DNA of 64,000 bases. Origin: a virus. Every line of letters starts with the position of its first letter. The first letter of the stretch is position 1. This document shows positions 1-64,000 of this stretch, in pieces. The notes under the pieces were generated by a model, which saw only the letters and a list, made by a program, of their open reading frames with translations, was not told the DNA's origin and did no database searches. The stretch covers positions 105,714 through 169,713 of IMG/VR virus record IMGVR_UViG_3300019776_000919; one strand, 5' to 3'. Position numbers and translations under genes: made by a program.

Positions 1-109
1 CTTGGAAAATCGGATGATTGGAAACAACGCCGCCCAGGTAAGTGAGCCCGTTTTTGTCAGTTTCCAGTCTCCAATAACGCAGAATCACAGGGTTTTTCAA
101 ACGTTTCAT
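1..109 (-). CDS. hypothetical protein, runs off the window start (MKRLKNPVILRYWRLE...)
   Basis: ATG at 109 preceded by GAAAGGT SD-like sequence; frame open to the window edge. Confidence 0.6.
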   Translation of the reverse strand, partial: MKRLKNPVILRYWRLETDKNGLTYLGGVVSNHPIFQ

Positions 110-261
110 GGATACCTTTCAAGTAGGTCAGGAGTTGACCAAAAGTTGATTAAAGATTGTCCAAAAACTTCTTGAACTCCAGGGAAAATTGTCCAGTAAA
201 ACGATCAGAGACAGGGGCAGGGAGTTTTTTCTCCTGAGCCCGAAATTCTTCCTGCTGAACC

Positions 262-1212
262 TTATTCCAACCAAAGGGATTGGGGATCTCCGATGTGTGG
301 TGGAATTGGCTGATCTGGTTCGGGGTCGTTTCCACCGTCTGTTGAAGTGATCTCATTTATAGGTATGAACAGGAAAGGGTTGAAATCCAAAACACCTTCT
401 TTAGGATACCCTTTTGCATTGGATATCAAAGTCAAATGTTCTATTTGTGATGTTTGGCAGAAATGAGAGTGGCCGTAGATCCACAAGTCTGCGTATGGGA
501 ATAGAACATCTGCGTTGGCGTAGAAGATGTTATCTTTAATACTTCGAAGAATATATGGGTGGAGCAAACTGGCCGAAGGGACGTAATGAGTAACCACTAC
601 GGTTGAGTTACTGGGGCTATGGATATTTGCCTGTCGAATAGAAGACTGAAGGGCTCCAATTTCTCGTTTACAAAACGAGTTCATATCCTCAGGGGTAAAT
701 GGGATGTTCCCATTCTTAGATTCGTTTTCCGACAAGAAAATCCTACAGAAATCCGGGGCACCCTTTAACTGAAAGGATTCCAAAGGGTGTTCAGCTCCAA
801 CCGCCCAGAGAGTTGACCCAAACAAGTTCACAGTTCGATTTTTGGATTTGAACTGTAATTGAACAGGGTTCTCCAACGTTGCTACAAAAACTTTACCTGG
901 GTAAATTTGCTCCAGGGATTTGAATTTTTGAGAAGCGGTGTTGAAGTAACTACCCCAATAATCGTGATTCCCAGGCACAAGAATGATCAAAGGAAATCTT
1001 TGAGCAAGAACAGAAATGACCTGGTCTATGATATACGCGTTGCAAATATCCCCCGCCAAAATCAAAGCTGAATGTTGGTCTTGGTCATGTGAAGGAATAA
1101 TGGCGTTGAGCGTTTTTTCAAACTTATCAATTGGATAAGAACTTTGCAGATAAGATTCTAAATGCAAGTCCGACATTGGTCGAAGGTAATCAATGTTTTC
1201 GATTTTAAACAT
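262..1212 (-). CDS. calcineurin-like metallophosphoesterase
   Basis: Motifs SDLH, AGDI, PGNHD, VTH, YGHSH in the expected order. Confidence 0.9.
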   Translation of the reverse strand: MFKIENIDYLRPMSDLHLESYLQSSYPIDKFEKTLNAIIPSHDQDQHSALILAGDICNAYIIDQVISVLAQRFPLIILVPGNHDYWGSYFNTASQKFKSLEQIYPGKVFVATLENPVQLQFKSKNRTVNLFGSTLWAVGAEHPLESFQLKGAPDFCRIFLSENESKNGNIPFTPEDMNSFCKREIGALQSSIRQANIHSPSNSTVVVTHYVPSASLLHPYILRSIKDNIFYANADVLFPYADLWIYGHSHFCQTSQIEHLTLISNAKGYPKEGVLDFNPFLFIPINEITSTDGGNDPEPDQPIPPHIGDPQSLWLE

Positions 1213-1310
1213 AACTGTAATTCTCGTTTTAATTCTAATGTTATTGTTTAAAGAATAAAGTTAGTCTTGACTTTTAGGCAAGGGGATTAACCCCTCGCCA
1301 ATTTCAAGAA

Positions 1311-1766
1311 TTAACCTTGATTCTTCTTACCCTTAAGGGTAATTTTCTTGCGTCCGGATTTTCCGGTCTTGCCACGAGCCTCCTCGTCATCAAGCACGGG
1401 TTGAGTCGAGTCAACCGTCAGCTTCAAGGGGGCGTCGGACTTCGCCGTGGTTTCTTCAGCAGTATTGGCGGACTTCTCAGACTTACCCGCTTTTTCAGCT
1501 TTCAGTGACTTTTCCAGCTTGTTCTTGGAATTGTCGATGAATGATATTATCGGCAACAGAACGTTGTCGAAGTTGTGGTCCTCGGGACGGACTCCCAAGC
1601 GATGCTTGAGTTGGTCTACTCCAAGGTCCTTGACTGATAGGAGCTTCGCAATCTGAGCTTTGCGAGTCTCCGGCGTACCCCGGTTAACGCCATTGAACCG
1701 ATCCAGGAAGTTCTTCACATTCCGGGCTGATGCTGAGGCGTAACGTGCTTGGGATTGTACGGTCAT
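1311..1766 (-). CDS. basic, Lys-rich hypothetical protein
   Basis: ORF 1311..1799; start moved to ATG 1766 (MTVQSQ), preceded by GAGGA; hairpin downstream at ~1277-1300. Confidence 0.7.
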   Translation of the reverse strand: MTVQSQARYASASARNVKNFLDRFNGVNRGTPETRKAQIAKLLSVKDLGVDQLKHRLGVRPEDHNFDNVLLPIISFIDNSKNKLEKSLKAEKAGKSEKSANTAEETTAKSDAPLKLTVDSTQPVLDDEEARGKTGKSGRKKITLKGKKNQG

Positions 1767-2134
1767 GGATTCCTCTTCATTGTATAAGTAATACTTCAAA
1801 GAAACATACTGCTAGTTCTAGTTATTGTTTTATTGACGAGTCAGTTTGAGCTACCTAAAACAGTTACGACCCACAACGGGGCCGAAGCGGAAGAAAAGTT
1901 TCTCAAACGTAATTGGGTGTGTTAAAAGCGATTTCGCTCTTGATGTGCTACGACTGACATGAAATCCCCTCTCTTACTTCAAAGTCAGGCCCTCTAAGTA
2001 GCCAATGCTTACTGGATTTATACAACAATACAGCAGTCCAGTAAGTCTCCTCTTTTCAAGGCAAAATAAGGCCACGGGAGATTTTCCTCTATGACCTAAA
2101 GCAATGTTTTTGGCATTACTTCTTTCGCACTATT

Positions 2135-2164
2135 CTTATACCAAATTACAATTGCGTTATTGAA
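2135..2164 (-). promoter_or_regulatory. conserved promoter-like motif TTCAA-N16-TGGTATAAG
   Basis: One of 9 exact intergenic TGGTATAAG copies seen, all on the - strand. Confidence 0.75.
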
Positions 2165-3971
2165 TTTGTTCAGATTCGTTAATTTCTGACAATATGCTAT
2201 TAGCTACGTCAATTAACATTTCTTTTCTGATATTCATCTTTTCAGATAAGGCTTTCCGAATCTTATCTTCTAAAGGGTTATTTGCAAAGATTCTGTAATA
2301 AGCACAGTCATGAGTTTGACCTAATCTATGGACTCGATCTTCTTGCTGCGATTGAATCTCTAAGCTAAAGTTCAAGCTATAGAAAATTTCAGTGTGCACT
2401 GATGGGTCTAAGTCCGGTGGGTAGTATAAACCCTCGTCTTCTAAGTCCTTAGTTTTAGACCCTAGCACTGTAACGCCATAGTTTACAGATTTAGCTTGGC
2501 ATACTAAGTAGGGTATGTTTGGGGATTTATTAAACTTACGTACCTTCTCTCCAATTTCATTATCCCCGCCTTGAATGGATAAGAAAGAAATATCGAGGTC
2601 GGAAAGAAGTTTAGAGATCAACTCAAATTCAGCTGAAAGATTAAACCAAATAATAGCACGTTTGGTTGGAATGGTTTCCGTTATGAGTTTTCTAAGGGCT
2701 CCTATCTTAGGTTGATCCTCAAAGAACAAGGTTTCTCTAGGATTTTTATTCTTTGACGTGGATTTTTTACCCTTAGAGGCAGAAGGCTTACTGTCGGAAT
2801 TATCCGAGGCTATGTCATATAAATGTAGTAAGTCATCATCTTCTTTTTCCGAGTAATAGAGAAACCCTTGAGAAATTTGATATAGCTTACTTAACATGAC
2901 AAGCGGATTGTCTACGTTGAAATCCCTACCTTGAAAGGAAAGATAATAATTCCTAGCCAGTTGATAGTAAGCGTCCTTCTGAGAGGGGCTCATCTGAACA
3001 AACACGTCGTGAAATGTTTTATTAGGAAGTTTTAACCACTTTTCTTTAGTCATGACTATGCAACAACTCTCTAAAATAGTACGCATTTCTACGACATTTC
3101 TTGCTGCAACAGGTCTCTTAACTACTTTACCGTCAGATTGTTTAGTGTCAACCATGACTGAGTATTTAATCATGAAATTGGTATAGTTAGAACCAACTAG
3201 TGAGGGCTGTAAATATCTAACTGGAGAGTAAAGATCTAAAGGGGAATTATTGATTAAAGTACCTGAGCCTCCGCAACGATAAGGTATCCCTTTAGATATT
3301 TCTATAACTGATTGAGTTCTACTGGTAGTAGGATCTTTAATCAGGAATTCATCTAAGTGAATGAAATCAATTTTCGTTTCTTTGATTCTATGCTTAAGGA
3401 TTACTACCTTAGAGTAATTAATGATAATTACAGAGTTAGGGGGCAGAGCTTTAATAGCTTTTAATTCTTCGTCCCAGTCAGTGCTTTTGACCGTATGAAA
3501 ATTAAGTTCTGGTCTATGTTTAGCAATCTCATCTTCCCATACAAACAGTAGAGGTTTTGGACAAACCACCATGCTTAAAGGGAAATCCATCAATTTAATG
3601 TAATCAAGAATAACCTTAGATTTACCCATGCCTGGGTCAAGTAAAATGCCACCGCCACCGACAGTATATGCAAATCTAAGTGCTATTTCTTGAAAATCTT
3701 TAGGGGTAGTATGAAAGGAAAAAGATGGAGGTAAAGGTTTAAGTTTAAAAGGAGAGTTTAACCATTCTTGAACATCTAATGAAATGGATAATTTTTTAGC
3801 GTGACTGGCAAGCCTATTTACCAAGTTAAAAGATATTGGTAGGATTGCTGGACAACCATCTTGCATCCCTACTTTCATAAGGCCAGGAAAAGTCCTTAAT
3901 GCTATTCTATCTTGATCTGTTTGAGGGGTAAAAATTACGTAAGACTTAGAACTATTAAAAGAAACTAGCAT
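2157..3971 (-). CDS. SNF2-family helicase
   Basis: DPGMGKS Walker A, HLDE Walker B, GSGT motif III, QQEDRVHRLGQ motif VI. Confidence 0.9.
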   Translation of the reverse strand: MLVSFNSSKSYVIFTPQTDQDRIALRTFPGLMKVGMQDGCPAILPISFNLVNRLASHAKKLSISLDVQEWLNSPFKLKPLPPSFSFHTTPKDFQEIALRFAYTVGGGGILLDPGMGKSKVILDYIKLMDFPLSMVVCPKPLLFVWEDEIAKHRPELNFHTVKSTDWDEELKAIKALPPNSVIIINYSKVVILKHRIKETKIDFIHLDEFLIKDPTTSRTQSVIEISKGIPYRCGGSGTLINNSPLDLYSPVRYLQPSLVGSNYTNFMIKYSVMVDTKQSDGKVVKRPVAARNVVEMRTILESCCIVMTKEKWLKLPNKTFHDVFVQMSPSQKDAYYQLARNYYLSFQGRDFNVDNPLVMLSKLYQISQGFLYYSEKEDDDLLHLYDIASDNSDSKPSASKGKKSTSKNKNPRETLFFEDQPKIGALRKLITETIPTKRAIIWFNLSAEFELISKLLSDLDISFLSIQGGDNEIGEKVRKFNKSPNIPYLVCQAKSVNYGVTVLGSKTKDLEDEGLYYPPDLDPSVHTEIFYSLNFSLEIQSQQEDRVHRLGQTHDCAYYRIFANNPLEDKIRKALSEKMNIRKEMLIDVANSILSEINESEQIQ

Positions 3972-3980
3972 TAATGCAAA

Positions 3981-4277
3981 TTATGTAGGGTTACTGAACA
4001 AACTTTGCTTTTTAGATTTTTGTTCTAATAAGAAAGCGTCTAAGTCAAAACCTATTTGTGAACATACCATTCGTACCGGTTCAGATTTCAACTCCATTCT
4101 TTTAAAGGATTCTAGCATTCTTCTAACAGAGTCGATGTTTTGAGAATCTACTTTCCAAACCGTATGAATGAAATGAGAGTTTCTACTGAAAAAACCAGGG
4201 TCCTCAGTGTCGATAAACTCCGCAGACCTAACGTTTAATTGAAAGTCATTATCTAGGTAAATATAGTAGTTAATCAA
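3981..4277 (-). CDS. hypothetical protein
   Basis: 98 aa ORF tightly packed in the - strand operon. Confidence 0.7.
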   Translation of the reverse strand: MINYYIYLDNDFQLNVRSAEFIDTEDPGFFSRNSHFIHTVWKVDSQNIDSVRRMLESFKRMELKSEPVRMVCSQIGFDLDAFLLEQKSKKQSLFSNPT

Positions 4278-4281
4278 GATA

Positions 4282-4767
4282 TCATCCTATATTGTTTACA
4301 ATCCCTACGCCGTGGTCAACTATCATCGTTGATGACATTGATGATGGTACTACTGATTTAAGTTTTTGAGCTTGGCGAATTGAATTACAAGGAATGTATA
4401 TAACGTCTTGTTGGAAAACAGAAGGATCTATATTAGGTAAACGTTCAATAATTCGTTTGAGCTGAGATAAATCATAATTGTAGATTACAAATACGACCCC
4501 TTTACCGTATTCTGCTACTGCTACTTGCAGAATAAGAGATTCTAATGTACGACCACAAACCCCATTTCTTTTAGATTTAAGAACTTCTAATAAGGCATCT
4601 TTTTTACCTAATTCCGCCCAATAATCAGCGAGGCTGGAAGTTCGAATGTTATAAGTAACACTGAAGTAACAAGGTTCTTTTTCAGAGTAGGGTTTGAATA
4701 AATTAAAAAGCCATTGCACAGGGGAGAAGATTAATACATCTCCAGATTTCTTCATATGTAATTTCAT
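4282..4767 (-). CDS. hypothetical protein
   Basis: 161 aa ORF in operon. Confidence 0.7.
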   Translation of the reverse strand: MKLHMKKSGDVLIFSPVQWLFNLFKPYSEKEPCYFSVTYNIRTSSLADYWAELGKKDALLEVLKSKRNGVCGRTLESLILQVAVAEYGKGVVFVIYNYDLSQLKRIIERLPNIDPSVFQQDVIYIPCNSIRQAQKLKSVVPSSMSSTMIVDHGVGIVNNIG

Positions 4768-4794
4768 GGCTATATTACAAATCTAAGTTAAAAA

Positions 4795-5139
4795 TTAAAG
4801 TTCAATTATCCGTTTAGATGTACGATAAACATCCCGTAATACCGATAATACTCTAGGTGCAGTATCAATGTTTATGTTTGGAACCAACTCTAGTAATTCA
4901 TTAGTAGCTCTAATCATTCTTTTACCTAGAACCTTTCTACCGTCGTCTAAGTCTTTATCTTTCGATTCTTGTATTGCAAGATCTGCTTGAGCAACCATTT
5001 TCTCTATTTGAGAAACAAAGTTGTTCTGGATAAAGTGGGTATGAACGTAGATCAATTCCCCTGTAGGTACGTAATCAGAAGTACCTTCTAAATATCCATG
5101 GATCAAAGGGTTTGATAGAGTAAAGTCAGTAATAGCCAT
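4795..5139 (-). CDS. hypothetical protein
   Basis: 114 aa ORF; AGTATAAT just upstream. Confidence 0.7.
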   Translation of the reverse strand: MAITDFTLSNPLIHGYLEGTSDYVPTGELIYVHTHFIQNNFVSQIEKMVAQADLAIQESKDKDLDDGRKVLGKRMIRATNELLELVPNINIDTAPRVLSVLRDVYRTSKRIIEL

Positions 5140-5197
5140 TGAGGTATTATACTACTATTTACCAAAATAGCTATTACTAATTTAAATCATTGAAGAT

Positions 5198-5473
5198 TTA
5201 GTTTTTTCTATAAGTATGGCTTTGAATCGATTCTTGCTGAGTACAGTTTTTACCGCATGATTGAGTAGACAACGTTTCTGATGTGCCAGTATTGCACTTA
5301 GTATAGTAGTGAAAGTGTCCACTATCTGTGAACCGATAAACAGTGCAGCCTTCATGAGTAAACAAAGTATCTACAAGTACTTCTGGGTTATTGGTTCCGG
5401 TTCTATTAACAGGGGTTTTCTCGCAGCCGGTGAGGAGCAAAGCGACGGCAATTAATGATAAAAGAACATTCAT
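5198..5473 (-). CDS. lipoprotein, DUF4884-like
   Basis: Signal peptide with lipobox LLTGC; LFTHEGCTVYRFTD motif. Confidence 0.7.
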   Translation of the reverse strand: MNVLLSLIAVALLLTGCEKTPVNRTGTNNPEVLVDTLFTHEGCTVYRFTDSGHFHYYTKCNTGTSETLSTQSCGKNCTQQESIQSHTYRKN

Positions 5474-5538
5474 AATATAAAGTTGAGGTCTAATTAACTA
5501 AAGAAGACGGTTAAGTCTTCTGGGGGGGATTGGGTTTA

Positions 5539-5859
5539 TTACCAACCAGCGGGCAATGGGTAACCCGCTTTTTTTGCTGCGTTGCGGGCCTTTTGAAGAG
5601 CCGCATCTTTCAAGGGGGAACCTTGAGGATAGTTGCGAGTCATCATCAACTCCCAAATCGCCGTCATCAGTTCGTCAGAAGCAGAGAACAGCTTGGCAGT
5701 TGCGTGCAACTGGTCAAGGTTTTCAAACACTCGGCTGGGAGTTTCCACCTTGCACTTGAACTTGGGGCAGGGGCGGTCAAAACCGTCCTTACCCATTGCG
5801 TAAACAGTGACCCCAGAAACCTCGAAAGGTTCCTGAACATGTTTCTTTTTAAGATTCAT
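5539..5859 (-). CDS. hypothetical protein
   Basis: 106 aa ORF in the - strand run. Confidence 0.65.
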   Translation of the reverse strand: MNLKKKHVQEPFEVSGVTVYAMGKDGFDRPCPKFKCKVETPSRVFENLDQLHATAKLFSASDELMTAIWELMMTRNYPQGSPLKDAALQKARNAAKKAGYPLPAGW

Positions 5860-5881
5860 GAGTAGACTTCCGGGTTAAGGA

Positions 5882-6235
5882 TTAGGGCTTACTGTAAGTG
5901 TCGTGTTGCAAACCCTTGTATGCGCCGATGGCCATGATGCAGCCAGCGATGACTGCAAAGCCTGCAGTCACGTAGCTTTGTATCTCTGCAGCACGTTCAC
6001 GTTTGCGGGTCTGATCCATCAAGGTCAGGGTGCGGTCAAAGATGAGGTCTTCACCTTTTTCAGGAACGGAGAGGTCAATCTCCAAGAGACCAGCTTTGAT
6101 GTTGACGCGCTCACGCCGTACGGGTGCTCGGCGGTCAGGTTGAACTTGACCACTGGCATCAGTGAAAGTCTTGGGTTTCATGTCTTTCCTCACGTTGTAT
6201 GTTACGGGAGAAGGGGGTTTCGCAAAAGGAATCAT
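5882..6235 (-). CDS. hypothetical protein with C-terminal membrane segment
   Basis: SD AAGGTG; hydrophobic stretch YVTAGFAVIAGCIMAIGAY. Confidence 0.7.
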   Translation of the reverse strand: MIPFAKPPSPVTYNVRKDMKPKTFTDASGQVQPDRRAPVRRERVNIKAGLLEIDLSVPEKGEDLIFDRTLTLMDQTRKRERAAEIQSYVTAGFAVIAGCIMAIGAYKGLQHDTYSKP

Positions 6236-6245
6236 GAATCACCTT

Positions 6246-6281
6246 AAAAAAAACCTGAGCAACCGGGTAGGCGCTCAGGTT
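6246..6281 (-). terminator. intrinsic terminator
   Basis: AACCTGAGC...GCTCAGGTT stem followed by a T8 tract on the - strand. Confidence 0.7.
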
Positions 6282-6299
6282 CTTTCAGGCCGGGGAGGT

Positions 6300-6629
6300 T
6301 CAGGCGGTCAGCGGGTCACCGGCGACTTCAGCAGCCGCTTGGTTCATGGCTTCGGTCAGCTTGCGCTGGCCAACCTTGTTGCCCGCGTAGTAACCCAGCC
6401 CGCCAGCAATGGCAGCAATGCCGACGCCCGTGGCTGCGGCAAAGTAGCCCTTCTGCCACCAGCGCTTTTCAAGGGAGGCGGCCGGGACCACGCTCTGATG
6501 GCCTTGGCTGTCCACCATCAGGATCTCGCCGGGGCCGGGCAGGCTGGCGGTGTTGGCACGGGTCTCGTTGGCCTCAGCGGTGTTGGTGGTGGCTTCGGCG
6601 TTGGCGGTGTTGGCGTTCTTGTTCGACAT
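6300..6629 (-). CDS. small membrane protein with N/T/A-rich N-terminus
   Basis: SD AGGAG; GC-rich codons; one Gly/Ala-rich hydrophobic segment. Confidence 0.75.
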   Translation of the reverse strand: MSNKNANTANAEATTNTAEANETRANTASLPGPGEILMVDSQGHQSVVPAASLEKRWWQKGYFAAATGVGIAAIAGGLGYYAGNKVGQRKLTEAMNQAAAEVAGDPLTA

Positions 6630-6703
6630 GAGATTTCTCCTAGAAGAGGTTGGGGTTGGCCCGAGTTACGGGCCGAGGTGCTGGATGGGTTGAAAAGCCT
6701 GGA

Positions 6704-6967
6704 TTACAGGCTGGCGGCGTTGTTGTTGACCGTGTCCTGGCCGAGGTAGTCTTGGCCGAAAGCCTTGTGGGCCGCAGCACGACCGGCAGCGGCACCGAAA
6801 CATGCCAAGAACACAATGCCGACATAGCCGAGTGCGGCCATGGCAAAGACCTTGGTGGCGCTGGGCTCCTTGGCGCCTTCCTGCTTGATGAAGATGATGC
6901 GTTCGGTGCGGGTGTTGCCAACGTCAGTTTCGTTGTTGGCAGTGTTGGTGTTGGTTTCGTTCGACAT
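6704..6967 (-). CDS. small membrane protein with N/T/A-rich N-terminus (probable paralog of 6300..6629)
   Basis: SD GGAG; MSN..N..NTAN start; one hydrophobic segment. Confidence 0.75.
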   Translation of the reverse strand: MSNETNTNTANNETDVGNTRTERIIFIKQEGAKEPSATKVFAMAALGYVGIVFLACFGAAAGRAAAHKAFGQDYLGQDTVNNNAASL

Positions 6968-7026
6968 GAGGTTCTCCGAGAAGTGGTGGGTTTGTTGCGA
7001 GGAAAGCTATTTTTCTCCGCACTATA

Positions 7027-7056
7027 CTTATACCATCTTGTAATTTGAATATTGAA
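7027..7056 (-). promoter_or_regulatory. conserved promoter-like motif TTCAA-N16-TGGTATAAG
   Basis: Exact motif copy upstream of 6967. Confidence 0.75.
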
Positions 7057-7148
7057 AAATTTGAGCTGTTTTTACATAAAAAGATCGAAAAAAGACTGAA
7101 AATAACTAAAAATACCCGTTTTACGAGTATTTAGGACCGTTGAACGGG

Positions 7149-7628
7149 TTAGTTCAACAGTTTTTGTTCTTGCGGCTCATCTTCGCTAGCGAGGGCTATA
7201 CCCACGATAGTTGAGAAGAGTAACAAGGTTGCCATCCCGATGGTAGGTAGGATGCCATCCAAAAAGCTAGATGATTGCTTTTCGGTTTTTTCAGGAGTAC
7301 CGATAAGAACAAACTTATCAGCTAACAATTCCTTGCGGCTGAAAGAAAGCACGGGTGCGGAAGAAGATTTCAGCAAGGATTGAAACCGTTCTTCAGAATC
7401 GTACTTTCGATCAGAGATACCGATCTGCACGGGACAGTCGTTATCAGTGACGTGGATGTTGCGGGTATTGTCCGGATTAACCGAAGCAATTACTGCTGCC
7501 AAATCATGAGTAAAGATACTCGCAGACTTGGTGTCAGGGAATCGAACAATCAGATCCCCTGTTTGCGTGTCATCAGGGACAATAAATACTATCCCCATGT
7601 CTATGTCATCAGAAAACTCCTCTTTCAT
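7149..7628 (-). CDS. hypothetical protein with C-terminal membrane anchor
   Basis: SD AAGGGG; hydrophobic ILPTIGMATLLLFSTIVGIALA. Confidence 0.7.
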   Translation of the reverse strand: MKEEFSDDIDMGIVFIVPDDTQTGDLIVRFPDTKSASIFTHDLAAVIASVNPDNTRNIHVTDNDCPVQIGISDRKYDSEERFQSLLKSSSAPVLSFSRKELLADKFVLIGTPEKTEKQSSSFLDGILPTIGMATLLLFSTIVGIALASEDEPQEQKLLN

Positions 7629-7673
7629 AGTACCCCTTGCTAAGAATGAAACGTACGATCTCCCTACTTAGTT

Positions 7674-7704
7674 CTTATACCACTTTCCGTATCGAAAATT
7701 GGAA
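7674..7704 (-). promoter_or_regulatory. conserved promoter-like motif TTCCAA-N16-TGGTATAAG
   Basis: Motif copy upstream of 7628. Confidence 0.7.
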
Positions 7705-7881
7705 TATCGATTTAAACGACTTTAAAGCGATTTTTTTAACGTAAGGTAGGCATGGGTATAGGGTTGCTATTGAAAATTCAACCAAGGGTCGATTAAGGGC
7801 CCTGCTGAAGGTTTCTAGGATAAATTCCTATGTGAGTTATTTCAGATCGAATTAAAGCGAGGTTCCAATCGTTGAAAAAGG

Positions 7882-8458
7882 TCAAAAGCCAGTTTTTTTC
7901 TAGGCTGTTGTAATTTGTCCGGAATTTGTGGCAGAAATTGTTCCAGTAAAATCAGGGAAGAGCCACTTTTTATTTTTTCATTTTTCAAAAAGTGGCTTCA
8001 GGAGTTCCAGTCTTTATTGGTAAAATAGGGTCAAAAGCCAGTTTTCCACTTTTTTTGGAAAAAATATACATACTCTATGAGAGAGAAAAAAATTTCTGGA
8101 AAAATGGAATTCAATATTGTAATATTAAAGTGCCAGTAAAACATACACTTATATATATATATATATATTACTTCTCCTGAGATCTATATTATATATATAT
8201 ATAAGGGACATATTTGTGGCTTTAATGTGTTGATATTTTTTTCCAGAAATTTTCTCTCACACAGAGTATGTATATTTTTTCCAAAAAAAAGTGGAAAACT
8301 GGCTTTTGACCCTCTTTCCCCTGTGGATACTAGAACTCTTGAAGCCACTTTTTGAAAAAACGAAAAATAAAAACTGGCTCTTCCCTGATTTTACTGGGAC
8401 AATTTCTGCCAAAATTTTCGGACAAAACTGGCAAGCAAAAATAAAAACTGGCTTTTGA
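7882..8458. repeat. ~580 bp imperfect inverted repeat with (TA)n core and repeated AGCCA(G/C)TTTT boxes; candidate origin
   Basis: Arms pair, e.g. GGGTCAAAAGCCAGTTTTCCACTTTTTTTGGAAAAAATATACATACTCT with AGAGTATGTATATTTTTTCCAAAAAAAAGTGGAAAACTGGCTTTTGACCC; centre ~8176. Confidence 0.9.
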
Positions 8459-8540
8459 TGTTATTGCACCAATTTAGTGCCGATACGAATTAAGAGGTTT
8501 GGTTAAATTTCACATATACAAGAGTCGAATATAAGTCAAC

Positions 8541-8569
8541 TTGTCTTTCAGTTAAAATTCCTATACAAT
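8541..8569 (+). promoter_or_regulatory. sigma70-like promoter upstream of the portal/RNAP genes
   Basis: TTGTCT-N17-TACAAT. Confidence 0.45.
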
Positions 8570-8588
8570 CTAAGTTCCTAACTCAAAC

Positions 8589-10403
8589 ATGTCTTCTTTA
8601 AATCAACCCCCATTAACCCCAGGTTTTGGTAATTACAGCGGCCTAGCAGGGGGCAGTCACGCACAGACAAAAAATCCCTTCTATTCAGTAGGTAATCAAT
8701 TCCTACCTAGAAATCTTCACGATGTTATTAAGTGGGTTAGATTTATTACTGTTCAAAGCCCGGTAACTACCGAGGTTTTACGTAAGCTATCTACTTATCC
8801 AATCACTAAGTTCACTTACGACATCAAGGACCCTGCTTTAAAAGACAAGTATGAAAACATAGCTAAAAGCTTTAAGCTCAAGTCTGTGCTTCATGATATT
8901 GGTTTTCAATATCACACACTTGGAAATGTCTTCATCAGTGTTAATTTCCCTATTCAACGTTTTTATGCTTGCCCTACTGAAGGGTGTGGAGCTTCTTTCT
9001 CCGCTTCAAAGGCGTCGTTCTTGACTTTTAAGAACTACTCTATGAAAGGGGTTTGTCCTAAATGCACAAACGACAATATCTTCAGGAGAGTTGATACTAA
9101 GAGTACCAATATTGATGACATGAACGTCATTGTGTGGGACCCTGTAAATATCTCTGTTAACAATAATCCTATTACTGGGAAGAGTGAGTACTATTACACT
9201 ATCCCGAATGAAATAAAAAGAAAAATCCAAGAAGGCGACAGATTCCTTCTAGATTCTATACCTTGGGAATTCGTAGAAGCTGTTAAAGAGAAAAAACAAT
9301 TTAAATTTGAAAGCAATAGAATATTTCACCTGAAGAATCTGGACATGGGTTTTTCAGTGAACGGAATCTCTGTCCCCCCTCTCGTTAGTCATTTCAGTTT
9401 GGTTTTCTATCAAGCCACGTTGCGTAAAGCGAATGAGAGCATTGCTACTGACTTCATGGCTCCACTTAGAGTAATTTATCCTCAACCTCAAACTGCCAAT
9501 TCTGACCCCGTTGTAAGCTTATCAATGAGAAACTTCTCCAATAGGATGGAAGAAGCTATGATTAAACATAAGCAAGACAATAACCACGTTCTTATTGCCC
9601 CGGTACCTATCGGGTATCAAGCAGTTAGCGGGGAAGGTAAGACTTTGTTGGTTAATCAAGAAATTGCTCAAGCTGAGGAATCTTTGCTATTGAGCATGGG
9701 TGTAAGTAGAGAATTGCTTAGTGGCACGACTAATTGGACCAGCTCTACTGTTGGTTTAAGAATGTTGAAGAATACATTGGATAGTTATGTTAATCAAATC
9801 CTTGAGCTATTGGACTGGATTTTTTCAACTAGCGCTACTTATTTAAATTTGCCTGTACGTAAGGTTGGACTTACTCCATTCCAACTTACGGATGATGATG
9901 CACTGAAAAGCATTCTGATTCAATTAACCCAGTCGGGTAATGTATCCATGACTACGATCTATGAATCGATGGGTAGGTCATATGAAGAAGAACTTGATCG
10001 TATTCGTGAAGAAGCTAAATTAAAGGCCCGTAATGACGTTCGTCAACAATTCGAAGTTGAACAAGCTCAGTACCTAGAAGGTTTAGAGATCAATAAGGAA
10101 AACAAGAAAGACGATGGATACATGGATGTACTTAAAATGTGTCAAGACATGGCTTCTCAACTTATCAATGCAGATGAGGGTACTACTCGTCAGGTCTTGA
10201 ATGAATTGAAAGTAACGGACTACGCTAAATACTTGATGGTATCCAAGTTAATAGAAGAAGGTAGAAAAACTCAAACCTTGCAAACTGATCAAGAGCTAGC
10301 GGCTCAAGCGCAGGATCCTAATTCCCCGAATGCCCCTAAGGGTGCGGATCCCGCGTCAAATCAAAGCACCGGGGGTCAACCTCAAGGTGACGCACCTGTT
10401 TAA
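8589..10403 (+). CDS. putative portal protein with Zn-ribbon insertion
   Basis: Portal-like pattern (GNVFIS; IFHLK..G..PP; LRKANESIA..APLRVI), helical C-terminus, first gene of the + strand virion block; CPTEGC...CPKC. Confidence 0.6.
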   Translation: MSSLNQPPLTPGFGNYSGLAGGSHAQTKNPFYSVGNQFLPRNLHDVIKWVRFITVQSPVTTEVLRKLSTYPITKFTYDIKDPALKDKYENIAKSFKLKSVLHDIGFQYHTLGNVFISVNFPIQRFYACPTEGCGASFSASKASFLTFKNYSMKGVCPKCTNDNIFRRVDTKSTNIDDMNVIVWDPVNISVNNNPITGKSEYYYTIPNEIKRKIQEGDRFLLDSIPWEFVEAVKEKKQFKFESNRIFHLKNLDMGFSVNGISVPPLVSHFSLVFYQATLRKANESIATDFMAPLRVIYPQPQTANSDPVVSLSMRNFSNRMEEAMIKHKQDNNHVLIAPVPIGYQAVSGEGKTLLVNQEIAQAEESLLLSMGVSRELLSGTTNWTSSTVGLRMLKNTLDSYVNQILELLDWIFSTSATYLNLPVRKVGLTPFQLTDDDALKSILIQLTQSGNVSMTTIYESMGRSYEEELDRIREEAKLKARNDVRQQFEVEQAQYLEGLEINKENKKDDGYMDVLKMCQDMASQLINADEGTTRQVLNELKVTDYAKYLMVSKLIEEGRKTQTLQTDQELAAQAQDPNSPNAPKGADPASNQSTGGQPQGDAPV

Positions 10404-10416
10404 TACGTAATTTATA

Positions 10417-10704
10417 ATGGAATCACTTCAAAATCTAGACATAAAAACCAAGGGGAGTGCTACTCCTCTTTCAGCGTCTGCCGTACCTGGTTTTTTACCT
10501 TCGAATAAAAACGGAAATCTAAATAAGTTCAGGGTCCGATATCAGAAACTGAATATGGATGAACTCCCTGATATTGCCGAATTGGAAAAGATTGAAACTA
10601 GAGCAATCCATAATGAAGGTTGCTATATTCTTTCCAAGAAAGAGTTCCTGTTTATGGATAAGGTACTTATCCTAGTTCAATACTTAGAAGAAATTAAAGA
10701 ATAA
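10417..10704 (+). CDS. hypothetical protein
   Basis: 95 aa ORF between the portal and RNAP beta genes. Confidence 0.7.
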   Translation: MESLQNLDIKTKGSATPLSASAVPGFLPSNKNGNLNKFRVRYQKLNMDELPDIAELEKIETRAIHNEGCYILSKKEFLFMDKVLILVQYLEEIKE

Positions 10705-10706
10705 AC

Positions 10707-13700
10707 ATGACTGATAAAATCAATGCCGTAACTGGAGATAAGTTAACTTATATCTTCTCGTCACCTAAGGAGATTAATGACAAGGTTGATAAAGTTCTAG
10801 TTAAAGGTTTGTCCACTCAGTTCCCAGTGGAAGGTAAGCACTTTCGTTTGGAAGTAGATAACATCCGTGCTGAAAGAAAGAACTATTCTCACGACGATGA
10901 AAAAACAGCTATCCTTCAGAGTAAGAGTCTGACGTACCCTATTAAAGCTAGGCTTAAACTTATTCGTAAAGACACCGGAGAGGTCGTAGATCAGAATCCT
11001 GACTTTACGCTTATGGATGGTTTCCATATGACTGAGAAGCATACTCTGCTCTATAAAGGTAATAACTACGGCGTTGCTAATCAATTACAATTGCTGCCCG
11101 GGGTTTATACCCGTATCGATAACGTGGGTGGGTTAGAGAGTCACTTTAACACTGGCTCAGGTAGAAGCTTTAAGGTTGAACTAGACCCCCAAACCGAACT
11201 TTTTACCATCACTCCTGATGGAACTAGTTCTAAGATTCCTGTTACTCCTCTACTTACTAAAGTATTCGGAGTAGGCCCTTTAGTAGCCAGCAAATACTTC
11301 TCTCCTGAAATCTGGGACAATAACGTTGCTGCTACTGCAGGTAAGGATGACCGCTTTGTAGCAGATCTCTATAGAAAACTAGTTTCTACTTCTAAACAAG
11401 ATCCTCATGCTTCTGTCCCTAAGATGGCTGAACAGCTGAGAGAATCTTTGGCTTCGTCTAAGCTTCACGCTAAGACTACTTTGGCTACGTTAGGGAAGTC
11501 GTTTGAAGGTATCAACGAAGAGACTATTCTTTTGGCGATGAAGAATCTAGCTGATACCGCTAGTAATAAGCGTAAAGAAGATAACCGTGACTCCCTGCAA
11601 TTTAAACGCGTTCAGAATCTTCCGGATTTCCTTAATACTCGTTTCTCTAAAGAGCACCAAGTTGTTAAGTTAATCAAGAGTAGAATGGCCCGGGAACTGG
11701 ATCGTATTAATCCTGAAAAACCCACGCTAAAAAATAGCTTAGTACCTAAGCCTTTCAACAAGTTCCTGTCCGGTTACCTCATGGATAGTAACCTAGTTGC
11801 TACCCCGCAAGAAACCAATCCTTTGGAGAGCATTGAAAACGTTGCTAAGGTAACTGTGTTAGGTGCTGGTGAAGGTGGTATCTCCTCTGATAGAGGCGTA
11901 CCTATCAGTGCCCGAGACATTGACCCATCCCATTTAGGTATCATTGACCCTAGCCGTACACCTGAAAGTGGACACGCTGGTATTGACCAGCGGTTTACCA
12001 TTACTGCAAGACGTGACGATGACGGTAATCTTTACGCTAGAGTAAAGGATAATAATGGCAAGATCAAATTCTTAAGTACTCAAGATATGATGTCTAGTAC
12101 TATCGGATTCCCCCATCAAGAACACAAGGGTAAGGTACAGGCTCAGATCAAAGGCGAATTGGGAGCTTGCGATGCTTCTGAAGTGGATTATTGGTTAGGT
12201 GACACCACTGACATGTACACAGTTACTACTAACTTAGTTCCATTCTTGAATAGCAACAGTCCGGGTAGACTTACTATGGCTGGTAAAGCTATTCCTCAAG
12301 CGCTGAGTCTGGTCAATAGAGAGGAGCCACTTGTTCAAACTACTAATGAGCATGGATTACCTTTTGTTAAATTACTAGCTAAGCTGGGAACTACTGTTGC
12401 CCCTCATGCGGGTACGGTCATGAAGGTTGATGGTAACTCAGTAGTTATCAAATCCCCTGAGGGAAAACTCACTTCTGTAAAAGCAGTTAAGAATCTTCCT
12501 TTTAATATGAAGGGTTTCCATGACGATGAAACTCCTTTGGTTAAAGTCGGAGATACTGTTCAGGAGCATGATCAACTATACGAGAGTAACTACACTAAGA
12601 ATGGAACTCTTGCCTTGGGTAAGAACTTAGAAGTAGCATATATTCCCTGGAAGGGTTATAACCACGAAGACGGATTGGTAATTAGCCAGTCTATAGCTGA
12701 CGGTTTATCTAGCCATCATGCTTATAAAGTTGACTATGAAATCAGCAACGAGTCTGTTCCTAAGAAAGCTTTGTTGGCCCGTTACTTCCCTGGTAAGTTG
12801 ACCAAAGAGCAACTAGACAAGCTCGATGATCGAGGTTTTGCTAAACCCGGCGTTACTCTTGAGCATGGAGACCCTGTATTTGCCGTTCTGGAGCATCGTG
12901 AGCCTACGCCTAGTGATAAGATGCTGGGTCGCTTACATAAGAGCTTAGTGACACCATACAAGCTCATTACTGAAGTATGGAATCATGATGAAGTCGGTAA
13001 GGTTGTTGATGCCCATACTGCAAGTAAGCAGGTTAGATTCATTATCCGTTCTGTAAAGAGTTTAGAAATTGGAGATAAGCTGACTGGACTACATGGCAAT
13101 AAGGGTATCGTATCTTTGATACTCCCTGACTCAAAGATGCCTTACAATAAGAACACTGGTAAGCCGGTTGACATTCTTTTGAACCCTGCTTCCGTTACTT
13201 CACGGGTTAACTTGGGGCAGCTCATGGAAACTGCAGCGGCTAAGATTGCTAAAGCTACTGGTAAGCCATATATGATCCATAACTTTAGTAAAGGTTCTAA
13301 CGTAGCCGAGCTTCAAGAAGAGCTAAAAAAACACGGGTTGTCTGATGCTGAGGATATTGTAGATCCGGAAACGAATCGTACATTGGGTAACATCCTTACC
13401 GGCCCCCAGTACTTTATTAAACTTTATAAAACGTCTGATCAAAACTGGTCGGCTAGAAATACTGGTGGGTATGATGCTAACAATCAACCTACTAAGGGTG
13501 GTGAAGAAGGGTCTAAGAGCGTAGGCTACATGGAAATGCTCGGTTTAATGGGTTCTAATGCTAGAAAGAATCTGAAAGAAATCGCTACCATTAAGAGTGA
13601 AAACAACCAGGAGTATTGGGATAAGTTTTTACAAGGTCAACCTCTACCTAAACCCAAAACTACGTTTGTATCTAAGAAGTTCTTAGATTATCTAACTGCA

Positions 13701-14099
13701 TCAGGCATCAAGACCACTATTCGTGATGGCGTTATTAAAGCTACCCCTTTGACAGACAAAGACATCCTTGCTATGTCAAATGGAGCTATTAAGAATTCAT
13801 CGATGATCAATGCTAAAACCTTAGGTCCTGACAAGGGTGGATTGTTTGACCCTGCGGTTACTGGTGGATTGGATGGAGAGAAATGGGCTCATTATAAGCT
13901 CGTTGAACCTATTCCTAATCCGTTGATGGAAAGACCCATTAAATCTGTTTTGGGTTTATCAACAAAGGATTTCGAAGACATTACCTTAGGTAAGATCGGA
14001 GTACATCGGGAGGGTGATGTGTTTCATTTACACGATATAGATACTGGCAACAGAATTAAATCTGTTAAAATATCTGCTCTAAATACTGCAGCAGAATAA
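10707..14099 (+). CDS. rpoB: RNA polymerase beta-like subunit fused to a beta' N-terminal segment
   Basis: ARDIDPSHLG..DPSRTPES, GYNHEDG, GDKLTGLHGNKG, NPASVTSRVNLGQLME; C-terminal GGLFDP..TGG...WAHYKL..P matches beta' region A. Confidence 0.92.
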   Translation: MTDKINAVTGDKLTYIFSSPKEINDKVDKVLVKGLSTQFPVEGKHFRLEVDNIRAERKNYSHDDEKTAILQSKSLTYPIKARLKLIRKDTGEVVDQNPDFTLMDGFHMTEKHTLLYKGNNYGVANQLQLLPGVYTRIDNVGGLESHFNTGSGRSFKVELDPQTELFTITPDGTSSKIPVTPLLTKVFGVGPLVASKYFSPEIWDNNVAATAGKDDRFVADLYRKLVSTSKQDPHASVPKMAEQLRESLASSKLHAKTTLATLGKSFEGINEETILLAMKNLADTASNKRKEDNRDSLQFKRVQNLPDFLNTRFSKEHQVVKLIKSRMARELDRINPEKPTLKNSLVPKPFNKFLSGYLMDSNLVATPQETNPLESIENVAKVTVLGAGEGGISSDRGVPISARDIDPSHLGIIDPSRTPESGHAGIDQRFTITARRDDDGNLYARVKDNNGKIKFLSTQDMMSSTIGFPHQEHKGKVQAQIKGELGACDASEVDYWLGDTTDMYTVTTNLVPFLNSNSPGRLTMAGKAIPQALSLVNREEPLVQTTNEHGLPFVKLLAKLGTTVAPHAGTVMKVDGNSVVIKSPEGKLTSVKAVKNLPFNMKGFHDDETPLVKVGDTVQEHDQLYESNYTKNGTLALGKNLEVAYIPWKGYNHEDGLVISQSIADGLSSHHAYKVDYEISNESVPKKALLARYFPGKLTKEQLDKLDDRGFAKPGVTLEHGDPVFAVLEHREPTPSDKMLGRLHKSLVTPYKLITEVWNHDEVGKVVDAHTASKQVRFIIRSVKSLEIGDKLTGLHGNKGIVSLILPDSKMPYNKNTGKPVDILLNPASVTSRVNLGQLMETAAAKIAKATGKPYMIHNFSKGSNVAELQEELKKHGLSDAEDIVDPETNRTLGNILTGPQYFIKLYKTSDQNWSARNTGGYDANNQPTKGGEEGSKSVGYMEMLGLMGSNARKNLKEIATIKSENNQEYWDKFLQGQPLPKPKTTFVSKKFLDYLTASGIKTTIRDGVIKATPLTDKDILAMSNGAIKNSSMINAKTLGPDKGGLFDPAVTGGLDGEKWAHYKLVEPIPNPLMERPIKSVLGLSTKDFEDITLGKIGVHREGDVFHLHDIDTGNRIKSVKISALNTAAE

Positions 14100-14102
14100 T
14101 CT

Positions 14103-14130
14103 AAAAAAAGGAGGGTACGCCCTCCTTATT
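14103..14130. terminator. hairpin terminator between convergent genes
   Basis: AAGGAGGG-TACG-CCCTCCTT with a T-tract on the - strand. Confidence 0.75.
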
Positions 14131-14137
14131 CACATGC

Positions 14138-14353
14138 TTACTCTATATATCTATCTTCATTTGCAATTTCAATATCAATTGCATCTTCACGAAGCATGTC
14201 GTCCACCTGAGAGAGCCTCAACTTATTTATCTGTCTATTATCAGAACACAACTTGCAATTTCCATGGTTCCTACAACTTCTATCAAATCTTTTAGATCCC
14301 CGATACTCTTCTCTATCTTCTTTCCCGTATTTGATTGATTTATTTAGAGTCAT
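14138..14353 (-). CDS. small Cys/His hypothetical protein
   Basis: RGSKRFDRSCRNHGNCKLC pattern; fills the gap between RNAP genes. Confidence 0.65.
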   Translation of the reverse strand: MTLNKSIKYGKEDREEYRGSKRFDRSCRNHGNCKLCSDNRQINKLRLSQVDDMLREDAIDIEIANEDRYIE

Positions 14354-14396
14354 ATTATTTGTTCAAAATGAGGTAAAATTGTAAGGGATAATTCAA

Positions 14397-15551
14397 ATGA
14401 ATACAATAGATACCGATAGCTTAGTTACCGGCGGAGCAGCAATCAGAGATATGCTTTCTGCTATAGATGTCAAGTCTCAATTAGAAACTCTAAAAAAAGA
14501 TGTTTTGACTATTAAATCAACGTCTAAAAAAGACGCTATGATTAGGAAGATTAAATATCTTCACAGTCTGGATCAAATGGATAAAAAGCCTGATGACGCT
14601 TACATCCTGAACTACATGCCTGTCATCCCTCCTGTCAACCGTAGAACTTTATTCAAGGCTGGAAATCGTGCTGAACATGCAGATGTTACAACTTTGTATA
14701 AGGACCACATGCTAGTTAATAGCAAACTTGGTGAAATTAAGGACGACGTTGAAGGTTCGGAATTAAAAGATCAAAGAGCTGATTTGTACAACGGCGCTAA
14801 AGCCGTGATGGGATTAGGAGATGCTATCACTGGATCCAGTAGAGGAAAAACCCTTAAAGGTTTCTTGAAGCAGATTGCAGGAGAAACTGGTCCTAAGACA
14901 GGTTTTTTCCAAGCCAAAATTTTAAGTAAGAAGCAAGACTTTTCGGGTAGAGCTACTATTTACGCTGAACCCAATCTTGGCTTTAATGAAATCGCTTGCC
15001 CCGAAGATATGATCTGGGCTATGTATGAGTTTCACATCATTCGAGATTTAGTTAAGAACGGATATACTTATCCGGATGCTAAAAAAGCGGTTGAAAGTAG
15101 AAATGCGTCGGCACAATCTACTTTCAACAAGCTTATTAAGCAGATACCCATTATTGCTAACAGAGCACCTACTCTAATGCAAAGCAACATCACTGCTCAT
15201 TTCCCTGTGCCTATTAAAGGTAAAACATTGGGTATCAATCCGATACACTTACCAATGTACGCAGGGGACTTTGACGGCGATGCTTTAACGGTACACGTAC
15301 CGATTACTCCAGAGGCAATTGACGAGGCTAGAAGGAAGTTGCTTCCTGAGCATCACATGTACGACTTCCGTACAGGTTTGGGAAAATCTCTTATCGCCCC
15401 TGGTCACGAAGCCATTTTAGGATCACACTACTTGACTGATCCAGATATGACTCAGAACGTCAGAGAATTTGATTCTGAAGCGGATGTGTTAAAAGCCCTT
15501 GAAAAAGGTGAGATTCAAAAGAATACACCCATCAAGTTACGTGGCTCTTAA
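14397..15551 (+). CDS. rpoC: RNA polymerase beta' catalytic (middle) subunit
   Basis: KKQDFSGRATI, NRAPTL, catalytic YAGDFDGD. Confidence 0.92.
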   Translation: MNTIDTDSLVTGGAAIRDMLSAIDVKSQLETLKKDVLTIKSTSKKDAMIRKIKYLHSLDQMDKKPDDAYILNYMPVIPPVNRRTLFKAGNRAEHADVTTLYKDHMLVNSKLGEIKDDVEGSELKDQRADLYNGAKAVMGLGDAITGSSRGKTLKGFLKQIAGETGPKTGFFQAKILSKKQDFSGRATIYAEPNLGFNEIACPEDMIWAMYEFHIIRDLVKNGYTYPDAKKAVESRNASAQSTFNKLIKQIPIIANRAPTLMQSNITAHFPVPIKGKTLGINPIHLPMYAGDFDGDALTVHVPITPEAIDEARRKLLPEHHMYDFRTGLGKSLIAPGHEAILGSHYLTDPDMTQNVREFDSEADVLKALEKGEIQKNTPIKLRGS

Positions 15552-15796
15552 TTACCGAATCCAGTAGAGCTTTGTTGATTATCCGATCCAGTACCAAACC
15601 CTGATTGCACGTTACGTACAGAAGGGTTTGATCTAGGTTTAGGAACAGTGATAGCAAGCCGACTGGCCTTTGCTGCTATCGTTCCCCTGGATTTAGGAAT
15701 AACCTTTACTGCGTCTTGCAAACCGTTTCCGTTTTGGTACGCGTTTTTCAAAGCTTCAATCTCTGACTGTGTCCAGAAATAAGAAGAGTTTCCCAT
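15548..15796 (-). CDS. small Myb/HTH-like DNA-binding protein
   Basis: WTQSEIEALK...KSRGTIAAKASRL pattern. Confidence 0.55.
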   Translation of the reverse strand: MGNSSYFWTQSEIEALKNAYQNGNGLQDAVKVIPKSRGTIAAKASRLAITVPKPRSNPSVRNVQSGFGTGSDNQQSSTGFGN

Positions 15797-15799
15797 GTG

Positions 15800-17158
15800 T
15801 TACACCGCCGACAGATAAGAGGTGTAATCGACAGTACGTTCAGCCACCTTAGTCAGGACAAGAACTACATTATCTTTTGTCTTGTACACAAACTCACCCG
15901 TATCTGCATTGATGGAGTGAACGTCTTTCTGGGTAAACGTGAAAATATCAGATTCTAAAATATCTGACAGAGCGACACTGAGAGTCGGTTTACCATTGAT
16001 AAATACGTTGTTAAAACTAAACTCCGGGTACTTATCACTAACTGCATTTTCTTGTTCATAGGAAGTCTTGGTTTCGGGGTTTTTCCGAACTTCCTCGTAA
16101 TAAGATGATAGTTCCCGAAACAGTTTTGCATTAAATGCCCCCTCATTGATTCCACCTAATTCAGAATTCAACACTGAAATATTCAGCGGCACCCTGATTT
16201 CAAAATGACAGTGGAAATTGATAGGGTTGATATTTAAAGTCGAATTACTAAGTAGATGGCTAGTAATCGGTTTTTGAAAAGCGGGGTGAATAATTACAGG
16301 TTCAAACCGGGTAACTGCATCTGATTCAGGCTTGGTATTAAGCATTGCAATTGCTTTACCTGCAGGCTCGTTATATAGATTCATTTCCCAGATCAGAGCA
16401 CTGAGAGAATCAAAGTTCAAAGACGAGAACAAGCTGCATACTGAAATCAGATCATTCATATGATCTTTATTCTTCAGATTGTCTTCGGCATATTCTTTGA
16501 CGAACTGATGCGACAAACCTTTGAAATTCAGATGGTAGTGAATCCGGCCCGGACGATTGCGAAGGTGTTGGTTGATCTTCGACAGATCATTGCTGGTAAG
16601 CAGGAACAGCTTCTTCGAGGGAAAAGTACCGTCTAGAACAGTGAGCAATGATTGCTGCTGTTCATCGTTAAATACTTTTTCAAATTCATCAAACAGAATA
16701 ATGCATTCTTGTTGAATAGAATACAGAAACTGAAAGAATTGCTCACCAACAACGGCTTCATTGATGACAAGAGTGGGGATGCCTGCGTTGGCACCTTGAA
16801 TAGAAATCAAACGAGCCAACAGGGTTTTACCACTGCCCTTGAGCCCATCCAGCAGCACACCCAAGTTACCTTTCTTTGATTGATAGGTATTCAGGATGCG
16901 ACTTGCTAAGGCCGGAGTCTCGCCATAAATCCTACCCATCTCCGGAAACGGAGAAGTCATCTCTAAAAAGAAACCCGTCTTGAGAGAAAACTTAACTAGA
17001 TAATTTCCAGCGGGAAGTTTATCGTGGATCGGAGGAGTAGATCCTTTGGTATGAGTGAAGAAATTCATACCTTGTTGGATAAAAGAAACTTGAGTCAAAT
17101 CCCGGATAGTTTCTTTTGAAATTTGAACTTGAATAGAAGTATTTTCGATATTGGACAT
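15800..17158 (-). CDS. AAA+ ATPase
   Basis: GLKGSGKT, LFDEFEK, TSN, NRPGRI. Confidence 0.88.
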   Translation of the reverse strand: MSNIENTSIQVQISKETIRDLTQVSFIQQGMNFFTHTKGSTPPIHDKLPAGNYLVKFSLKTGFFLEMTSPFPEMGRIYGETPALASRILNTYQSKKGNLGVLLDGLKGSGKTLLARLISIQGANAGIPTLVINEAVVGEQFFQFLYSIQQECIILFDEFEKVFNDEQQQSLLTVLDGTFPSKKLFLLTSNDLSKINQHLRNRPGRIHYHLNFKGLSHQFVKEYAEDNLKNKDHMNDLISVCSLFSSLNFDSLSALIWEMNLYNEPAGKAIAMLNTKPESDAVTRFEPVIIHPAFQKPITSHLLSNSTLNINPINFHCHFEIRVPLNISVLNSELGGINEGAFNAKLFRELSSYYEEVRKNPETKTSYEQENAVSDKYPEFSFNNVFINGKPTLSVALSDILESDIFTFTQKDVHSINADTGEFVYKTKDNVVLVLTKVAERTVDYTSYLSAV

Positions 17159-17179
17159 GTACTATTACCTACAAAAAAA

Positions 17180-17554
17180 TTAAACAGCTTCAGGGGCGGG
17201 GTTAACCTTGCACAGGTCACCCATCAATTCAATAGTTTTAGAAAGAGCAATCCTGCGAGCTTTTAGGATACGATCAGGAATCGGTTCTGCGGTATGAATA
17301 CCCAGATTGGAGAATTCAGTTTTTCCAAATACAGGCTTACTGTATTCTGTAATGTCACCAAACACTTTACGGTACTGGTGGAGATGTTCCCACTTCCAGT
17401 TAAAAGTAACAGGGTCAAAATCCCCGGGTTTGGCGATTTCAGGGTGAAGTTTTTCGACTGAACTTAGAATCGCTAAGTCCGGTTCATTGCCCAGCAAAAC
17501 CATTTTTGCTGCAAGTTTATATACTTCAGGATCAGGTTGATTTGTGTTTGTCAT
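17180..17554 (-). CDS. hypothetical protein
   Basis: 124 aa ORF after a TGGTATAAG motif. Confidence 0.7.
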   Translation of the reverse strand: MTNTNQPDPEVYKLAAKMVLLGNEPDLAILSSVEKLHPEIAKPGDFDPVTFNWKWEHLHQYRKVFGDITEYSKPVFGKTEFSNLGIHTAEPIPDRILKARRIALSKTIELMGDLCKVNPAPEAV

Positions 17555-17605
17555 ATTACGCGCGTATAGTAGACTAAAGAAACAAACTAAGTTGTTTACA
17601 ATTGT

Positions 17606-17614
17606 CTTATACCA
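17606..17614 (-). promoter_or_regulatory. TGGTATAAG promoter-like motif
   Basis: Exact copy with upstream TTGTAAT. Confidence 0.65.
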
Positions 17615-17640
17615 CGTAATTACAAATTATGTAATTTGAT

Positions 17641-18525
17641 TTATTCGACGGTGTCAATATCACCATCAGCATCGCCGTTATAAATCGGCATGCGAAGCAT
17701 TTTATGAGCAAGACCCATGGTTTCTACTTGGATAAGTCTACCTATCCAATCCTTGGGATTGTTCCAAGCGTCTATACGTTCATTCCTAGAGAACCCCGAT
17801 CCGACCTTAGCGACTTGCCTGCCAGAAGCATCACAGACTACTACAGCACCCATAGATTGTTTAGGATTCCCATCCTTGTCTATTTCTTGAATGATGTCAG
17901 TTATTTTTAAATTGTAATGTTCTTTGTGCTTTACTTTATATCGAACATTAACATCTTCTGGCTCTGTCAAAGAAGTAATAATAACCCCTTCTTGACCACC
18001 GGCTTTAGTAGAACGTATCAGAGAGTGTATGTCTGAAGGGTTAGAGTATGTTTTTGCAGCGTAGATAAGATCAGGTTTACCGACAATGGATTCTACTCTT
18101 TTCAAATGATCCATTTTATCTTTATAAGTAGGGAAGTCAGGGTTTATTACGTTGTGTAAAACCGCACGGACTGGACCTATTTTGTTTTGTGTATCTATTG
18201 ATCTGGCAGGTAAGGAATTTAGAATACCAGAAACTATCCTATGAGACTCGACATTGGCTTTATTAAAACCCGTATGTATTAATTCTACGTTATATACGTG
18301 ACCCGCAAGTTCCGGATATTTCTTATCTGTTAATTGAGGAAGTTGAAGGGTTCGGTCAGGATAGCCTCCTTTAACAGAAGGACGACGTGATATAAAAGAT
18401 AAACTTCCGTCACTAGACACAGGCATAAAGAAATTAGCCCCGTCATATTTGATTGTAGCAACGGGGTTTCTAATTGACATCCAAGATGTCTCATCTATAT
18501 CCTTGTATTTAGAACGGGAGTACAT
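17641..18525 (-). CDS. minimal ATP-dependent DNA ligase
   Basis: KYDG adenylation motif, EGVII, YKVK, OB-fold KVGSGF...LRMP. Confidence 0.88.
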   Translation of the reverse strand: MYSRSKYKDIDETSWMSIRNPVATIKYDGANFFMPVSSDGSLSFISRRPSVKGGYPDRTLQLPQLTDKKYPELAGHVYNVELIHTGFNKANVESHRIVSGILNSLPARSIDTQNKIGPVRAVLHNVINPDFPTYKDKMDHLKRVESIVGKPDLIYAAKTYSNPSDIHSLIRSTKAGGQEGVIITSLTEPEDVNVRYKVKHKEHYNLKITDIIQEIDKDGNPKQSMGAVVVCDASGRQVAKVGSGFSRNERIDAWNNPKDWIGRLIQVETMGLAHKMLRMPIYNGDADGDIDTVE

Positions 18526-18536
18526 TGCTTATACTA

Positions 18537-18785
18537 TTATTCTGCTCTAGGCTTATCTATTAACAAATGAATACCTTTAGCCATCCCGTATCCAACCGCC
18601 CCGCCAATAAGACCTTCTTTCGGTATTCTGGATATTTTCTGTAATAAGCTTTGATTCTTATAGAAAGGGTGGGTAGCTCCTACTACTGCTCCCGTAAGAC
18701 CTAGCGCGGTCGGGTTTAAAAAGCTTCTATCTGAAATCGGTCTACTAGGTTGATTCTCAGATATTTTAACCAGGTACTTATTCAT
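18537..18785 (-). CDS. small Gly-rich protein with MNKYLVKIS N-terminal tag
   Basis: Tag shared with other proteins; glycine-zipper segments. Confidence 0.75.
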   Translation of the reverse strand: MNKYLVKISENQPSRPISDRSFLNPTALGLTGAVVGATHPFYKNQSLLQKISRIPKEGLIGGAVGYGMAKGIHLLIDKPRAE

Positions 18786-18812
18786 AAGTAATCTTTGATA
18801 AAAAAATGAAAA

Positions 18813-19211
18813 TCAATACTTAGCATGATAATGATCCCCTAATAATTTTGTATATTTATTAGTGAAATCTTTATATGCATATTCATGGCTTGCCACAGGA
18901 TTGCCTAATTTAGCCATATCGCTGGCATATACATCATGTAAAGCTTTGTGATCTTTTTTCAATTCCGGACCATGGACTTTAGAAGTAATAGCGTCAAAAT
19001 ACGCTTGACCACTTATAGACTTACTTTTAGATTTCAATGAAAGTTGTTTTTTTACATTATCGTTATGTCTATTGAAATGCTCTACGTATAAATTGTGTGA
19101 GTCATTCATAAATCTGTTGACTCTATCTTTAACTAAAGCATAATCGACCTTAGGTTCTTCTTTTTTATTGGAAAACGTAATTCCTGCAATTTTTTCTAAA
19201 TATTTATTCAT
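18813..19211 (-). CDS. hypothetical protein with MNKYLEKIA N-terminal tag
   Basis: Tag; ATGA overlap with the upstream helicase gene. Confidence 0.8.
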   Translation of the reverse strand: MNKYLEKIAGITFSNKKEEPKVDYALVKDRVNRFMNDSHNLYVEHFNRHNDNVKKQLSLKSKSKSISGQAYFDAITSKVHGPELKKDHKALHDVYASDMAKLGNPVASHEYAYKDFTNKYTKLLGDHYHAKY

Positions 19212-20674
19212 GATTGATCTTTCATAACTTGTTTAATTTGGTCAAAAACAACTTGCTTATCATCGCTCATACCTGATAAGTATTTGTCTATTGATACCGG
19301 GGCTTTACCAAACATAGGCTTAGGATGAACACTTAGATAATGTTCAATGTCCATATGTCTTTCCTCTTTTGGCAAGTGTTCATGAGATTCATATCTAGCC
19401 CCTCGTCCAACTACTTGCTTTATCTTGCTAGGGTTAAAGTGGGGTTCGAGTACTTGAGTTAGTTTAGTACCTTTAAGATCAAGCCCCTCTGCACCGGAGC
19501 TGGATACTAAAAGAACCTTAACTTTACCTGAATTGTAATTCTTTACCGCCTCATCTTTCTCCGCTTGACTTAGCTTGCCAGAAAACACTACGTGAGGAAT
19601 ATCCTCTTCACTTAGTTTTTTAGCATATTCATGTACACCGGCATCTAAATAATTGCTATAGACAAGACCTTTAAAATTCTTATCCGAACCCATTTTTGTT
19701 TTAAGATTTTCAACAGCCTTCTTTATCTTGGGAGTGTACTCGACATTTTCTGTGTCTTGATGCAGGTGACGATGAGAGTTAGAGACTTGACGAACTCCCG
19801 TTGAGAACGAATTTAACTGGGCTTTTTCTTGTTTATCTAAAGGGAGGTTATTTCTAATTTTCATTCTAAGCCAGAAAGGTATTTGACCTTCCATAAACTT
19901 ATACATTCTTCCTTGTTCAGGAGACATGTCTACTTCTATTGTTTTAGAAGAAGTAGTTGGAAATTTAGACTTAGATTCTGGATCGTCTTTTACATCGTAA
20001 TAAGAAACGTGATCCTTAAACAGAGACCCTAATGCTTTCTTATTTCTAAGTACATCCACTTCTTTGGCGGGATGACGTAACAATACTTCCGCCAGACTTC
20101 TAGGTACTTTTTCTTTACCTAAAAAATGCTTTTCAAATTCTTTTCTATTCTCAGGTAAAACCTTGCCGCCATAAGCCATATTCATGATAGGCGCAATATC
20201 AGCAGCATGGTTGTAGTTAGCAGTAGCAGTAGCTAACACTCTTTTGTCAGCGTCTTGAAATATTTCAGATAAAGCTTGAGTTCTTTTAGTTTCAGTATTG
20301 CGAAGACGTTGTGCTTCGTCGGCAATAGCTAGTACGTATTTATTTTTCTTTAGTTCTGGAGCTATTCTGGTAGCTTTTTCGTAAGAGTAAACATCAAGTC
20401 TTTTACGATCAATTTTTAACTTGTGTTTTTTAATCTCCTTATCTACGTTACTAACTAAGCTAGCGGGGGCTACAACCAATACCTTACCATCTTTATTCTT
20501 GGCTTGAGCACGTTCAGCGGCAACTAAGAAGCCACGAGTTTTTCCAGAGCCCGTTCCCCAGTGTAAAACTACACCATCATTTTTTTCTAGCTTGTCTAAA
20601 GCAGCTTCTACATGAGGGCGTTCCTTTCTACTCTCGGGTTCTGACTTAGCAATTTTCACCAGGTATGGATTCAT
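19208..20674 (-). CDS. SNF2-like SF2 helicase with MNPYLVKIA N-terminal tag
   Basis: GTGSGKT, ADEAQ, ATAT, EGLDLK, QVVGRGAR. Confidence 0.88.
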   Translation of the reverse strand: MNPYLVKIAKSEPESRKERPHVEAALDKLEKNDGVVLHWGTGSGKTRGFLVAAERAQAKNKDGKVLVVAPASLVSNVDKEIKKHKLKIDRKRLDVYSYEKATRIAPELKKNKYVLAIADEAQRLRNTETKRTQALSEIFQDADKRVLATATANYNHAADIAPIMNMAYGGKVLPENRKEFEKHFLGKEKVPRSLAEVLLRHPAKEVDVLRNKKALGSLFKDHVSYYDVKDDPESKSKFPTTSSKTIEVDMSPEQGRMYKFMEGQIPFWLRMKIRNNLPLDKQEKAQLNSFSTGVRQVSNSHRHLHQDTENVEYTPKIKKAVENLKTKMGSDKNFKGLVYSNYLDAGVHEYAKKLSEEDIPHVVFSGKLSQAEKDEAVKNYNSGKVKVLLVSSSGAEGLDLKGTKLTQVLEPHFNPSKIKQVVGRGARYESHEHLPKEERHMDIEHYLSVHPKPMFGKAPVSIDKYLSGMSDDKQVVFDQIKQVMKDQS

Positions 20675-21534
20675 TTTTGTTTATTTTCTAATTCTTTATC
20701 AACGTCTATACCGGGAGCAATACCCCAATTAAGCAACGCTTGTCTTCTTTTAGGTTGAACAGAGAGATCTTGCAGGGTAGGGTCAGCTTTTTGTAATTGA
20801 GCTAAATGCCTGGCTTTAAAGCTAATCCAACGTTTCATCTGACGCTCATCGTCATCGGTCCTCTTACCTGCCACATACCCTTTGTACCATTGATACCAAC
20901 CTTGGGGGTGTTCTTGATTGTGCCACGTATCAGGCCATTTGTCTAGGCTAGCTCGTACCTTGAAAAAATTGCCAGAAGGATCCCCGTCATTGTACTGAGA
21001 CCCTTTATGAACCAACACCCCTAATCGTTGCATTTGATCAGGGGTTAAATCTGGACGAAACTTAGTCCGAACTTCCTCACTGGAAACTGCAATCTTAGTT
21101 AGATATTTGTTTGAGTTCATTGTCGCCTTTTTTTCTAAACCTAGGTTTTTAAACAACCAAGGCTTACCTTTACCATACTTTGTTTCATCCAATTTCTTTA
21201 ACAAAAACCGAGACCCGTCCTTAGTAGAGATAACCAATTTATCTTCATCATCTTGGGGTTCTACCGTAGCTTTACGCACCCAGTCTAGATAAGTTACACC
21301 ACCGCCATATTCACCTTTAGGTATAACTACTTTTTTACTTAAAGCGTATTCTCTATCATGGACAGGTTGCTCAAAAAGGAGTATTGATTTACCCGGCTCA
21401 GGAAGTTCTTTTTTAGTAGCCCATGAATATGCCTTATCGCCTAGGACCATTCTATAATCCCAATGTAATCCCATTCGGTCAGCTTCGTGTCTCTGACGAG
21501 TAAATAATATTTGTTGACCTGATAGAGGATGCAT
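20671..21534 (-). CDS. LigD-type 3'-phosphoesterase domain fused to a domain of unknown function
   Basis: QRHEA..LHWDYR..SWA..EQPVH N-domain; C-domain FRPDLTP..GWYQWY..DDERQMKRW; internal MNSNKYLTKIA at the junction. Confidence 0.75.
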   Translation of the reverse strand: MHPLSGQQILFTRQRHEADRMGLHWDYRMVLGDKAYSWATKKELPEPGKSILLFEQPVHDREYALSKKVVIPKGEYGGGVTYLDWVRKATVEPQDDEDKLVISTKDGSRFLLKKLDETKYGKGKPWLFKNLGLEKKATMNSNKYLTKIAVSSEEVRTKFRPDLTPDQMQRLGVLVHKGSQYNDGDPSGNFFKVRASLDKWPDTWHNQEHPQGWYQWYKGYVAGKRTDDDERQMKRWISFKARHLAQLQKADPTLQDLSVQPKRRQALLNWGIAPGIDVDKELENKQK

Positions 21535-21550
21535 TGTAATTGAGTAATCT

Positions 21551-21587
21551 AAAAAATAGAACCTGGATTATACCAAGTTCTATTTTA
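21551..21587 (-). terminator. hairpin terminator overlapping promoter-like TAAAAT and TGGTATAAT
   Basis: AAAATAGAAC-TTGG/CCAG-GTTCTATTTTTT stem on the - strand. Confidence 0.55.
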
Positions 21588-21600
21588 GCTTTCCTGTATT

Positions 21601-23163
21601 TTAGAAAGGAAGATTGCCGTAGAATTCAGGCTTAGCCATCAAACTTAGCAATTCTTTTCTCGTAGCAGGAGAACCTTCAATTGAATTTACAAATTCTTCA
21701 ACTTTCTTGTTTTTTGCATCAATTATGATTTTATGAAATCTCGGTTCTTTTGCTAAAATCCCCATAATGTCATTGATTCTAACTTTAGTAGAGATTGAGC
21801 TATTACGCCTTTCCAGGAAAAATGTCAATATTTTTCGTAAAGCATTTATCTTAGGGATATTTTCAAACGGGTGATCTTTGTTATTAATTCGACTGAACAT
21901 TTCTAAACAAATCGAATCAAATTGACCTTCTGGATTCCAATATGACCTGGATGTGATTGCAGTATAAAAACTGCTAAGGGAATACCCGTTGCTTGAAGTA
22001 TTTTCGTAGAATGGTACGAAATCAGATAACTTAATTTTTTCCTTGAAAATTTCTTCCTTATTATCAATAATTGATATATGAGATTCCCATGTATTCGGGT
22101 CCGCATTTAGAAACGATAGGGTTAAGGATTTATCTAACCGAGGTATACCAAATAATTGATAGTCTGGAACTTTAAAAAGGACACTTGCAACATCTGTTGT
22201 TTTATTGACAGGGCCGCCTGGAATTCTAAATTGATAGTTGCTGATCCAAAAATGACAAATTTTGGATTTAACAATTCCGGAATTTAAATCACCGGCAGTT
22301 ACTTTTACGTAATAGCTCAAACAAATGCTAGCAGGGATATTCCTAGCCCCGTCTTCATAGACCTCAAACACATTTATCAGTGTTAATTCCGTATTGAGCT
22401 TAGAGTATCCCAATGCATTATGTAGACTAACACCTGTTAAAATTACCGGTGTTGATCTTGTACTTTCTGCAACCGCTCTAGTATTAGAACTACTAGATTG
22501 GAAAAGATATCTAATAGCTAAATAGAAATTTCTTATGCTACTTGCTTTTTCTGCGTGCAGTTCGTAATGACTTTCATAACGATTTAGTTTTCTGCCAGCA
22601 ATCTCCATCAAATCCTTTTGGTCAAATTTTATACCATGAATTCTTTTAACGGAACTGTCTAAGACAATTTCATTCATTAACGGTTTAATCTTCAGGGTAT
22701 TAAGTACATAAGATTCCCAACCGGTAATTTGACCCAGTGACCAAGCAGACCTGTCAAAACACAAAGGGGTTACGTCATTAAGCTGATAATCAGACTTAAC
22801 ACCCCAACCAGCTTTGGACGGGGTAATAGAAGCATCCCCCCAGTTTATACTATCTTCAAAATCTAAAGAGTAAGGGTCAAATCTAGTGACAGCCCCGTCC
22901 GCAATACCAGCGGTTCTGGGGGTTTTTGCAAAAACACCCTGTACCTTTACAAATTTAGGTATCTTGAACCCTTTGACGTATTCTGCTCCAGGTACGTTTT
23001 CAAGAGTAGTACTCATTTTGAAAGACTCAAACTGAGGATACATACCGTCTGGAATAGAATTAGGTTGACCTAAAACAGAAGGTATTTTATTTGAAAGGGT
23101 TTCTTTAATAAGCTCTGGAACAGTTTCTGTTGATTCCAGTTTCACTTCAAAATCTGAACTCAT
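21601..23163 (-). CDS. hypothetical protein
   Basis: 520 aa ORF with its own TGGTATAAG motif. Confidence 0.8.
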   Translation of the reverse strand: MSSDFEVKLESTETVPELIKETLSNKIPSVLGQPNSIPDGMYPQFESFKMSTTLENVPGAEYVKGFKIPKFVKVQGVFAKTPRTAGIADGAVTRFDPYSLDFEDSINWGDASITPSKAGWGVKSDYQLNDVTPLCFDRSAWSLGQITGWESYVLNTLKIKPLMNEIVLDSSVKRIHGIKFDQKDLMEIAGRKLNRYESHYELHAEKASSIRNFYLAIRYLFQSSSSNTRAVAESTRSTPVILTGVSLHNALGYSKLNTELTLINVFEVYEDGARNIPASICLSYYVKVTAGDLNSGIVKSKICHFWISNYQFRIPGGPVNKTTDVASVLFKVPDYQLFGIPRLDKSLTLSFLNADPNTWESHISIIDNKEEIFKEKIKLSDFVPFYENTSSNGYSLSSFYTAITSRSYWNPEGQFDSICLEMFSRINNKDHPFENIPKINALRKILTFFLERRNSSISTKVRINDIMGILAKEPRFHKIIIDAKNKKVEEFVNSIEGSPATRKELLSLMAKPEFYGNLPF

Positions 23164-23196
23164 AATGGTTAGACTTAAATTGGTTAATGTATTTTT

Positions 23197-23205
23197 CTTA
23201 TACCA
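23197..23205 (-). promoter_or_regulatory. TGGTATAAG promoter-like motif
   Basis: Exact copy upstream of 23163. Confidence 0.65.
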
Positions 23206-23261
23206 GAAATACTAGATATTTGTAATTGCATCTAATACTTCTTTACTGCTAAAATATAACC

Positions 23262-25088
23262 ATGTCTGAAAAGTTAACAACTCCTGGTGCAATATTACTT
23301 AAGCACTCTATGCCCAATAAAGAAACTAGGGATGACTATGATCTATATAGACCTTTGGATAAAAAAGGCGTAGCCAACGTAGTAGCATCTTTAATGAAGC
23401 ATGGTGGACCTGAAGCCGCTGAACACATAAATAGTTTGGGTAAATTATTCTTTAACACTGCAAGTGAAATCGGGGCCTCAACCCCTTTGTCAGACTACGT
23501 TAATAATAGTGATGAAAGACACGCTATTACTAATGAGTATGAAATGAAAGTAAACAAGATTATGCTTTCAGATAAATCAAAAGCTCAAAAGAATAATGAA
23601 CTTAAAGAACTTACCGGACAATACAACTTAAAGATCGAAGACCAAAACTTAGCGTTTTTAGATAGTAAGGGCTCAGTAGCTGCTAAGATGGCTAGAACGG
23701 GTGCCCGAGGAAATAAAGCTCAGTTGGCCAGTGGTACTGCCACTCCTCTAATGTCTTTGAATGTTAAGGGTGAGTTGATCCCGTTAGTTATTAAGAAAAG
23801 CTTTGCTGAAGGTATGACTCCGGCTGAATTAATAGCTTTGAGTTACATGGGCAGAAGTTCGACTGTAATGTCTCAGTTAAGTACATCTTTACCTGGAGCA
23901 TTGTTTAAAAAGCTTTCACCTACTGTATTTCATGAAGTTATTACAACAGATGATTGCGGCACTAAGAACGGAATAGATGTTCCTACTGAAGATAAATCTA
24001 GTCTGCTAGGTAGATACACTGCAGGTTATAGTGTTTTAATCACCGAACCTTACTTGAAAGATGCAATCAATTCCGGCAAGAAAAACTTAAAAGTTAGAAG
24101 TGCCTCTACTTGTGAAGCTAAAGAAGGTGTGTGTCAAAAATGTTTTGGATTAATGGCTAACGGTAGATTACCCGAGATCGGGACTAATGTAGGCGTTATT
24201 GCTGCTCAGAGCGTTTCAGAAATTCTAACCCAGCGCATGTTAAGTACAAAGCACCAAGCCAACGTTGGAGCCCGTAAGGGTAATGCGTATGAGTTAGCCG
24301 CCAATCTTATGAATAACCCCACGGAGAACTTTAAAGATGAGGCTACCTTGTCTACTAAGAACGGCATAGTGAACGATATTAAGAAGACTGCACTGGATGC
24401 CTCTCATGTTTACATTGACGGTAAAATGCATTTCGTACCTATTGAACAACAAGTCTTGGTTCAAAAAGGTGACACGGTAAAAATTGGACAACCTATTTCT
24501 ACCGGCACTTTGAACCCTAGAAAGTTGGTAGATTTACGAGGTATCGGGGCCGGTAGAGAATACATGGCTAAAGAACTGAGAAGTATTTACGGAGGTGATT
24601 TAGATCCTCGCCATTTTGAAATTATCGCTAAAAATTTGATTAAGTATGTAGAAGTACAAAACCCTGGTAATACTGGACTTCTACCGGGAGATAAGGTAGA
24701 AGTTAACACTATTCGTAAGTATTTGGATAAAGGATCTGCTGCTGTACATATTAATAAAGCAGAGGGTAGTGTGTTATCCAAAGGAGTTGGTAACTTAGTA
24801 CCTGGCACTTTATTGGACAAAAATCACATCGATGATTTAAAAGAATTAGGAGTAGAGTCAGTATCCGTGAGCAATACTGGATTGACTGTCAAGCCTATTG
24901 TCCCAGGCCTACAAACCGCTAAGATGCTAGATAAAAATTGGGTTTCTAAATTAAGTTTTTCAAGGTTGAGAGATTCATTAAAAGAAAGCACTGCTACCGG
25001 GGCAGAAAGTGAAATTCACAGCACTGATCCTATTGCTAGTTATGTAATGGGTTCAGAGTTTGGCGAAGGCGTACATGGTAAGTATTAA
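23262..25088 (+). CDS. rpoC: RNA polymerase beta' C-terminal subunit
   Basis: TGARG, SFAEG, DCGT, C....GVCQKCFG Zn site, trigger-loop GVIAAQSVSE..TQ...TKH, RHFEII. Confidence 0.9.
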   Translation: MSEKLTTPGAILLKHSMPNKETRDDYDLYRPLDKKGVANVVASLMKHGGPEAAEHINSLGKLFFNTASEIGASTPLSDYVNNSDERHAITNEYEMKVNKIMLSDKSKAQKNNELKELTGQYNLKIEDQNLAFLDSKGSVAAKMARTGARGNKAQLASGTATPLMSLNVKGELIPLVIKKSFAEGMTPAELIALSYMGRSSTVMSQLSTSLPGALFKKLSPTVFHEVITTDDCGTKNGIDVPTEDKSSLLGRYTAGYSVLITEPYLKDAINSGKKNLKVRSASTCEAKEGVCQKCFGLMANGRLPEIGTNVGVIAAQSVSEILTQRMLSTKHQANVGARKGNAYELAANLMNNPTENFKDEATLSTKNGIVNDIKKTALDASHVYIDGKMHFVPIEQQVLVQKGDTVKIGQPISTGTLNPRKLVDLRGIGAGREYMAKELRSIYGGDLDPRHFEIIAKNLIKYVEVQNPGNTGLLPGDKVEVNTIRKYLDKGSAAVHINKAEGSVLSKGVGNLVPGTLLDKNHIDDLKELGVESVSVSNTGLTVKPIVPGLQTAKMLDKNWVSKLSFSRLRDSLKESTATGAESEIHSTDPIASYVMGSEFGEGVHGKY

Positions 25089-25094
25089 TTAAAT

Positions 25095-25901
25095 ATGGCA
25101 ACTACAATAAAAGGGGTTTCTGCTACTAGCGGGCAGAGAGTGGCCAAGATCAAGGATATAGTTAAAACCTTGATAGATTCTCATTTCCCGTCCACATTAG
25201 CTAGAGAGCCTGATATCATCAACGTAGTCAATGCACTTTGCTTTTTGGAAAGTTCTTATAACTATAATGCTGTTGGTGGGGTAGTATCTTCTACTCCTCA
25301 TACTGGCGGCGGTATTTATCTATCAAGCTCTGCAGTATCAGCAGTAATGAATAACCCGAGTTCAACTCCTACTCAGAAAAGTAATATTTTGCAAGGACTT
25401 ACTGCCTTAGGGGTTATGCAGGTAATGGGTCATAATTTTGTAAAAGGCGGAACCCCTTCTGGTAAATCTGAACTTGAAAGACTTAGACCTGACATAGCCA
25501 GTACATTAGTAGTAAATCCCGGGGATGATATAAGAGCTTCTGTACTGGGGGAATCAAATTTACAAAAAGCAATTCTTGCAGGGTTAATTATCCTGGAAGG
25601 TAAATATAGATCTGTTAATCAAACCGGTTCATATTTTTCTATTAAAGCAGATCCTTATGCTAGAAAATTTTCAAGTAGATTGCAGGGGGCTGTGGCTGCA
25701 TATTTAGGATTAGGTAAACAAGACAAAAATGGTACTACTCCTGAGAACTATGCTAATCAAATATTAGGCGGTTCTATTTACGCCCAGGCAAATGGTAAAG
25801 GATCTATTTATGTCAGAGATACTGACTTAAATCTGGCTTTAGCATCTACCCCTTCTACCAACGGATCCAGTATGCATACGTTAGGCCCTGCTGGTTGCTA
25901 A
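25095..25901 (+). CDS. lytic transglycosylase (SLT)-like protein
   Basis: LESSYN catalytic Glu motif, GVMQVM, AVAAY. Confidence 0.6.
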   Translation: MATTIKGVSATSGQRVAKIKDIVKTLIDSHFPSTLAREPDIINVVNALCFLESSYNYNAVGGVVSSTPHTGGGIYLSSSAVSAVMNNPSSTPTQKSNILQGLTALGVMQVMGHNFVKGGTPSGKSELERLRPDIASTLVVNPGDDIRASVLGESNLQKAILAGLIILEGKYRSVNQTGSYFSIKADPYARKFSSRLQGAVAAYLGLGKQDKNGTTPENYANQILGGSIYAQANGKGSIYVRDTDLNLALASTPSTNGSSMHTLGPAGC

Positions 25902-25913
25902 CTCAATTATACA

Positions 25914-25926
25914 TACGAACTAAAAT
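25914..25926 (+). promoter_or_regulatory. + strand promoter-like motif TACGAAYTAAAAT
   Basis: Same 13-mer at 28549 and 56330, all intergenic before structural genes. Confidence 0.6.
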
Positions 25927-25959
25927 AAGCTATAATCCCACAACAGTAACTAAATAATT

Positions 25960-27879
25960 ATGGAATTCTCAGACATCGCTTTGGCTAAGTTTTTGCAAGT
26001 TGCCCCGGAACTAGGCCCCTACATTCTTAACTTCTCAAAGATTAATGATGAAATGGGGGATGCTACTTCGGGAGTAGAAGTTGGTGTATTTATTCTCAAT
26101 ACCGGTTCCGGCCTAGCGTATGTGCCGGTTATTGGTAAGGGTGATACAGTATTCCCTATTGATTCTATTTTCCTAGAATCGGAATCTCTGTTTAGACCTT
26201 TGAGCCCTTCTAGTATTTCATACATAGTAAATACTGCATCAACAAGCTTAGGTAAAACTGTTAAGATTCCAGACACTGTTGACCAAAATCCAAGTTTGAT
26301 GAACATGATCAATCCTCCTAGGACTGGTAAGTTCATATACGCGTCCGCTAGTAGACTGCCAGAATTCCTAGCCGTTGTACCAGGAAACATCAGAAAAGCT
26401 CTGTTTGAAAAAATTGCATCCGAGCAAAGTGTTTACACTTCCCTGGATAAACTGTTTGGCCTCAAGGCTATTTTCTCTGTTCTCAATGGGGATCATGGCG
26501 GCTCCGGCGTAGCTAACAATGTTGCTTCCGGACCCGATGCAGTTAGAGTAAACAATCTTTCTGTAATCACCACACCTCAAGAAGTAAAAGCTCTTTTAAA
26601 TGACGCTGCTGCCAAAACTTTCTTGGATCAAGGCTATGTAATTCAAGGCGAACCTGGAGCTTTCAGAGCTGCCGTATCATACTTTCCGTATGATAAGATT
26701 GGTCAATACTTTAAGATTAATCCCGCATCAGACGGTGGAAAAGACTATAAGATTGCAATGGGTAATGGAGAGGTAAATACTGCTTTCATTCCTAAATACC
26801 ATTTGCTAAATCCCGTACCCTCTAAGAACTCTTTGGCTGCTGTATTTGCAGACGGTAGCTATGCTACTGGAGAAATGATTGCAGTTGGCGGACCTCTTCT
26901 AAAAGAAGATGTATTGAATTTAGTATTTTCACTAAACCCCCCGATCCTATTAAAAGAGTTAAATCAACAAGACAGATTCCTGATTTTTACTACCTCTGGA
27001 GAAGCATTAGGCCCCTTTACTGCTCACGGAGTTATTCGTACCAGCATGGGCGTTGAGATCAAAACTTATTCCGGTAAAGTAAAACGTATTTGTGGTTATA
27101 ATAATTTCACTAAAGAAGTTGATCAAGTAGGTGATACACTATTTGTACCCTTTAATGCAATCGTCCTTCCATTAAGAGAAGATGTCACGTTAGACCTAGA
27201 ACGAAGCATTAATGGGGCTTTAAACAAACAAGAACTTTGTGCATCACAACTATTGAGTCAGGAAATGAATCTCCGTTATGACGGAGTAGAGTTTTCAACT
27301 GACGACAGAGTCCTTGGTAAATTTGCCTCTGCTATGAAGTATCTAGTAGAGGGTGAGAATATTGAACCAGACGTAGCTAGCAATTTCCTGAAACAAGCTG
27401 AAGAAACTAGTTACTTGAAGATCTTCATGTCTAAGGAAGCATCTGCTGCTTCTACTGATTTCAAGCCAGCAGAAATTCCTCAGTATGGTACTTCGGCACC
27501 TATGGATCAACAAGTTGGTTTAAACGGGGCGCTAATCCCGTCAATACAATCATCAACTGCTTTAGGGGATTCTCAAGTAGTTGAATCAACTATTATTTCC
27601 CAACTGCTGCAAGTACCTGATTTATTTGAATATATTCAGGAATACTTGCCTGAACTAGAACAAACAGTTGATAGACTGGGTAGAATTCTATTCATGACTC
27701 GTGCTAAAATTGATCAAATTTCAGCGTCGTTGGATTCGGATTCTGTTTTCAGCATGATTTCTCAGATTAAAACAGTTTATCGCCAACTCGGAGATACTAC
27801 CTTGAAGCTCAAGGGTATGTCTAATATGGCAATCGGCTATAAGAGAGAAGACGCTGAGAATACACCTCAAGGCTCTTAA
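25960..27879 (+). CDS. putative head/core protein
   Basis: 639 aa ORF in the head block; FEKIAS, LGKFAS, MSKEAS motifs. Confidence 0.6.
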   Translation: MEFSDIALAKFLQVAPELGPYILNFSKINDEMGDATSGVEVGVFILNTGSGLAYVPVIGKGDTVFPIDSIFLESESLFRPLSPSSISYIVNTASTSLGKTVKIPDTVDQNPSLMNMINPPRTGKFIYASASRLPEFLAVVPGNIRKALFEKIASEQSVYTSLDKLFGLKAIFSVLNGDHGGSGVANNVASGPDAVRVNNLSVITTPQEVKALLNDAAAKTFLDQGYVIQGEPGAFRAAVSYFPYDKIGQYFKINPASDGGKDYKIAMGNGEVNTAFIPKYHLLNPVPSKNSLAAVFADGSYATGEMIAVGGPLLKEDVLNLVFSLNPPILLKELNQQDRFLIFTTSGEALGPFTAHGVIRTSMGVEIKTYSGKVKRICGYNNFTKEVDQVGDTLFVPFNAIVLPLREDVTLDLERSINGALNKQELCASQLLSQEMNLRYDGVEFSTDDRVLGKFASAMKYLVEGENIEPDVASNFLKQAEETSYLKIFMSKEASAASTDFKPAEIPQYGTSAPMDQQVGLNGALIPSIQSSTALGDSQVVESTIISQLLQVPDLFEYIQEYLPELEQTVDRLGRILFMTRAKIDQISASLDSDSVFSMISQIKTVYRQLGDTTLKLKGMSNMAIGYKREDAENTPQGS

Positions 27880-27887
27880 GATTAACA

Positions 27888-28529
27888 ATGGCACAAGTAC
27901 ATGCCAAATTTCTTTTAGTAAGACAAAAAACTACGGGGGTTGATGCCACCGTAGATGCAATTCTTTCTGGAAAACCAGAGGACAAAGATACTAGGGCTTT
28001 ATTTGATAAGGCCCGTAGTATTTATAATTCCCCGATTAAAAAAAGCTACGTAGAAGCTTGCTTAATGGCAACCACGGACATGGATAAGATAGGTGAACTA
28101 TTATCCATGTCAAGAGAGTTGTTAGAGATGTATAAAAACATCTTCTTTGACATAGAGGGTTATGACAAGCTAAGCTTGATGGAGGTAATTGAAAATGCCG
28201 ACTCTCCCGATGAAAAAGGAATGAAGATTTGGGCATTGAGTCAAGGCCTGGACTTCGTAGCTTGGAGACTTGGAAAAGCCGTTAGTATTAATCCTGTTGA
28301 AGGCTTGCAGGAATTATTTACCTTAGCTGTCTATAAGAGTAAGGAAGCTTTATTCTCAGGTAAAGATACTGAGGCTAGTAAAGCTGCTACTACTTGGACA
28401 AAACTGAGTATGGACTTAGCCCGTATTCTTAAAGCTTGGGTGTCAGACTCGGAAGCTGCTAAAGCTGATATTGAATTGGCTTTGAAATCTATTGACCCTG
28501 AATTCCAAGGGTTTGACTCCATACAATAA
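27888..28529 (+). CDS. hypothetical protein (head block)
   Basis: 213 aa ORF in operon. Confidence 0.7.
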   Translation: MAQVHAKFLLVRQKTTGVDATVDAILSGKPEDKDTRALFDKARSIYNSPIKKSYVEACLMATTDMDKIGELLSMSRELLEMYKNIFFDIEGYDKLSLMEVIENADSPDEKGMKIWALSQGLDFVAWRLGKAVSINPVEGLQELFTLAVYKSKEALFSGKDTEASKAATTWTKLSMDLARILKAWVSDSEAAKADIELALKSIDPEFQGFDSIQ

Positions 28530-28548
28530 AACTAATACTTATTAGGCC

Positions 28549-28561
28549 TACGAATTAAAAT
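28549..28561 (+). promoter_or_regulatory. + strand promoter-like motif TACGAATTAAAAT
   Basis: Motif copy ending 6 nt before ATG 28568. Confidence 0.6.
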
Positions 28562-28567
28562 CAACTT

Positions 28568-29635
28568 ATGGCAACTATTACCATTCAAGATCTACAAGAA
28601 ATCGCTGTGCAAGCCACTAGTGATTTTTTTAACAATCAAGTCCCTCTGAATCAATCCCTTGCTAAGCAGGCATCTGAGCGTGGACTTAATTCGGAACAGC
28701 TAAAAAGAGCTATTGAGACTACTAATACTTTGACTCATTTAAAGAGTATTGAAGTATCCAAGGATAGAACCGTAGAGTTTCCTGTTGCAGACTACACGTC
28801 AATTGTTAAAATGGCTTCAGTCCCTAATTTGACTGGCCCAGAAGACGAAGACGTACCTGACGGAGATGCTCACGGCTTCGTAGAAAAAGCAGCTTCTGCA
28901 GAAAGCATCCTAGCATACACTCCTCCTGATATGACGGAGAATGAGAAAATGTTGCATCTGCAGAAAGCTGCGCATATTAATAAAGTTGCTTTGGAAAACG
29001 CTCAAATTAATTTGAGAATTACCGGAGAAACTCTTCTAAAACAGGCTTTCGAACTAAGAAAAGACCCTCAGTTTATAGAGCATCTTTCAGCATCTTCTGC
29101 CGATAGTTTTCAATTTGAAAAGATTTCTACTCTTGTTTTAGGATCTATCGTTGATAGAAAAGATTACACAAACGGTATGTTTAAATCTGCTCAATTGAAT
29201 GAAGTAGAATCATTTGTTTCTCTTTACAAGCAGGCCAGTGAATTGACTTCTGAAATCAAAACCAGAAAGAATATGGACGAACGCTGGGAAATGATTAAAC
29301 AAGCTTCCATTTTAGGTTCTCTTGCTCAAGGGGTGGCTAAGTATACAACGAAAGCAGTGGTTGCCCCGGCTAAGTTAATGGGAAAAGCAATATCGGCTCC
29401 ACTAGTAGCAGGAGCCGGGGTTGTTGGAAGACGGGTTAACAATGCTATTGCCAGTACCGGTGCAGGCAAAGCCGCAGGATTCACACCTAAACCTACTAAC
29501 CCCGCGTTAGCTAAAAAAGTTATGGCTGTAGGAACTGGAGTAGGCATGGCAGCTATGGATGCCTCTGCTTTTGAGCCAAAATCTGATCCTATGGGGTATG
29601 GTCAAGGCCGTATCTGGGATAATCTACAAAGATAA
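28568..29635 (+). CDS. putative head core protein rich in K-x-A motifs
   Basis: LAKQAS, IVKMAS, VEKAAS, LYKQAS, MIKQAS; Gly/Ala-rich C-terminus. Confidence 0.65.
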   Translation: MATITIQDLQEIAVQATSDFFNNQVPLNQSLAKQASERGLNSEQLKRAIETTNTLTHLKSIEVSKDRTVEFPVADYTSIVKMASVPNLTGPEDEDVPDGDAHGFVEKAASAESILAYTPPDMTENEKMLHLQKAAHINKVALENAQINLRITGETLLKQAFELRKDPQFIEHLSASSADSFQFEKISTLVLGSIVDRKDYTNGMFKSAQLNEVESFVSLYKQASELTSEIKTRKNMDERWEMIKQASILGSLAQGVAKYTTKAVVAPAKLMGKAISAPLVAGAGVVGRRVNNAIASTGAGKAAGFTPKPTNPALAKKVMAVGTGVGMAAMDASAFEPKSDPMGYGQGRIWDNLQR

Positions 29636-29648
29636 ATTGAGAACAAAA

Positions 29649-30179
29649 ATGAACGAACAAATTCAAGAACTTTACGAATACGGCTTGGAAAAATACGCCG
29701 GAGATAAGACCGCTGCTAAAGATTTTGTAGTGGCTTTTATAAAAGAGGCTAGTGGTGCTGAAGTTGCTAAGCTGGGATGGAATACTGTAGGTAGATCTGC
29801 CCTACAAGCCTTGGGTGGAGCGTCGGTAGGTATTGGTGTAGGGTTAGGTATTCATGGGCTGTCTAGTATGATAAACGCCGCAGGTAATGCGGGTTTACAC
29901 GCTAAATTTAAAGAAGCTTTCAGTAAGGCTATCGCTATGAATCCCGTAGTTGCAGAGGGTCATAGATCAGAACCCGCTAAAGTAGATTCTTATGCGGAAA
30001 CCATTTTTAAGTTTGCTCCTCATGTTGCCTGTGATGCTAATTTACTAAGTACTGTTTTAGCTAATGCCGTACATGGTGAAAACGTAGATCCTACTATTAT
30101 TAAGTCTATTGTTGACCTAGAGTCCAAGCTTATCGAGACTCGTAAAAATTCTTTATTCACTCCTAAAACCTATCTATAA
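29649..30179 (+). CDS. putative head core protein with glycine zipper
   Basis: Start moved to ATG 29649 to avoid overlap; LEKYAG, FIKEAS; GGASVGIGVGLGIHG. Confidence 0.65.
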   Translation: MNEQIQELYEYGLEKYAGDKTAAKDFVVAFIKEASGAEVAKLGWNTVGRSALQALGGASVGIGVGLGIHGLSSMINAAGNAGLHAKFKEAFSKAIAMNPVVAEGHRSEPAKVDSYAETIFKFAPHVACDANLLSTVLANAVHGENVDPTIIKSIVDLESKLIETRKNSLFTPKTYL

Positions 30180-30180
30180 A

Positions 30181-30444
30181 ATGGACAAGTCTAGCAAGTT
30201 ACTAGATTGGGCTGAAAAGTCCATCACTGAACTTAAGAATATGCCTATTCATAATAAGATAGGGTTAGGATTAGGCGTAACTTCACTTGGGCTAGGGTTA
30301 GTAAACTACCATAATAATAAAGTTAAATTAGATATGGATAAAGCAAGAATTGATCTAGATAAAGAGAGAGTTAATTTAGATATGAAATCCCTTTCTGCTT
30401 TACAAAAAATCCACAAAGCTTTATCAAAAAAATCTAACATCTAA
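30181..30444 (+). CDS. small protein with Gly-rich hydrophobic segment and coiled coil
   Basis: IGLGLGVTSLGLGL; repeated LDxDKxR. Confidence 0.7.
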   Translation: MDKSSKLLDWAEKSITELKNMPIHNKIGLGLGVTSLGLGLVNYHNNKVKLDMDKARIDLDKERVNLDMKSLSALQKIHKALSKKSNI

Positions 30445-30452
30445 ATTACCCC

Positions 30453-31976
30453 ATGTTAAAACTTATAGACATAGACTCTTCTTTCTTCAATGAAGAGCCT
30501 GTGGTTAGAATTATAAACACTGATTCTAATTTTCCATTGGAGAAGACTGCAGCTGATTCTAGGATAAATACTTTTATCTCCGATCTTAAACCGGAACAAG
30601 ATAAAATATACGTCCACATTTTAGCTATGGGGGCTGGGGAATACTTTGGGGCTAATAGAAATGCAGACTATTTCCCTGAAGATAATCTTATCAAATGGCA
30701 TGATACATTTAGAACGTCTCCTGCGCATATCTTTAAGCATCACATAAATAAAAATCCTGAGATTGCTATTGGTAAGGTCATTTTTTCCGTATACAACGAA
30801 AGAATGCACAGAGTAGAAGTTATTGCTTGGATTGATAAGAAAAAAGGATGGGATGTAGTTGATAAAATCGAGAGGGGTGAGTTCCCTGCTACTTCAATGG
30901 CGTGCCATACTCCGTATGATACTTGCTCTATTTGTGGAAACAAAGCTAGATCTCGTAATGAATATTGCTCTCATTTAAGAGGTGAACTGGGTAAAGTCCA
31001 TCCTACTGGTGAAAAAACCATGGCCATCAATGATGGAGCCCTTAAGTTTTTTGATATGTCAGTAGTATTTAAACCTGCAGATGTTACTAGTAGTGTATTA
31101 CAAAAAGTTGCTTATGCTGATCAATCTATTACCGGTTCTGCAGAGTCTGCGGAAATGATGGGTTTAGGTGAAAAAACTACTGAACTTAAAAAGTTAAGTT
31201 CGATGATTAAAGAGATTGAAGGAACTATGATCAATTCCTCAGACTCTTTAAAAGCAATCTTAGACAAAGTTAAGGACCCAGAAGAAGAAGTAATTTCTCT
31301 TTTAGAAGATTTAGAACTTGATCACGTAATTCATGCATTTGCAGAATTAGGCATCTCACCGTCTGTAGGGTTTTTTGCTAAGTTAATCGGTAGAAAAATT
31401 TGTGGCGAGGATGTCGCCGGAATAGAGACGTTAGTAAAAGGTTTAATTCAAGTAGACGGTGATAAGGTACATGTACCGGAACAAGGTCTTTCTAAAGTTG
31501 CATCTACCTATGAAGTAAACCATGCAATTTCTATACTGTCGCCTATGACTAAACAATGTTCTATTTTCCCAGACATTGTTATGCAAAGAGAGCTGGAAAA
31601 TTCAAACCCTGGATTTATACATCAAAGCGGGTTGGATTATATGAATTCTTCCAATGTAGGATATATCGGTAATGGACCTTATCCTGCTGCAGACCCTAGA
31701 AAAACATATTTACATTTGAGAGACGTTTACAGAGAGAAAAACTCAGATGGCTCTAGTATTTTGAAAACTTTATTTACTATCGGTGGCGCAGCAATAGCCG
31801 CTAAATGGCTAGTGTCGAAACTTATCGAAAGTAAAATGCAGGAACTTAGAGAAGAAATTCGCAAAGATAATTCTTCCCCAGTTAAAATAGTATTAGTTAA
31901 ATCGGCTGAACAAGCTTTCACTACTCAACAATTAGTTAAAGCATCCCTCTTGAATAGTTTAAAAACTGGGTTATAA
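30453..31976 (+). CDS. prohead (maturation) protease with Zn-finger insertion
   Basis: NRNADYFP, FKHH.N, TSMAC..CSICGN..YCSH, FFDMSVVFKPAD; lies upstream of scaffold and capsid genes. Confidence 0.75.
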   Translation: MLKLIDIDSSFFNEEPVVRIINTDSNFPLEKTAADSRINTFISDLKPEQDKIYVHILAMGAGEYFGANRNADYFPEDNLIKWHDTFRTSPAHIFKHHINKNPEIAIGKVIFSVYNERMHRVEVIAWIDKKKGWDVVDKIERGEFPATSMACHTPYDTCSICGNKARSRNEYCSHLRGELGKVHPTGEKTMAINDGALKFFDMSVVFKPADVTSSVLQKVAYADQSITGSAESAEMMGLGEKTTELKKLSSMIKEIEGTMINSSDSLKAILDKVKDPEEEVISLLEDLELDHVIHAFAELGISPSVGFFAKLIGRKICGEDVAGIETLVKGLIQVDGDKVHVPEQGLSKVASTYEVNHAISILSPMTKQCSIFPDIVMQRELENSNPGFIHQSGLDYMNSSNVGYIGNGPYPAADPRKTYLHLRDVYREKNSDGSSILKTLFTIGGAAIAAKWLVSKLIESKMQELREEIRKDNSSPVKIVLVKSAEQAFTTQQLVKASLLNSLKTGL

Positions 31977-32031
31977 TTCAGTCAATTTAGTTAAGAATAA
32001 TCTAAACAGAAAACCAAGGATAAAAAATAAA

Positions 32032-33969
32032 ATGGATCTAACTCTTGATCAACTGCTAGCTAGTTTTGAAACTGGCATGCAAAAATCAGCGTCGGAAGGC
32101 GAAGATAAGAAAGAAGAAGCTAAAGACGAGAAAAACGAATTCCCCTTCAAAAAGAAGGATGAAGAAGTTTCAGAAAAGTCTGAAGAAAAAAAGGACGAAG
32201 ATGAGTCTAAAGATGAATCCGAAGGCCAAGAAAAAGAAGCTTCACTAGCTGGTGCCGCTTTGGCTCGTGAAGTAATGCAAAAAGTAGCATCACTCAACCT
32301 GGACAATGGAATGAATAAACAAGCCTCAACCGCCGGTCAAGCACTGGCTCGTGCCCTTCTAAAGAAGGCCTCTGCTGGAGACGTATCTACGACAAACGGC
32401 ATTACCTCGGAAGCTGTTCCGAATAAGTCTCAAGTAGACAACGCTGAAATGGAAGCTGAAGGCGCTGCTGCTATTAAGGCCCTGCCTACTGGCGACGGCG
32501 TACGTAACTACGGAACCGTTAATGAGATTTTTGATGCGATGATTCAAGACGCTCTTGCACAAGGCGCTGCTTCAACTGATCAAGTTCATGAGCGTGGCGT
32601 TGCTAAGAATGAAGGTGCTGTTCTGGAACATGCTGTTCCGAATCAAATCAAAGTTGCCGCTATGAACGCCCTGATGCAAGGTGGTTTTGATTTTGACACT
32701 GCTGCCCAACTCTTGAAGTCTGCCGAAAGAAACGATCATAAAATTGAAGGATATATTTCCCCCGCTTGGCAAGAAAATGCCATTGCTAAGGACCACGGTA
32801 AAGAAGGCCTTAAGGGCGTAGGCGCTAATGTAAGTAAACACATTACCGGAGGCCTTAGAGTAGCTGGACGGGGATATCTAGAAGGTTTTGGCGGCAGCGT
32901 TGCCGGAGGTCTAATAGGCCAAGCTGTTGGGCTTGCAGGTAAAAATGCCCATGCTGTTAGAACCGGAACAAGTGTCGGAGCTACTTTAGGTGGACTTGGC
33001 GGCTTGGCTCATGGCGTTTATTCCTCTCTGAAAAACCAAGCTGATGAAGCCCATAAGAAGTATGCTTCAGAACAAGACCAATCGCAAGACGAAATCGAAA
33101 AGGCCGCCGCCATTTCCCATCTGGTCGCTAATGGCGTTAATTTTGACGACGCTTTTGAAATGGTTAAACAAGCCGAAGCTGAAATTGCTTTTGAAATGGA
33201 AAAAGCCGCTTGTCTGGAAACCCTGATCAATGAAGGTGTAGATTATGATTCAGCCGTTGAGTTGGTTAAGCAAGCTGCTGCTGGTGATCTGAACACTACT
33301 GATGGTGTTAATCCTGGCTCGGTTCCTAATAAGAACCAAGAAGACAACGCTCAGATGGAAGCCGAAGGCGCTGCTACGGTAAAGCCGCTGCCCACTGGTA
33401 ACGGTATTGCTGCTCAAGGTAATGTAAACCAAATTTTTGACGCCATCGTAGATGATGCTCTGGCTCAAGGCGCTGCTTCAAGTGACCAAGTTCACGAGCG
33501 TGGTGTATCGAAAGCCGAAGGTGCTGTAGAAGCTCATGCCGTTCCTAATCAGGTTAAGGTCGCTGCCATGAATAAGCTGTTGGAAGCCGGTGTTGATTTT
33601 GAAAAAGCTGCTGAAATTGTTAAGCAGGCTGGTGCCGCTGCAATTCCCAGTTTTCTCACCAAAGTAAGAGGCAACGCCATTAACGCTGTCAAAGATGCTA
33701 AGGCCCTAGTTGGAGCTGGTCCTAGCCGGTTCCCGATGGCTCCGGATTCAAAAGGCATGATCCGTCCTTTGAAGAGAGACAGTGCAATGGGATTGGTTAA
33801 GAATCCTGTGGTTCAAGCTGGAGCTGCTACCGCCGCTGCCGGTGCCGGCGCTGCTGCCCTGAGTCGTGAAAAGAAAGCTGCCGTCGATATGCTGACGGAA
33901 GCCGGTATTGACTTTGACTCAGCTGTAAGCTTGGTTAATGAAAAGGCCGCTGAACTGTACGGTGAGTAA
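32032..33969 (+). CDS. scaffold/core polyprotein-like protein with internal repeats
   Basis: Acidic N-terminus, ~17 K-x-A/S motifs, 117 aa duplication. Confidence 0.65.
   Translation: MDLTLDQLLASFETGMQKSASEGEDKKEEAKDEKNEFPFKKKDEEVSEKSEEKKDEDESKDESEGQEKEASLAGAALAREVMQKVASLNLDNGMNKQASTAGQALARALLKKASAGDVSTTNGITSEAVPNKSQVDNAEMEAEGAAAIKALPTGDGVRNYGTVNEIFDAMIQDALAQGAASTDQVHERGVAKNEGAVLEHAVPNQIKVAAMNALMQGGFDFDTAAQLLKSAERNDHKIEGYISPAWQENAIAKDHGKEGLKGVGANVSKHITGGLRVAGRGYLEGFGGSVAGGLIGQAVGLAGKNAHAVRTGTSVGATLGGLGGLAHGVYSSLKNQADEAHKKYASEQDQSQDEIEKAAAISHLVANGVNFDDAFEMVKQAEAEIAFEMEKAACLETLINEGVDYDSAVELVKQAAAGDLNTTDGVNPGSVPNKNQEDNAQMEAEGAATVKPLPTGNGIAAQGNVNQIFDAIVDDALAQGAASSDQVHERGVSKAEGAVEAHAVPNQVKVAAMNKLLEAGVDFEKAAEIVKQAGAAAIPSFLTKVRGNAINAVKDAKALVGAGPSRFPMAPDSKGMIRPLKRDSAMGLVKNPVVQAGAATAAAGAGAAALSREKKAAVDMLTEAGIDFDSAVSLVNEKAAELYGE
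32374..33630 (+). repeat. 351 bp in-frame duplication (32374-32724 and 33280-33630)
   Basis: AGD..T.G...VPNK.Q.DNA.MEAEGAA...DALAQGAAS.DQVHERGV...HAVPNQ.KVAAMN occurs twice. Confidence 0.9.
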
Positions 33970-34002
33970 TTTGGAAGACCTGGGAAACTAGGTCTTTTAA
34001 AA

Positions 34003-34542
34003 ATGACTAACAAGTACATTACTAAAATCGCATCTCACGGGATCTCTGATAAAGTCAGGGATCCTGATTTAGCTCGTGCCGCTGGAAAAGGCTTTTTATA
34101 CGGGTCTGTCGGATCTGCTATTGGAGCCAGGGGCGGCGGACTGACTTCTTTGATTGGTGCCGTTGCAGGCGGATATCATGGATATAAGTCTTCTTTAAAG
34201 AACCAGCTCAAAGATCAACAACTCCATGACATTAAACTTCAGGGGGCGGCTCAACGGCAAGAACTCCATGAAGCTAAAATGCATAAGATGGCGGAAGAAA
34301 AAGATCCCCGCAAAGGTTTAAAAGAAGCCATCAACGTCGGTACTATTGCAGGGTTGGGTGGATTGGCTACTTTTGGTGCAGCTAAAGCTACAAACAAATT
34401 ACTGCCGGTAATTGCAAAAAAATTCCCCAAGGTAACTCATAATGGTCTGTTGACCGGACTGGGTACTATCGGTGGTTTGGCTGCAGATTACGCAGGGCTT
34501 AAAATCGGTGATGCAACTAACAAACACATAGACAAATTATGA
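34003..34542 (+). CDS. Gly-rich putative internal virion protein with MTNKYITKIA tag
   Basis: Tag; two glycine-zipper modules separated by MHKMA. Confidence 0.7.
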   Translation: MTNKYITKIASHGISDKVRDPDLARAAGKGFLYGSVGSAIGARGGGLTSLIGAVAGGYHGYKSSLKNQLKDQQLHDIKLQGAAQRQELHEAKMHKMAEEKDPRKGLKEAINVGTIAGLGGLATFGAAKATNKLLPVIAKKFPKVTHNGLLTGLGTIGGLAADYAGLKIGDATNKHIDKL

Positions 34543-35132
34543 AACTGTCAACACTACTATACAAACAAGCTCAAGAGCTTCGCACTCAATCCACAGAATA
34601 TGTGGCGGTTGATCTTCTGAAAAAGGCTGGCATGGATGAAACTCAAGCCAGATTTGAAGTAGCTCAAAAGCTGATGGAAAAAGAAGCTACTGACTATTTG
34701 GTTAACTCTGGGATTGATTATGACACTGCATTGGAAATGGTTAAGATTGCCAACGTCAATGTAAAAGAGTTGGCTTCATTTAAAGTGGAGCCTTCGGAAG
34801 AAGAAGTTCTTTCTTTGAATATTGAAAAAGCTGCCGGGTTAGCAAAAGAGTTGGAAGAAAAGGTTGCTGACTATGATTCCCTGTTGGAAAAAGTAGCTCA
34901 ACTGGAAGCTCAATTGGCCGATAAACCGGAAGTTGAAACTGTATCTGAACCAATGCAGAAGTTTGCTAAGTCAGGTGCGTTTACAAATGAAGATTTGGAA
35001 GCCCTTAGAAAGCTTTCTACGGAAACCTTATCTAAAGTAGCATCATTGTCGGAACAGCCTTGGTCTTTAGGTAAGTCAGATCATTCAGATGTTGAATCAT
35101 TAGATCCGCTTGCTCAATTCTGCTTAAGCTAA
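34539..35132 (+). CDS. coiled-coil scaffold-like protein rich in K-x-A motifs
   Basis: Shares the EKxA..L...GIDYD.A..MVK.A module with 32032..33969. Confidence 0.65.
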   Translation: MKLSTLLYKQAQELRTQSTEYVAVDLLKKAGMDETQARFEVAQKLMEKEATDYLVNSGIDYDTALEMVKIANVNVKELASFKVEPSEEEVLSLNIEKAAGLAKELEEKVADYDSLLEKVAQLEAQLADKPEVETVSEPMQKFAKSGAFTNEDLEALRKLSTETLSKVASLSEQPWSLGKSDHSDVESLDPLAQFCLS

Positions 35133-35134
35133 AA

Positions 35135-35383
35135 ATGAATAAGTATTTACTAAAAATAGCAAGTATGTGGACTTCGGGGGAGACAGTATCTCCTCCGAAT
35201 CCTCATGTATTCAACCCGTCTTCTCCTCATTATGCACCTAGAGTGGCTAGAAGATCAGCTCTTCTAAAGGGGGCCGGAGGGTTAGCTGCAGGGCTTGGAG
35301 CTGGATATTTAGCAATAAAAGCTCTTAATCATTCTTCTGATCAAAACAACCAATATCAAGACTACTCTCAGTATGGCCAATAA
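35135..35383 (+). CDS. small protein with MNKYLLKIA tag
   Basis: Tag; GAGGLAAGLGAG glycine zipper. Confidence 0.75.
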   Translation: MNKYLLKIASMWTSGETVSPPNPHVFNPSSPHYAPRVARRSALLKGAGGLAAGLGAGYLAIKALNHSSDQNNQYQDYSQYGQ

Positions 35384-35702
35384 ATACCTAGAGAAAATTG
35401 CTCTTAATAAGTTTGAACAAAAAGTATCATCTGGGATTATCTCCAATGATCCTCGTGTTCAAGCAGTCGCTTCTAAACTAGAAGACTCTAAGAAGTTTTT
35501 ATCTAAATATCCGCATTCCCATGTAAATGAGTTAGTGGATCTACATAAAGACTTTAGTCCAGTAAGAGAAGCACGGGGTAAGTATCGTTCTGCATTAGGA
35601 TCAAACCCGGTTACTCACTTTAAAAACGTGGGTGATAGCTTGGCTCATGGAGCCCCTAGTATTGCTAAGAAGCTTTCTTTTTTAGCTAGAGTACGTGGAT
35701 GA
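35373..35702 (+). CDS. small protein with MANKYLEKIA tag
   Basis: Tag; overlaps both neighbours. Confidence 0.75.
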   Translation: MANKYLEKIALNKFEQKVSSGIISNDPRVQAVASKLEDSKKFLSKYPHSHVNELVDLHKDFSPVREARGKYRSALGSNPVTHFKNVGDSLAHGAPSIAKKLSFLARVRG

Positions 35703-36193
35703 ATCGGTACCTTGAAAAAATAGCATTGAATAGGTTTGAGCAGTATTTAGCTGCTCAGCCTAAAGATCGTATTTTCAAAAACCAACAAGTTCAAAAGACT
35801 TATAACTCTGTTCAGAAATCAGAGCAACTAGGTAGAATTGGTCATAAGATGAATTCTCTCGGTGGAGCCGGAGATAATTATCTAAAGCAATCTAGAGATG
35901 AACTTAGAAATAGCCGTGGTAAATTTGGAGTTTGGGATAAGGAAACTCAACCCAATAGAGCTTTTAAAAAACCAGAAGACGTAGCAGCTAAGAATGCTAA
36001 AAAACCCGTTATAGATAAACGTATCAAGGCTCCTAAATTTGATCCTTTAAAACGTTTAGCTGAGTCTGAATATAGGTACAAGCCTATAGTAAGAACTCCA
36101 GCTAGTAAAGGGATGAAAGCCCTGGCTGCATTAGCTGCTGCTGGTGGGGCTGGATTAATTGGTTACGGAATAAAGAAAAATATAACGGAATAA
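35699..36193 (+). CDS. basic protein with MNRYLEKIA tag
   Basis: Tag; C-terminal ALAALAAAGGAGLIGYG. Confidence 0.75.
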   Translation: MNRYLEKIALNRFEQYLAAQPKDRIFKNQQVQKTYNSVQKSEQLGRIGHKMNSLGGAGDNYLKQSRDELRNSRGKFGVWDKETQPNRAFKKPEDVAAKNAKKPVIDKRIKAPKFDPLKRLAESEYRYKPIVRTPASKGMKALAALAAAGGAGLIGYGIKKNITE

Positions 36194-36289
36194 CAATTCT
36201 GTATTAAAATACCTAATATAGAATACAGAAGTTGAAATAGTTCAACTTCTATCTAAAAATAACTCTTCAACACAAAGGATATTTATAAC

Positions 36290-36706
36290 ATGAAGATGGA
36301 ATATACAGCCCAGATTCTGAGAGGTTGGCCTTATGAAGGTGCCCTCGACAGAGCTGAGACCATCAAGACCGGCGTTTCGCTGGTTAACGGCGACTGGGTA
36401 CAAAAACAATCAGACGGAACTATCGATAAGGTAAGTTCCACCAAGACCGCTAATGCTGGTCTAGTCATCCGTGGTAACACAGACAGCACTTCTGGTGTAA
36501 CAACCGGTAAGGCTACTGTTCTGTGGGGTAACTTCATTGCTCAAATCAAGACCGCTACCGTGTTTACGCCAGGCGCTGCCCTGACCGCACAAAACGGTGT
36601 TCTGGTTGCTGGCACTGTCGGTACTGATCCTATCATTGGCTACGTTTTGGACGTTATCGCTTCGAGCGCTACGACCGATGCTAGCGTTGTTGTTAAGATC
36701 AACTAA
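36290..36706 (+). CDS. putative capsid decoration/cement protein
   Basis: 138 aa beta-rich ORF directly before the capsid gene; biased codons. Confidence 0.6.
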   Translation: MKMEYTAQILRGWPYEGALDRAETIKTGVSLVNGDWVQKQSDGTIDKVSSTKTANAGLVIRGNTDSTSGVTTGKATVLWGNFIAQIKTATVFTPGAALTAQNGVLVAGTVGTDPIIGYVLDVIASSATTDASVVVKIN

Positions 36707-36725
36707 TCCGGAGGAAATTTAAAAA

Positions 36726-37643
36726 ATGTCATACAATACTGAAACTACTAACGTTCAATTCATGAACCAGAGCTTCCTCCAGAAGATCGACCAAGGCATG
36801 ACCAAAGAAGCTGGCGTTGCCATGACGGCGTTTGTTCGTCAAAAGCTGCGTGAAGACGCCTTCGTTCGTAAGATTCTGCCTTTCCAATCAGTAACTGCTG
36901 CTGAACTGGATCGTCAGACTGACGAAGAGCCCACCATCATCTGCGAAAAAGAACCTGACTCAGTTGCGGCTACCCTGCCGTTCCTGGCTCGTGCCCCGAT
37001 TCGTTACTGGACTGGTCCTCGTTACAAGGTAAACTTCCAGAAGCTGTCGTCAGATGACTTCCGTAAGTCAAAGTTTGAACTGATGACCTATCGTACGGAC
37101 ATCCGTACCGTTCTGCAAGAGAACTCGATCAAGGACATTCAAGAGCAAGAAGACTATGGTTTCTACCAGAATCTGCTGGCTATTGCTGCCAACAACACTG
37201 CTATCGGTGCCACTAACACCTACAGCATCTCTGGTTTCTCGAAGGCTAACTACCTGACAGGTATCAAGAAGCTGCTGGAAAGACGCCTGCCGGTTGGCTG
37301 TGTTCTGATGAGCCAGTCGCTGTACAACGACATGCTAGCCTTCCAGTCGACCGATATCGGTTCGCCTGCTGCCAGCTCACTGTTCATGGGTGAAGCCCAA
37401 CTGCAAGCCCCGTTCGGCTACAAGGTCATCACGACCAACAAGTCGACCGCTGCTAACAGCTTCTTCCCCACCAACAGAATGATCGTTTTTGCACCGCCTC
37501 AGTTCCTGGGTCAAGCGTTTTCGCTGCAAGATGCGACCGTATTCCTCAAAGCTGAGCTGGATATGATCGAATTTACGGCTTACGAATCAATCGGTATCGG
37601 CCTGGGCAACACCCAAGGTTTCGTTATCATCGACTTCGTCTAA
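36726..37643 (+). CDS. major capsid protein (HK97-like fold inferred)
   Basis: Position after protease, scaffold and decoration genes; SD GGAGG; strongest codon bias; terminator follows; KLRED.F.RKIL and IQEQED patterns. Confidence 0.75.
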   Translation: MSYNTETTNVQFMNQSFLQKIDQGMTKEAGVAMTAFVRQKLREDAFVRKILPFQSVTAAELDRQTDEEPTIICEKEPDSVAATLPFLARAPIRYWTGPRYKVNFQKLSSDDFRKSKFELMTYRTDIRTVLQENSIKDIQEQEDYGFYQNLLAIAANNTAIGATNTYSISGFSKANYLTGIKKLLERRLPVGCVLMSQSLYNDMLAFQSTDIGSPAASSLFMGEAQLQAPFGYKVITTNKSTAANSFFPTNRMIVFAPPQFLGQAFSLQDATVFLKAELDMIEFTAYESIGIGLGNTQGFVIIDFV

Positions 37644-37657
37644 TCTGTAGACAATCT

Positions 37658-37687
37658 AAAAAAAGCCTAGCTAGTCTAGGCTTTTTT
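37658..37687. terminator. bidirectional intrinsic terminator
   Basis: AAAAAAGCCTAG-CTAGT-CTAGGCTTTTTT. Confidence 0.85.
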
Positions 37688-37694
37688 CTTTTGG

Positions 37695-39194
37695 TCATTT
37701 CAAAATTAAAACCCAGCGATCTTGACCGCAATCTTTGATTTTGAAATAACCATTTTTGTACATAATTTCAGATTCAGTCATTTCTTTCGGATATTTTTCT
37801 TTAAAGATATCTTCTAGCTTATGGCGTTGAAATGAAACTCTATTGAAACGTCTTTGACCCTTGCACCAAAAGTATCCAGGCTGACTGGAGCTAGAATAAG
37901 CAAAACCATTTTTCCAGTATACACCTCCAATACTCCATCTTCTATCGGAATAAGATACTATTCTTTTAGGGTTTTGATTTCTAATGAAGTGTTTAAGTAA
38001 CTTAGAAAATCCACCTATTACTGAAGTACTGGTTGAATACCTAAGCAGTTCATAACAATCTTCTTCTTGGTCTTCAAATCTAAACTTAGAAAAAGTCATG
38101 CATCCCACGAGATTATTTTCGTAGAATAGTCCGTACCTGAACGAAGAAGAATATGCATGCCCTTGAATATGATTGTTCGATTCAAACTCTTTAACAACTT
38201 GATTAGTGAGTTGTTTTATTTCACATTTTCTCGCAAAGACTTTCTTTGTCGAAGTTAGTATAGAACGGAGTTTGTTTTTGATAATGTCTTGTTTTTCAAG
38301 CCACTCATCTTCTAATACATGGATTATTCTGATCCCTGCTTTTAAATAAGATTCTGTTTTTTCAAACAAAGAATTTGAAGATGCCATGGCCCCTTCAAAC
38401 TTATCCCATTTAGAAGAAGGATCTCTGTGGAAGAATAATCCATTATATTCTATACCCAGGCTCAGTGAAGGAATGTATATATCCAATTCCATTTTTAAGC
38501 CTTCTACTGGTTTTACTCTACTAATAGCATCTGGCCTCAGGCCCTTTATAAATTCGAAGATTTCCAGCTCCGGACTGGATTTTCTAGTCAAAGAACAATG
38601 AGAGCATCTTTTACCGCTTAGGTAGTCCCCGGGCCTAATCATATAGGATCCGTGAACTTTACAATTAATTTCCGATAGTGTTTTACTGCTTACGTACTTT
38701 GTATTTTCAAAAGTATCGAGGCCAATATGAACAGAAGAAGCTTTTTCGATAAAATCATTGATGTCATCTGCTTGATCTTTAGCTCGTTTTTTAATGTTAC
38801 ATTTCGAGCAAAGAAATCTTCTTTTTTTTGAGATTACAGAAATTGGTTGCGTAGAAAAATCACCGTGTTCCTTACATGTAATATTTACGTATGTATGGGA
38901 ATCTACGTATGACACTTTGCTATAGCTACAATTCATCCAAGTATCCGGATAAATCTGTTTAATTTCTTCTATAAATGACTCGGTATTTCTCTTAGCACTT
39001 ATAGCGCATTGCCCGCAAGCAATACCATTTTTCCTAGTTACGTTTTTAAACGTACGAGTAACTTCGCCATGACGGGGGCAAATTACTATTGATTCGGAGT
39101 ACGACCCGTTATATGTAAACTTTGAGAAGTCATATTCAGGCCACATAGCCTTCATTTTTGAAATGGCTTCTTCGGGTTTTATTTTTATAGGCAT
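37695..39194 (-). CDS. homing-endonuclease-like protein: three C..HG..C..C repeats, PD-(D/E)xK domain, C-terminal GNAT/Mom-like domain
   Basis: CPRHG, CKEHG, CKVHG repeats; ELDIYIP..GIEYNG.FFH; YELLRY..GGFSKLL..SYSDRRWS.G.VY..GF. Confidence 0.7.
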   Translation of the reverse strand: MPIKIKPEEAISKMKAMWPEYDFSKFTYNGSYSESIVICPRHGEVTRTFKNVTRKNGIACGQCAISAKRNTESFIEEIKQIYPDTWMNCSYSKVSYVDSHTYVNITCKEHGDFSTQPISVISKKRRFLCSKCNIKKRAKDQADDINDFIEKASSVHIGLDTFENTKYVSSKTLSEINCKVHGSYMIRPGDYLSGKRCSHCSLTRKSSPELEIFEFIKGLRPDAISRVKPVEGLKMELDIYIPSLSLGIEYNGLFFHRDPSSKWDKFEGAMASSNSLFEKTESYLKAGIRIIHVLEDEWLEKQDIIKNKLRSILTSTKKVFARKCEIKQLTNQVVKEFESNNHIQGHAYSSSFRYGLFYENNLVGCMTFSKFRFEDQEEDCYELLRYSTSTSVIGGFSKLLKHFIRNQNPKRIVSYSDRRWSIGGVYWKNGFAYSSSSQPGYFWCKGQRRFNRVSFQRHKLEDIFKEKYPKEMTESEIMYKNGYFKIKDCGQDRWVLILK

Positions 39195-39213
39195 TGAGTT
39201 GTGGATTATACTA

Positions 39214-39462
39214 TTAATCCGGAATTTTTTCAGTATTTACAGTAACATTATCTGGATTAATAATTTCCAAATCACATACGTGGAGACAAACAATATCCCC
39301 TTTGTTGAATGCGCCGACTTTTTCTTCTGCCCTGGCCCTTACAAACCAAGTTCCTAAATCTTGTATTACCGTAAATTTCTTATTAGTCCAATAAGAAAAC
39401 ATTGTGTTCGTATATTTGACTAGAGTTCCAGGCTCGAACTTAGGCATTAAATCTTCATTCAT
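39214..39462 (-). CDS. SH3-like array member (last; lacks QLELF)
   Basis: KFEPGTLVKY...KKFTVI...DLEII, homologous to its neighbours. Confidence 0.75.
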   Translation of the reverse strand: MNEDLMPKFEPGTLVKYTNTMFSYWTNKKFTVIQDLGTWFVRARAEEKVGAFNKGDIVCLHVCDLEIINPDNVTVNTEKIPD

Positions 39463-39682
39463 TAAACAGCTCCATTTGAAGTTTTTCTTTTTTCTTTACA
39501 GGTTCGAATCTATACTCATAGTAGTTTGCAATTGATCCACTCTCTGACTCACACTTATATAGACACCTTCCTGGATAAGAAGTTCTGCTCAATCTTTTCA
39601 GTACTTTAAAGGTTTTACCGATTAGTTCAGTATCGCCTTTTACATAGACAACCAAGTCCCCAACATTAAATTTAAAAGACAT
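39455..39682 (-). CDS. SH3-like array member, C-terminal QMELF
   Basis: FNVGDLVVY...KLQMELFNE. Confidence 0.8.
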   Translation of the reverse strand: MSFKFNVGDLVVYVKGDTELIGKTFKVLKRLSRTSYPGRCLYKCESESGSIANYYEYRFEPVKKKEKLQMELFNE

Positions 39683-39906
39683 TAAAACAATTCCAGTTGA
39701 AGTTTTTCTTTTTTCTTTACGAGTTCAAATCTAGATTCATAGTATTCTAAAAGCTTACCCGTTTCTTCCGATTTGCATCGGTAAAGATTATTGCCTGACA
39801 CAAAGCTTTCTCTTAATTGCCGTATTATTTGGTAAGTCTTACCTATTAAATGTGAGTGGCCATCCACATAGGTAACTAAGTCACCAACTTTGAATTTAAA
39901 CGACAT
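39682..39906 (-). CDS. SH3-like array member, C-terminal QLELF
   Basis: FKVGDLVTY...KLQLELF; close paralog of 39455..39682. Confidence 0.8.
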   Translation of the reverse strand: MSFKFKVGDLVTYVDGHSHLIGKTYQIIRQLRESFVSGNNLYRCKSEETGKLLEYYESRFELVKKKEKLQLELF

Positions 39907-40136
39907 TAGAATAACTCCAGCTGAACATTGATAGGTCTAATATTTTCCAGATATAACTTTACCATATCACCTTTTTTATAAACGGTATCAGTAATGTCTT
40001 GATTACATACTGCACTTACCGTTTCAAATCCAAAAATAGAATTTGTTTTTATTACGGTAAATTTTTTCAAATGCCAGGTTGGATAATCGGGATTGACAAA
40101 TTGAACTTCATCATTTTCCTTAAAGGTCTTAATCAT
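39906..40136 (-). CDS. SH3-like array member, C-terminal QLELF
   Basis: FKENDEVQF...NVQLELF. Confidence 0.8.
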   Translation of the reverse strand: MIKTFKENDEVQFVNPDYPTWHLKKFTVIKTNSIFGFETVSAVCNQDITDTVYKKGDMVKLYLENIRPINVQLELF

Positions 40137-40365
40137 TGAATAACTCTAATTGACAGCGAGTCTTTTTTTCAATCGCTAATTCCAATTTACTATTACGTAT
40201 ACCAACAAAGACACCTTGTGTATATCTTTCATTAATATCCTCCATACAAACTACCCAAGAAATATCATGCCCGGGATTGGTAACTTTAAATCGTTTATTA
40301 AAAAGTTGCCCTTGGGAATTATCGGTGTATATAACTACATCGTCAATTTTGAACTTATAGGTCAT
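40129..40365 (-). CDS. SH3-like array member, C-terminal QLELF
   Basis: FKIDDVVIY...CQLELFND. Confidence 0.8.
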   Translation of the reverse strand: MTYKFKIDDVVIYTDNSQGQLFNKRFKVTNPGHDISWVVCMEDINERYTQGVFVGIRNSKLELAIEKKTRCQLELFND

Positions 40366-40594
40366 TAAATAATTCCAACTGGAGCCGTTCTTTTCGAGGA
40401 TTACATCGTTCCAAATTAATATTTGCTAGACGCACCGTCATCCCCGCCTTAACCTCAGGGAGGATATCTTCTAAACAAATTAAATCGGAAGTGAGGCCCT
40501 TAGATCGGATAACTCTAAACTTTTTGTCAAACCAGCCTGCGTTTAATTTTGAAACGTATCTAACTATATCGTCTTTGTTAAAGATAGGGTTCAT
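40355..40594 (-). CDS. SH3-like array member, C-terminal QLELF
   Basis: FNKDDIVRY...LQLELFNDL. Confidence 0.8.
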   Translation of the reverse strand: MNPIFNKDDIVRYVSKLNAGWFDKKFRVIRSKGLTSDLICLEDILPEVKAGMTVRLANINLERCNPRKERLQLELFNDL

Positions 40595-41063
40595 CAGAAT
40601 AGTTCTAATTGACTGCGAATTCTATCCGCCTTATCCGCTTTAAATATTTCTAATCTATCACTAAACAGTCTCACTCTAGAACTCTTTCGATAAACCTCAT
40701 CAATGTCTTCTAGACATATTGCAAGCGTACTTAATTCATCATATTTAATAATTTCAAATGTTTTTTTGTGCCAATTCTTTGCACTTTCAAAATTATATTT
40801 GACTACATCACCAGTTTTAAATTTATGTTTTTTCAAAATAATTCCAATTGAGGCCACGGTTTCTTTTTCAGATACTGATTCTAAGTATTCATTAAAAAGA
40901 GGTATATGATCCCCTTTTGAAAAAAATTCGCAACGTTTTCTAGGCATTCTACGATAGAAGTTGCCCCCTTAAAGGTAATAACCTTAAAAGTTTTATTGTT
41001 GAAGTATTTGTACTTAGGATTATTGAACTTAACAGTGACACCTTCTGCAAATACTTTTGTCAT
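40594..41063 (-). CDS. two-domain SH3-like array member broken by a -1 frameshift at a T7 run (40920-40926), C-terminal QLELF
   Basis: ORFs 40881..41063 and 40594..40947 join at AAT TTT TTT into two complete domains. Confidence 0.65.
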
Positions 41064-41299
41064 TGAAACAGTTCCAGTTGAGTTTTTTTGTTTTTAGATT
41101 CAACTAACTCCAAGAAGGTATGATCGAGAGTCACCAAGGATCCTTGTTTAAAGTATTCACTAACATCTTCTAAACAGATTGATTTTGACATAATATGCCC
41201 CGGCATACAAATCTTAAATTTTTTATCAAACCAATGCTCACAATGCTTAGTTTGCCGAATATATCTAACTACATCACCCTCTTTAAATTTATAGTTCAT
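41060..41299 (-). CDS. SH3-like array member, C-terminal QLELF
   Basis: FKEGDVVRY...TQLELFQ. Confidence 0.8.
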   Translation of the reverse strand: MNYKFKEGDVVRYIRQTKHCEHWFDKKFKICMPGHIMSKSICLEDVSEYFKQGSLVTLDHTFLELVESKNKKTQLELFQ

Positions 41300-41528
41300 T
41301 AAACAGTTCCAGTTGAGGAGAGATTTTTTTATGTTCTATTATCTCCAAATCCTCATTTGCAAGAGTTACAGGGGAGTGTTTTACGTACTTAGAGGTAACA
41401 TCTTCTAGACACCTTACATTGGACGCATAAGGATTAGAGTTAATAATCGTGAATGTTTTATTCAGCCACTCTTTATAATTAGGATTATTGAACTTAACAA
41501 TAACGCCTTCTGCAAATACTTTTGTCAT
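41289..41528 (-). CDS. SH3-like array member, C-terminal QLELF
   Basis: FAEGVIVKF...PQLELFNEL. Confidence 0.8.
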   Translation of the reverse strand: MTKVFAEGVIVKFNNPNYKEWLNKTFTIINSNPYASNVRCLEDVTSKYVKHSPVTLANEDLEIIEHKKISPQLELFNEL

Positions 41529-41749
41529 TGAAACAATTCCAATTGAGAGGATTTTCTCGAAACTAATTCTAAGTTCGTAGTCATAAACTTTACCGTTTCA
41601 TTTTTAAGCCAGCTACTCGGAAGATCTTCTAGAGTGGTAACACTCGTAGTGTTAGGATCAGAAGCAACAACTATAAATTGTTTATTGTACCAATCCTCGT
41701 ATTTAATATTGATAAACTTAACAGTATCTCCTTTATAGAACATCTTCAT
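41525..41749 (-). CDS. SH3-like array member, C-terminal QLELF
   Basis: FYKGDTVKF...SQLELFQ. Confidence 0.8.
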   Translation of the reverse strand: MKMFYKGDTVKFINIKYEDWYNKQFIVVASDPNTTSVTTLEDLPSSWLKNETVKFMTTNLELVSRKSSQLELFQ

Positions 41750-41978
41750 CGAATAACCCCAATTGGAGCGAGGGTTTTTTCTCTTTCACCAGCTCTAAGT
41801 AAAGGTTCAGAGTGCGTGCACTAGCACCTTTTGGGTAAATACTATTAATAAATTCTAAGCACACTAGAGTGGATTTACCATCATCAGAATAGAGCACTTT
41901 AAATTTTTTATTAAACCACTCTGGATATATATTATTCGTAAACCTAACAATATCGTCTTTTTTAAATCTTGGTTGCAT
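41733..41978 (-). CDS. SH3-like array member, C-terminal QLGLF
   Basis: FKKDDIVRF...LQLGLFDEDVL. Confidence 0.8.
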   Translation of the reverse strand: MQPRFKKDDIVRFTNNIYPEWFNKKFKVLYSDDGKSTLVCLEFINSIYPKGASARTLNLYLELVKEKKPSLQLGLFDEDVL

Positions 41979-42211
41979 TAAAACAGTTCCAATTGTGGAG
42001 TTGGTTTTTTTCTCTGAGGTACCAGTTCTACATTGCTGATTGAAATGCGGGCTATGCTATCAATAGGGTAACCACTGCTAACAAAATTTAAACACCTAGT
42101 AATACACGTATTATCTTCACAATCAATAATTTGAAATGTTTTATTAAACCAGTTTGGATATGTTTTATTATTAAACCTAACAATATCCCCTTTTGTAAAT
42201 GCTTTGTTCAC
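41978..42211 (-). CDS. SH3-like array member, C-terminal QLELF
   Basis: FTKGDIVRF...PQLELF. Confidence 0.8.
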   Translation of the reverse strand: MNKAFTKGDIVRFNNKTYPNWFNKTFQIIDCEDNTCITRCLNFVSSGYPIDSIARISISNVELVPQRKKPTPQLELF

Positions 42212-42471
42212 TAAAATAACTCCAGCTGACTTTTAGTAATGAATTCTTGCGAATGTACTAACTCTATATGATTTTCATTGAATAGGATTATAATTGATCC
42301 CTTAAGACGAAAAATATCTATGTTTTCCAGGCATTCTGCCCTAAAGTAATAACTGCCGTTTGTATATTGAAAAACTTTAAGTATCTTGAAAAATTTACCA
42401 TGCCAAGAAACATTGAAATTAACAGCAATATACTTTACAGTATCCCCTGCATTGAATTTAGGTGCCGACAT
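42211..42471 (-). CDS. SH3-like array member (first), C-terminal QLELF
   Basis: FNAGDTVKY...SQLELF. Confidence 0.8.
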   Translation of the reverse strand: MSAPKFNAGDTVKYIAVNFNVSWHGKFFKILKVFQYTNGSYYFRAECLENIDIFRLKGSIIILFNENHIELVHSQEFITKSQLELF

Positions 42472-43441
42472 CTATGTCAATACCTTCTATCTCTGTAGGT
42501 ATTTGTATTTGAAAACGATTTAAATAACGTTGGAAAATTGGAGCTGAATAGTCCACCATTGTCGAGGATTTTTTCTCAATAGAATCTGTACAAAATCCGA
42601 ATTTTACCCACTCACTATTAGAACTTTTATTGATGATGGAGAACCCTCTACTATCCATATACCGAGAAATCCAATTAGGCACTTCTCGTCTTGTCCACTC
42701 CCCCTTATACCCTTTATTTAGCAAAAAATACAAAGGCAAGACTGGACTATTAAATCCAGATGCAGACTCCAAGGCATTAAATTCCTCTATGATTCCCCCT
42801 CTGCTTGGGCTGATATCGGGGATTAAGCAAGCCTTTTGCTTATACTCATCCGGAAATGAAAAAAAGTCGCATGGATATCCTTGATACGTGACTGCAATAG
42901 TTTCTGAACTGACGCTCGATTGCGTGATATTAACTCCGTGAGAAATACGACTCATAAAGGAGCTACAAGATCCCGATTTAATTTCTGGTATTCTTACATC
43001 TTGCAGGTTAAGTTTGATAAGGTCAGGGTACATTCTGTTAAATAAATTTTGACCAGAATGTTTTTTATTAAATCTAAATTCAAACTCTTCTAAAAACGCT
43101 TTCGCCAAAGCTTGTAGATAAACCTCGTTATTGGTCAAATAACCTATGTAATAGGTTACTGATTCGTACGGTAAAGGTTTAGGTAGGCCCGGTACATCTT
43201 GTACATTAAAAAGACGAAAGTAGTTCTCCTTGCTTAAACTAAGTGGCCAACTACCGGCAGGCGTACGGCCTTTTACCAAATTCCATCTATATTTAATCAC
43301 CAATAACTGCAAGACGCTAACAATAGAAGATCGGAGAATTGTATCCGATAGGTTTCTAGCGCAGTTTACCGGATTGATAGATGTTACATATAAATTAGGC
43401 CTGAGAGGATATTTAGACCATTTTGGGTGGTTGTTATTCAT
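42458..43441 (-). CDS. divergent pyrimidine-dimer glycosylase (Pyr_excise)-like protein
   Basis: NLYV.S.NPV.CA..L.D, EEFEFRFNKKH and WTRREVPNW resemble family motifs. Confidence 0.45.
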   Translation of the reverse strand: MNNNHPKWSKYPLRPNLYVTSINPVNCARNLSDTILRSSIVSVLQLLVIKYRWNLVKGRTPAGSWPLSLSKENYFRLFNVQDVPGLPKPLPYESVTYYIGYLTNNEVYLQALAKAFLEEFEFRFNKKHSGQNLFNRMYPDLIKLNLQDVRIPEIKSGSCSSFMSRISHGVNITQSSVSSETIAVTYQGYPCDFFSFPDEYKQKACLIPDISPSRGGIIEEFNALESASGFNSPVLPLYFLLNKGYKGEWTRREVPNWISRYMDSRGFSIINKSSNSEWVKFGFCTDSIEKKSSTMVDYSAPIFQRYLNRFQIQIPTEIEGIDIDVGT

Positions 43442-43892
43442 TTTCAGACCAATCGTTTCTTTCTATTTCTACTGGCTTGCAGAAAACCTTTAAGATCTTA
43501 GAACTGGTTTTGGCTACAGTAATTGTGCTTATGCAGAGTAAAGACCCAATTCCTAAAACTAGATTAAAGATCAATCCCCCTCGAATCCATTCGGTAAAAA
43601 ACGGACTATATCCGTGAGATGCGAGTATTACTGTCCCTGGATCAATATTGGTTAGTAGGTTAACGTCATACATAAAATAGAATGCTGGCCACAGAAATAA
43701 AGATAAGACCATTCCAATTGCCATAAATAAAAGGACGCCTGCAAGAAAAAACAGTAATACAAAAGCTAATCCTGCCATTGATAAAGAGCCAAACAGACTA
43801 CAAATATTCCATTCCCCATGAGGGAAATCAGAAACTGCAAACTTGCAAACTTTAAACAAGATTGAATTATGTTTTATTACAAAGGGTTTCAT
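43434..43892 (-). CDS. membrane protein
   Basis: Two to three long hydrophobic segments. Confidence 0.7.
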   Translation of the reverse strand: MKPFVIKHNSILFKVCKFAVSDFPHGEWNICSLFGSLSMAGLAFVLLFFLAGVLLFMAIGMVLSLFLWPAFYFMYDVNLLTNIDPGTVILASHGYSPFFTEWIRGGLIFNLVLGIGSLLCISTITVAKTSSKILKVFCKPVEIERNDWSENE

Positions 43893-44474
43893 TCACATTT
43901 CTCCGGTAGAATTAGATTTGATTCGCTTAGATTTTTCGACGGGGATTTTCAGTAATTTATCCTGTATTTCCGACCATTCGAAAGGTTTCATTTCGTTACA
44001 GTCAACTCCAACATCCATTCTCCTAAGTGCAGGATCAAAAGGCAAAGTGCCATGATGATGCCCGTGAAGGTTGAAAGCCCCATGATGGGATCTATTCCAT
44101 GAAAGCTGTGGGAAGTGAGATAGAGTAACTTCGATCTTCTGTATTTTTATCTCATCAATTCTAAACTTTATAGAAACTGGATTGAAGAATCCGACGATTG
44201 GTACATTGTCGTGATTGCCGGTAATTAGACAAATACGTCCGTTGAATCGACTGAGCCAATGCAGGTATTTTCCCAAAGTTTCTGTATCATTTTTGACGAA
44301 TAAAAAGTCTCCGAGAAAGAAAACATCATCATGAGGCTTAACAATTTTGTTATGAGCTTCAATCAAACCTTCGTTCATTTCATCTACCGATGAAAATGGT
44401 CGATTGCAGTATTTGATGATGTTGGCATGGTTGATGTGATGATCAGATGCAAAGAAAATATTAGGTGTTTTCAT
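43893..44474 (-). CDS. calcineurin-like metallophosphoesterase
   Basis: SDHHINH, LGD, GNHD, SHFP, HGHHH, DVGVD. Confidence 0.9.
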   Translation of the reverse strand: MKTPNIFFASDHHINHANIIKYCNRPFSSVDEMNEGLIEAHNKIVKPHDDVFFLGDFLFVKNDTETLGKYLHWLSRFNGRICLITGNHDNVPIVGFFNPVSIKFRIDEIKIQKIEVTLSHFPQLSWNRSHHGAFNLHGHHHGTLPFDPALRRMDVGVDCNEMKPFEWSEIQDKLLKIPVEKSKRIKSNSTGEM

Positions 44475-44489
44475 ATATTTAAGTTAGAG

Positions 44490-44516
44490 AAAAAGAGAGG
44501 GGGGCAATCCTCTCTT
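44490..44516 (-). terminator. intrinsic terminator
   Basis: AAGAGAGG...CCTCTCTT stem with a T-tract on the - strand. Confidence 0.65.
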
Positions 44517-44531
44517 GGGTAGGTTAATTAT

Positions 44532-45833
44532 TTAACCTTTGCGGGAACTGGCAAGGTTACCGATACCACGACCATCAAAGGCTTGTACTTCGTAACCCAA
44601 AATGGTTTCAACATTGGCAAGAATTTCACCAACACGGGTCGCATCAAAATCAATGAACTTGCCATCCACCAACATTTGGTAAACGGCTTGGTTGGAAATC
44701 TGATCGGTACAGCTGACCATCACTTTGACACGGGGCCTGTATTTGGTCCCCAGATACTGAAGATCTTGACTGATTCGCTTGCGAAGACCGGCCCAATCCA
44801 AGTGAGCATACCGGATCGTCCCTTGGTATTTGCCCGGGACGTTTGTCCTGTCTTGGCCAAGGGTCCAATAATCGTCACACTCAACCCCATCCTTCGCCAG
44901 AACAGGCCCTGCCCCGTGGCGAGTGATGTAAGGTCGAGTGACGTACAAAACTTCTTCGATGTCGCAGCCTTCCTCGTCGCACGTCTTCACGACGTTCTGA
45001 AGACCCGTATTGCTGCGGGTCAAATGAGGGAAGTATTCGCCACGATTCTGATCAAGGAGCAGCCCTTGAGCGCCTTCGAAGACCACAAGTTCCGATGTGG
45101 GGAAGAACACGTTGGTATTCTTGATTTCATCAGAGCCAGAAGAAACAATTGTGCCCCGAGTTTCACCCAACCGCATCGTCTTCATGAAAGCATACGGATA
45201 CTTCAGGAACTCGGTCAACGCTTTGGAAAGCACCCGATCAGAAGTCCAATAGCCCAAAGGATCAGGGTTCAAGAAGTCGTTCAAACCACCCTCAAGGTGA
45301 AGTTTTCGGATTTGATTGAGGTAGTACCCTTGAATCTCTCCGGTAAACGACACCAGGTACGAGTCGTTCATCAAGTCTTCGGTATGAAGACCTGGAGCTT
45401 GCTTATTCAGCAAACGGGCCACAGTCTCACCAATACCATATCCGACCGAACCGTGGCGTTTGTCGCCACGTCCCATTTCTTTGACTTGGTTCAACGCAAT
45501 GTCCCAGGGGGACACCACAGGGCATTCAGGGTGGACCCGAATCAAGTTCGGGTGAATACCTTTGTCCACCAGATCGTTGCGCTCAGACCAAGCGTAATGA
45601 GGGTTCACCAAAACGTCCTTGGTATACCAGGTATTTCGGCCAAGCAACGTGCCTGATCCGAAGTTCTGATGGACGTGCCGCACGCCGTTCACGGTGACAG
45701 TATGACCCGCTTGAGAACCACCGTTGAAACGGATCACATCTTTGATTGCTTTTTCATTGCACACCTTGGCGACGGTGGCACCCTTGCCTTCATCACCAAA
45801 ATTGGCACCGATAACTACGATAGCTTTTTGCAT
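44532..45833 (-). CDS. purA: adenylosuccinate synthetase-like protein
   Basis: GDEGKG, RFNGGSQAGHTV, FEGAQGLLLD, TRHGAGP; start placed at MQKAIVV after SD AAGGA. Confidence 0.85.
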   Translation of the reverse strand: MQKAIVVIGANFGDEGKGATVAKVCNEKAIKDVIRFNGGSQAGHTVTVNGVRHVHQNFGSGTLLGRNTWYTKDVLVNPHYAWSERNDLVDKGIHPNLIRVHPECPVVSPWDIALNQVKEMGRGDKRHGSVGYGIGETVARLLNKQAPGLHTEDLMNDSYLVSFTGEIQGYYLNQIRKLHLEGGLNDFLNPDPLGYWTSDRVLSKALTEFLKYPYAFMKTMRLGETRGTIVSSGSDEIKNTNVFFPTSELVVFEGAQGLLLDQNRGEYFPHLTRSNTGLQNVVKTCDEEGCDIEEVLYVTRPYITRHGAGPVLAKDGVECDDYWTLGQDRTNVPGKYQGTIRYAHLDWAGLRKRISQDLQYLGTKYRPRVKVMVSCTDQISNQAVYQMLVDGKFIDFDATRVGEILANVETILGYEVQAFDGRGIGNLASSRKG

Positions 45834-45871
45834 GTTCCTTGCCCTCAATAAGGATGGTTGATTACACTATT

Positions 45872-45901
45872 CTTATACCATTTTTGAACAACTGAATTGA
45901 A
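45872..45901 (-). promoter_or_regulatory. conserved promoter-like motif TTCAA-N16-TGGTATAAG
   Basis: Exact copy upstream of the purA-like gene. Confidence 0.75.
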
Positions 45902-45904
45902 ACT

Positions 45905-45929
45905 AAAAAAGAGGGATAAACCCTCTTTT
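45905..45929 (-). terminator. intrinsic terminator
   Basis: AAAGAGGG-ATAAA-CCCTCTTT with a T-tract on the - strand. Confidence 0.7.
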
Positions 45930-45956
45930 ACCTTTGGTCGTCAAGACCTTCAGGTT

Positions 45957-46889
45957 TTACAGCCGAACCAGACCAGAGGTTGAATTGGCAACCAAGCCGG
46001 TGAGATTGCGGACGGCGTTGCTGACCACGACAGCGGTATCGGATGCCCAGCTCTTGATGACAGATGCCGTGTCTTCACCGGCCACGATTTGCATGGTCGA
46101 AACGATGATTTCCGGCAGCTTCTTGTAGTCCGACACGGGGATTGCACGTTGCCCAAGAACCGATTGCCAGGAATCCTTCACGTTCTTTCCGTCGTACCGC
46201 ATTGCTTGCCCTTCTTCAATGATCATGTGGAAGACGTGGTACTTGTTGGCCAGGTTCTCCAAAAGCTCCTTGTTGGTAGCGACGGGCTCTTGGCGATTGC
46301 CATAAACCCGGATCAAATCTTCAGCGGTCAAGTCCGGCGGACAGCGTTCATCACCGAAGGTGAAAATGAAACCCTTGCGGTTGTCCTTTTCAAACGCATC
46401 GGCTGAGGTGTGGTAGGCCGCAAAGTGCCAGGGCAGGTTGTAGCTTTCAAAGCTATTCCCGCCGCCGCAACCTTCAACCCACAGCTTACCCAGTTGATCG
46501 ACAATTTTCATGTCGGTTTCAAACTGCGAGGCTTGAAGAGGGGCAGTGTCACAGAGCACGTCGCCAATGCCCATGAACATCAGGTGCGGGTCAGAGACAG
46601 GCTTGCGGTCGATGACCTCTTTCAACAGAATGCCGAGACCTTCTTTGGCGATTTCCAAAGCGATGCTGCCCATGCTGCCGGTCACGTCCAGAGCAAAGAT
46701 GCAGGGGGTCGATTTCGGATTGCCGTCCGAGTTGCGAGACTCACGCACCATGAAAGTCTTCGGGTCCAGGTACGGGTCCAAAGACCGGGCTTTGAATGCA
46801 TCCTGGGCCGTAGCAGCCTTGGCGTAGGTTGTTGCTGAAACCGTACGGTATGCGGCAAAGTCGAATGCACTGGTGGAAGTTGATCCCAT
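45957..46889 (-). CDS. vWA-domain protein
   Basis: MIDAS DVTGSMG, GGGNSFESY, FTFGDE. Confidence 0.85.
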   Translation of the reverse strand: MGSTSTSAFDFAAYRTVSATTYAKAATAQDAFKARSLDPYLDPKTFMVRESRNSDGNPKSTPCIFALDVTGSMGSIALEIAKEGLGILLKEVIDRKPVSDPHLMFMGIGDVLCDTAPLQASQFETDMKIVDQLGKLWVEGCGGGNSFESYNLPWHFAAYHTSADAFEKDNRKGFIFTFGDERCPPDLTAEDLIRVYGNRQEPVATNKELLENLANKYHVFHMIIEEGQAMRYDGKNVKDSWQSVLGQRAIPVSDYKKLPEIIVSTMQIVAGEDTASVIKSWASDTAVVVSNAVRNLTGLVANSTSGLVRL

Positions 46890-46902
46890 TTCTTTTCCTT
46901 TT

Positions 46903-47127
46903 TTACGTCAAATTGACGATTTGTATGGCGTGTATACGATTACCATACTCAGATTGAGGGGTTAATTTTTCTCCGTGATCTTCGGACAAAACCCCATTTT
47001 TATCTTGAAGTACTGTTATATACTCAAGATACACGTTGGAGTAGATATGACTATTTCTAGAGCATACTACTACCAGGTCACTGTCATCTGCTTGTTCCAG
47101 CAACTTCCTGAGTTGCCCAACGTTCAT
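46903..47127 (-). CDS. hypothetical protein
   Basis: 74 aa ORF coupled to the upstream gene. Confidence 0.65.
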   Translation of the reverse strand: MNVGQLRKLLEQADDSDLVVVCSRNSHIYSNVYLEYITVLQDKNGVLSEDHGEKLTPQSEYGNRIHAIQIVNLT

Positions 47128-47450
47128 CAGGGTTCCTTTACGAAGTTGATCGGGTTCAGTTGAACATAGCCATGTGCCAATAAGGCATTGGCCATGTTTT
47201 GCTTTCCAACTGGGTTGGAAGTAACGAGTTGAACATTGCGAGGTATTAGTCCACGCTCCAGACCCTGCTTCAAAATCTCATATCCGTTGTGGGCAGGGTT
47301 TTCTTCACCCAAATCGTGATCCAAACACAAGTGAGTCCAACCACCTTTTGCCAAGGCTTCAAGCCCAGCATCAAAAGTTCTGGCAATGAAGTCACAGTTC
47401 AAATCCCGGATGTCATCTATCAACAACCAATTTTGTATTTCTTTGTTCAT
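47127..47450 (-). CDS. cyclic-phosphate-processing receiver-domain protein
   Basis: LIDDIR, LDHDLG, NGYEIL, TSNPVG..M. Confidence 0.75.
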   Translation of the reverse strand: MNKEIQNWLLIDDIRDLNCDFIARTFDAGLEALAKGGWTHLCLDHDLGEENPAHNGYEILKQGLERGLIPRNVQLVTSNPVGKQNMANALLAHGYVQLNPINFVKEP

Positions 47451-47455
47451 CGAGC

Positions 47456-47827
47456 TTATCTCTTTCCTTTTACAATACCTTGAAACCTGCTACTAGGTAC
47501 TGCAGTGAAGGGGCTTTGATATTTCCGTTTATACCCCAGTTCCAGGATACAACTAAAGATCCTAGACCGTGCTTTTTGAAAAGCTTCTTTTTCAGATTCC
47601 TCCAACGGCACATCTGAATGCAGTGTTATCTGCGTCGCCTTTCCATCTTTACCGGCTGTTTGTTCTGTCAGTACTTCAACTACTTCCTTGACCGATGAGT
47701 TCGAAATGTCGAACGAGGTTAAATAATTGATAACCGTAGAGCTTCGGGTTGAGATGTGTAATCCATCACCCAGGTTCTCAGCGGTTTCTTTTTGGAAACT
47801 CATTCGAATTATCAATTTTTTATTCAT
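47456..47827 (-). CDS. hypothetical protein
   Basis: 123 aa ORF after a promoter motif. Confidence 0.65.
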   Translation of the reverse strand: MNKKLIIRMSFQKETAENLGDGLHISTRSSTVINYLTSFDISNSSVKEVVEVLTEQTAGKDGKATQITLHSDVPLEESEKEAFQKARSRIFSCILELGYKRKYQSPFTAVPSSRFQGIVKGKR

Positions 47828-47871
47828 GGTTTAAGCTAAGTAAGAATAGCTGACATATTGTCTATACTATT

Positions 47872-47900
47872 CTTATACCATAAATTACAACGTTATTGAT
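47872..47900 (-). promoter_or_regulatory. conserved promoter-like motif ATCAA-N15-TGGTATAAG
   Basis: Motif copy upstream of 47827. Confidence 0.7.
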
Positions 47901-47903
47901 TAC

Positions 47904-48965
47904 TCAATAAACATCGGTTTCGGTAAGAGTCAAAGTTTCCCAACGAGGGGTTCCGTATGAACTCCGCTTAACTTTTTCCCACTCTTTAAAAGCCTCGATA
48001 GCGTCTTCCTGTGCGGGTGATATTGCCCAAGTTATAAATGCATCGGGGATATCGGGATTCAAGCGAAGTTTTACCCCGTGAATGTCCCCTAGCAATTCCC
48101 GGCCCAAAGCCTTGATCATCTCAAGCACATGCTTGATAGAAGCTTTCTTTTCAACCAGTAGGCTCGGACAAATCTTTGCAGTTCTTGCAGGAATAGCTAG
48201 AGGCTTTTCCCCGATGCCTCGACTATACTGCCACCCGCCCTCCAGAATAACCCCGTGGGTTTTCGGGTTTATGAGAATTGTTCCCGGAGAGATATCCAGG
48301 TTCAAAACTTTTCGAATCTGCATCAAGCAAGCCAAGCTATGCAGCCTTGACATAATCCAAACCACATGTTTCGGGTCCAGCTTACGTTTCTCCAAAACGT
48401 GATTCAATGCCAAAGTGGCCCTATCTTTTGGAAGAATGCTGAGCACGCCCCCGTTTTCCAGTACTCGGAATTCCGTCTGCAACCTTGAAGCGATGTACAG
48501 ATTTTCATCCGAAGCCATTTCCGGGGGTAGCGGAGTAGACCAAAATTTCAAGTTTTTCTTGGCTTGTTCAACCAAGTCAAGATTATCTCTGGTAAATTCA
48601 GACCAGACATAATACTTGCCCATGTAACGAATACAAGCCCCGCCTTGATCATCTGATTTCAAAAACGACACTTCTAAGAAGCTGGTGGGCGTCGAAAAAG
48701 ATTTGTAGTTATCTCCCCCCCAAACCCCGGCATTGATGTGCGTTTCCGCCAAATCCTTCAACTGCTTGATGTGCTCGAAAACTTTTGTAGCGAAAACTTT
48801 ATCGTTTTCCGATGCGTGTTTGTCAGGATGCCATTTGCTAGACAACCTCCGCCATACCTGCGTTGTCTGAGATTGAGAATTAGGGAACATCATGTAATAA
48901 AACTTGATGTCGAGTACTTGATTTCCGTTAAGGGAAAGAATTTGTTCCGGAGTCAAAGTCAGCAT
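47904..48965 (-). CDS. J-domain protein with degenerate kinase-like C-terminus
   Basis: WRRLSSKWHPDK J-domain; VLNLDISPGTILI..HGVILEGGW in place of kinase catalytic and DFG loops. Confidence 0.65.
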   Translation of the reverse strand: MLTLTPEQILSLNGNQVLDIKFYYMMFPNSQSQTTQVWRRLSSKWHPDKHASENDKVFATKVFEHIKQLKDLAETHINAGVWGGDNYKSFSTPTSFLEVSFLKSDDQGGACIRYMGKYYVWSEFTRDNLDLVEQAKKNLKFWSTPLPPEMASDENLYIASRLQTEFRVLENGGVLSILPKDRATLALNHVLEKRKLDPKHVVWIMSRLHSLACLMQIRKVLNLDISPGTILINPKTHGVILEGGWQYSRGIGEKPLAIPARTAKICPSLLVEKKASIKHVLEMIKALGRELLGDIHGVKLRLNPDIPDAFITWAISPAQEDAIEAFKEWEKVKRSSYGTPRWETLTLTETDVY

Positions 48966-49066
48966 GATGAATACTGGTTTAAACGCGTTTTAATCGATTT
49001 AAATAAGCAAGAAGCACCGACCCCTTGCTTTTTAATTTGGCTACAGCCCAGGCCCTGTAAAAGGCT

Positions 49067-50131
49067 TTACGGAGATTTGGGAGGAGTCTCTTCCTTTACC
49101 GTTTCTTTGATCAAATCTTCTTGCTGCTTAAAACCCAAATACACCAAGTTCAGACCTGATTGGTAGACAGAGGCCTTACGGATGGTCTTGAGGTAAGGCA
49201 ACTCGGGTTTAGGCTCCAGGGCCGAAGTTGTAGAGGTGTGCGCAGCAAGGATGCAGTTGGTAAGAATCTTTTTGAAGGATTCAGTAAGAATTACGAGCCC
49301 GTCTCTTACTGCAGTGATTGCACTGTCCGGAATTTGCAAAACACCACATCCAGACATGTAGTTTTCGGTCAATTCGGTGAGACTGAAGGTAGTGTCTTCG
49401 CTGATCTGAATCAGCTTAGGTTCTGGAAGAGAGATGTATGCATTTGATTTCACTGCGACTTCTATGGAATCAATTGCAAGTTTGACACCCCCTCGTTTAT
49501 GAAAGTTATCCAAGTGGGAACAGCAAGAAAACCCGAAATAAACGATGTAAATATTCTTTGTTGGGGTGAATTTTCGAACTTGCACTGCAATGGTAAATCC
49601 GCCTCTCGAAGAGGTGTCATACCCAAGGGTCATCAGGCGGGAAATATCCCCGGTTTTTAATGAATTACCAAGTTGATCGAAGAAGTAACTAAACAAGTCC
49701 CCTTGCTCTTCTTTCCGGGGACGCTCTGAGGGATTCCAACTCAAATCCAAGTTGCGGAAATGTTGAATGAGAAACCGGTCTCGATCAGGGTGCGGGGTTA
49801 CCACCTCTTTTACCGGAGTTTTTTTCTTGGCTGTGTAGATGATCCCTGGAGAGAGAATCTCTTCAACCTCTTTGTCGAAGCTAACTTGCAGATTTTCCAT
49901 CAAAGCAAACAGGTTAGCTTGCTCCCCAAGTAGGTAATTTTTACCACTCTCCAGTTTAACAATTCCTGGACGAGAGCCCTTTTCCGGTTGGTGAGCAACC
50001 ACTTTCTTGTAAAGAGTCCCTACTTCTCCCCCGCTTTGGAGAATAAAGATTTCATTGGGGTTCCCGCCTTTAACCCGGTAGAATGCATAGTTACGAAACA
50101 GGCCACGGACGTTTAATTTTTCGATGTTCAT
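49067..50131 (-). CDS. hypothetical protein
   Basis: 354 aa ORF; internal QGDLF. Confidence 0.75.
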   Translation of the reverse strand: MNIEKLNVRGLFRNYAFYRVKGGNPNEIFILQSGGEVGTLYKKVVAHQPEKGSRPGIVKLESGKNYLLGEQANLFALMENLQVSFDKEVEEILSPGIIYTAKKKTPVKEVVTPHPDRDRFLIQHFRNLDLSWNPSERPRKEEQGDLFSYFFDQLGNSLKTGDISRLMTLGYDTSSRGGFTIAVQVRKFTPTKNIYIVYFGFSCCSHLDNFHKRGGVKLAIDSIEVAVKSNAYISLPEPKLIQISEDTTFSLTELTENYMSGCGVLQIPDSAITAVRDGLVILTESFKKILTNCILAAHTSTTSALEPKPELPYLKTIRKASVYQSGLNLVYLGFKQQEDLIKETVKEETPPKSP

Positions 50132-50133
50132 GA

Positions 50134-51213
50134 TTAAAGAGATTTCAGATGTTGATAGAAATAGAGCGCATTCCTTGCTAGGAATTCGCTTGAATTATTG
50201 CGGGAAGTAGTTCGCAACGTGTCTAGGTTAGGAGATGAATTTATCAACCCTTCTACCTCCGACATTAAATCTTCCGCCATTTTAATGGCAACAACCGGCT
50301 CTATTTTGCCAGTCTTTATATCCAGAAGAATCTTTGATTCTGTCATTGGATACGTGACATATCCTTTCAGCAGGATTTCCTTTGCTTGCAAGACTAATCG
50401 ATAAGAATGCAAGGCATGTTTAGAGTCAAAACCATTTTCTAAAGCTGCATGGGATCTGCCAGCATAGGTCCTGGTTAAAGCTTCCAGCATTCTATATAGA
50501 TTGTCAAAACTGGATTTTTTATTTACGGGCTTTTCATAAACCAAGAAATGGGATTTATCTTCTGCCATCGGTAATTTGTGAGTTACCGCAAGGGAGTTGA
50601 AAAAATCCTCAGGCATTGAGGCATGCACATTAGAAATCGATTTTCTATTGGCATCCATCCACGCCATCATTTCTTTGAATTTCTGAAGTCGAAGCAGTCT
50701 TTTACCAGTCGATTCTAGGCTTTTCTTGGAGAACGCAATCATGGGGGCTAGATCTATGGCAGTAACCGCTTCCCCGAACCTATTCAAAAAATCTATTGTC
50801 AAGGCCCCTTTTTTAAATCTAGAATCGAATTGTTTCGCATCATGTCGACTCTTGATAAAAGACATTGTCTCAATATTTTGAATAATTCCCCGTAAATATC
50901 CGTCCAGTAGAAATGGTAAACTTACAAAAGTTACTTCGATTGTGTTCTTGTCAGACGGTTTAGATATGCCTTCCCCAGTATTCTGAATAGAACCATCTAC
51001 GTTATAACGCCTACTATTAATTTCAGGTATGTTGCCGACTGCGATCTCTTCCAATCGAGGCATATAAACAGCAACAAAGTCCCAGTCACTATCTTCAGTA
51101 TTTGTTCCGTACATTCTGCTACCAAACGGCGTAAGCATAAGAATGTCCGGATGAACTTGATTCAGATTAGTCACCAATAATTCAGTGACTCCCTCTGGGT
51201 TAAATAAAAGCAT
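50134..51213 (-). CDS. Pol-beta-superfamily nucleotidyltransferase (RlaP-like)
   Basis: GSRMYGTNTEDSDWD; C-terminal FDSKHALHSYRL...IKTG. Confidence 0.8.
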   Translation of the reverse strand: MLLFNPEGVTELLVTNLNQVHPDILMLTPFGSRMYGTNTEDSDWDFVAVYMPRLEEIAVGNIPEINSRRYNVDGSIQNTGEGISKPSDKNTIEVTFVSLPFLLDGYLRGIIQNIETMSFIKSRHDAKQFDSRFKKGALTIDFLNRFGEAVTAIDLAPMIAFSKKSLESTGKRLLRLQKFKEMMAWMDANRKSISNVHASMPEDFFNSLAVTHKLPMAEDKSHFLVYEKPVNKKSSFDNLYRMLEALTRTYAGRSHAALENGFDSKHALHSYRLVLQAKEILLKGYVTYPMTESKILLDIKTGKIEPVVAIKMAEDLMSEVEGLINSSPNLDTLRTTSRNNSSEFLARNALYFYQHLKSL

Positions 51214-51232
51214 AAGCTTCCTTTCTATACTT

Positions 51233-51262
51233 CTTATACCAATATTACAACTTTATATTGAA
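51233..51262 (-). promoter_or_regulatory. conserved promoter-like motif TTCAA-N16-TGGTATAAG
   Basis: Exact copy upstream of 51213. Confidence 0.75.
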
Positions 51263-52170
51263 TACTGCTTAAATTCAATTAGTTTTCTAAATTGAGTCCA
51301 TCCAAGTGAATTACCAGACATCAAAGTTGGCCGCTCGTAGATAGAAGGGGTAAGCTGATGTTCCATCGGAGACGCATGGAAAGGATTATCCTCATTGTCA
51401 ATATCCATTCCATAAGTCAGTTTTTTAAACAAAGCCAAATCATCTTCTAATGTAGAAGTGACCCCATGATGAGTCTTATAAGAAGTTCTGGCGCAACGAG
51501 ATGCAGACACTGCTAAGGCGTTGTTTAATCCTAGCGTACGAAATTCTTCTTCTGAAACGTAAGGTAGATGCCACTCCCCTTGTTTTAGCTCCTTAGGAGT
51601 CGATTCGTTCAGGGCAGTTTTCACTGCTTGGGTTAAGTATATCATTTCATCTTGGGCATCGGGGTGATCGCGTAAATGGAAAAAGTTTTCAAAAGTAGTA
51701 CCAGTTAGGACCACTTTAATAGTCGAAGCCCATTCGAGTGGGCGTGATGCCCATTGTTTATGTACCCCTAACGCAGTCAATTTTTTACAGCCTTCAGCCA
51801 CTGCGTTAACCATCTCCATCCAAATTCGATTAGCCTCTTGTTGATCCTCTTCTGAAAGATTGTCTTGAGAAGCTCTCATTCCCGGTTGATTTTTACCCCA
51901 ACGAACTGGAAAAACCGGTGCTTTTTGAATAACATCAATTTGCTTCAATGTAGGGATTGCTCGTGAAGAGCTGGCGTTTTTAGAAAATACCCGATGAGTA
52001 TTTAATTCTGCAAGAATGAATCTGGGAAATTCTAATTCTAAAGTAGTAGCTCTATGTAGATGAAGGTTTGTGTAATAGCTGTCTGCGATTACCTTAGCCG
52101 TAATAATTGACGTAGAAGGTAAAACAGGCATCTCAGTTTTTAAAGGGTAATTTGGAAAAGAGTATGGCAT
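51253..52170 (-). CDS. thyX: flavin-dependent thymidylate synthase (phage type)
   Basis: ELNTHRVFSKNASSSRAIP, FFHLR...AQDE, SASRCARTSY, HASPMEH. Confidence 0.82.
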   Translation of the reverse strand: MPYSFPNYPLKTEMPVLPSTSIITAKVIADSYYTNLHLHRATTLELEFPRFILAELNTHRVFSKNASSSRAIPTLKQIDVIQKAPVFPVRWGKNQPGMRASQDNLSEEDQQEANRIWMEMVNAVAEGCKKLTALGVHKQWASRPLEWASTIKVVLTGTTFENFFHLRDHPDAQDEMIYLTQAVKTALNESTPKELKQGEWHLPYVSEEEFRTLGLNNALAVSASRCARTSYKTHHGVTSTLEDDLALFKKLTYGMDIDNEDNPFHASPMEHQLTPSIYERPTLMSGNSLGWTQFRKLIEFKQYSI

Positions 52171-52250
52171 ATTGACAATAGTTTTTAGATAAGGTTAAAA
52201 TTATACACTCTGCAGTTAAATGTACAACTTTTTAAATTTCATTAAAGAGA

Positions 52251-52279
52251 TTGACTAAAACAAATATTTACTGTAAGAT
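52251..52279 (+). promoter_or_regulatory. sigma70-like promoter
   Basis: TTGACT-N17-TAAGAT; second candidate TTGACA-N18-TAAAAT at 52172-52201. Confidence 0.5.
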
Positions 52280-52310
52280 ACAAATACATTAACTATCAAT
52301 ACAAACACAA

Positions 52311-52799
52311 ATGGCAAAATATCTATTTAACACTACAAATTCAATTTATCTTTTTAAGGGGGGTAGTTTGGAAGTGCCGCCGAAGGGTCATAGACCCGTA
52401 TCTGATACGGATTTCAATTCCGGTATTTTTGAAGATGCAATTCTGACCGGGGCTCTTAAAGTCTACAATACTCTAGAGGAAGTTCCTGCTGTTGATACTA
52501 GCTATGAACCTGCGCCGATTGAAAAGGTAAATCAAGGAGTGAATGGGGCTAGTACTGAGGAGCTGAAAGCATTCATTGCTTCAAAGGAAGCTAAGAAACA
52601 AGCTGAAGCGGAAAGACTGCAAGCTGCTATTACCCCGACTGTATCGGAAACAATTCCAGCCCCTACTGTTACTCCGGAACCTGATCCAATCCCTGATGCC
52701 CCGGCTGTCCCGGTTGAACTTAAAATAGAATCAACTGAAACTCCTGTTACTACCCCTAAGAAGACAAAAGCGCCCAAGAACGCTGATGGTAATTCTTAA
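52311..52799 (+). CDS. hypothetical protein with Pro/Thr-rich tail
   Basis: 162 aa ORF. Confidence 0.7.
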   Translation: MAKYLFNTTNSIYLFKGGSLEVPPKGHRPVSDTDFNSGIFEDAILTGALKVYNTLEEVPAVDTSYEPAPIEKVNQGVNGASTEELKAFIASKEAKKQAEAERLQAAITPTVSETIPAPTVTPEPDPIPDAPAVPVELKIESTETPVTTPKKTKAPKNADGNS

Positions 52800-52818
52800 T
52801 CACTAGACGATTGAATCG

Positions 52819-53256
52819 ATGGCCTCTATACTCACCCCTGAAAAAGTCAGAGAATATATCTCCGATTATCCTGAAAAGAATTTGCTTCTTGATGATAAGG
52901 AATTCTCTGACACGTTCATTGAACTATGCATGGACTTAGCGGTAAGTGAGTATAATTCCATGACCCCGAAGACGGGATTTAATGAAGAAACCTTTCCTTC
53001 TAAATCCCTATTAATGATGGGTACATTATGGCAAATGTTTCTAGGTAGATCGGCCTTAATGGCGAGAAATCAATTGTCCTACTCAGATGGGGGATTGCAA
53101 ATACCCATAGAAGAAAAATATGAACTCTATCTAAGTTTAGCTAATTCTTTTGGGACTCAATTTTCCACAACTGCCGCTAGATTAAAAGCATCTCTTAACA
53201 TGGAGTCGGGTTGGGGTGAAGTACGTAGTGATGAAGCTATGTTCCCTATCTGGTAA
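52819..53256 (+). CDS. putative head-tail adaptor/neck protein
   Basis: Helical 145 aa protein, RNQLSYSDGGL pattern, located between head and tail genes. Confidence 0.5.
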   Translation: MASILTPEKVREYISDYPEKNLLLDDKEFSDTFIELCMDLAVSEYNSMTPKTGFNEETFPSKSLLMMGTLWQMFLGRSALMARNQLSYSDGGLQIPIEEKYELYLSLANSFGTQFSTTAARLKASLNMESGWGEVRSDEAMFPIW

Positions 53257-53275
53257 CTAGTAATTTACTTTTACT

Positions 53276-53302
53276 AAAAAAAGGCCTAATCAAGGCCTTT
53301 TT
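53276..53302. terminator. bidirectional intrinsic terminator
   Basis: AAAAAAAGGCCT-AATCA-AGGCCTTTTT. Confidence 0.85.
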
Positions 53303-53310
53303 CTTTTGGA

Positions 53311-54600
53311 TTAAAGAAATCCAAGTTTCTGAATCGGAGTATCGATTTTCAAATCTGCTTTGAGATTAGTAATCTCTGCAAGGCTGAAATCTTTTCCATC
53401 CAAAGCGGTATTGTCATGGCCATAGTAATTCTTAGCCACAATTTTTGCCTCATCCCTGGTCAAGCGACGGAAATCTAGGATATCAAAGCAGCGTCCTTTG
53501 CGCAGCAAAGCCGGATCAATACTACTAACGTTCGGCAGGTTAGTACTAAAGATAAGCTTTTTATGCTTGAAAGAGATCATGCCATCCGATGCGTTGAGAA
53601 GTTTTTCCATCAACTTATTTCCTTCTGCCCGTGCTTGCAGCAGATCATCAGCATCTTCAATGATAAGAAGATTGGCGTCGTCCCGGGTAAGGAAAGAAGC
53701 AAAGAAACCATCAGAATTCAGCAGATGACTATCGTAAGTAATAACTGCAGAAGTTCCAGCTGCCTTTACCAGGTGTTTAAGGAAAGTTGTTTTACCGGTC
53801 CCAGGGGATCCCTTCAAAACCAAGACGCATTCATCAGAATCGATAAACGTTTTTGTATAGTTTTGAATAGTGTCTTTCATCCAGGGATATGCCCCGGGAA
53901 TTTCGTCTTTCAAAACAATTGGTAAATGAAACTCTTCCATTTCCCGATAGTTAGGGCCAAACACCCAGTCAACCATGACTTCAGAAGGTCGAAAGTCTTC
54001 TTTTGAAATCCATTCGGTAAACCCGTTAATGGCTTCAACAGTGCCGCTAGCAGTAACGTTTAGATTATTTCCTCGAAATCGAAACTCCAAGTAAACCGAG
54101 CCAGTCGGTCCCGCTTGGTTATTCCAAAACGCGTAAGCATTGTGCGTACCATTCATATAGAACGGGTTAAAACTTTTTGTAATCCAATCAGGAAATACGA
54201 AATTCGATTTGCAAAGTACGTCGTAAGTTTTAGTAACTTGGTTCAACCCCAGATTAATGAACTCCTTCATCCTTTGAAATTCAAAGATTTCGGAGATGCG
54301 ACCTACATTATAGTAGTACTGAGCGTCAGGGCCTACACCCCAGGAATTAGTAGAAGTGGTCATCAAAGTGTTTTTAGCAAAAGGTTTCGGGGGGTATGAG
54401 TCTAAAAAATCTAAACTGTTCAAATTTTCCATCAGCTTACTAGCTTTTAGAAATTCTGACAACGAAGAATTATTAGAGTTAAAGAAACTAGAAAGAGAAT
54501 CTTTTTCTAGTTTTGAAAGAGAATCTGAAGATCGCTGAGAAGGTTTACGGGGCCTACGGGAAGGTCTCTGTCTAAAAATATTCGAATGGTGTTCACTCAT
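53311..54600 (-). CDS. AAA+ ATPase
   Basis: GSPGTGKT, IIEDAD, STN, DPALLRKGRCFD. Confidence 0.88.
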   Translation of the reverse strand: MSEHHSNIFRQRPSRRPRKPSQRSSDSLSKLEKDSLSSFFNSNNSSLSEFLKASKLMENLNSLDFLDSYPPKPFAKNTLMTTSTNSWGVGPDAQYYYNVGRISEIFEFQRMKEFINLGLNQVTKTYDVLCKSNFVFPDWITKSFNPFYMNGTHNAYAFWNNQAGPTGSVYLEFRFRGNNLNVTASGTVEAINGFTEWISKEDFRPSEVMVDWVFGPNYREMEEFHLPIVLKDEIPGAYPWMKDTIQNYTKTFIDSDECVLVLKGSPGTGKTTFLKHLVKAAGTSAVITYDSHLLNSDGFFASFLTRDDANLLIIEDADDLLQARAEGNKLMEKLLNASDGMISFKHKKLIFSTNLPNVSSIDPALLRKGRCFDILDFRRLTRDEAKIVAKNYYGHDNTALDGKDFSLAEITNLKADLKIDTPIQKLGFL

Positions 54601-54655
54601 TTAGCGTTTCACATTTTCTAGTCTCGATTTAGACGGTAAATTTGTACGTACTTAG

Positions 54656-54684
54656 CTTATACCAGATATTACAAATATGTTGAA
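54656..54684 (-). promoter_or_regulatory. conserved promoter-like motif TTCAA-N15-TGGTATAAG
   Basis: Motif copy upstream of 54600. Confidence 0.7.
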
Positions 54685-54706
54685 ACATAAGTCTAAAATA
54701 TAACGT

Positions 54707-55711
54707 ATGAGTTTCGCCTTATCAATAGATCAAAGTTACATATTAAGGACTCAGTCTATCCCCTCTGCATTGCCATCTTCTACGGATGGCACTAGTAATT
54801 TTATAGACGTAATTTGTTACCCGGAGTGGTATGACAGTATAACTTTACAGTGGGATATACCGTCTTCTTGGGGTGACTGTAAATTCAATGTGTATTTTTC
54901 CCCCGGGGGATCTGATACCTATACGAAACTTAATTCAGTTTTACTATCAAATCCATTTTTCAAAGACACAACTACCAGAGAATACTCAAAGTTTACGAAT
55001 GGGAATTACGTTGTAGAAGCCATTTTTCCCGGGTTAACTAGGTCTATAAAATCAAAGCCGGTATTTACCCAATATCGTAGAAGAGACAGAACTGACAGGA
55101 TTGCGTCCGAGATTCAACGAAGAGAGTATTTATTACTATCTAAGTTCGCAGGAGTAAAAGCTTATTATTTCCGTAAAAGAAATTACGGGATGAGATGCCA
55201 TCGTTGTTGGAATCCTACTCAAGAAAAAGTAATGGATGATCATTGCAAGGTTTGCTACGGAACTTCTTGGGAAGGCGGATACTTCGATCCGACCCCGGTG
55301 TTTATACAATTTGGTACAACCCCTTCTACTAAAAATAGAGGGTATCACGGAATAGTGGAATCCAACTCTATTGAAGCATGGACTATTTCCGTACCAGAAA
55401 TTCGCTCTGAGGATATTATTATTAGAACCGGGGATTTTTGCATGTACAGAGTTTTAGCAAGTGCTCCGACTGAGTTACAGACCCGAGCCGTAAAACAGAA
55501 TCTGAGTTTGGGGCAATTATCTAAAACAGACATTGAAAACGATTTAGCTAATAAAATACAATTGGCTTCAGGAGCAGATTACTTAAAGAATATCGACGGC
55601 CCGTTTGTAGCTCAAAGATTCCCGACTAATCTCCTTGACTTAAATCCTAATAATGATTATGATTGGGCCAAGAAGCAAAATTTAACCACGTTCCCTAAGT
55701 ACGATATATAA
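54707..55711 (+). CDS. putative neck/head-closure protein with Zn finger
   Basis: FN3-like N-terminus, CHRC...CKVCYGT.W.GGY; precedes tail genes. Confidence 0.5.
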   Translation: MSFALSIDQSYILRTQSIPSALPSSTDGTSNFIDVICYPEWYDSITLQWDIPSSWGDCKFNVYFSPGGSDTYTKLNSVLLSNPFFKDTTTREYSKFTNGNYVVEAIFPGLTRSIKSKPVFTQYRRRDRTDRIASEIQRREYLLLSKFAGVKAYYFRKRNYGMRCHRCWNPTQEKVMDDHCKVCYGTSWEGGYFDPTPVFIQFGTTPSTKNRGYHGIVESNSIEAWTISVPEIRSEDIIIRTGDFCMYRVLASAPTELQTRAVKQNLSLGQLSKTDIENDLANKIQLASGADYLKNIDGPFVAQRFPTNLLDLNPNNDYDWAKKQNLTTFPKYDI

Positions 55712-55712
55712 C

Positions 55713-56303
55713 ATGGATTTTCAAAACGGCATAATTGCCCCTTTAATAATAGAGCCTTTAAGGTACTTTTTTTCCAATTATAGTACTTCTACGAATCTTA
55801 TTTGGAACGAAGATGAAAAGCTTCGTACATTAGAGATTGGCGAATCTTACGACTACAACAAGGTTCCTTTGCAAGAAAAGCCTAGGATTACTGTGACTCG
55901 TGGCACTTATGCTGTAAATAAAGTAGGGCTAACAGACAATTTAGCCGAGTCTAGATCTATGAGTATTACAGGTGGAAGAAAGGATTTTACAAACATGGTT
56001 CTATATCAAGGTAGCGCCATGATCAGTATTGAAGCCAGAAACAAAGGTACTTGTGAATTACTAGCAGATATGGTTAGTCATTTCATTATCTGGACTAGGC
56101 CTGTACTGTGCGATAGTCAGGGATGGAAAGAATTTGGTCTACCGATGAATGTTTCAGATGTAGCATTAGCGATGGACGAAGATCCTTCTTCTCAAAAATT
56201 TCAAATAAATATAGGGATACCTTGGATGAAAGAAGAACATTGGAAATTTCAAACAGACGGTGTTTTACTCAAAGATATCATTTCTAACATTCAACTGTCT
56301 TAA
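55713..56303 (+). CDS. putative tail terminator/completion protein
   Basis: 196 aa ORF just before the sheath gene; KPRITVTRG. Confidence 0.45.
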   Translation: MDFQNGIIAPLIIEPLRYFFSNYSTSTNLIWNEDEKLRTLEIGESYDYNKVPLQEKPRITVTRGTYAVNKVGLTDNLAESRSMSITGGRKDFTNMVLYQGSAMISIEARNKGTCELLADMVSHFIIWTRPVLCDSQGWKEFGLPMNVSDVALAMDEDPSSQKFQINIGIPWMKEEHWKFQTDGVLLKDIISNIQLS

Positions 56304-56329
56304 TCATGCTTATTAGTATTGATAGAGTT

Positions 56330-56342
56330 TACGAACTAAAAT
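56330..56342 (+). promoter_or_regulatory. + strand promoter-like motif TACGAACTAAAAT
   Basis: Motif copy upstream of the sheath gene. Confidence 0.6.
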
Positions 56343-56403
56343 ACTAACATAGCGAATTTAAAGTGGACACTTTGTCCAATTAACCAAAAGAGATAACAAA
56401 AAC

Positions 56404-58602
56404 ATGTCTTATATCGTACCAAGCGTACTTGTATATCAACAACTAGCTTCAAATGGCGGAGTCGCCAATGTAACACCGGACTTGGACTCAGTAATTGTAG
56501 GACCAGCTTATAACGTAGTTAATTACGTAGCTGGATCGTCTACGAGTCTGACAAACACCGCTGCCCAAACCTCAACTGGTACTCAAGCAGTTCTGTCAAA
56601 CAATGCTATTACCAATACCGTTTATTTGAACAGTAAAATTGTTGGTCAAGTAGTTGATCCTACCACTGTATCTGTATATCTAAACTCTGCATATGTAGAA
56701 TCAAAGATTCTTTATATGACTGGTACTGCTGGTGCAAACACCGCTACGTACAATACTTTCACTGGAACTGGTTCAGCTACCCTAAGCTCACCGACTATCA
56801 CTGGTGTAACGAACGTAGCTCAACTGAACGTAGGCGACATTATTTCCGTAGCGGGAGCCGGTGTTTCTGCTGCTGCCCTAGTGTCTACGATTATTTCTAT
56901 CTCAGGTACTACTGTTACTCTGGCTGATAATGCTTCAACTACTGCAGCAAGTGCGGCTATTACTAGAACTTCGTTTAATAACCTGAATGCAAATAGCTCG
57001 ACACTGAGAGTTGAAGCTGGGGATATTGCAGTTATTACTTACGGATCTACCGTATTCAATACGAGTATTCTGTCGGTCACAGGAACCGGAAACACTATTA
57101 CAGGTTTGTCTTTTGTGGACGTACTGCCCGCTGGTATTACTGTACCCTTCACGGTTTCAATTCGTAAAACCTTTAATAATCTACTACTGCCTGTTGTATA
57201 TAACACCCATACCAACTATTCGCTGTCTAACGTCACTATCGATGCCAGCGTAGTTATTAACCCCCTGCCGGTAGTTAGCTACGGTACTGTTATTTCTGGA
57301 ACCATTCATCTTCCCTACAAGGCCCTTAGAACCGATCTGTCCGCCGGAGTCATTGAAATTAACTCTAATGATGACATCGTTGCTTCGATTGGTGCGATTA
57401 CAGATTCTAACCCGTTGGCCCTGGGAGCCAGTCTAGCCCTAGCTAATACTGTTTCTAGAGTACTGGTTCTAGCTGTACCTAGTAATGACCTCACTGGATT
57501 TACTAGTGCTTTGCAAGTACTGGAACATGAAACTGTTTATAGCATTGTACCTTTGACTCAAGATACCAGCATTTTGGCCGCTGTTCAAGCCCACGTACAA
57601 CAACTGTCAACCCCTACAAATGCTGCTTGGAGAATTGCACTGGTTAATACGGCAATCCCTACTGTAAGTTATGTCGGTGCGTATAGCCCCTCATTGGTAA
57701 ATGCCAATTCTGGAAACAATGCGGTTACTCTGATTAACGGCGTCTATACGTTGACTTCGAGCAACTCTCAGTTTGTATCTTCTGGGGTTGTTCCGGGTGA
57801 CGTAATCAAAGTTACTTCTCACGCCGCAACAACACAAGTTGTTACATCGATGGTTGTAACTGCTGTTCTGAATAACCAACAAGTTCAGGTTGTTAGCCCG
57901 ATTGCGTTAACAGCGGTAAACTTTTACGTTCAGAGAACTTTGTCTAAACTGCAACAAGCTCAAGCCATTGCTGCTCAGAGTGCGTCATTTGCTTCAAGCA
58001 GAGTATTCCATATTCAACCTGATACTGTTGGCGTAACTATCAGCGGTGTAGTAAAGTATCTACCGGGATACTATCTGTGCTGCGCCATTGCCGGATTGGT
58101 CTGCGGACTTCCTTCGCAACAATCACTGACAAATATTGGTGTAGCCGGTATTAGTGACCTGCAGAATTCTAATCGTTACTTCACGAGAGCCCAGCTCAGT
58201 ACTATTTCTGCTGCGGGTACTTTCTTGCTCGTACAAGAAGCTGCAGGTACTATCCCTTATTGCAGACATTCTCTGAGTACCGATATGAGCGTACTAGAAT
58301 ATAGAGAACTTCAACAAGTTAAGAACATCGACTTCTTGTCGTATTTCTTCCATGACATTCTCAAGGCATTCCCAGGTCGCTACAATATTACTTCAGATAC
58401 CCTGCAAATTCTCCGTACAACTCTGGTTGCTGGAGCTAAACTACTGCAAGGTAAGAGACTGCCGAAAATTGGAGCACCTCTACTGGATTACAGCATTGAT
58501 AGTCTGGCTCAAGATTCGGTTAACAAAGACAACGTGGTTATTCAAATGACTGTGTCTATGCCCACCGTAGCTAACTACATCAGTCTGTACCTAGTCTATT
58601 AA
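56404..58602 (+). CDS. contractile tail sheath protein
   Basis: Y..PSVLVYQ start, VYSIVPLT, HVQQLS....WR, YLCCAIAGL...QSLTN, PTVANYI end; beta-rich insertions. Confidence 0.8.
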   Translation: MSYIVPSVLVYQQLASNGGVANVTPDLDSVIVGPAYNVVNYVAGSSTSLTNTAAQTSTGTQAVLSNNAITNTVYLNSKIVGQVVDPTTVSVYLNSAYVESKILYMTGTAGANTATYNTFTGTGSATLSSPTITGVTNVAQLNVGDIISVAGAGVSAAALVSTIISISGTTVTLADNASTTAASAAITRTSFNNLNANSSTLRVEAGDIAVITYGSTVFNTSILSVTGTGNTITGLSFVDVLPAGITVPFTVSIRKTFNNLLLPVVYNTHTNYSLSNVTIDASVVINPLPVVSYGTVISGTIHLPYKALRTDLSAGVIEINSNDDIVASIGAITDSNPLALGASLALANTVSRVLVLAVPSNDLTGFTSALQVLEHETVYSIVPLTQDTSILAAVQAHVQQLSTPTNAAWRIALVNTAIPTVSYVGAYSPSLVNANSGNNAVTLINGVYTLTSSNSQFVSSGVVPGDVIKVTSHAATTQVVTSMVVTAVLNNQQVQVVSPIALTAVNFYVQRTLSKLQQAQAIAAQSASFASSRVFHIQPDTVGVTISGVVKYLPGYYLCCAIAGLVCGLPSQQSLTNIGVAGISDLQNSNRYFTRAQLSTISAAGTFLLVQEAAGTIPYCRHSLSTDMSVLEYRELQQVKNIDFLSYFFHDILKAFPGRYNITSDTLQILRTTLVAGAKLLQGKRLPKIGAPLLDYSIDSLAQDSVNKDNVVIQMTVSMPTVANYISLYLVY

Positions 58603-58627
58603 AATCTAATAAAGAACGATAACCTAA

Positions 58628-59296
58628 ATGGCTACACAAAAATCACAAGACGTACTATCTACGACCGGAACCCAAGGATTTAACACTGCTTGGGACTGGA
58701 AGAGTTCCTACGTTTCTGGGCTTGCAGAAGACGGTCTAGAAAGATATTCCCAGTACTCGGCTACTCCAGATACAACTATTCTGTACGCTGGTCCAGCTAG
58801 ATTTACAGGTCTTTCAGGAGATGCTTCAGTATTAGTCCCTATCGGCTTAGCTGATCAAATTTCTATCCAGTCAAACCCTGCCCTGGCTAGATTGTTTGAA
58901 GTCGGATCTAATAGATCTTTCTTCACACGGGGTAAAACTGCTTCAGCCATGAGCCTAGGCAGAATGCTTTGCGATCAAAAGAACGTACTAGCAGCCCTAA
59001 CTCAAAATTCGTATAGACCGAATACTAGTCCAACTGCCGAACCTGGTGCGGCTAGTCCGAATCCGAATATTATGATGAATATCGATTCAGAGTATTTCGG
59101 TGTACCGTTTGGCCTGATGATGCTGTTTAAAACTCGTGGCGGCGGCAATTCAGGTGAAGGTAAAGTCCTCTCTGCCATTTATCTAGAATACGCTATGTTC
59201 TCAAGTTACGCTTTCCAGGTAGCTTCAGCCAGCCCCGTTATTGTAGAATCTGTCGGTATCGAATTCGATAGAGTTCTACCAATTGCGTTAAACTAA
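58628..59296 (+). CDS. tail tube protein
   Basis: Follows the sheath gene; PIGL..Q......LFEVGS and VIVESVGIEFDRV patterns. Confidence 0.7.
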   Translation: MATQKSQDVLSTTGTQGFNTAWDWKSSYVSGLAEDGLERYSQYSATPDTTILYAGPARFTGLSGDASVLVPIGLADQISIQSNPALARLFEVGSNRSFFTRGKTASAMSLGRMLCDQKNVLAALTQNSYRPNTSPTAEPGAASPNPNIMMNIDSEYFGVPFGLMMLFKTRGGGNSGEGKVLSAIYLEYAMFSSYAFQVASASPVIVESVGIEFDRVLPIALN

Positions 59297-59300
59297 AAAT

Positions 59301-59771
59301 ATGTTCGAACTTCTTTCTTTACTTGGTGGCGGTATTCTCCGGATGTTACCGGAAGTCCTTTCTTTCCTGAAAGCTAAAAAGGATAGTGACCATGAGTACA
59401 GAATGACTCAGATGCAACTGGAAATTGACAAGGCCAGAGCTGCTCAAGCAATTGATTTGGCTCATGTTAATAATCAGGCTGCATTTGACCAAGCAGATAT
59501 TAATTTACTAACTACTGCGGTTACTGGCCAATCTACTCTAACTGGAATTAAATTCATTGATGGGTTAAGTTCTAGCGTTAGACCCGTGCTTACCTACTGG
59601 TGGTGTATTGTTTTGTATACAGCGTATAAATCAATGATGATGTATTCTGCGTATACAAATAATATTTCTTGGCATGATTTAGCCCCTATTGTCATGACAG
59701 AGTTTGATAGAAGCGTTATGGCCTCTATTATTTCTTTCTGGTTCGTTGATAGAGCCTTGCGTAGAAAGTAA
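59301..59771 (+). CDS. holin-like membrane protein
   Basis: SVRPVLTY, IISFWF.DR; directly upstream of the lysozyme. Confidence 0.6.
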   Translation: MFELLSLLGGGILRMLPEVLSFLKAKKDSDHEYRMTQMQLEIDKARAAQAIDLAHVNNQAAFDQADINLLTTAVTGQSTLTGIKFIDGLSSSVRPVLTYWWCIVLYTAYKSMMMYSAYTNNISWHDLAPIVMTEFDRSVMASIISFWFVDRALRRK

Positions 59772-59776
59772 TAAAT

Positions 59777-60250
59777 ATGGATAGTCAGTTTGACCTGGCT
59801 ATCGAACAAGCCCTCCCGTTATGTAGGCGGTTTGAGGGCTTTAGATCTAAGCCATATTTATGTCCCGCCGGCATTCCTACTATCGGATACGGTTCTACTT
59901 TTTATCCCAATGGATCTAAAGTTACTCTCAAAGATCCCCCGATAACTATCGAAGTAGCTGAGCAAATGCTGAGGTACCAAATAGAAGAGGTATTTTTACC
60001 TGGAGTTTTATCTATTTGCCCTGAGGTCAGAGATTATAGACTTGCTGCCTTAATAGACTTTTCATTTAACTTAGGGCTGACTAGATTAAAAGGTAGTACT
60101 CTTAGAAATAAAGTGAATAATAAAGATTGGGCTGGCGCAGCAATTGAGTTAAAAAAATGGGTTAGAGGTGGTGGTAAAATATTACCAGGATTAGTTTTAA
60201 GAAGAGCTATGGACGCAGCACTTATTGTAAAAGATAATGATTTAAAATAA
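59777..60250 (+). CDS. GH24 lysozyme (endolysin)
   Basis: FEG...PYLCPAGIPTIGYG, FNLG, LPGLVLRR. Confidence 0.92.
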   Translation: MDSQFDLAIEQALPLCRRFEGFRSKPYLCPAGIPTIGYGSTFYPNGSKVTLKDPPITIEVAEQMLRYQIEEVFLPGVLSICPEVRDYRLAALIDFSFNLGLTRLKGSTLRNKVNNKDWAGAAIELKKWVRGGGKILPGLVLRRAMDAALIVKDNDLK

Positions 60251-60268
60251 CAGACAGATTACTAACAT

Positions 60269-63200
60269 ATGGCATATACTCTAACCACCTATTCATTTGG
60301 CGCTACTTACGCCAACTATAAAGTTCAAATTAAGAATTCTGTAACTGGAATTCCTGCTGTCGTCTTAGCAACTGCTACAGGTGGCCTTATCAGTAATGAT
60401 GGTATAGCTACACTGGATTCCGGTGGTAATTTAAGCGTATACTTAGATTCATCAGGTACTTGGTCGTATGTAATCATCAACGGACTCGTCCCTATTACTG
60501 GAGGCTCATCCGGCGGCGGTGGAGGTGGCGGCGGCGGCAGTGGAACTTCTGATACTACAGAAGCTACTCAACTGTTAGTTAAAGCTGCTGTTCAAGCTAT
60601 CCAGACTTCTAATTCTGCTATCCAAACTTCAGATGCGTCAACAGCTACGTCCACATCTGCCGTCGCTGCTAAACTACCGTCTGGTACTTTGGCTGATGCC
60701 ACTGAAGCTACTCAATTATTAGTAAAAACTGCGGCCCAATCTACAGCCACTTCTACTTCTTCTGTTGCCGCTAAATTACCATCTGGTAACCTATCCGACG
60801 CAACAGAAGCTACTCAATTATTGGTAAAGGCTGCCGTTCAAAGTTTAGCTGGCACGGTATCTGGAGGATCTCTTGCGAGTAATGCAAACCTGCAAGTATC
60901 AGGGGCTCCGGTAACCTCATCAAATCCAGTTCCCATTTCAGTAGCAGGAACTCTATTCTATAACTCTGTTAGTAACAACGCTAATATTCCAGGTTTAACC
61001 AATTCAGGGTTTGGTCAATTAGCAGCAGGAGCTTCTTTTACTGGAGGATGGGAGAGCGCATTTAATTGGCCTTCTATTCAAATCATGGGTAATTCAAACC
61101 AGCCCATGCAATATACCATTGACCAGTCTATCGACGGTACCAATGCTACTATTGTGAATAGTACAGTATTCTACAGGGGAGCTATCGAGGAACTAGATGA
61201 AAACCTTCAAATCAATGGTAACTATGTAAGAATTACTGCCAAGAATCTTGGCGCTGCAAGTACTTCAGGGTTCCAATTAAATACCACTTATGGTGATCTA
61301 GCAGCCCTGCCCCAGGCTTTGTCCAACTCTGGGAATCTGAAAGTAGCGTCAAGAGAAACGCAAAACTTTACTAGAAAATTAAGAGATAATTTCCAATCAT
61401 GGCCTAATAATAACTGGACTAGAGTTTCTAAGGCTGGAGGAGATCTGATCCTATTAGACGGGAACGTAGCCGGTTGCGGATATTTAGTAATGTCCTTAGA
61501 TCCCTTATCTACAGGCACAGAAACTTTCATCGAGAGCGATCCGATTTACAATATGCCTGTAGACTTGGGCGTAGGTATTCATACGTCACAAAGAACCTAC
61601 GGTCAAGAACTTTCTGTTGCTGTTATTTCTAACGACGCAGGAGCAGTGTCATTTGCTGAAGTTCAGATTTTGAACATTCAACAAGCAACCACGACTTTAA
61701 CAATAAACACTTCTGCTGCGCACGGAATGCGTATTGGCCAAAGATTTGGCATCTATGGAGTGACCAGCGACTCTAGATTAAATTACGCCGCCCTTATTGT
61801 TGCTACCACTCCTACTGCCACTCAGTTGACAGCTACTGCTGGTCCTCAAGGTACTATTGCATCCTTGACCGTAGGACCATTTTCTCCAGCAGCTGCATTT
61901 ATGTACATAAGAGATTCAATACACGGGGCAACTAATGGTACGTCAATGATTCTGGAAAATGCGACCACAACTAACGCATCTTTCTATGTAAAAGCAGAAG
62001 GTGGAGATTCTACGCCAATCGGTGGAACTTTCGCGGGAAACCACTCCGCTACGATCCTGACAACAGCCTCATCTCAAATAACTACTGCCGCGTTGAATTA
62101 TGCGTTCAGACCTACCGATCAGTTCATGCTAGCTTTATATGCAGATAGATTACAGTGGTCGGATTCTGTAGTTGATACGACTTCTCAGTCGGTGGCAAGA
62201 GCTACTTTCTCTCAAGTAGTCCCGCACCCTGACAATCAGTATGTAGTTAGATTTGCAATTAAAAACCGTAAAGGATTAACCGTTCCCGTAGCTAAGATCG
62301 TCAGCGCTGTTAAAACTGGTACTACTACTGCTACAGTTACTACGGATGTTGCGCATGGTTTATCTACCGGTGATTATATTAATACTTACGGGGCTAGAGA
62401 TCAGACCAACTTTGCTAACTTAACTACTGCAACTGTAGTGGCTAGCATTATTAACAGCACTTCCTTCACTGTAGTTTGGGGCGCTGCCGTAACAGCGACT
62501 TCCTACGGTGGATCAGTAGCTAGAGTACAGGGTCAGCAGGTATTACAAGGTGCCGTCACTCAATCTATTCAATCTGCTACCATTGCGTCTAGTATTTTGA
62601 CTTTAATCCTATCCAATACGGTTTCTGGCATTACATTTGGTGACTATATAAATATCCATGGATGCCGTGATGCTGTAGCTGGCGCAGATGTGGGTCTTGA
62701 TGGTATTTATAGAGTTCGTGATTTTACAGGTTCCACCGTAATCTTAGAGCCTATTGGTACTACGACGATTCCTACCACCCTCTCCACTACCAACTGCGGT
62801 GGAACAATCCTGAAGAGAACTGACCTTCGTATCAGTTTTGTAAGATTGTTTGATTTTGAAAGACTTAGGGTAGAGTTACTGCCTCGTCCAGCCAGTGATG
62901 CAACCTCAGGAGCGCCAATCGTTGTTCAAGGAGGTACGCTACCTACCGTTACTACAGTCGGTACTGTATCTACGGTAACTTCGCTATCTCAGATAGCGGC
63001 CAGCGTACCGTTAATGACTGTAGCTAACGGTTCGACTAACAAAGCTTTAGGCATATCTATGACTAACGCTCTATCCAACGTTGATCAATCGGCCACGGCT
63101 TTTGCAGGTGCCGGTCGAGTTAACGGCACAGTCGTAGCCACTGCCAACGGGGGTGGTGCAGTAATTTCTTCTGAAATCAACGTAACCGCCATTACTCTAG

Positions 63201-63814
63201 GTACGGCTACTTCCGTTGTAGCCATCCTTCAAGAGTCTCGTGGCGGTACTAACTTTACGGATATTTGGCAGTCTGAACCTATTACTGCTACCGGTATTAT
63301 CTCAACCCCAGCAATTCCAGTAGCCGGTAGACGTAGATGGTGTTTCCATTCGATAGGAGGTACTTCTACTACTGTTACCGTAACTATCACTACCTTAGAA
63401 TTATTCGGTCAATATCCGATGGTCAGATCGTTCCGTGACGTATTTTCAGCAACTAATCCTTTATCGACAGTATTTAACTCTGCCACTGCAGTAGCTACTA
63501 CTTTTGTACTGACTACATTAAATACGGTCACGGCCCCATGGTTGATTGAAGGGTCTAATGCGTTAACGTATTTCATTACTTTGGCCGGTGGTCCTACCGT
63601 TACTACTCAACCAATTATTTCAGTCGAGTTTTCAATGGACGGTACAAACTGGTTAACTACGACAAATACGATTACTGCGGCCGGTAATAATACTTACTCT
63701 TTATCTTTACAGAATCAAATCTGGAAATTTACAAGATTGAAAGTTACAACTGCTGCTGTATATTCAGCAGGTAGCTACACCATTACCTTGATGGGCGTAA
63801 ACGTAAGAGGTTAA
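60269..63814 (+). CDS. tail fibre/appendage-like structural protein
   Basis: 1181 aa, Thr/Ala/Gly-rich; poly-Gly linker; repeated T...HG...GD/Q.. beta modules. Confidence 0.65.
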   Translation: MAYTLTTYSFGATYANYKVQIKNSVTGIPAVVLATATGGLISNDGIATLDSGGNLSVYLDSSGTWSYVIINGLVPITGGSSGGGGGGGGGSGTSDTTEATQLLVKAAVQAIQTSNSAIQTSDASTATSTSAVAAKLPSGTLADATEATQLLVKTAAQSTATSTSSVAAKLPSGNLSDATEATQLLVKAAVQSLAGTVSGGSLASNANLQVSGAPVTSSNPVPISVAGTLFYNSVSNNANIPGLTNSGFGQLAAGASFTGGWESAFNWPSIQIMGNSNQPMQYTIDQSIDGTNATIVNSTVFYRGAIEELDENLQINGNYVRITAKNLGAASTSGFQLNTTYGDLAALPQALSNSGNLKVASRETQNFTRKLRDNFQSWPNNNWTRVSKAGGDLILLDGNVAGCGYLVMSLDPLSTGTETFIESDPIYNMPVDLGVGIHTSQRTYGQELSVAVISNDAGAVSFAEVQILNIQQATTTLTINTSAAHGMRIGQRFGIYGVTSDSRLNYAALIVATTPTATQLTATAGPQGTIASLTVGPFSPAAAFMYIRDSIHGATNGTSMILENATTTNASFYVKAEGGDSTPIGGTFAGNHSATILTTASSQITTAALNYAFRPTDQFMLALYADRLQWSDSVVDTTSQSVARATFSQVVPHPDNQYVVRFAIKNRKGLTVPVAKIVSAVKTGTTTATVTTDVAHGLSTGDYINTYGARDQTNFANLTTATVVASIINSTSFTVVWGAAVTATSYGGSVARVQGQQVLQGAVTQSIQSATIASSILTLILSNTVSGITFGDYINIHGCRDAVAGADVGLDGIYRVRDFTGSTVILEPIGTTTIPTTLSTTNCGGTILKRTDLRISFVRLFDFERLRVELLPRPASDATSGAPIVVQGGTLPTVTTVGTVSTVTSLSQIAASVPLMTVANGSTNKALGISMTNALSNVDQSATAFAGAGRVNGTVVATANGGGAVISSEINVTAITLGTATSVVAILQESRGGTNFTDIWQSEPITATGIISTPAIPVAGRRRWCFHSIGGTSTTVTVTITTLELFGQYPMVRSFRDVFSATNPLSTVFNSATAVATTFVLTTLNTVTAPWLIEGSNALTYFITLAGGPTVTTQPIISVEFSMDGTNWLTTTNTITAAGNNTYSLSLQNQIWKFTRLKVTTAAVYSAGSYTITLMGVNVRG
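60551..60840 (+). repeat. three D(A/T)TEATQLLVK.A.Q peptide repeats
   Basis: Copies start near 60551, 60695 and 60797. Confidence 0.85.
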
Positions 63815-63827
63815 TAAAAACCTTTTT

Positions 63828-63861
63828 AAACCACCTGGATTAATACCCAGGTGGTTTTTTT
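63828..63861 (+). terminator. intrinsic terminator
   Basis: AAACCACCTGG...CCAGGTGGTTTTTTT. Confidence 0.85.
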
Positions 63862-63889
63862 ATTCCCTTAATAAAGCTATAATCTAAGT

Positions 63890-64000
63890 ATGTCTTTTTT
63901 CAGCAACCCTTCACCATCAAGTCCCCTCATGGAAGAGGGTACTGTTGTACAACTAGATATTCAAAGATCATTATGCAAAGTTAAAACTTTGAAGGGACAA
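63890..64000 (+). CDS. partial gene, possibly baseplate spike OB-fold (MSFFSNPSPSSPLMEEGTVVQLDIQRSLCKVKT...)
   Basis: Open to the window end; G.VV.LD....CKV resembles gp5/gpV N-termini; TATAAT ends 6 nt upstream. Confidence 0.45.
   Translation, partial: MSFFSNPSPSSPLMEEGTVVQLDIQRSLCKVKTLKGQ

What the first reader, a model, noticed from the sequence alone, without database searches (positions are those of the whole stretch)
39214..42471. Tandem array of 13 small SH3-like proteins with C-terminal QLELF clamp-binding-like motif
Seen: 13 overlapping or coupled loci (14 domains) share F..GD.V.(Y/F)....W..K.F.I......CLE........L...LE.V but are otherwise highly diverged. Twelve end in a mostly basic linker plus Q(L/M)(E/G)LF within 0-5 residues of the stop. 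Synonymous codons vary (CTG GAG, TTA GAA, TTG GAA), so the peptide is selected. Known: QL(S/D)LF is the bacterial beta-clamp (DnaN) binding consensus, typically at C-termini. Inference: an expanded family of clamp-tethered adaptors or inhibitors that block host replication or bring varied partners to forks. Caveat: some copies could double as the SD of the next gene, and the last gene lacks the motif.
Basis: partly seen in the sequence, partly recalled or inferred. Interest (0 to 1): 0.92.

Follow-up and report, generated by a model that had tools for sequence, protein, structure and literature searches.

The report
Phage array of clamp-tagged mini-proteins
A 170-kb phage related to Salmonella phage Arash carries 14 back-to-back genes for tiny SH3-like barrel proteins, 13 of which end in QLELF, a peptide known to dock onto the bacterial DNA sliding clamp, so the phage probably floods or exploits the host's replication clamp, although binding has not been measured.

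Summary
There are 14 minus-strand paralogues (39214-42471). Thirteen carry Q(L/M)(E/G)LF 0-5 residues from the stop; one of these (40833-41063) is broken by an in-frame TAG. The last copy lacks the motif.

The copies are 15-58% identical and synonymous sites are saturated. Even so, 13 motifs are written with 12 different 15-mers, so the peptide is under selection, not the DNA.

AlphaFold gives a confident five-strand SH3/KOW-like barrel with a floppy tail. No Pfam or PHROG family matches.

QLELF fits the high-affinity beta-clamp motif class QLxLF, and that exact peptide binds E. coli and B. subtilis DnaN in vitro. Two unrelated ORFans in the same phage end the same way, one inside the replication module. 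A relative has a four-copy array with the same tail. The phage has a family A polymerase and no detectable clamp. A fold of one copy with E. coli DnaN gave weak support only.

Caveats: the closest relatives lack the array, and distant homologues carry a different tail (H[YW]PxWW) that is not clamp-like.

Best reading (about 0.57): host-clamp-docking mini-proteins, most simply clamp blockers. This same stretch was also noted in an overlapping window of the scan.

The parts
42211..42471 (-). Copy 1, 86 aa, ends SQLELF then TAG. Overlaps the upstream 327-aa gene by 14 nt.
   Evidence: AlphaFold model pLDDT 88.
41978..42211 (-). Copy 2, 77 aa, GTG start in a TAGTG overlap, ends PQLELF.
41733..41978 (-). 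Copy 3, 81 aa, ends QLGLFDEDVL. The next copy's start lies inside this tail.
41525..41749 (-). Copy 4, 74 aa, ends SQLELFQ (ATGA overlap).
41289..41528 (-). Copy 5, 79 aa, ends PQLELFNEL.
41060..41299 (-). Copy 6, 79 aa, ends TQLELFQ.
40833..41063 (-). Copy 7, full length and ending KKKPWPQLELF, but with one in-frame TAG at 40881-40883. Likely a pseudogene, or a 60-aa tail-less product.
   Evidence: No suppressor tRNA in the genome.
40594..40836 (-). Copy 8, 80 aa from a TTG start in a TTGA overlap, ends SQLELF. The 117-aa ORF from the ATG at 40947 is an out-of-frame upstream extension.
40355..40594 (-). Copy 9, 79 aa, ends LQLELFNDL.
40129..40365 (-). Copy 10, 78 aa, ends CQLELFND.
39906..40136 (-). 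Copy 11, 76 aa, ends VQLELF.
39682..39906 (-). Copy 12, 74 aa, ends KLQLELF.
39455..39682 (-). Copy 13, 75 aa, ends KLQMELFNE.
39214..39462 (-). Copy 14, 82 aa (or 77 aa from the ATG at 39447). Acidic head (pI 5.0), no motif, ends NTEKIPD.
45872..45880 (-). Exact copy of the phage's recurrent TGGTATAAG promoter-like element. It lies upstream of the PurA/PurZ-like gene and is the likely start of the transcription unit that runs through the array.
   Evidence: 10 exact copies in the window; inference from gene order.
42458..45848 (-). Upstream genes of the same strand block: PurA/PurZ-like adenylosuccinate synthetase homologue (44532-45848), metallophosphoesterase-like gene (43893-44474), membrane protein (43434-43892), and a 327-aa unknown (42458-43441).
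   Evidence: Same gene order next to the four-copy array in L013.
37695..39194 (-). Downstream gene of the same strand block: 499 aa, Zn-ribbon repeats (DUF723) plus a Mom-like C-terminal domain.
   Evidence: A homologue is present in L018 without the array.
37659..37687 (.). 12-bp stem terminator-like hairpin between the major capsid gene (+) and the minus-strand block.

Best explanation
The array encodes small, moderately basic SH3/KOW-like beta-barrel proteins. Each presents a high-affinity-class beta-clamp-binding motif (QLELF, QMELF or QLGLF) on a short flexible, often basic, C-terminal linker. The array is expressed with a nucleotide-metabolism block. The proteins would dock into the hydrophobic pocket of the host DnaN clamp that Pol III alpha, epsilon and delta, Hda and the repair polymerases all use.

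The phage copies its own DNA with a family A polymerase and has no detectable clamp. The simplest consequence is therefore competitive occupation of host clamps: host replication and repair are shut off and RIDA is disturbed, while phage replication is spared. Thirteen diverged copies would give high dosage without recombination-prone identical repeats.

A second possibility is that the heads bring different partners to clamp-loaded DNA.

Shown: the array, peptide-level selection on the tail, the fold, the motif match, and the absence of a recognisable phage clamp. Inferred: clamp binding, the timing of expression, and the effect on the host.
For: 1. Motif. All tails fit Q-phi-x-[L/M]-[F/L], and 10 of 13 are QLELF, within the QLxLF class that gives the highest affinities (PMC11139829). 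The QLELF peptide (B. subtilis Pol I) bound both B. subtilis and E. coli DnaN in fluorescence polarisation assays.

2. Selection acts on the peptide. There are 12 different 15-mers for 13 motifs. The heads are only 15-58% identical and dS is saturated.

3. Presentation. The tail follows the barrel and has low pLDDT (59-73), against 89-96 for the barrel. Polar residues may follow the Phe, so a free carboxylate is not required.

4. The same tail occurs on unrelated proteins of this phage. A 196-aa ORFan ending TQLELF sits between a PD-(D/E)XK nuclease and the DnaG-type primase, near the UDG-exonuclease and PolA genes. A 140-aa ORF ending TQLEMF lies between the Pnkp/Hen1 and RNR genes.

5. A syntenic relative (L013-L016) has four diverged copies that all end in QMELF or QLELF.

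6. The phage has PolA. It has no hit to DnaN N- or C-terminal domains, T4 gp45, PolB or Pol III alpha.

7. Host. The cultured relatives infect Salmonella and Vibrio, so E. coli DnaN is a reasonable stand-in.

8. Co-fold of copy 1 with E. coli DnaN: weak support. The ipSAE median was 0.42 against a best control of 0.00. That mark was reached by 58 of 80 solved complexes and 2 of 110 mismatched pairs. At 0.60 or under it was reached by only 7 of the 80 solved complexes and by both mismatches that passed. The runs agree in at least 86% of contacts and the partner's pLDDT is at least 75. Clamp-peptide complexes are solved, so the pass may come from memory.

9. Precedent. Phage Mu MuC and Mor bind the host clamp through QxDLF motifs, and their overexpression is lethal through clamp titration (PMC12867686).
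Against: No binding has been measured, and the co-fold gave weak support only, with a stand-in clamp.

The closest relative (L018, capsid 83% identical), a complete 181-kb relative (G002) and three fragmentary relatives lack the array. Only G002 was scanned for C-terminal tails, and it has no credible C-terminal QLxLF gene. So the tail system is accessory.

Distant homologues of the head carry H[YW]PxWW instead. Trp at the last motif position weakens binding to the E. coli clamp, so the domain is not clamp-specific.

Glu at position 3 is several-fold weaker than Asp.

Thirteen maintained, strongly diverged copies are more than a simple competitor seems to need.

The host is unknown.
Confidence: 0.57

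Rival explanations
1. The tail is a docking peptide for some other hub, and the match to the clamp motif is coincidental. Candidates are a phage protein (for example a capsid or scaffold receptor that loads the mini-proteins into the virion for ejection, or the phage's own multisubunit RNA polymerase) or another host protein.
For: Homologous heads carry an unrelated conserved tail, H[YW]PxWW, on at least seven small proteins in L017, including proteins with other N-terminal parts. Tail-swapping onto different hubs is therefore a property of the family. The array lies next to the major capsid gene. The tail-bearing genes are all lineage-specific and are absent from relatives that presumably also meet a host clamp. 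Diversified small-gene arrays sharing a terminal tag recall the T4 internal proteins (own knowledge).
Against: No candidate receptor was found. The tail matches the best-affinity clamp class exactly in 17 of 17 array copies across two phages. One carrier sits in the replication module. A different, N-terminal tag (MNKYLxKIA) is the scan's candidate for virion targeting in this phage (untested). Known T4-type capsid targeting sequences are N-terminal and are cleaved.
Confidence: 0.2
2. The hydrophobic tail mediates self-assembly. The tail of one barrel docks on a neighbouring barrel, building homo- or hetero-oligomers (Sm/Hfq-like rings or chains) from the paralogues.
For: SH3-like and Sm-like barrels often oligomerise and bind peptides. 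The head has conserved exposed-looking aromatic and basic positions (W22, K26, F28). There are 14 paralogues. In some relatives the heads occur as covalently linked tandems (P0023 with three domains, P0026 with two).
Against: Two unrelated proteins in the same genome carry the same tail. AlphaFold does not pack the tail on the barrel with any confidence.
Confidence: 0.07
3. The tail is a degradation or PDZ-type recognition signal. It would be a C-terminal degron for Lon, ClpXP or a tail-specific protease, which would give the mini-proteins a short life or make them decoys that saturate a host protease.
For: The terminus is hydrophobic. One of the better structural neighbours is HspQ, a Lon specificity-enhancing factor (5ycq, Z 7.8, rmsd 2.2 over 65 residues), but that Z is within the range common for chance matches.
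Against: In seven of the twelve intact motif-bearing copies the Phe is followed by polar or acidic residues (NE, ND, NDL, NEL, Q, DEDVL). That does not suit recognition of a non-polar C-terminal carboxylate. The conserved Gln and the Leu spacing are the hallmarks of the clamp motif.
Confidence: 0.07
4. The conserved element works at the nucleic-acid level, as a ribosome-binding or re-initiation signal for the next gene or as a recombination site that drove the duplications.
For: The motif lies 0-18 nt upstream of the next start codon. CTGGAG or ATGGAG in four copies contains GGAG.
Against: There are 12 different 15-mers for 13 motifs, with variation concentrated at synonymous positions. Nine copies have no GGAG. 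Only 26 of 119 long ORFs of this genome have any SD-like 4-mer. The tail is kept where no gene follows (L013 last copy) and where the next gene starts 82 nt away (196-aa ORFan).
Confidence: 0.03

Closest known systems
Bacterial beta-clamp clients with a terminal clamp-binding motif (Pol II QLGLF, Pol IV QLVLGL, B. subtilis Pol I QLELF; consensus QL[S/D]LF)
   Same: The pentapeptide is of the same class and sits at or near the C-terminus on a flexible linker. Copy 3 carries QLGLF and the others carry QLELF, which as a peptide binds E. coli and B. subtilis DnaN.
   Different: The carriers here are 75-aa barrels with no enzymatic domain. They are encoded 14 times in tandem by a phage. Binding is untested.
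Phage Mu MuC and Mor late and middle transcription activators (PMC12867686)
   Same: These are small phage proteins that dock on the host clamp through near-consensus motifs (QHDLF, QPDLF). Overexpression is lethal by titrating the clamp, and the interaction links phage transcription to replication.
   Different: MuC is a helix-turn-helix DNA-binding activator and a single gene. The proteins here have an SH3-like fold, form a 14-copy array, and have no known DNA site. This phage has its own RNA polymerase and sigma factor.
Staphylococcus phage Twort Gp168 (PMC8565349)
   Same: A small phage protein that targets the host beta clamp to stop host replication (title and abstract).
   Different: By that paper's title, Gp168 occupies the DNA channel of the clamp, not the peptide pocket. 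No homology was found: tblastn of an array copy against 50,697 phage records found nothing.
T4 gp33 and gp55 (late transcription co-activator and sigma factor with C-terminal clamp-binding tails; review PMC2988020 listed, details from own knowledge)
   Same: A small protein plus a short hydrophobic C-terminal tail that tethers it to a sliding clamp.
   Different: These bind the phage's own gp45 clamp. They are single genes with a different fold and a different motif.
Small SH3-like barrels: KOW domains of NusG and Spt5, PsaE, NdhS, Tudor and chromo domains, HspQ, SPbeta YorP
   Same: A five-strand barrel. The best match is the DSIF KOW6-7 domain, Z 8.5, rmsd 2.8 over 62 residues. Many others reach Z 7-8, with Foldseek TM 0.55-0.6.
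   Different: There is no sequence family membership. Z values of 7-8 are common for generic small barrels, so this is a fold class and not a functional assignment.

Membership tests
Beta-clamp-binding-motif (CBM) clients | A peptide matching Q-phi-x-[L/M]-[F/L] (best class QLxLF) | tested here: met
   13 of 14 copies carry QLELF (11, counting the TAG-interrupted copy), QMELF (1) or QLGLF (1). The motif definition is from PMC11139829.
Beta-clamp-binding-motif (CBM) clients | The motif lies in an accessible, flexible segment (a terminus or a loop) | tested here: met
   The motif lies 0-5 residues from the C-terminus, after the last barrel strand. Tail pLDDT is 59-73 against 89-96 for the barrel.
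Beta-clamp-binding-motif (CBM) clients | Physical binding to the hydrophobic pocket of DnaN, lost when the motif is mutated | not testable with these tools
   Only a prediction was possible: weak support, ipSAE 0.42 against a best control of 0.00, with E. coli DnaN as a stand-in, and possibly from memory of solved clamp-peptide complexes. The peptide QLELF itself binds DnaN in vitro in another context.
Beta-clamp-binding-motif (CBM) clients | A bacterial DnaN-type clamp is available in the infected cell | tested here: inconclusive
   The host is not identified. The phage encodes a sigma-70-type factor and a tmRNA, and its cultured relatives infect Salmonella and Vibrio, so a bacterial host with DnaN is expected. 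No phage clamp was detected.
SH3-like small beta-barrel (KOW / Tudor / PsaE class) | A five-strand barrel with SH3 topology | tested here: met
   AlphaFold gives pLDDT 88 and pTM 0.77 with five strands. VIA-align gives Z up to 8.5 to KOW, PsaE, NusG, Tudor and HspQ. The Atlas neighbours are KIN17 SH3, NusG and ZapC_C.
SH3-like small beta-barrel (KOW / Tudor / PsaE class) | Membership of a curated sequence family | tested here: not met
   No Pfam or PHROG hit has an E-value below 0.003, and all hits are below the curated cut-offs.
T4-type internal proteins (capsid-targeted, ejected) | An N-terminal capsid targeting sequence cleaved by the prohead protease | tested here: not met
   The shared tag here is C-terminal. 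The N-termini (MxxKFKxGD) are part of the first barrel strand.
Twort Gp168-type clamp inhibitors | Sequence or structural homology to Gp168 | tested here: inconclusive
   tblastn of one copy against the phage collection found no match. Gp168 did not appear among the structural matches listed, which does not exclude similarity.

The most novel reading that the evidence does not exclude
The array is a phage 'tool-belt' kit. A modular family of SH3-like heads, each diverged to hold a different partner (DNA, RNA or host proteins), is plugged onto a host hub through an exchangeable C-terminal peptide: QLELF for the beta clamp in this lineage, and H[YW]PxWW for an unknown hub in another. That would make it a general, undescribed way for phages to retarget host hubs with families of tagged mini-adaptors, rather than a simple competitive clamp blocker.
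Probability: 0.2. Interest if true: 0.88.

Novelty: new variant of a known kind. Interest (0 to 1): 0.72.

Why it matters
Phage proteins that touch the bacterial sliding clamp are few (Mu MuC/Mor, Twort Gp168, the T4 system with its own clamp). The clamp pocket is a validated antibacterial target.

A phage that maintains thirteen separately evolving genes, each presenting a top-class clamp peptide on a tiny stable barrel, would be a new host-takeover strategy. It would also be a natural library of clamp-pocket ligands on a scaffold.

The sister arrays with a different conserved tail suggest a broader principle: mini-protein families addressed to host hubs by swappable terminal peptides. That could explain some of the many small orphan genes of large phages.

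The prediction is cheap to test. Peptide binding, two-hybrid assays and toxicity with dnaN rescue all work in E. coli or Salmonella, which are hosts of the cultured relatives.

Tried and rejected
- Pfam and PHROG scans of ten copies gave nothing significant.
- Megablast of the region against phages found no match. tblastn of one QLELF copy and one W-tail copy against 50,697 phage records also found nothing.
- An exhaustive HMMER profile search of 1.84 billion representatives gave 26 hits. Thirteen are the window's own proteins. The rest are the L013 copies, the W-tail proteins, two or three tandem-domain proteins, and spurious Ig-repeat proteins.
- The word-indexed profile search added nothing new.
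- The search for related loci with the array alignment failed, because no stretch is conserved enough.
- With the capsid protein as query it found 30 related loci, none with the array.
- Tandem DNA-pattern scans for QLELF arrays found only unrelated repeats or single C-terminal QLELF genes.
- A similar scan for H[YW]PxWW arrays in IMG/VR found only spurious repeats.
- The 196-aa QLELF ORFan has no homologue, no Pfam family and no confident Atlas structure.
- The Arash small-gene array (gp73c-gp81c) shows no HMM similarity to this family in either direction.
- The host of the W-tail contig could not be inferred from its amidoligase gene.
- A suppressor tRNA that could read the TAG in copy 7 was looked for and not found.
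- dN/dS on the closest pairs is below 1 but sits on saturated dS. It therefore gives no evidence for or against diversifying selection.

Full report
**What is there**

The window is bases 105714-169713 of a 169,713-bp virus record with direct terminal repeats. Between 39214 and 42471 the minus strand carries 14 consecutive small ORFs. They align as one family with the consensus MxxKFxxGDxVxYxNxxxxxWxNKxFxVIxxxxxxxxxxCLEDxxxxxxKGxxVxLxxxxLELVxxKxxxxQLELF. Neighbouring copies are joined by overlapping stop and start codons: TAATG, ATGA, TAGTG and TTGA.

Twelve intact ORFs end in Q(L/M)(E/G)LF 0-5 residues before the stop. A thirteenth motif appeared in a pattern search. Translation shows that the supposed frameshifted two-domain gene is really two copies:
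- Copy 7 (40833-41063) is full length and ends KKKPWPQLELF, but has one in-frame TAG at 40881-40883.
- Copy 8 (40594-40836) starts at a TTG in a TTGA overlap.

The genome encodes 12 tRNAs and a tmRNA but no suppressor tRNA, and TAG ends copy 1. Copy 7 is therefore most likely a pseudogene. The last copy (39214-39462) has an acidic head and no motif.

**The peptide is selected, not the DNA**

The 13 motifs are written with 12 different 15-mers, and the variation sits at synonymous positions. The heads are only 15-58% identical and synonymous sites are saturated. The five-residue tail is thus by far the most conserved feature.

In the whole genome QL.LF occurs 13 times in frames of at least 40 aa, and almost all are these C-termini. 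The DNA pattern hits 13 times on the array's strand, against 1 for the reversed control.

A Shine-Dalgarno or coupling role is unlikely:
- Only four copies contain GGAG.
- Only 26 of 119 long ORFs in this genome have any SD-like 4-mer.
- The tail is kept where no co-directional gene follows (L013) and where the next gene starts 82 nt away.

**Fold**

AlphaFold on the 14-row alignment gives pLDDT 88 and pTM 0.77. The model has five strands and a low-confidence C-terminal segment. Foldseek finds weak matches to ribosomal L21e and L24-type barrels, nitrile hydratase beta, PWWP, NusG and Spt5 KOW domains, and HspQ. VIA-align gives Z 8.5 to the DSIF KOW6-7 domain and Z 7-8 to PsaE, NdhS, Tudor, chromo, HspQ and YorP.

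This confirms an SH3-like small barrel, but at Z values that are generic for such barrels. No Pfam or PHROG family matches. Thirteen of the fourteen heads have a calculated pI of 6.5-9.6, most of them 8-9.6.

**Genomic and evolutionary context**

The array lies in a low-GC (33-36%) minus-strand block. The order on that strand is:
- a TGGTATAAG promoter-like element at 45872-45880
- a PurA/PurZ-like gene
- a metallophosphoesterase-like gene
- a membrane protein
- a 327-aa unknown
- the array
- a DUF723/Mom-like gene
- a terminator-like hairpin at 37659-37687

The block is inserted next to the major capsid gene (36726-37643). That gene is 48% identical to the capsid protein of Salmonella phage Arash. 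The RNA polymerase beta subunit is 52% identical to Arash and 50% to Vibrio phages D69, D148 and D181. Arash is described as an orphan phage (PMC10585845).

The phage has a family A polymerase in a module with a DnaG-type primase, a PD-(D/E)XK nuclease and a UDG-exonuclease. It has no hit to the DnaN N- and C-terminal domain models, the T4 gp45 model, or the PolB and Pol III alpha models.

The closest relative, L018 (capsid 83% identical), has the Mom-like gene abutting the 327-aa homologue with no array between them. Five relatives, including the complete 181-kb G002, lack the family. G002 has no credible C-terminal QLxLF gene.

A different relative (contigs L013-L016) has the same PurZ-like, phosphoesterase and membrane-protein neighbourhood. 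There it is followed by four diverged copies that end in QMELF, QLELF, QLELF and QMELF.

So the array is an accessory, expandable cassette: four copies in one lineage and fourteen here. The family is very rare in public data.

**Why the clamp**

Canonical clamp-binding motifs are Q-phi-x-[L/M]-[F/L], and QLxLF is the highest-affinity class (PMC11139829). The exact peptide QLELF, from B. subtilis Pol I, bound both B. subtilis and E. coli DnaN. It was a few-fold weaker than QLDLF (bioRxiv 10.64898/2026.05.27.728225).

The tails are terminal and flexible, like those of Pol II and Pol IV. Polar residues may follow the Phe, which argues against recognition of a hydrophobic C-terminal carboxylate by a protease or a PDZ domain.

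Two unrelated ORFans of the same phage carry the same tail. A 196-aa protein ending TQLELF sits directly upstream of the primase in the replication module. A 140-aa protein ending TQLEMF sits between the RNA-repair and RNR genes.

A co-fold of copy 1 with E. coli DnaN gave weak support:
- The ipSAE median was 0.42 against a best control of 0.00.
- That mark was reached by 58 of 80 solved complexes and 2 of 110 mismatched pairs.
- At 0.60 or under it was reached by only 7 of the 80 solved complexes and by both mismatches that passed.
- The runs agree in at least 86% of contacts, and the partner's pLDDT is at least 75.

Clamp-peptide complexes are solved, so this pass may reflect likeness only.

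Phage Mu MuC and Mor are precedents for small phage proteins that dock on the host clamp and become lethal by titrating it (PMC12867686). Twort Gp168 blocks the clamp by another route (PMC8565349).

**What complicates the picture**

The profile search also found homologous heads with a quite different conserved tail, [KR]xH[YWFL]PxW[WFLM]. In contig L017 at least seven small proteins end this way, two of them clear homologues and others with different N-terminal parts. L065 shows three such genes in tandem.

Trp at the last motif position weakens binding to the E. coli clamp, so this tail probably addresses another hub. The head is therefore a generic carrier, and the tail decides the destination. 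That keeps open that QLELF too addresses something other than DnaN, although no alternative receptor is known.

The accessory distribution, and the maintenance of 13 diverged copies, also ask for more than simple competition. Possible answers are dosage without repeat instability, or heads with different cargo.

**Verdict**

The clamp-docking interpretation is the best available (about 0.57) but rests on motif identity, context and a weak prediction. The inhibitor-versus-adaptor question is open.

This is a new variant of a known kind: phage proteins that dock on the host clamp. The novel features are a tandemly expanded family of SH3-like mini-proteins and evidence for tail swapping. The same stretch was also noted by the scan in an overlapping window (e1-5736655).

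Noticed in passing
L017:2174-3227, 6698-6919, 7892-8110, 8907-9530; L065:164-693; L064:542-784: Another phage lineage has tandem and scattered small proteins that all end in [KR]xH[YWFL]PxW[WFLM]; some are SH3-like homologues of this family. This is a second conserved C-terminal tag whose target is unknown. The genes lie next to an amidoligase, GATase and RimK-like ATP-grasp cluster.
   Followed up: partly
L011:9839-10429 (-) and L012:4656-5078 (-), same genome, before the window: Two ORFans unrelated to the array end in TQLELF (196 aa, between a PD-(D/E)XK nuclease and the primase) and TQLEMF (140 aa, between Pnkp/Hen1 and RNR). Neither has a homologue or a recognisable fold.
   Followed up: partly
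window 44532-45848 and 43893-44474 (-): An adenylosuccinate-synthetase homologue (Pfam E 4e-40, only 275 of 416 profile positions) lies next to a metallophosphoesterase-like gene. This resembles the PurZ-type modules of phages that replace adenine by 2-aminoadenine. Whether it is PurZ or PurA was not tested.
   Followed up: no
window 37695-39194 (-); L018:10982-12895: A 499-aa protein has repeated CxxC/HG zinc-ribbon modules (DUF723) and a Mom-like C-terminal domain (E 7.5e-5, below the Pfam cut-off). The relative L018 has a 637-aa version with more repeats. It may be a DNA-modification enzyme.
   Followed up: no
L011:2435-4128 (-): The family A DNA polymerase is split into two ORFs (362 aa and 113 aa) separated by about 260 nt. 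This could be an intron, an intein remnant, a homing-element insertion or a frameshift.
   Followed up: no
G000:C1:101936-102267 (-), about 3.4 kb before the window's start: ARAGORN calls a permuted (two-piece) tmRNA with tag ANDSSYVQALAA, plus 12 tRNAs elsewhere in the genome. Permuted tmRNAs are typical of alpha- and some beta-proteobacteria and of cyanobacteria (own knowledge), so this may be a clue to the host.
   Followed up: no
L098:47003-48743 (-) (Salmonella phage Arash gp73c-gp81c): The cultured relative Arash has its own run of nine 59-70-aa genes. Most begin like small barrels (G.P(L/I)..GD.V.Y), they have no shared C-terminal tag, and they lie beside tRNA genes. HMM searches in both directions found no similarity to the array studied here.
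   Followed up: partly
L018:8966-9465; window 18537-36193 (other note): The N-terminal tag MTNKYLxKIA noted elsewhere in this genome is also present on two adjacent small proteins of the relative L018, just upstream of the capsid genes.
   Followed up: no
L012:5482-9377 (-): A complete Pnkp (kinase-phosphatase-ligase, 865 aa) plus Hen1 (433 aa) RNA-repair pair lies in the phage, upstream of the RNR genes.
   Followed up: no
L053:8724-8738; L059; L060; L186:6537-7273: Unrelated GC-rich viral and metagenome contigs encode proteins ending in ...PYQLELFA or ...PVQLELFE. C-terminal QLELF tails therefore occur on other phage proteins. Their identity was not examined.
   Followed up: no
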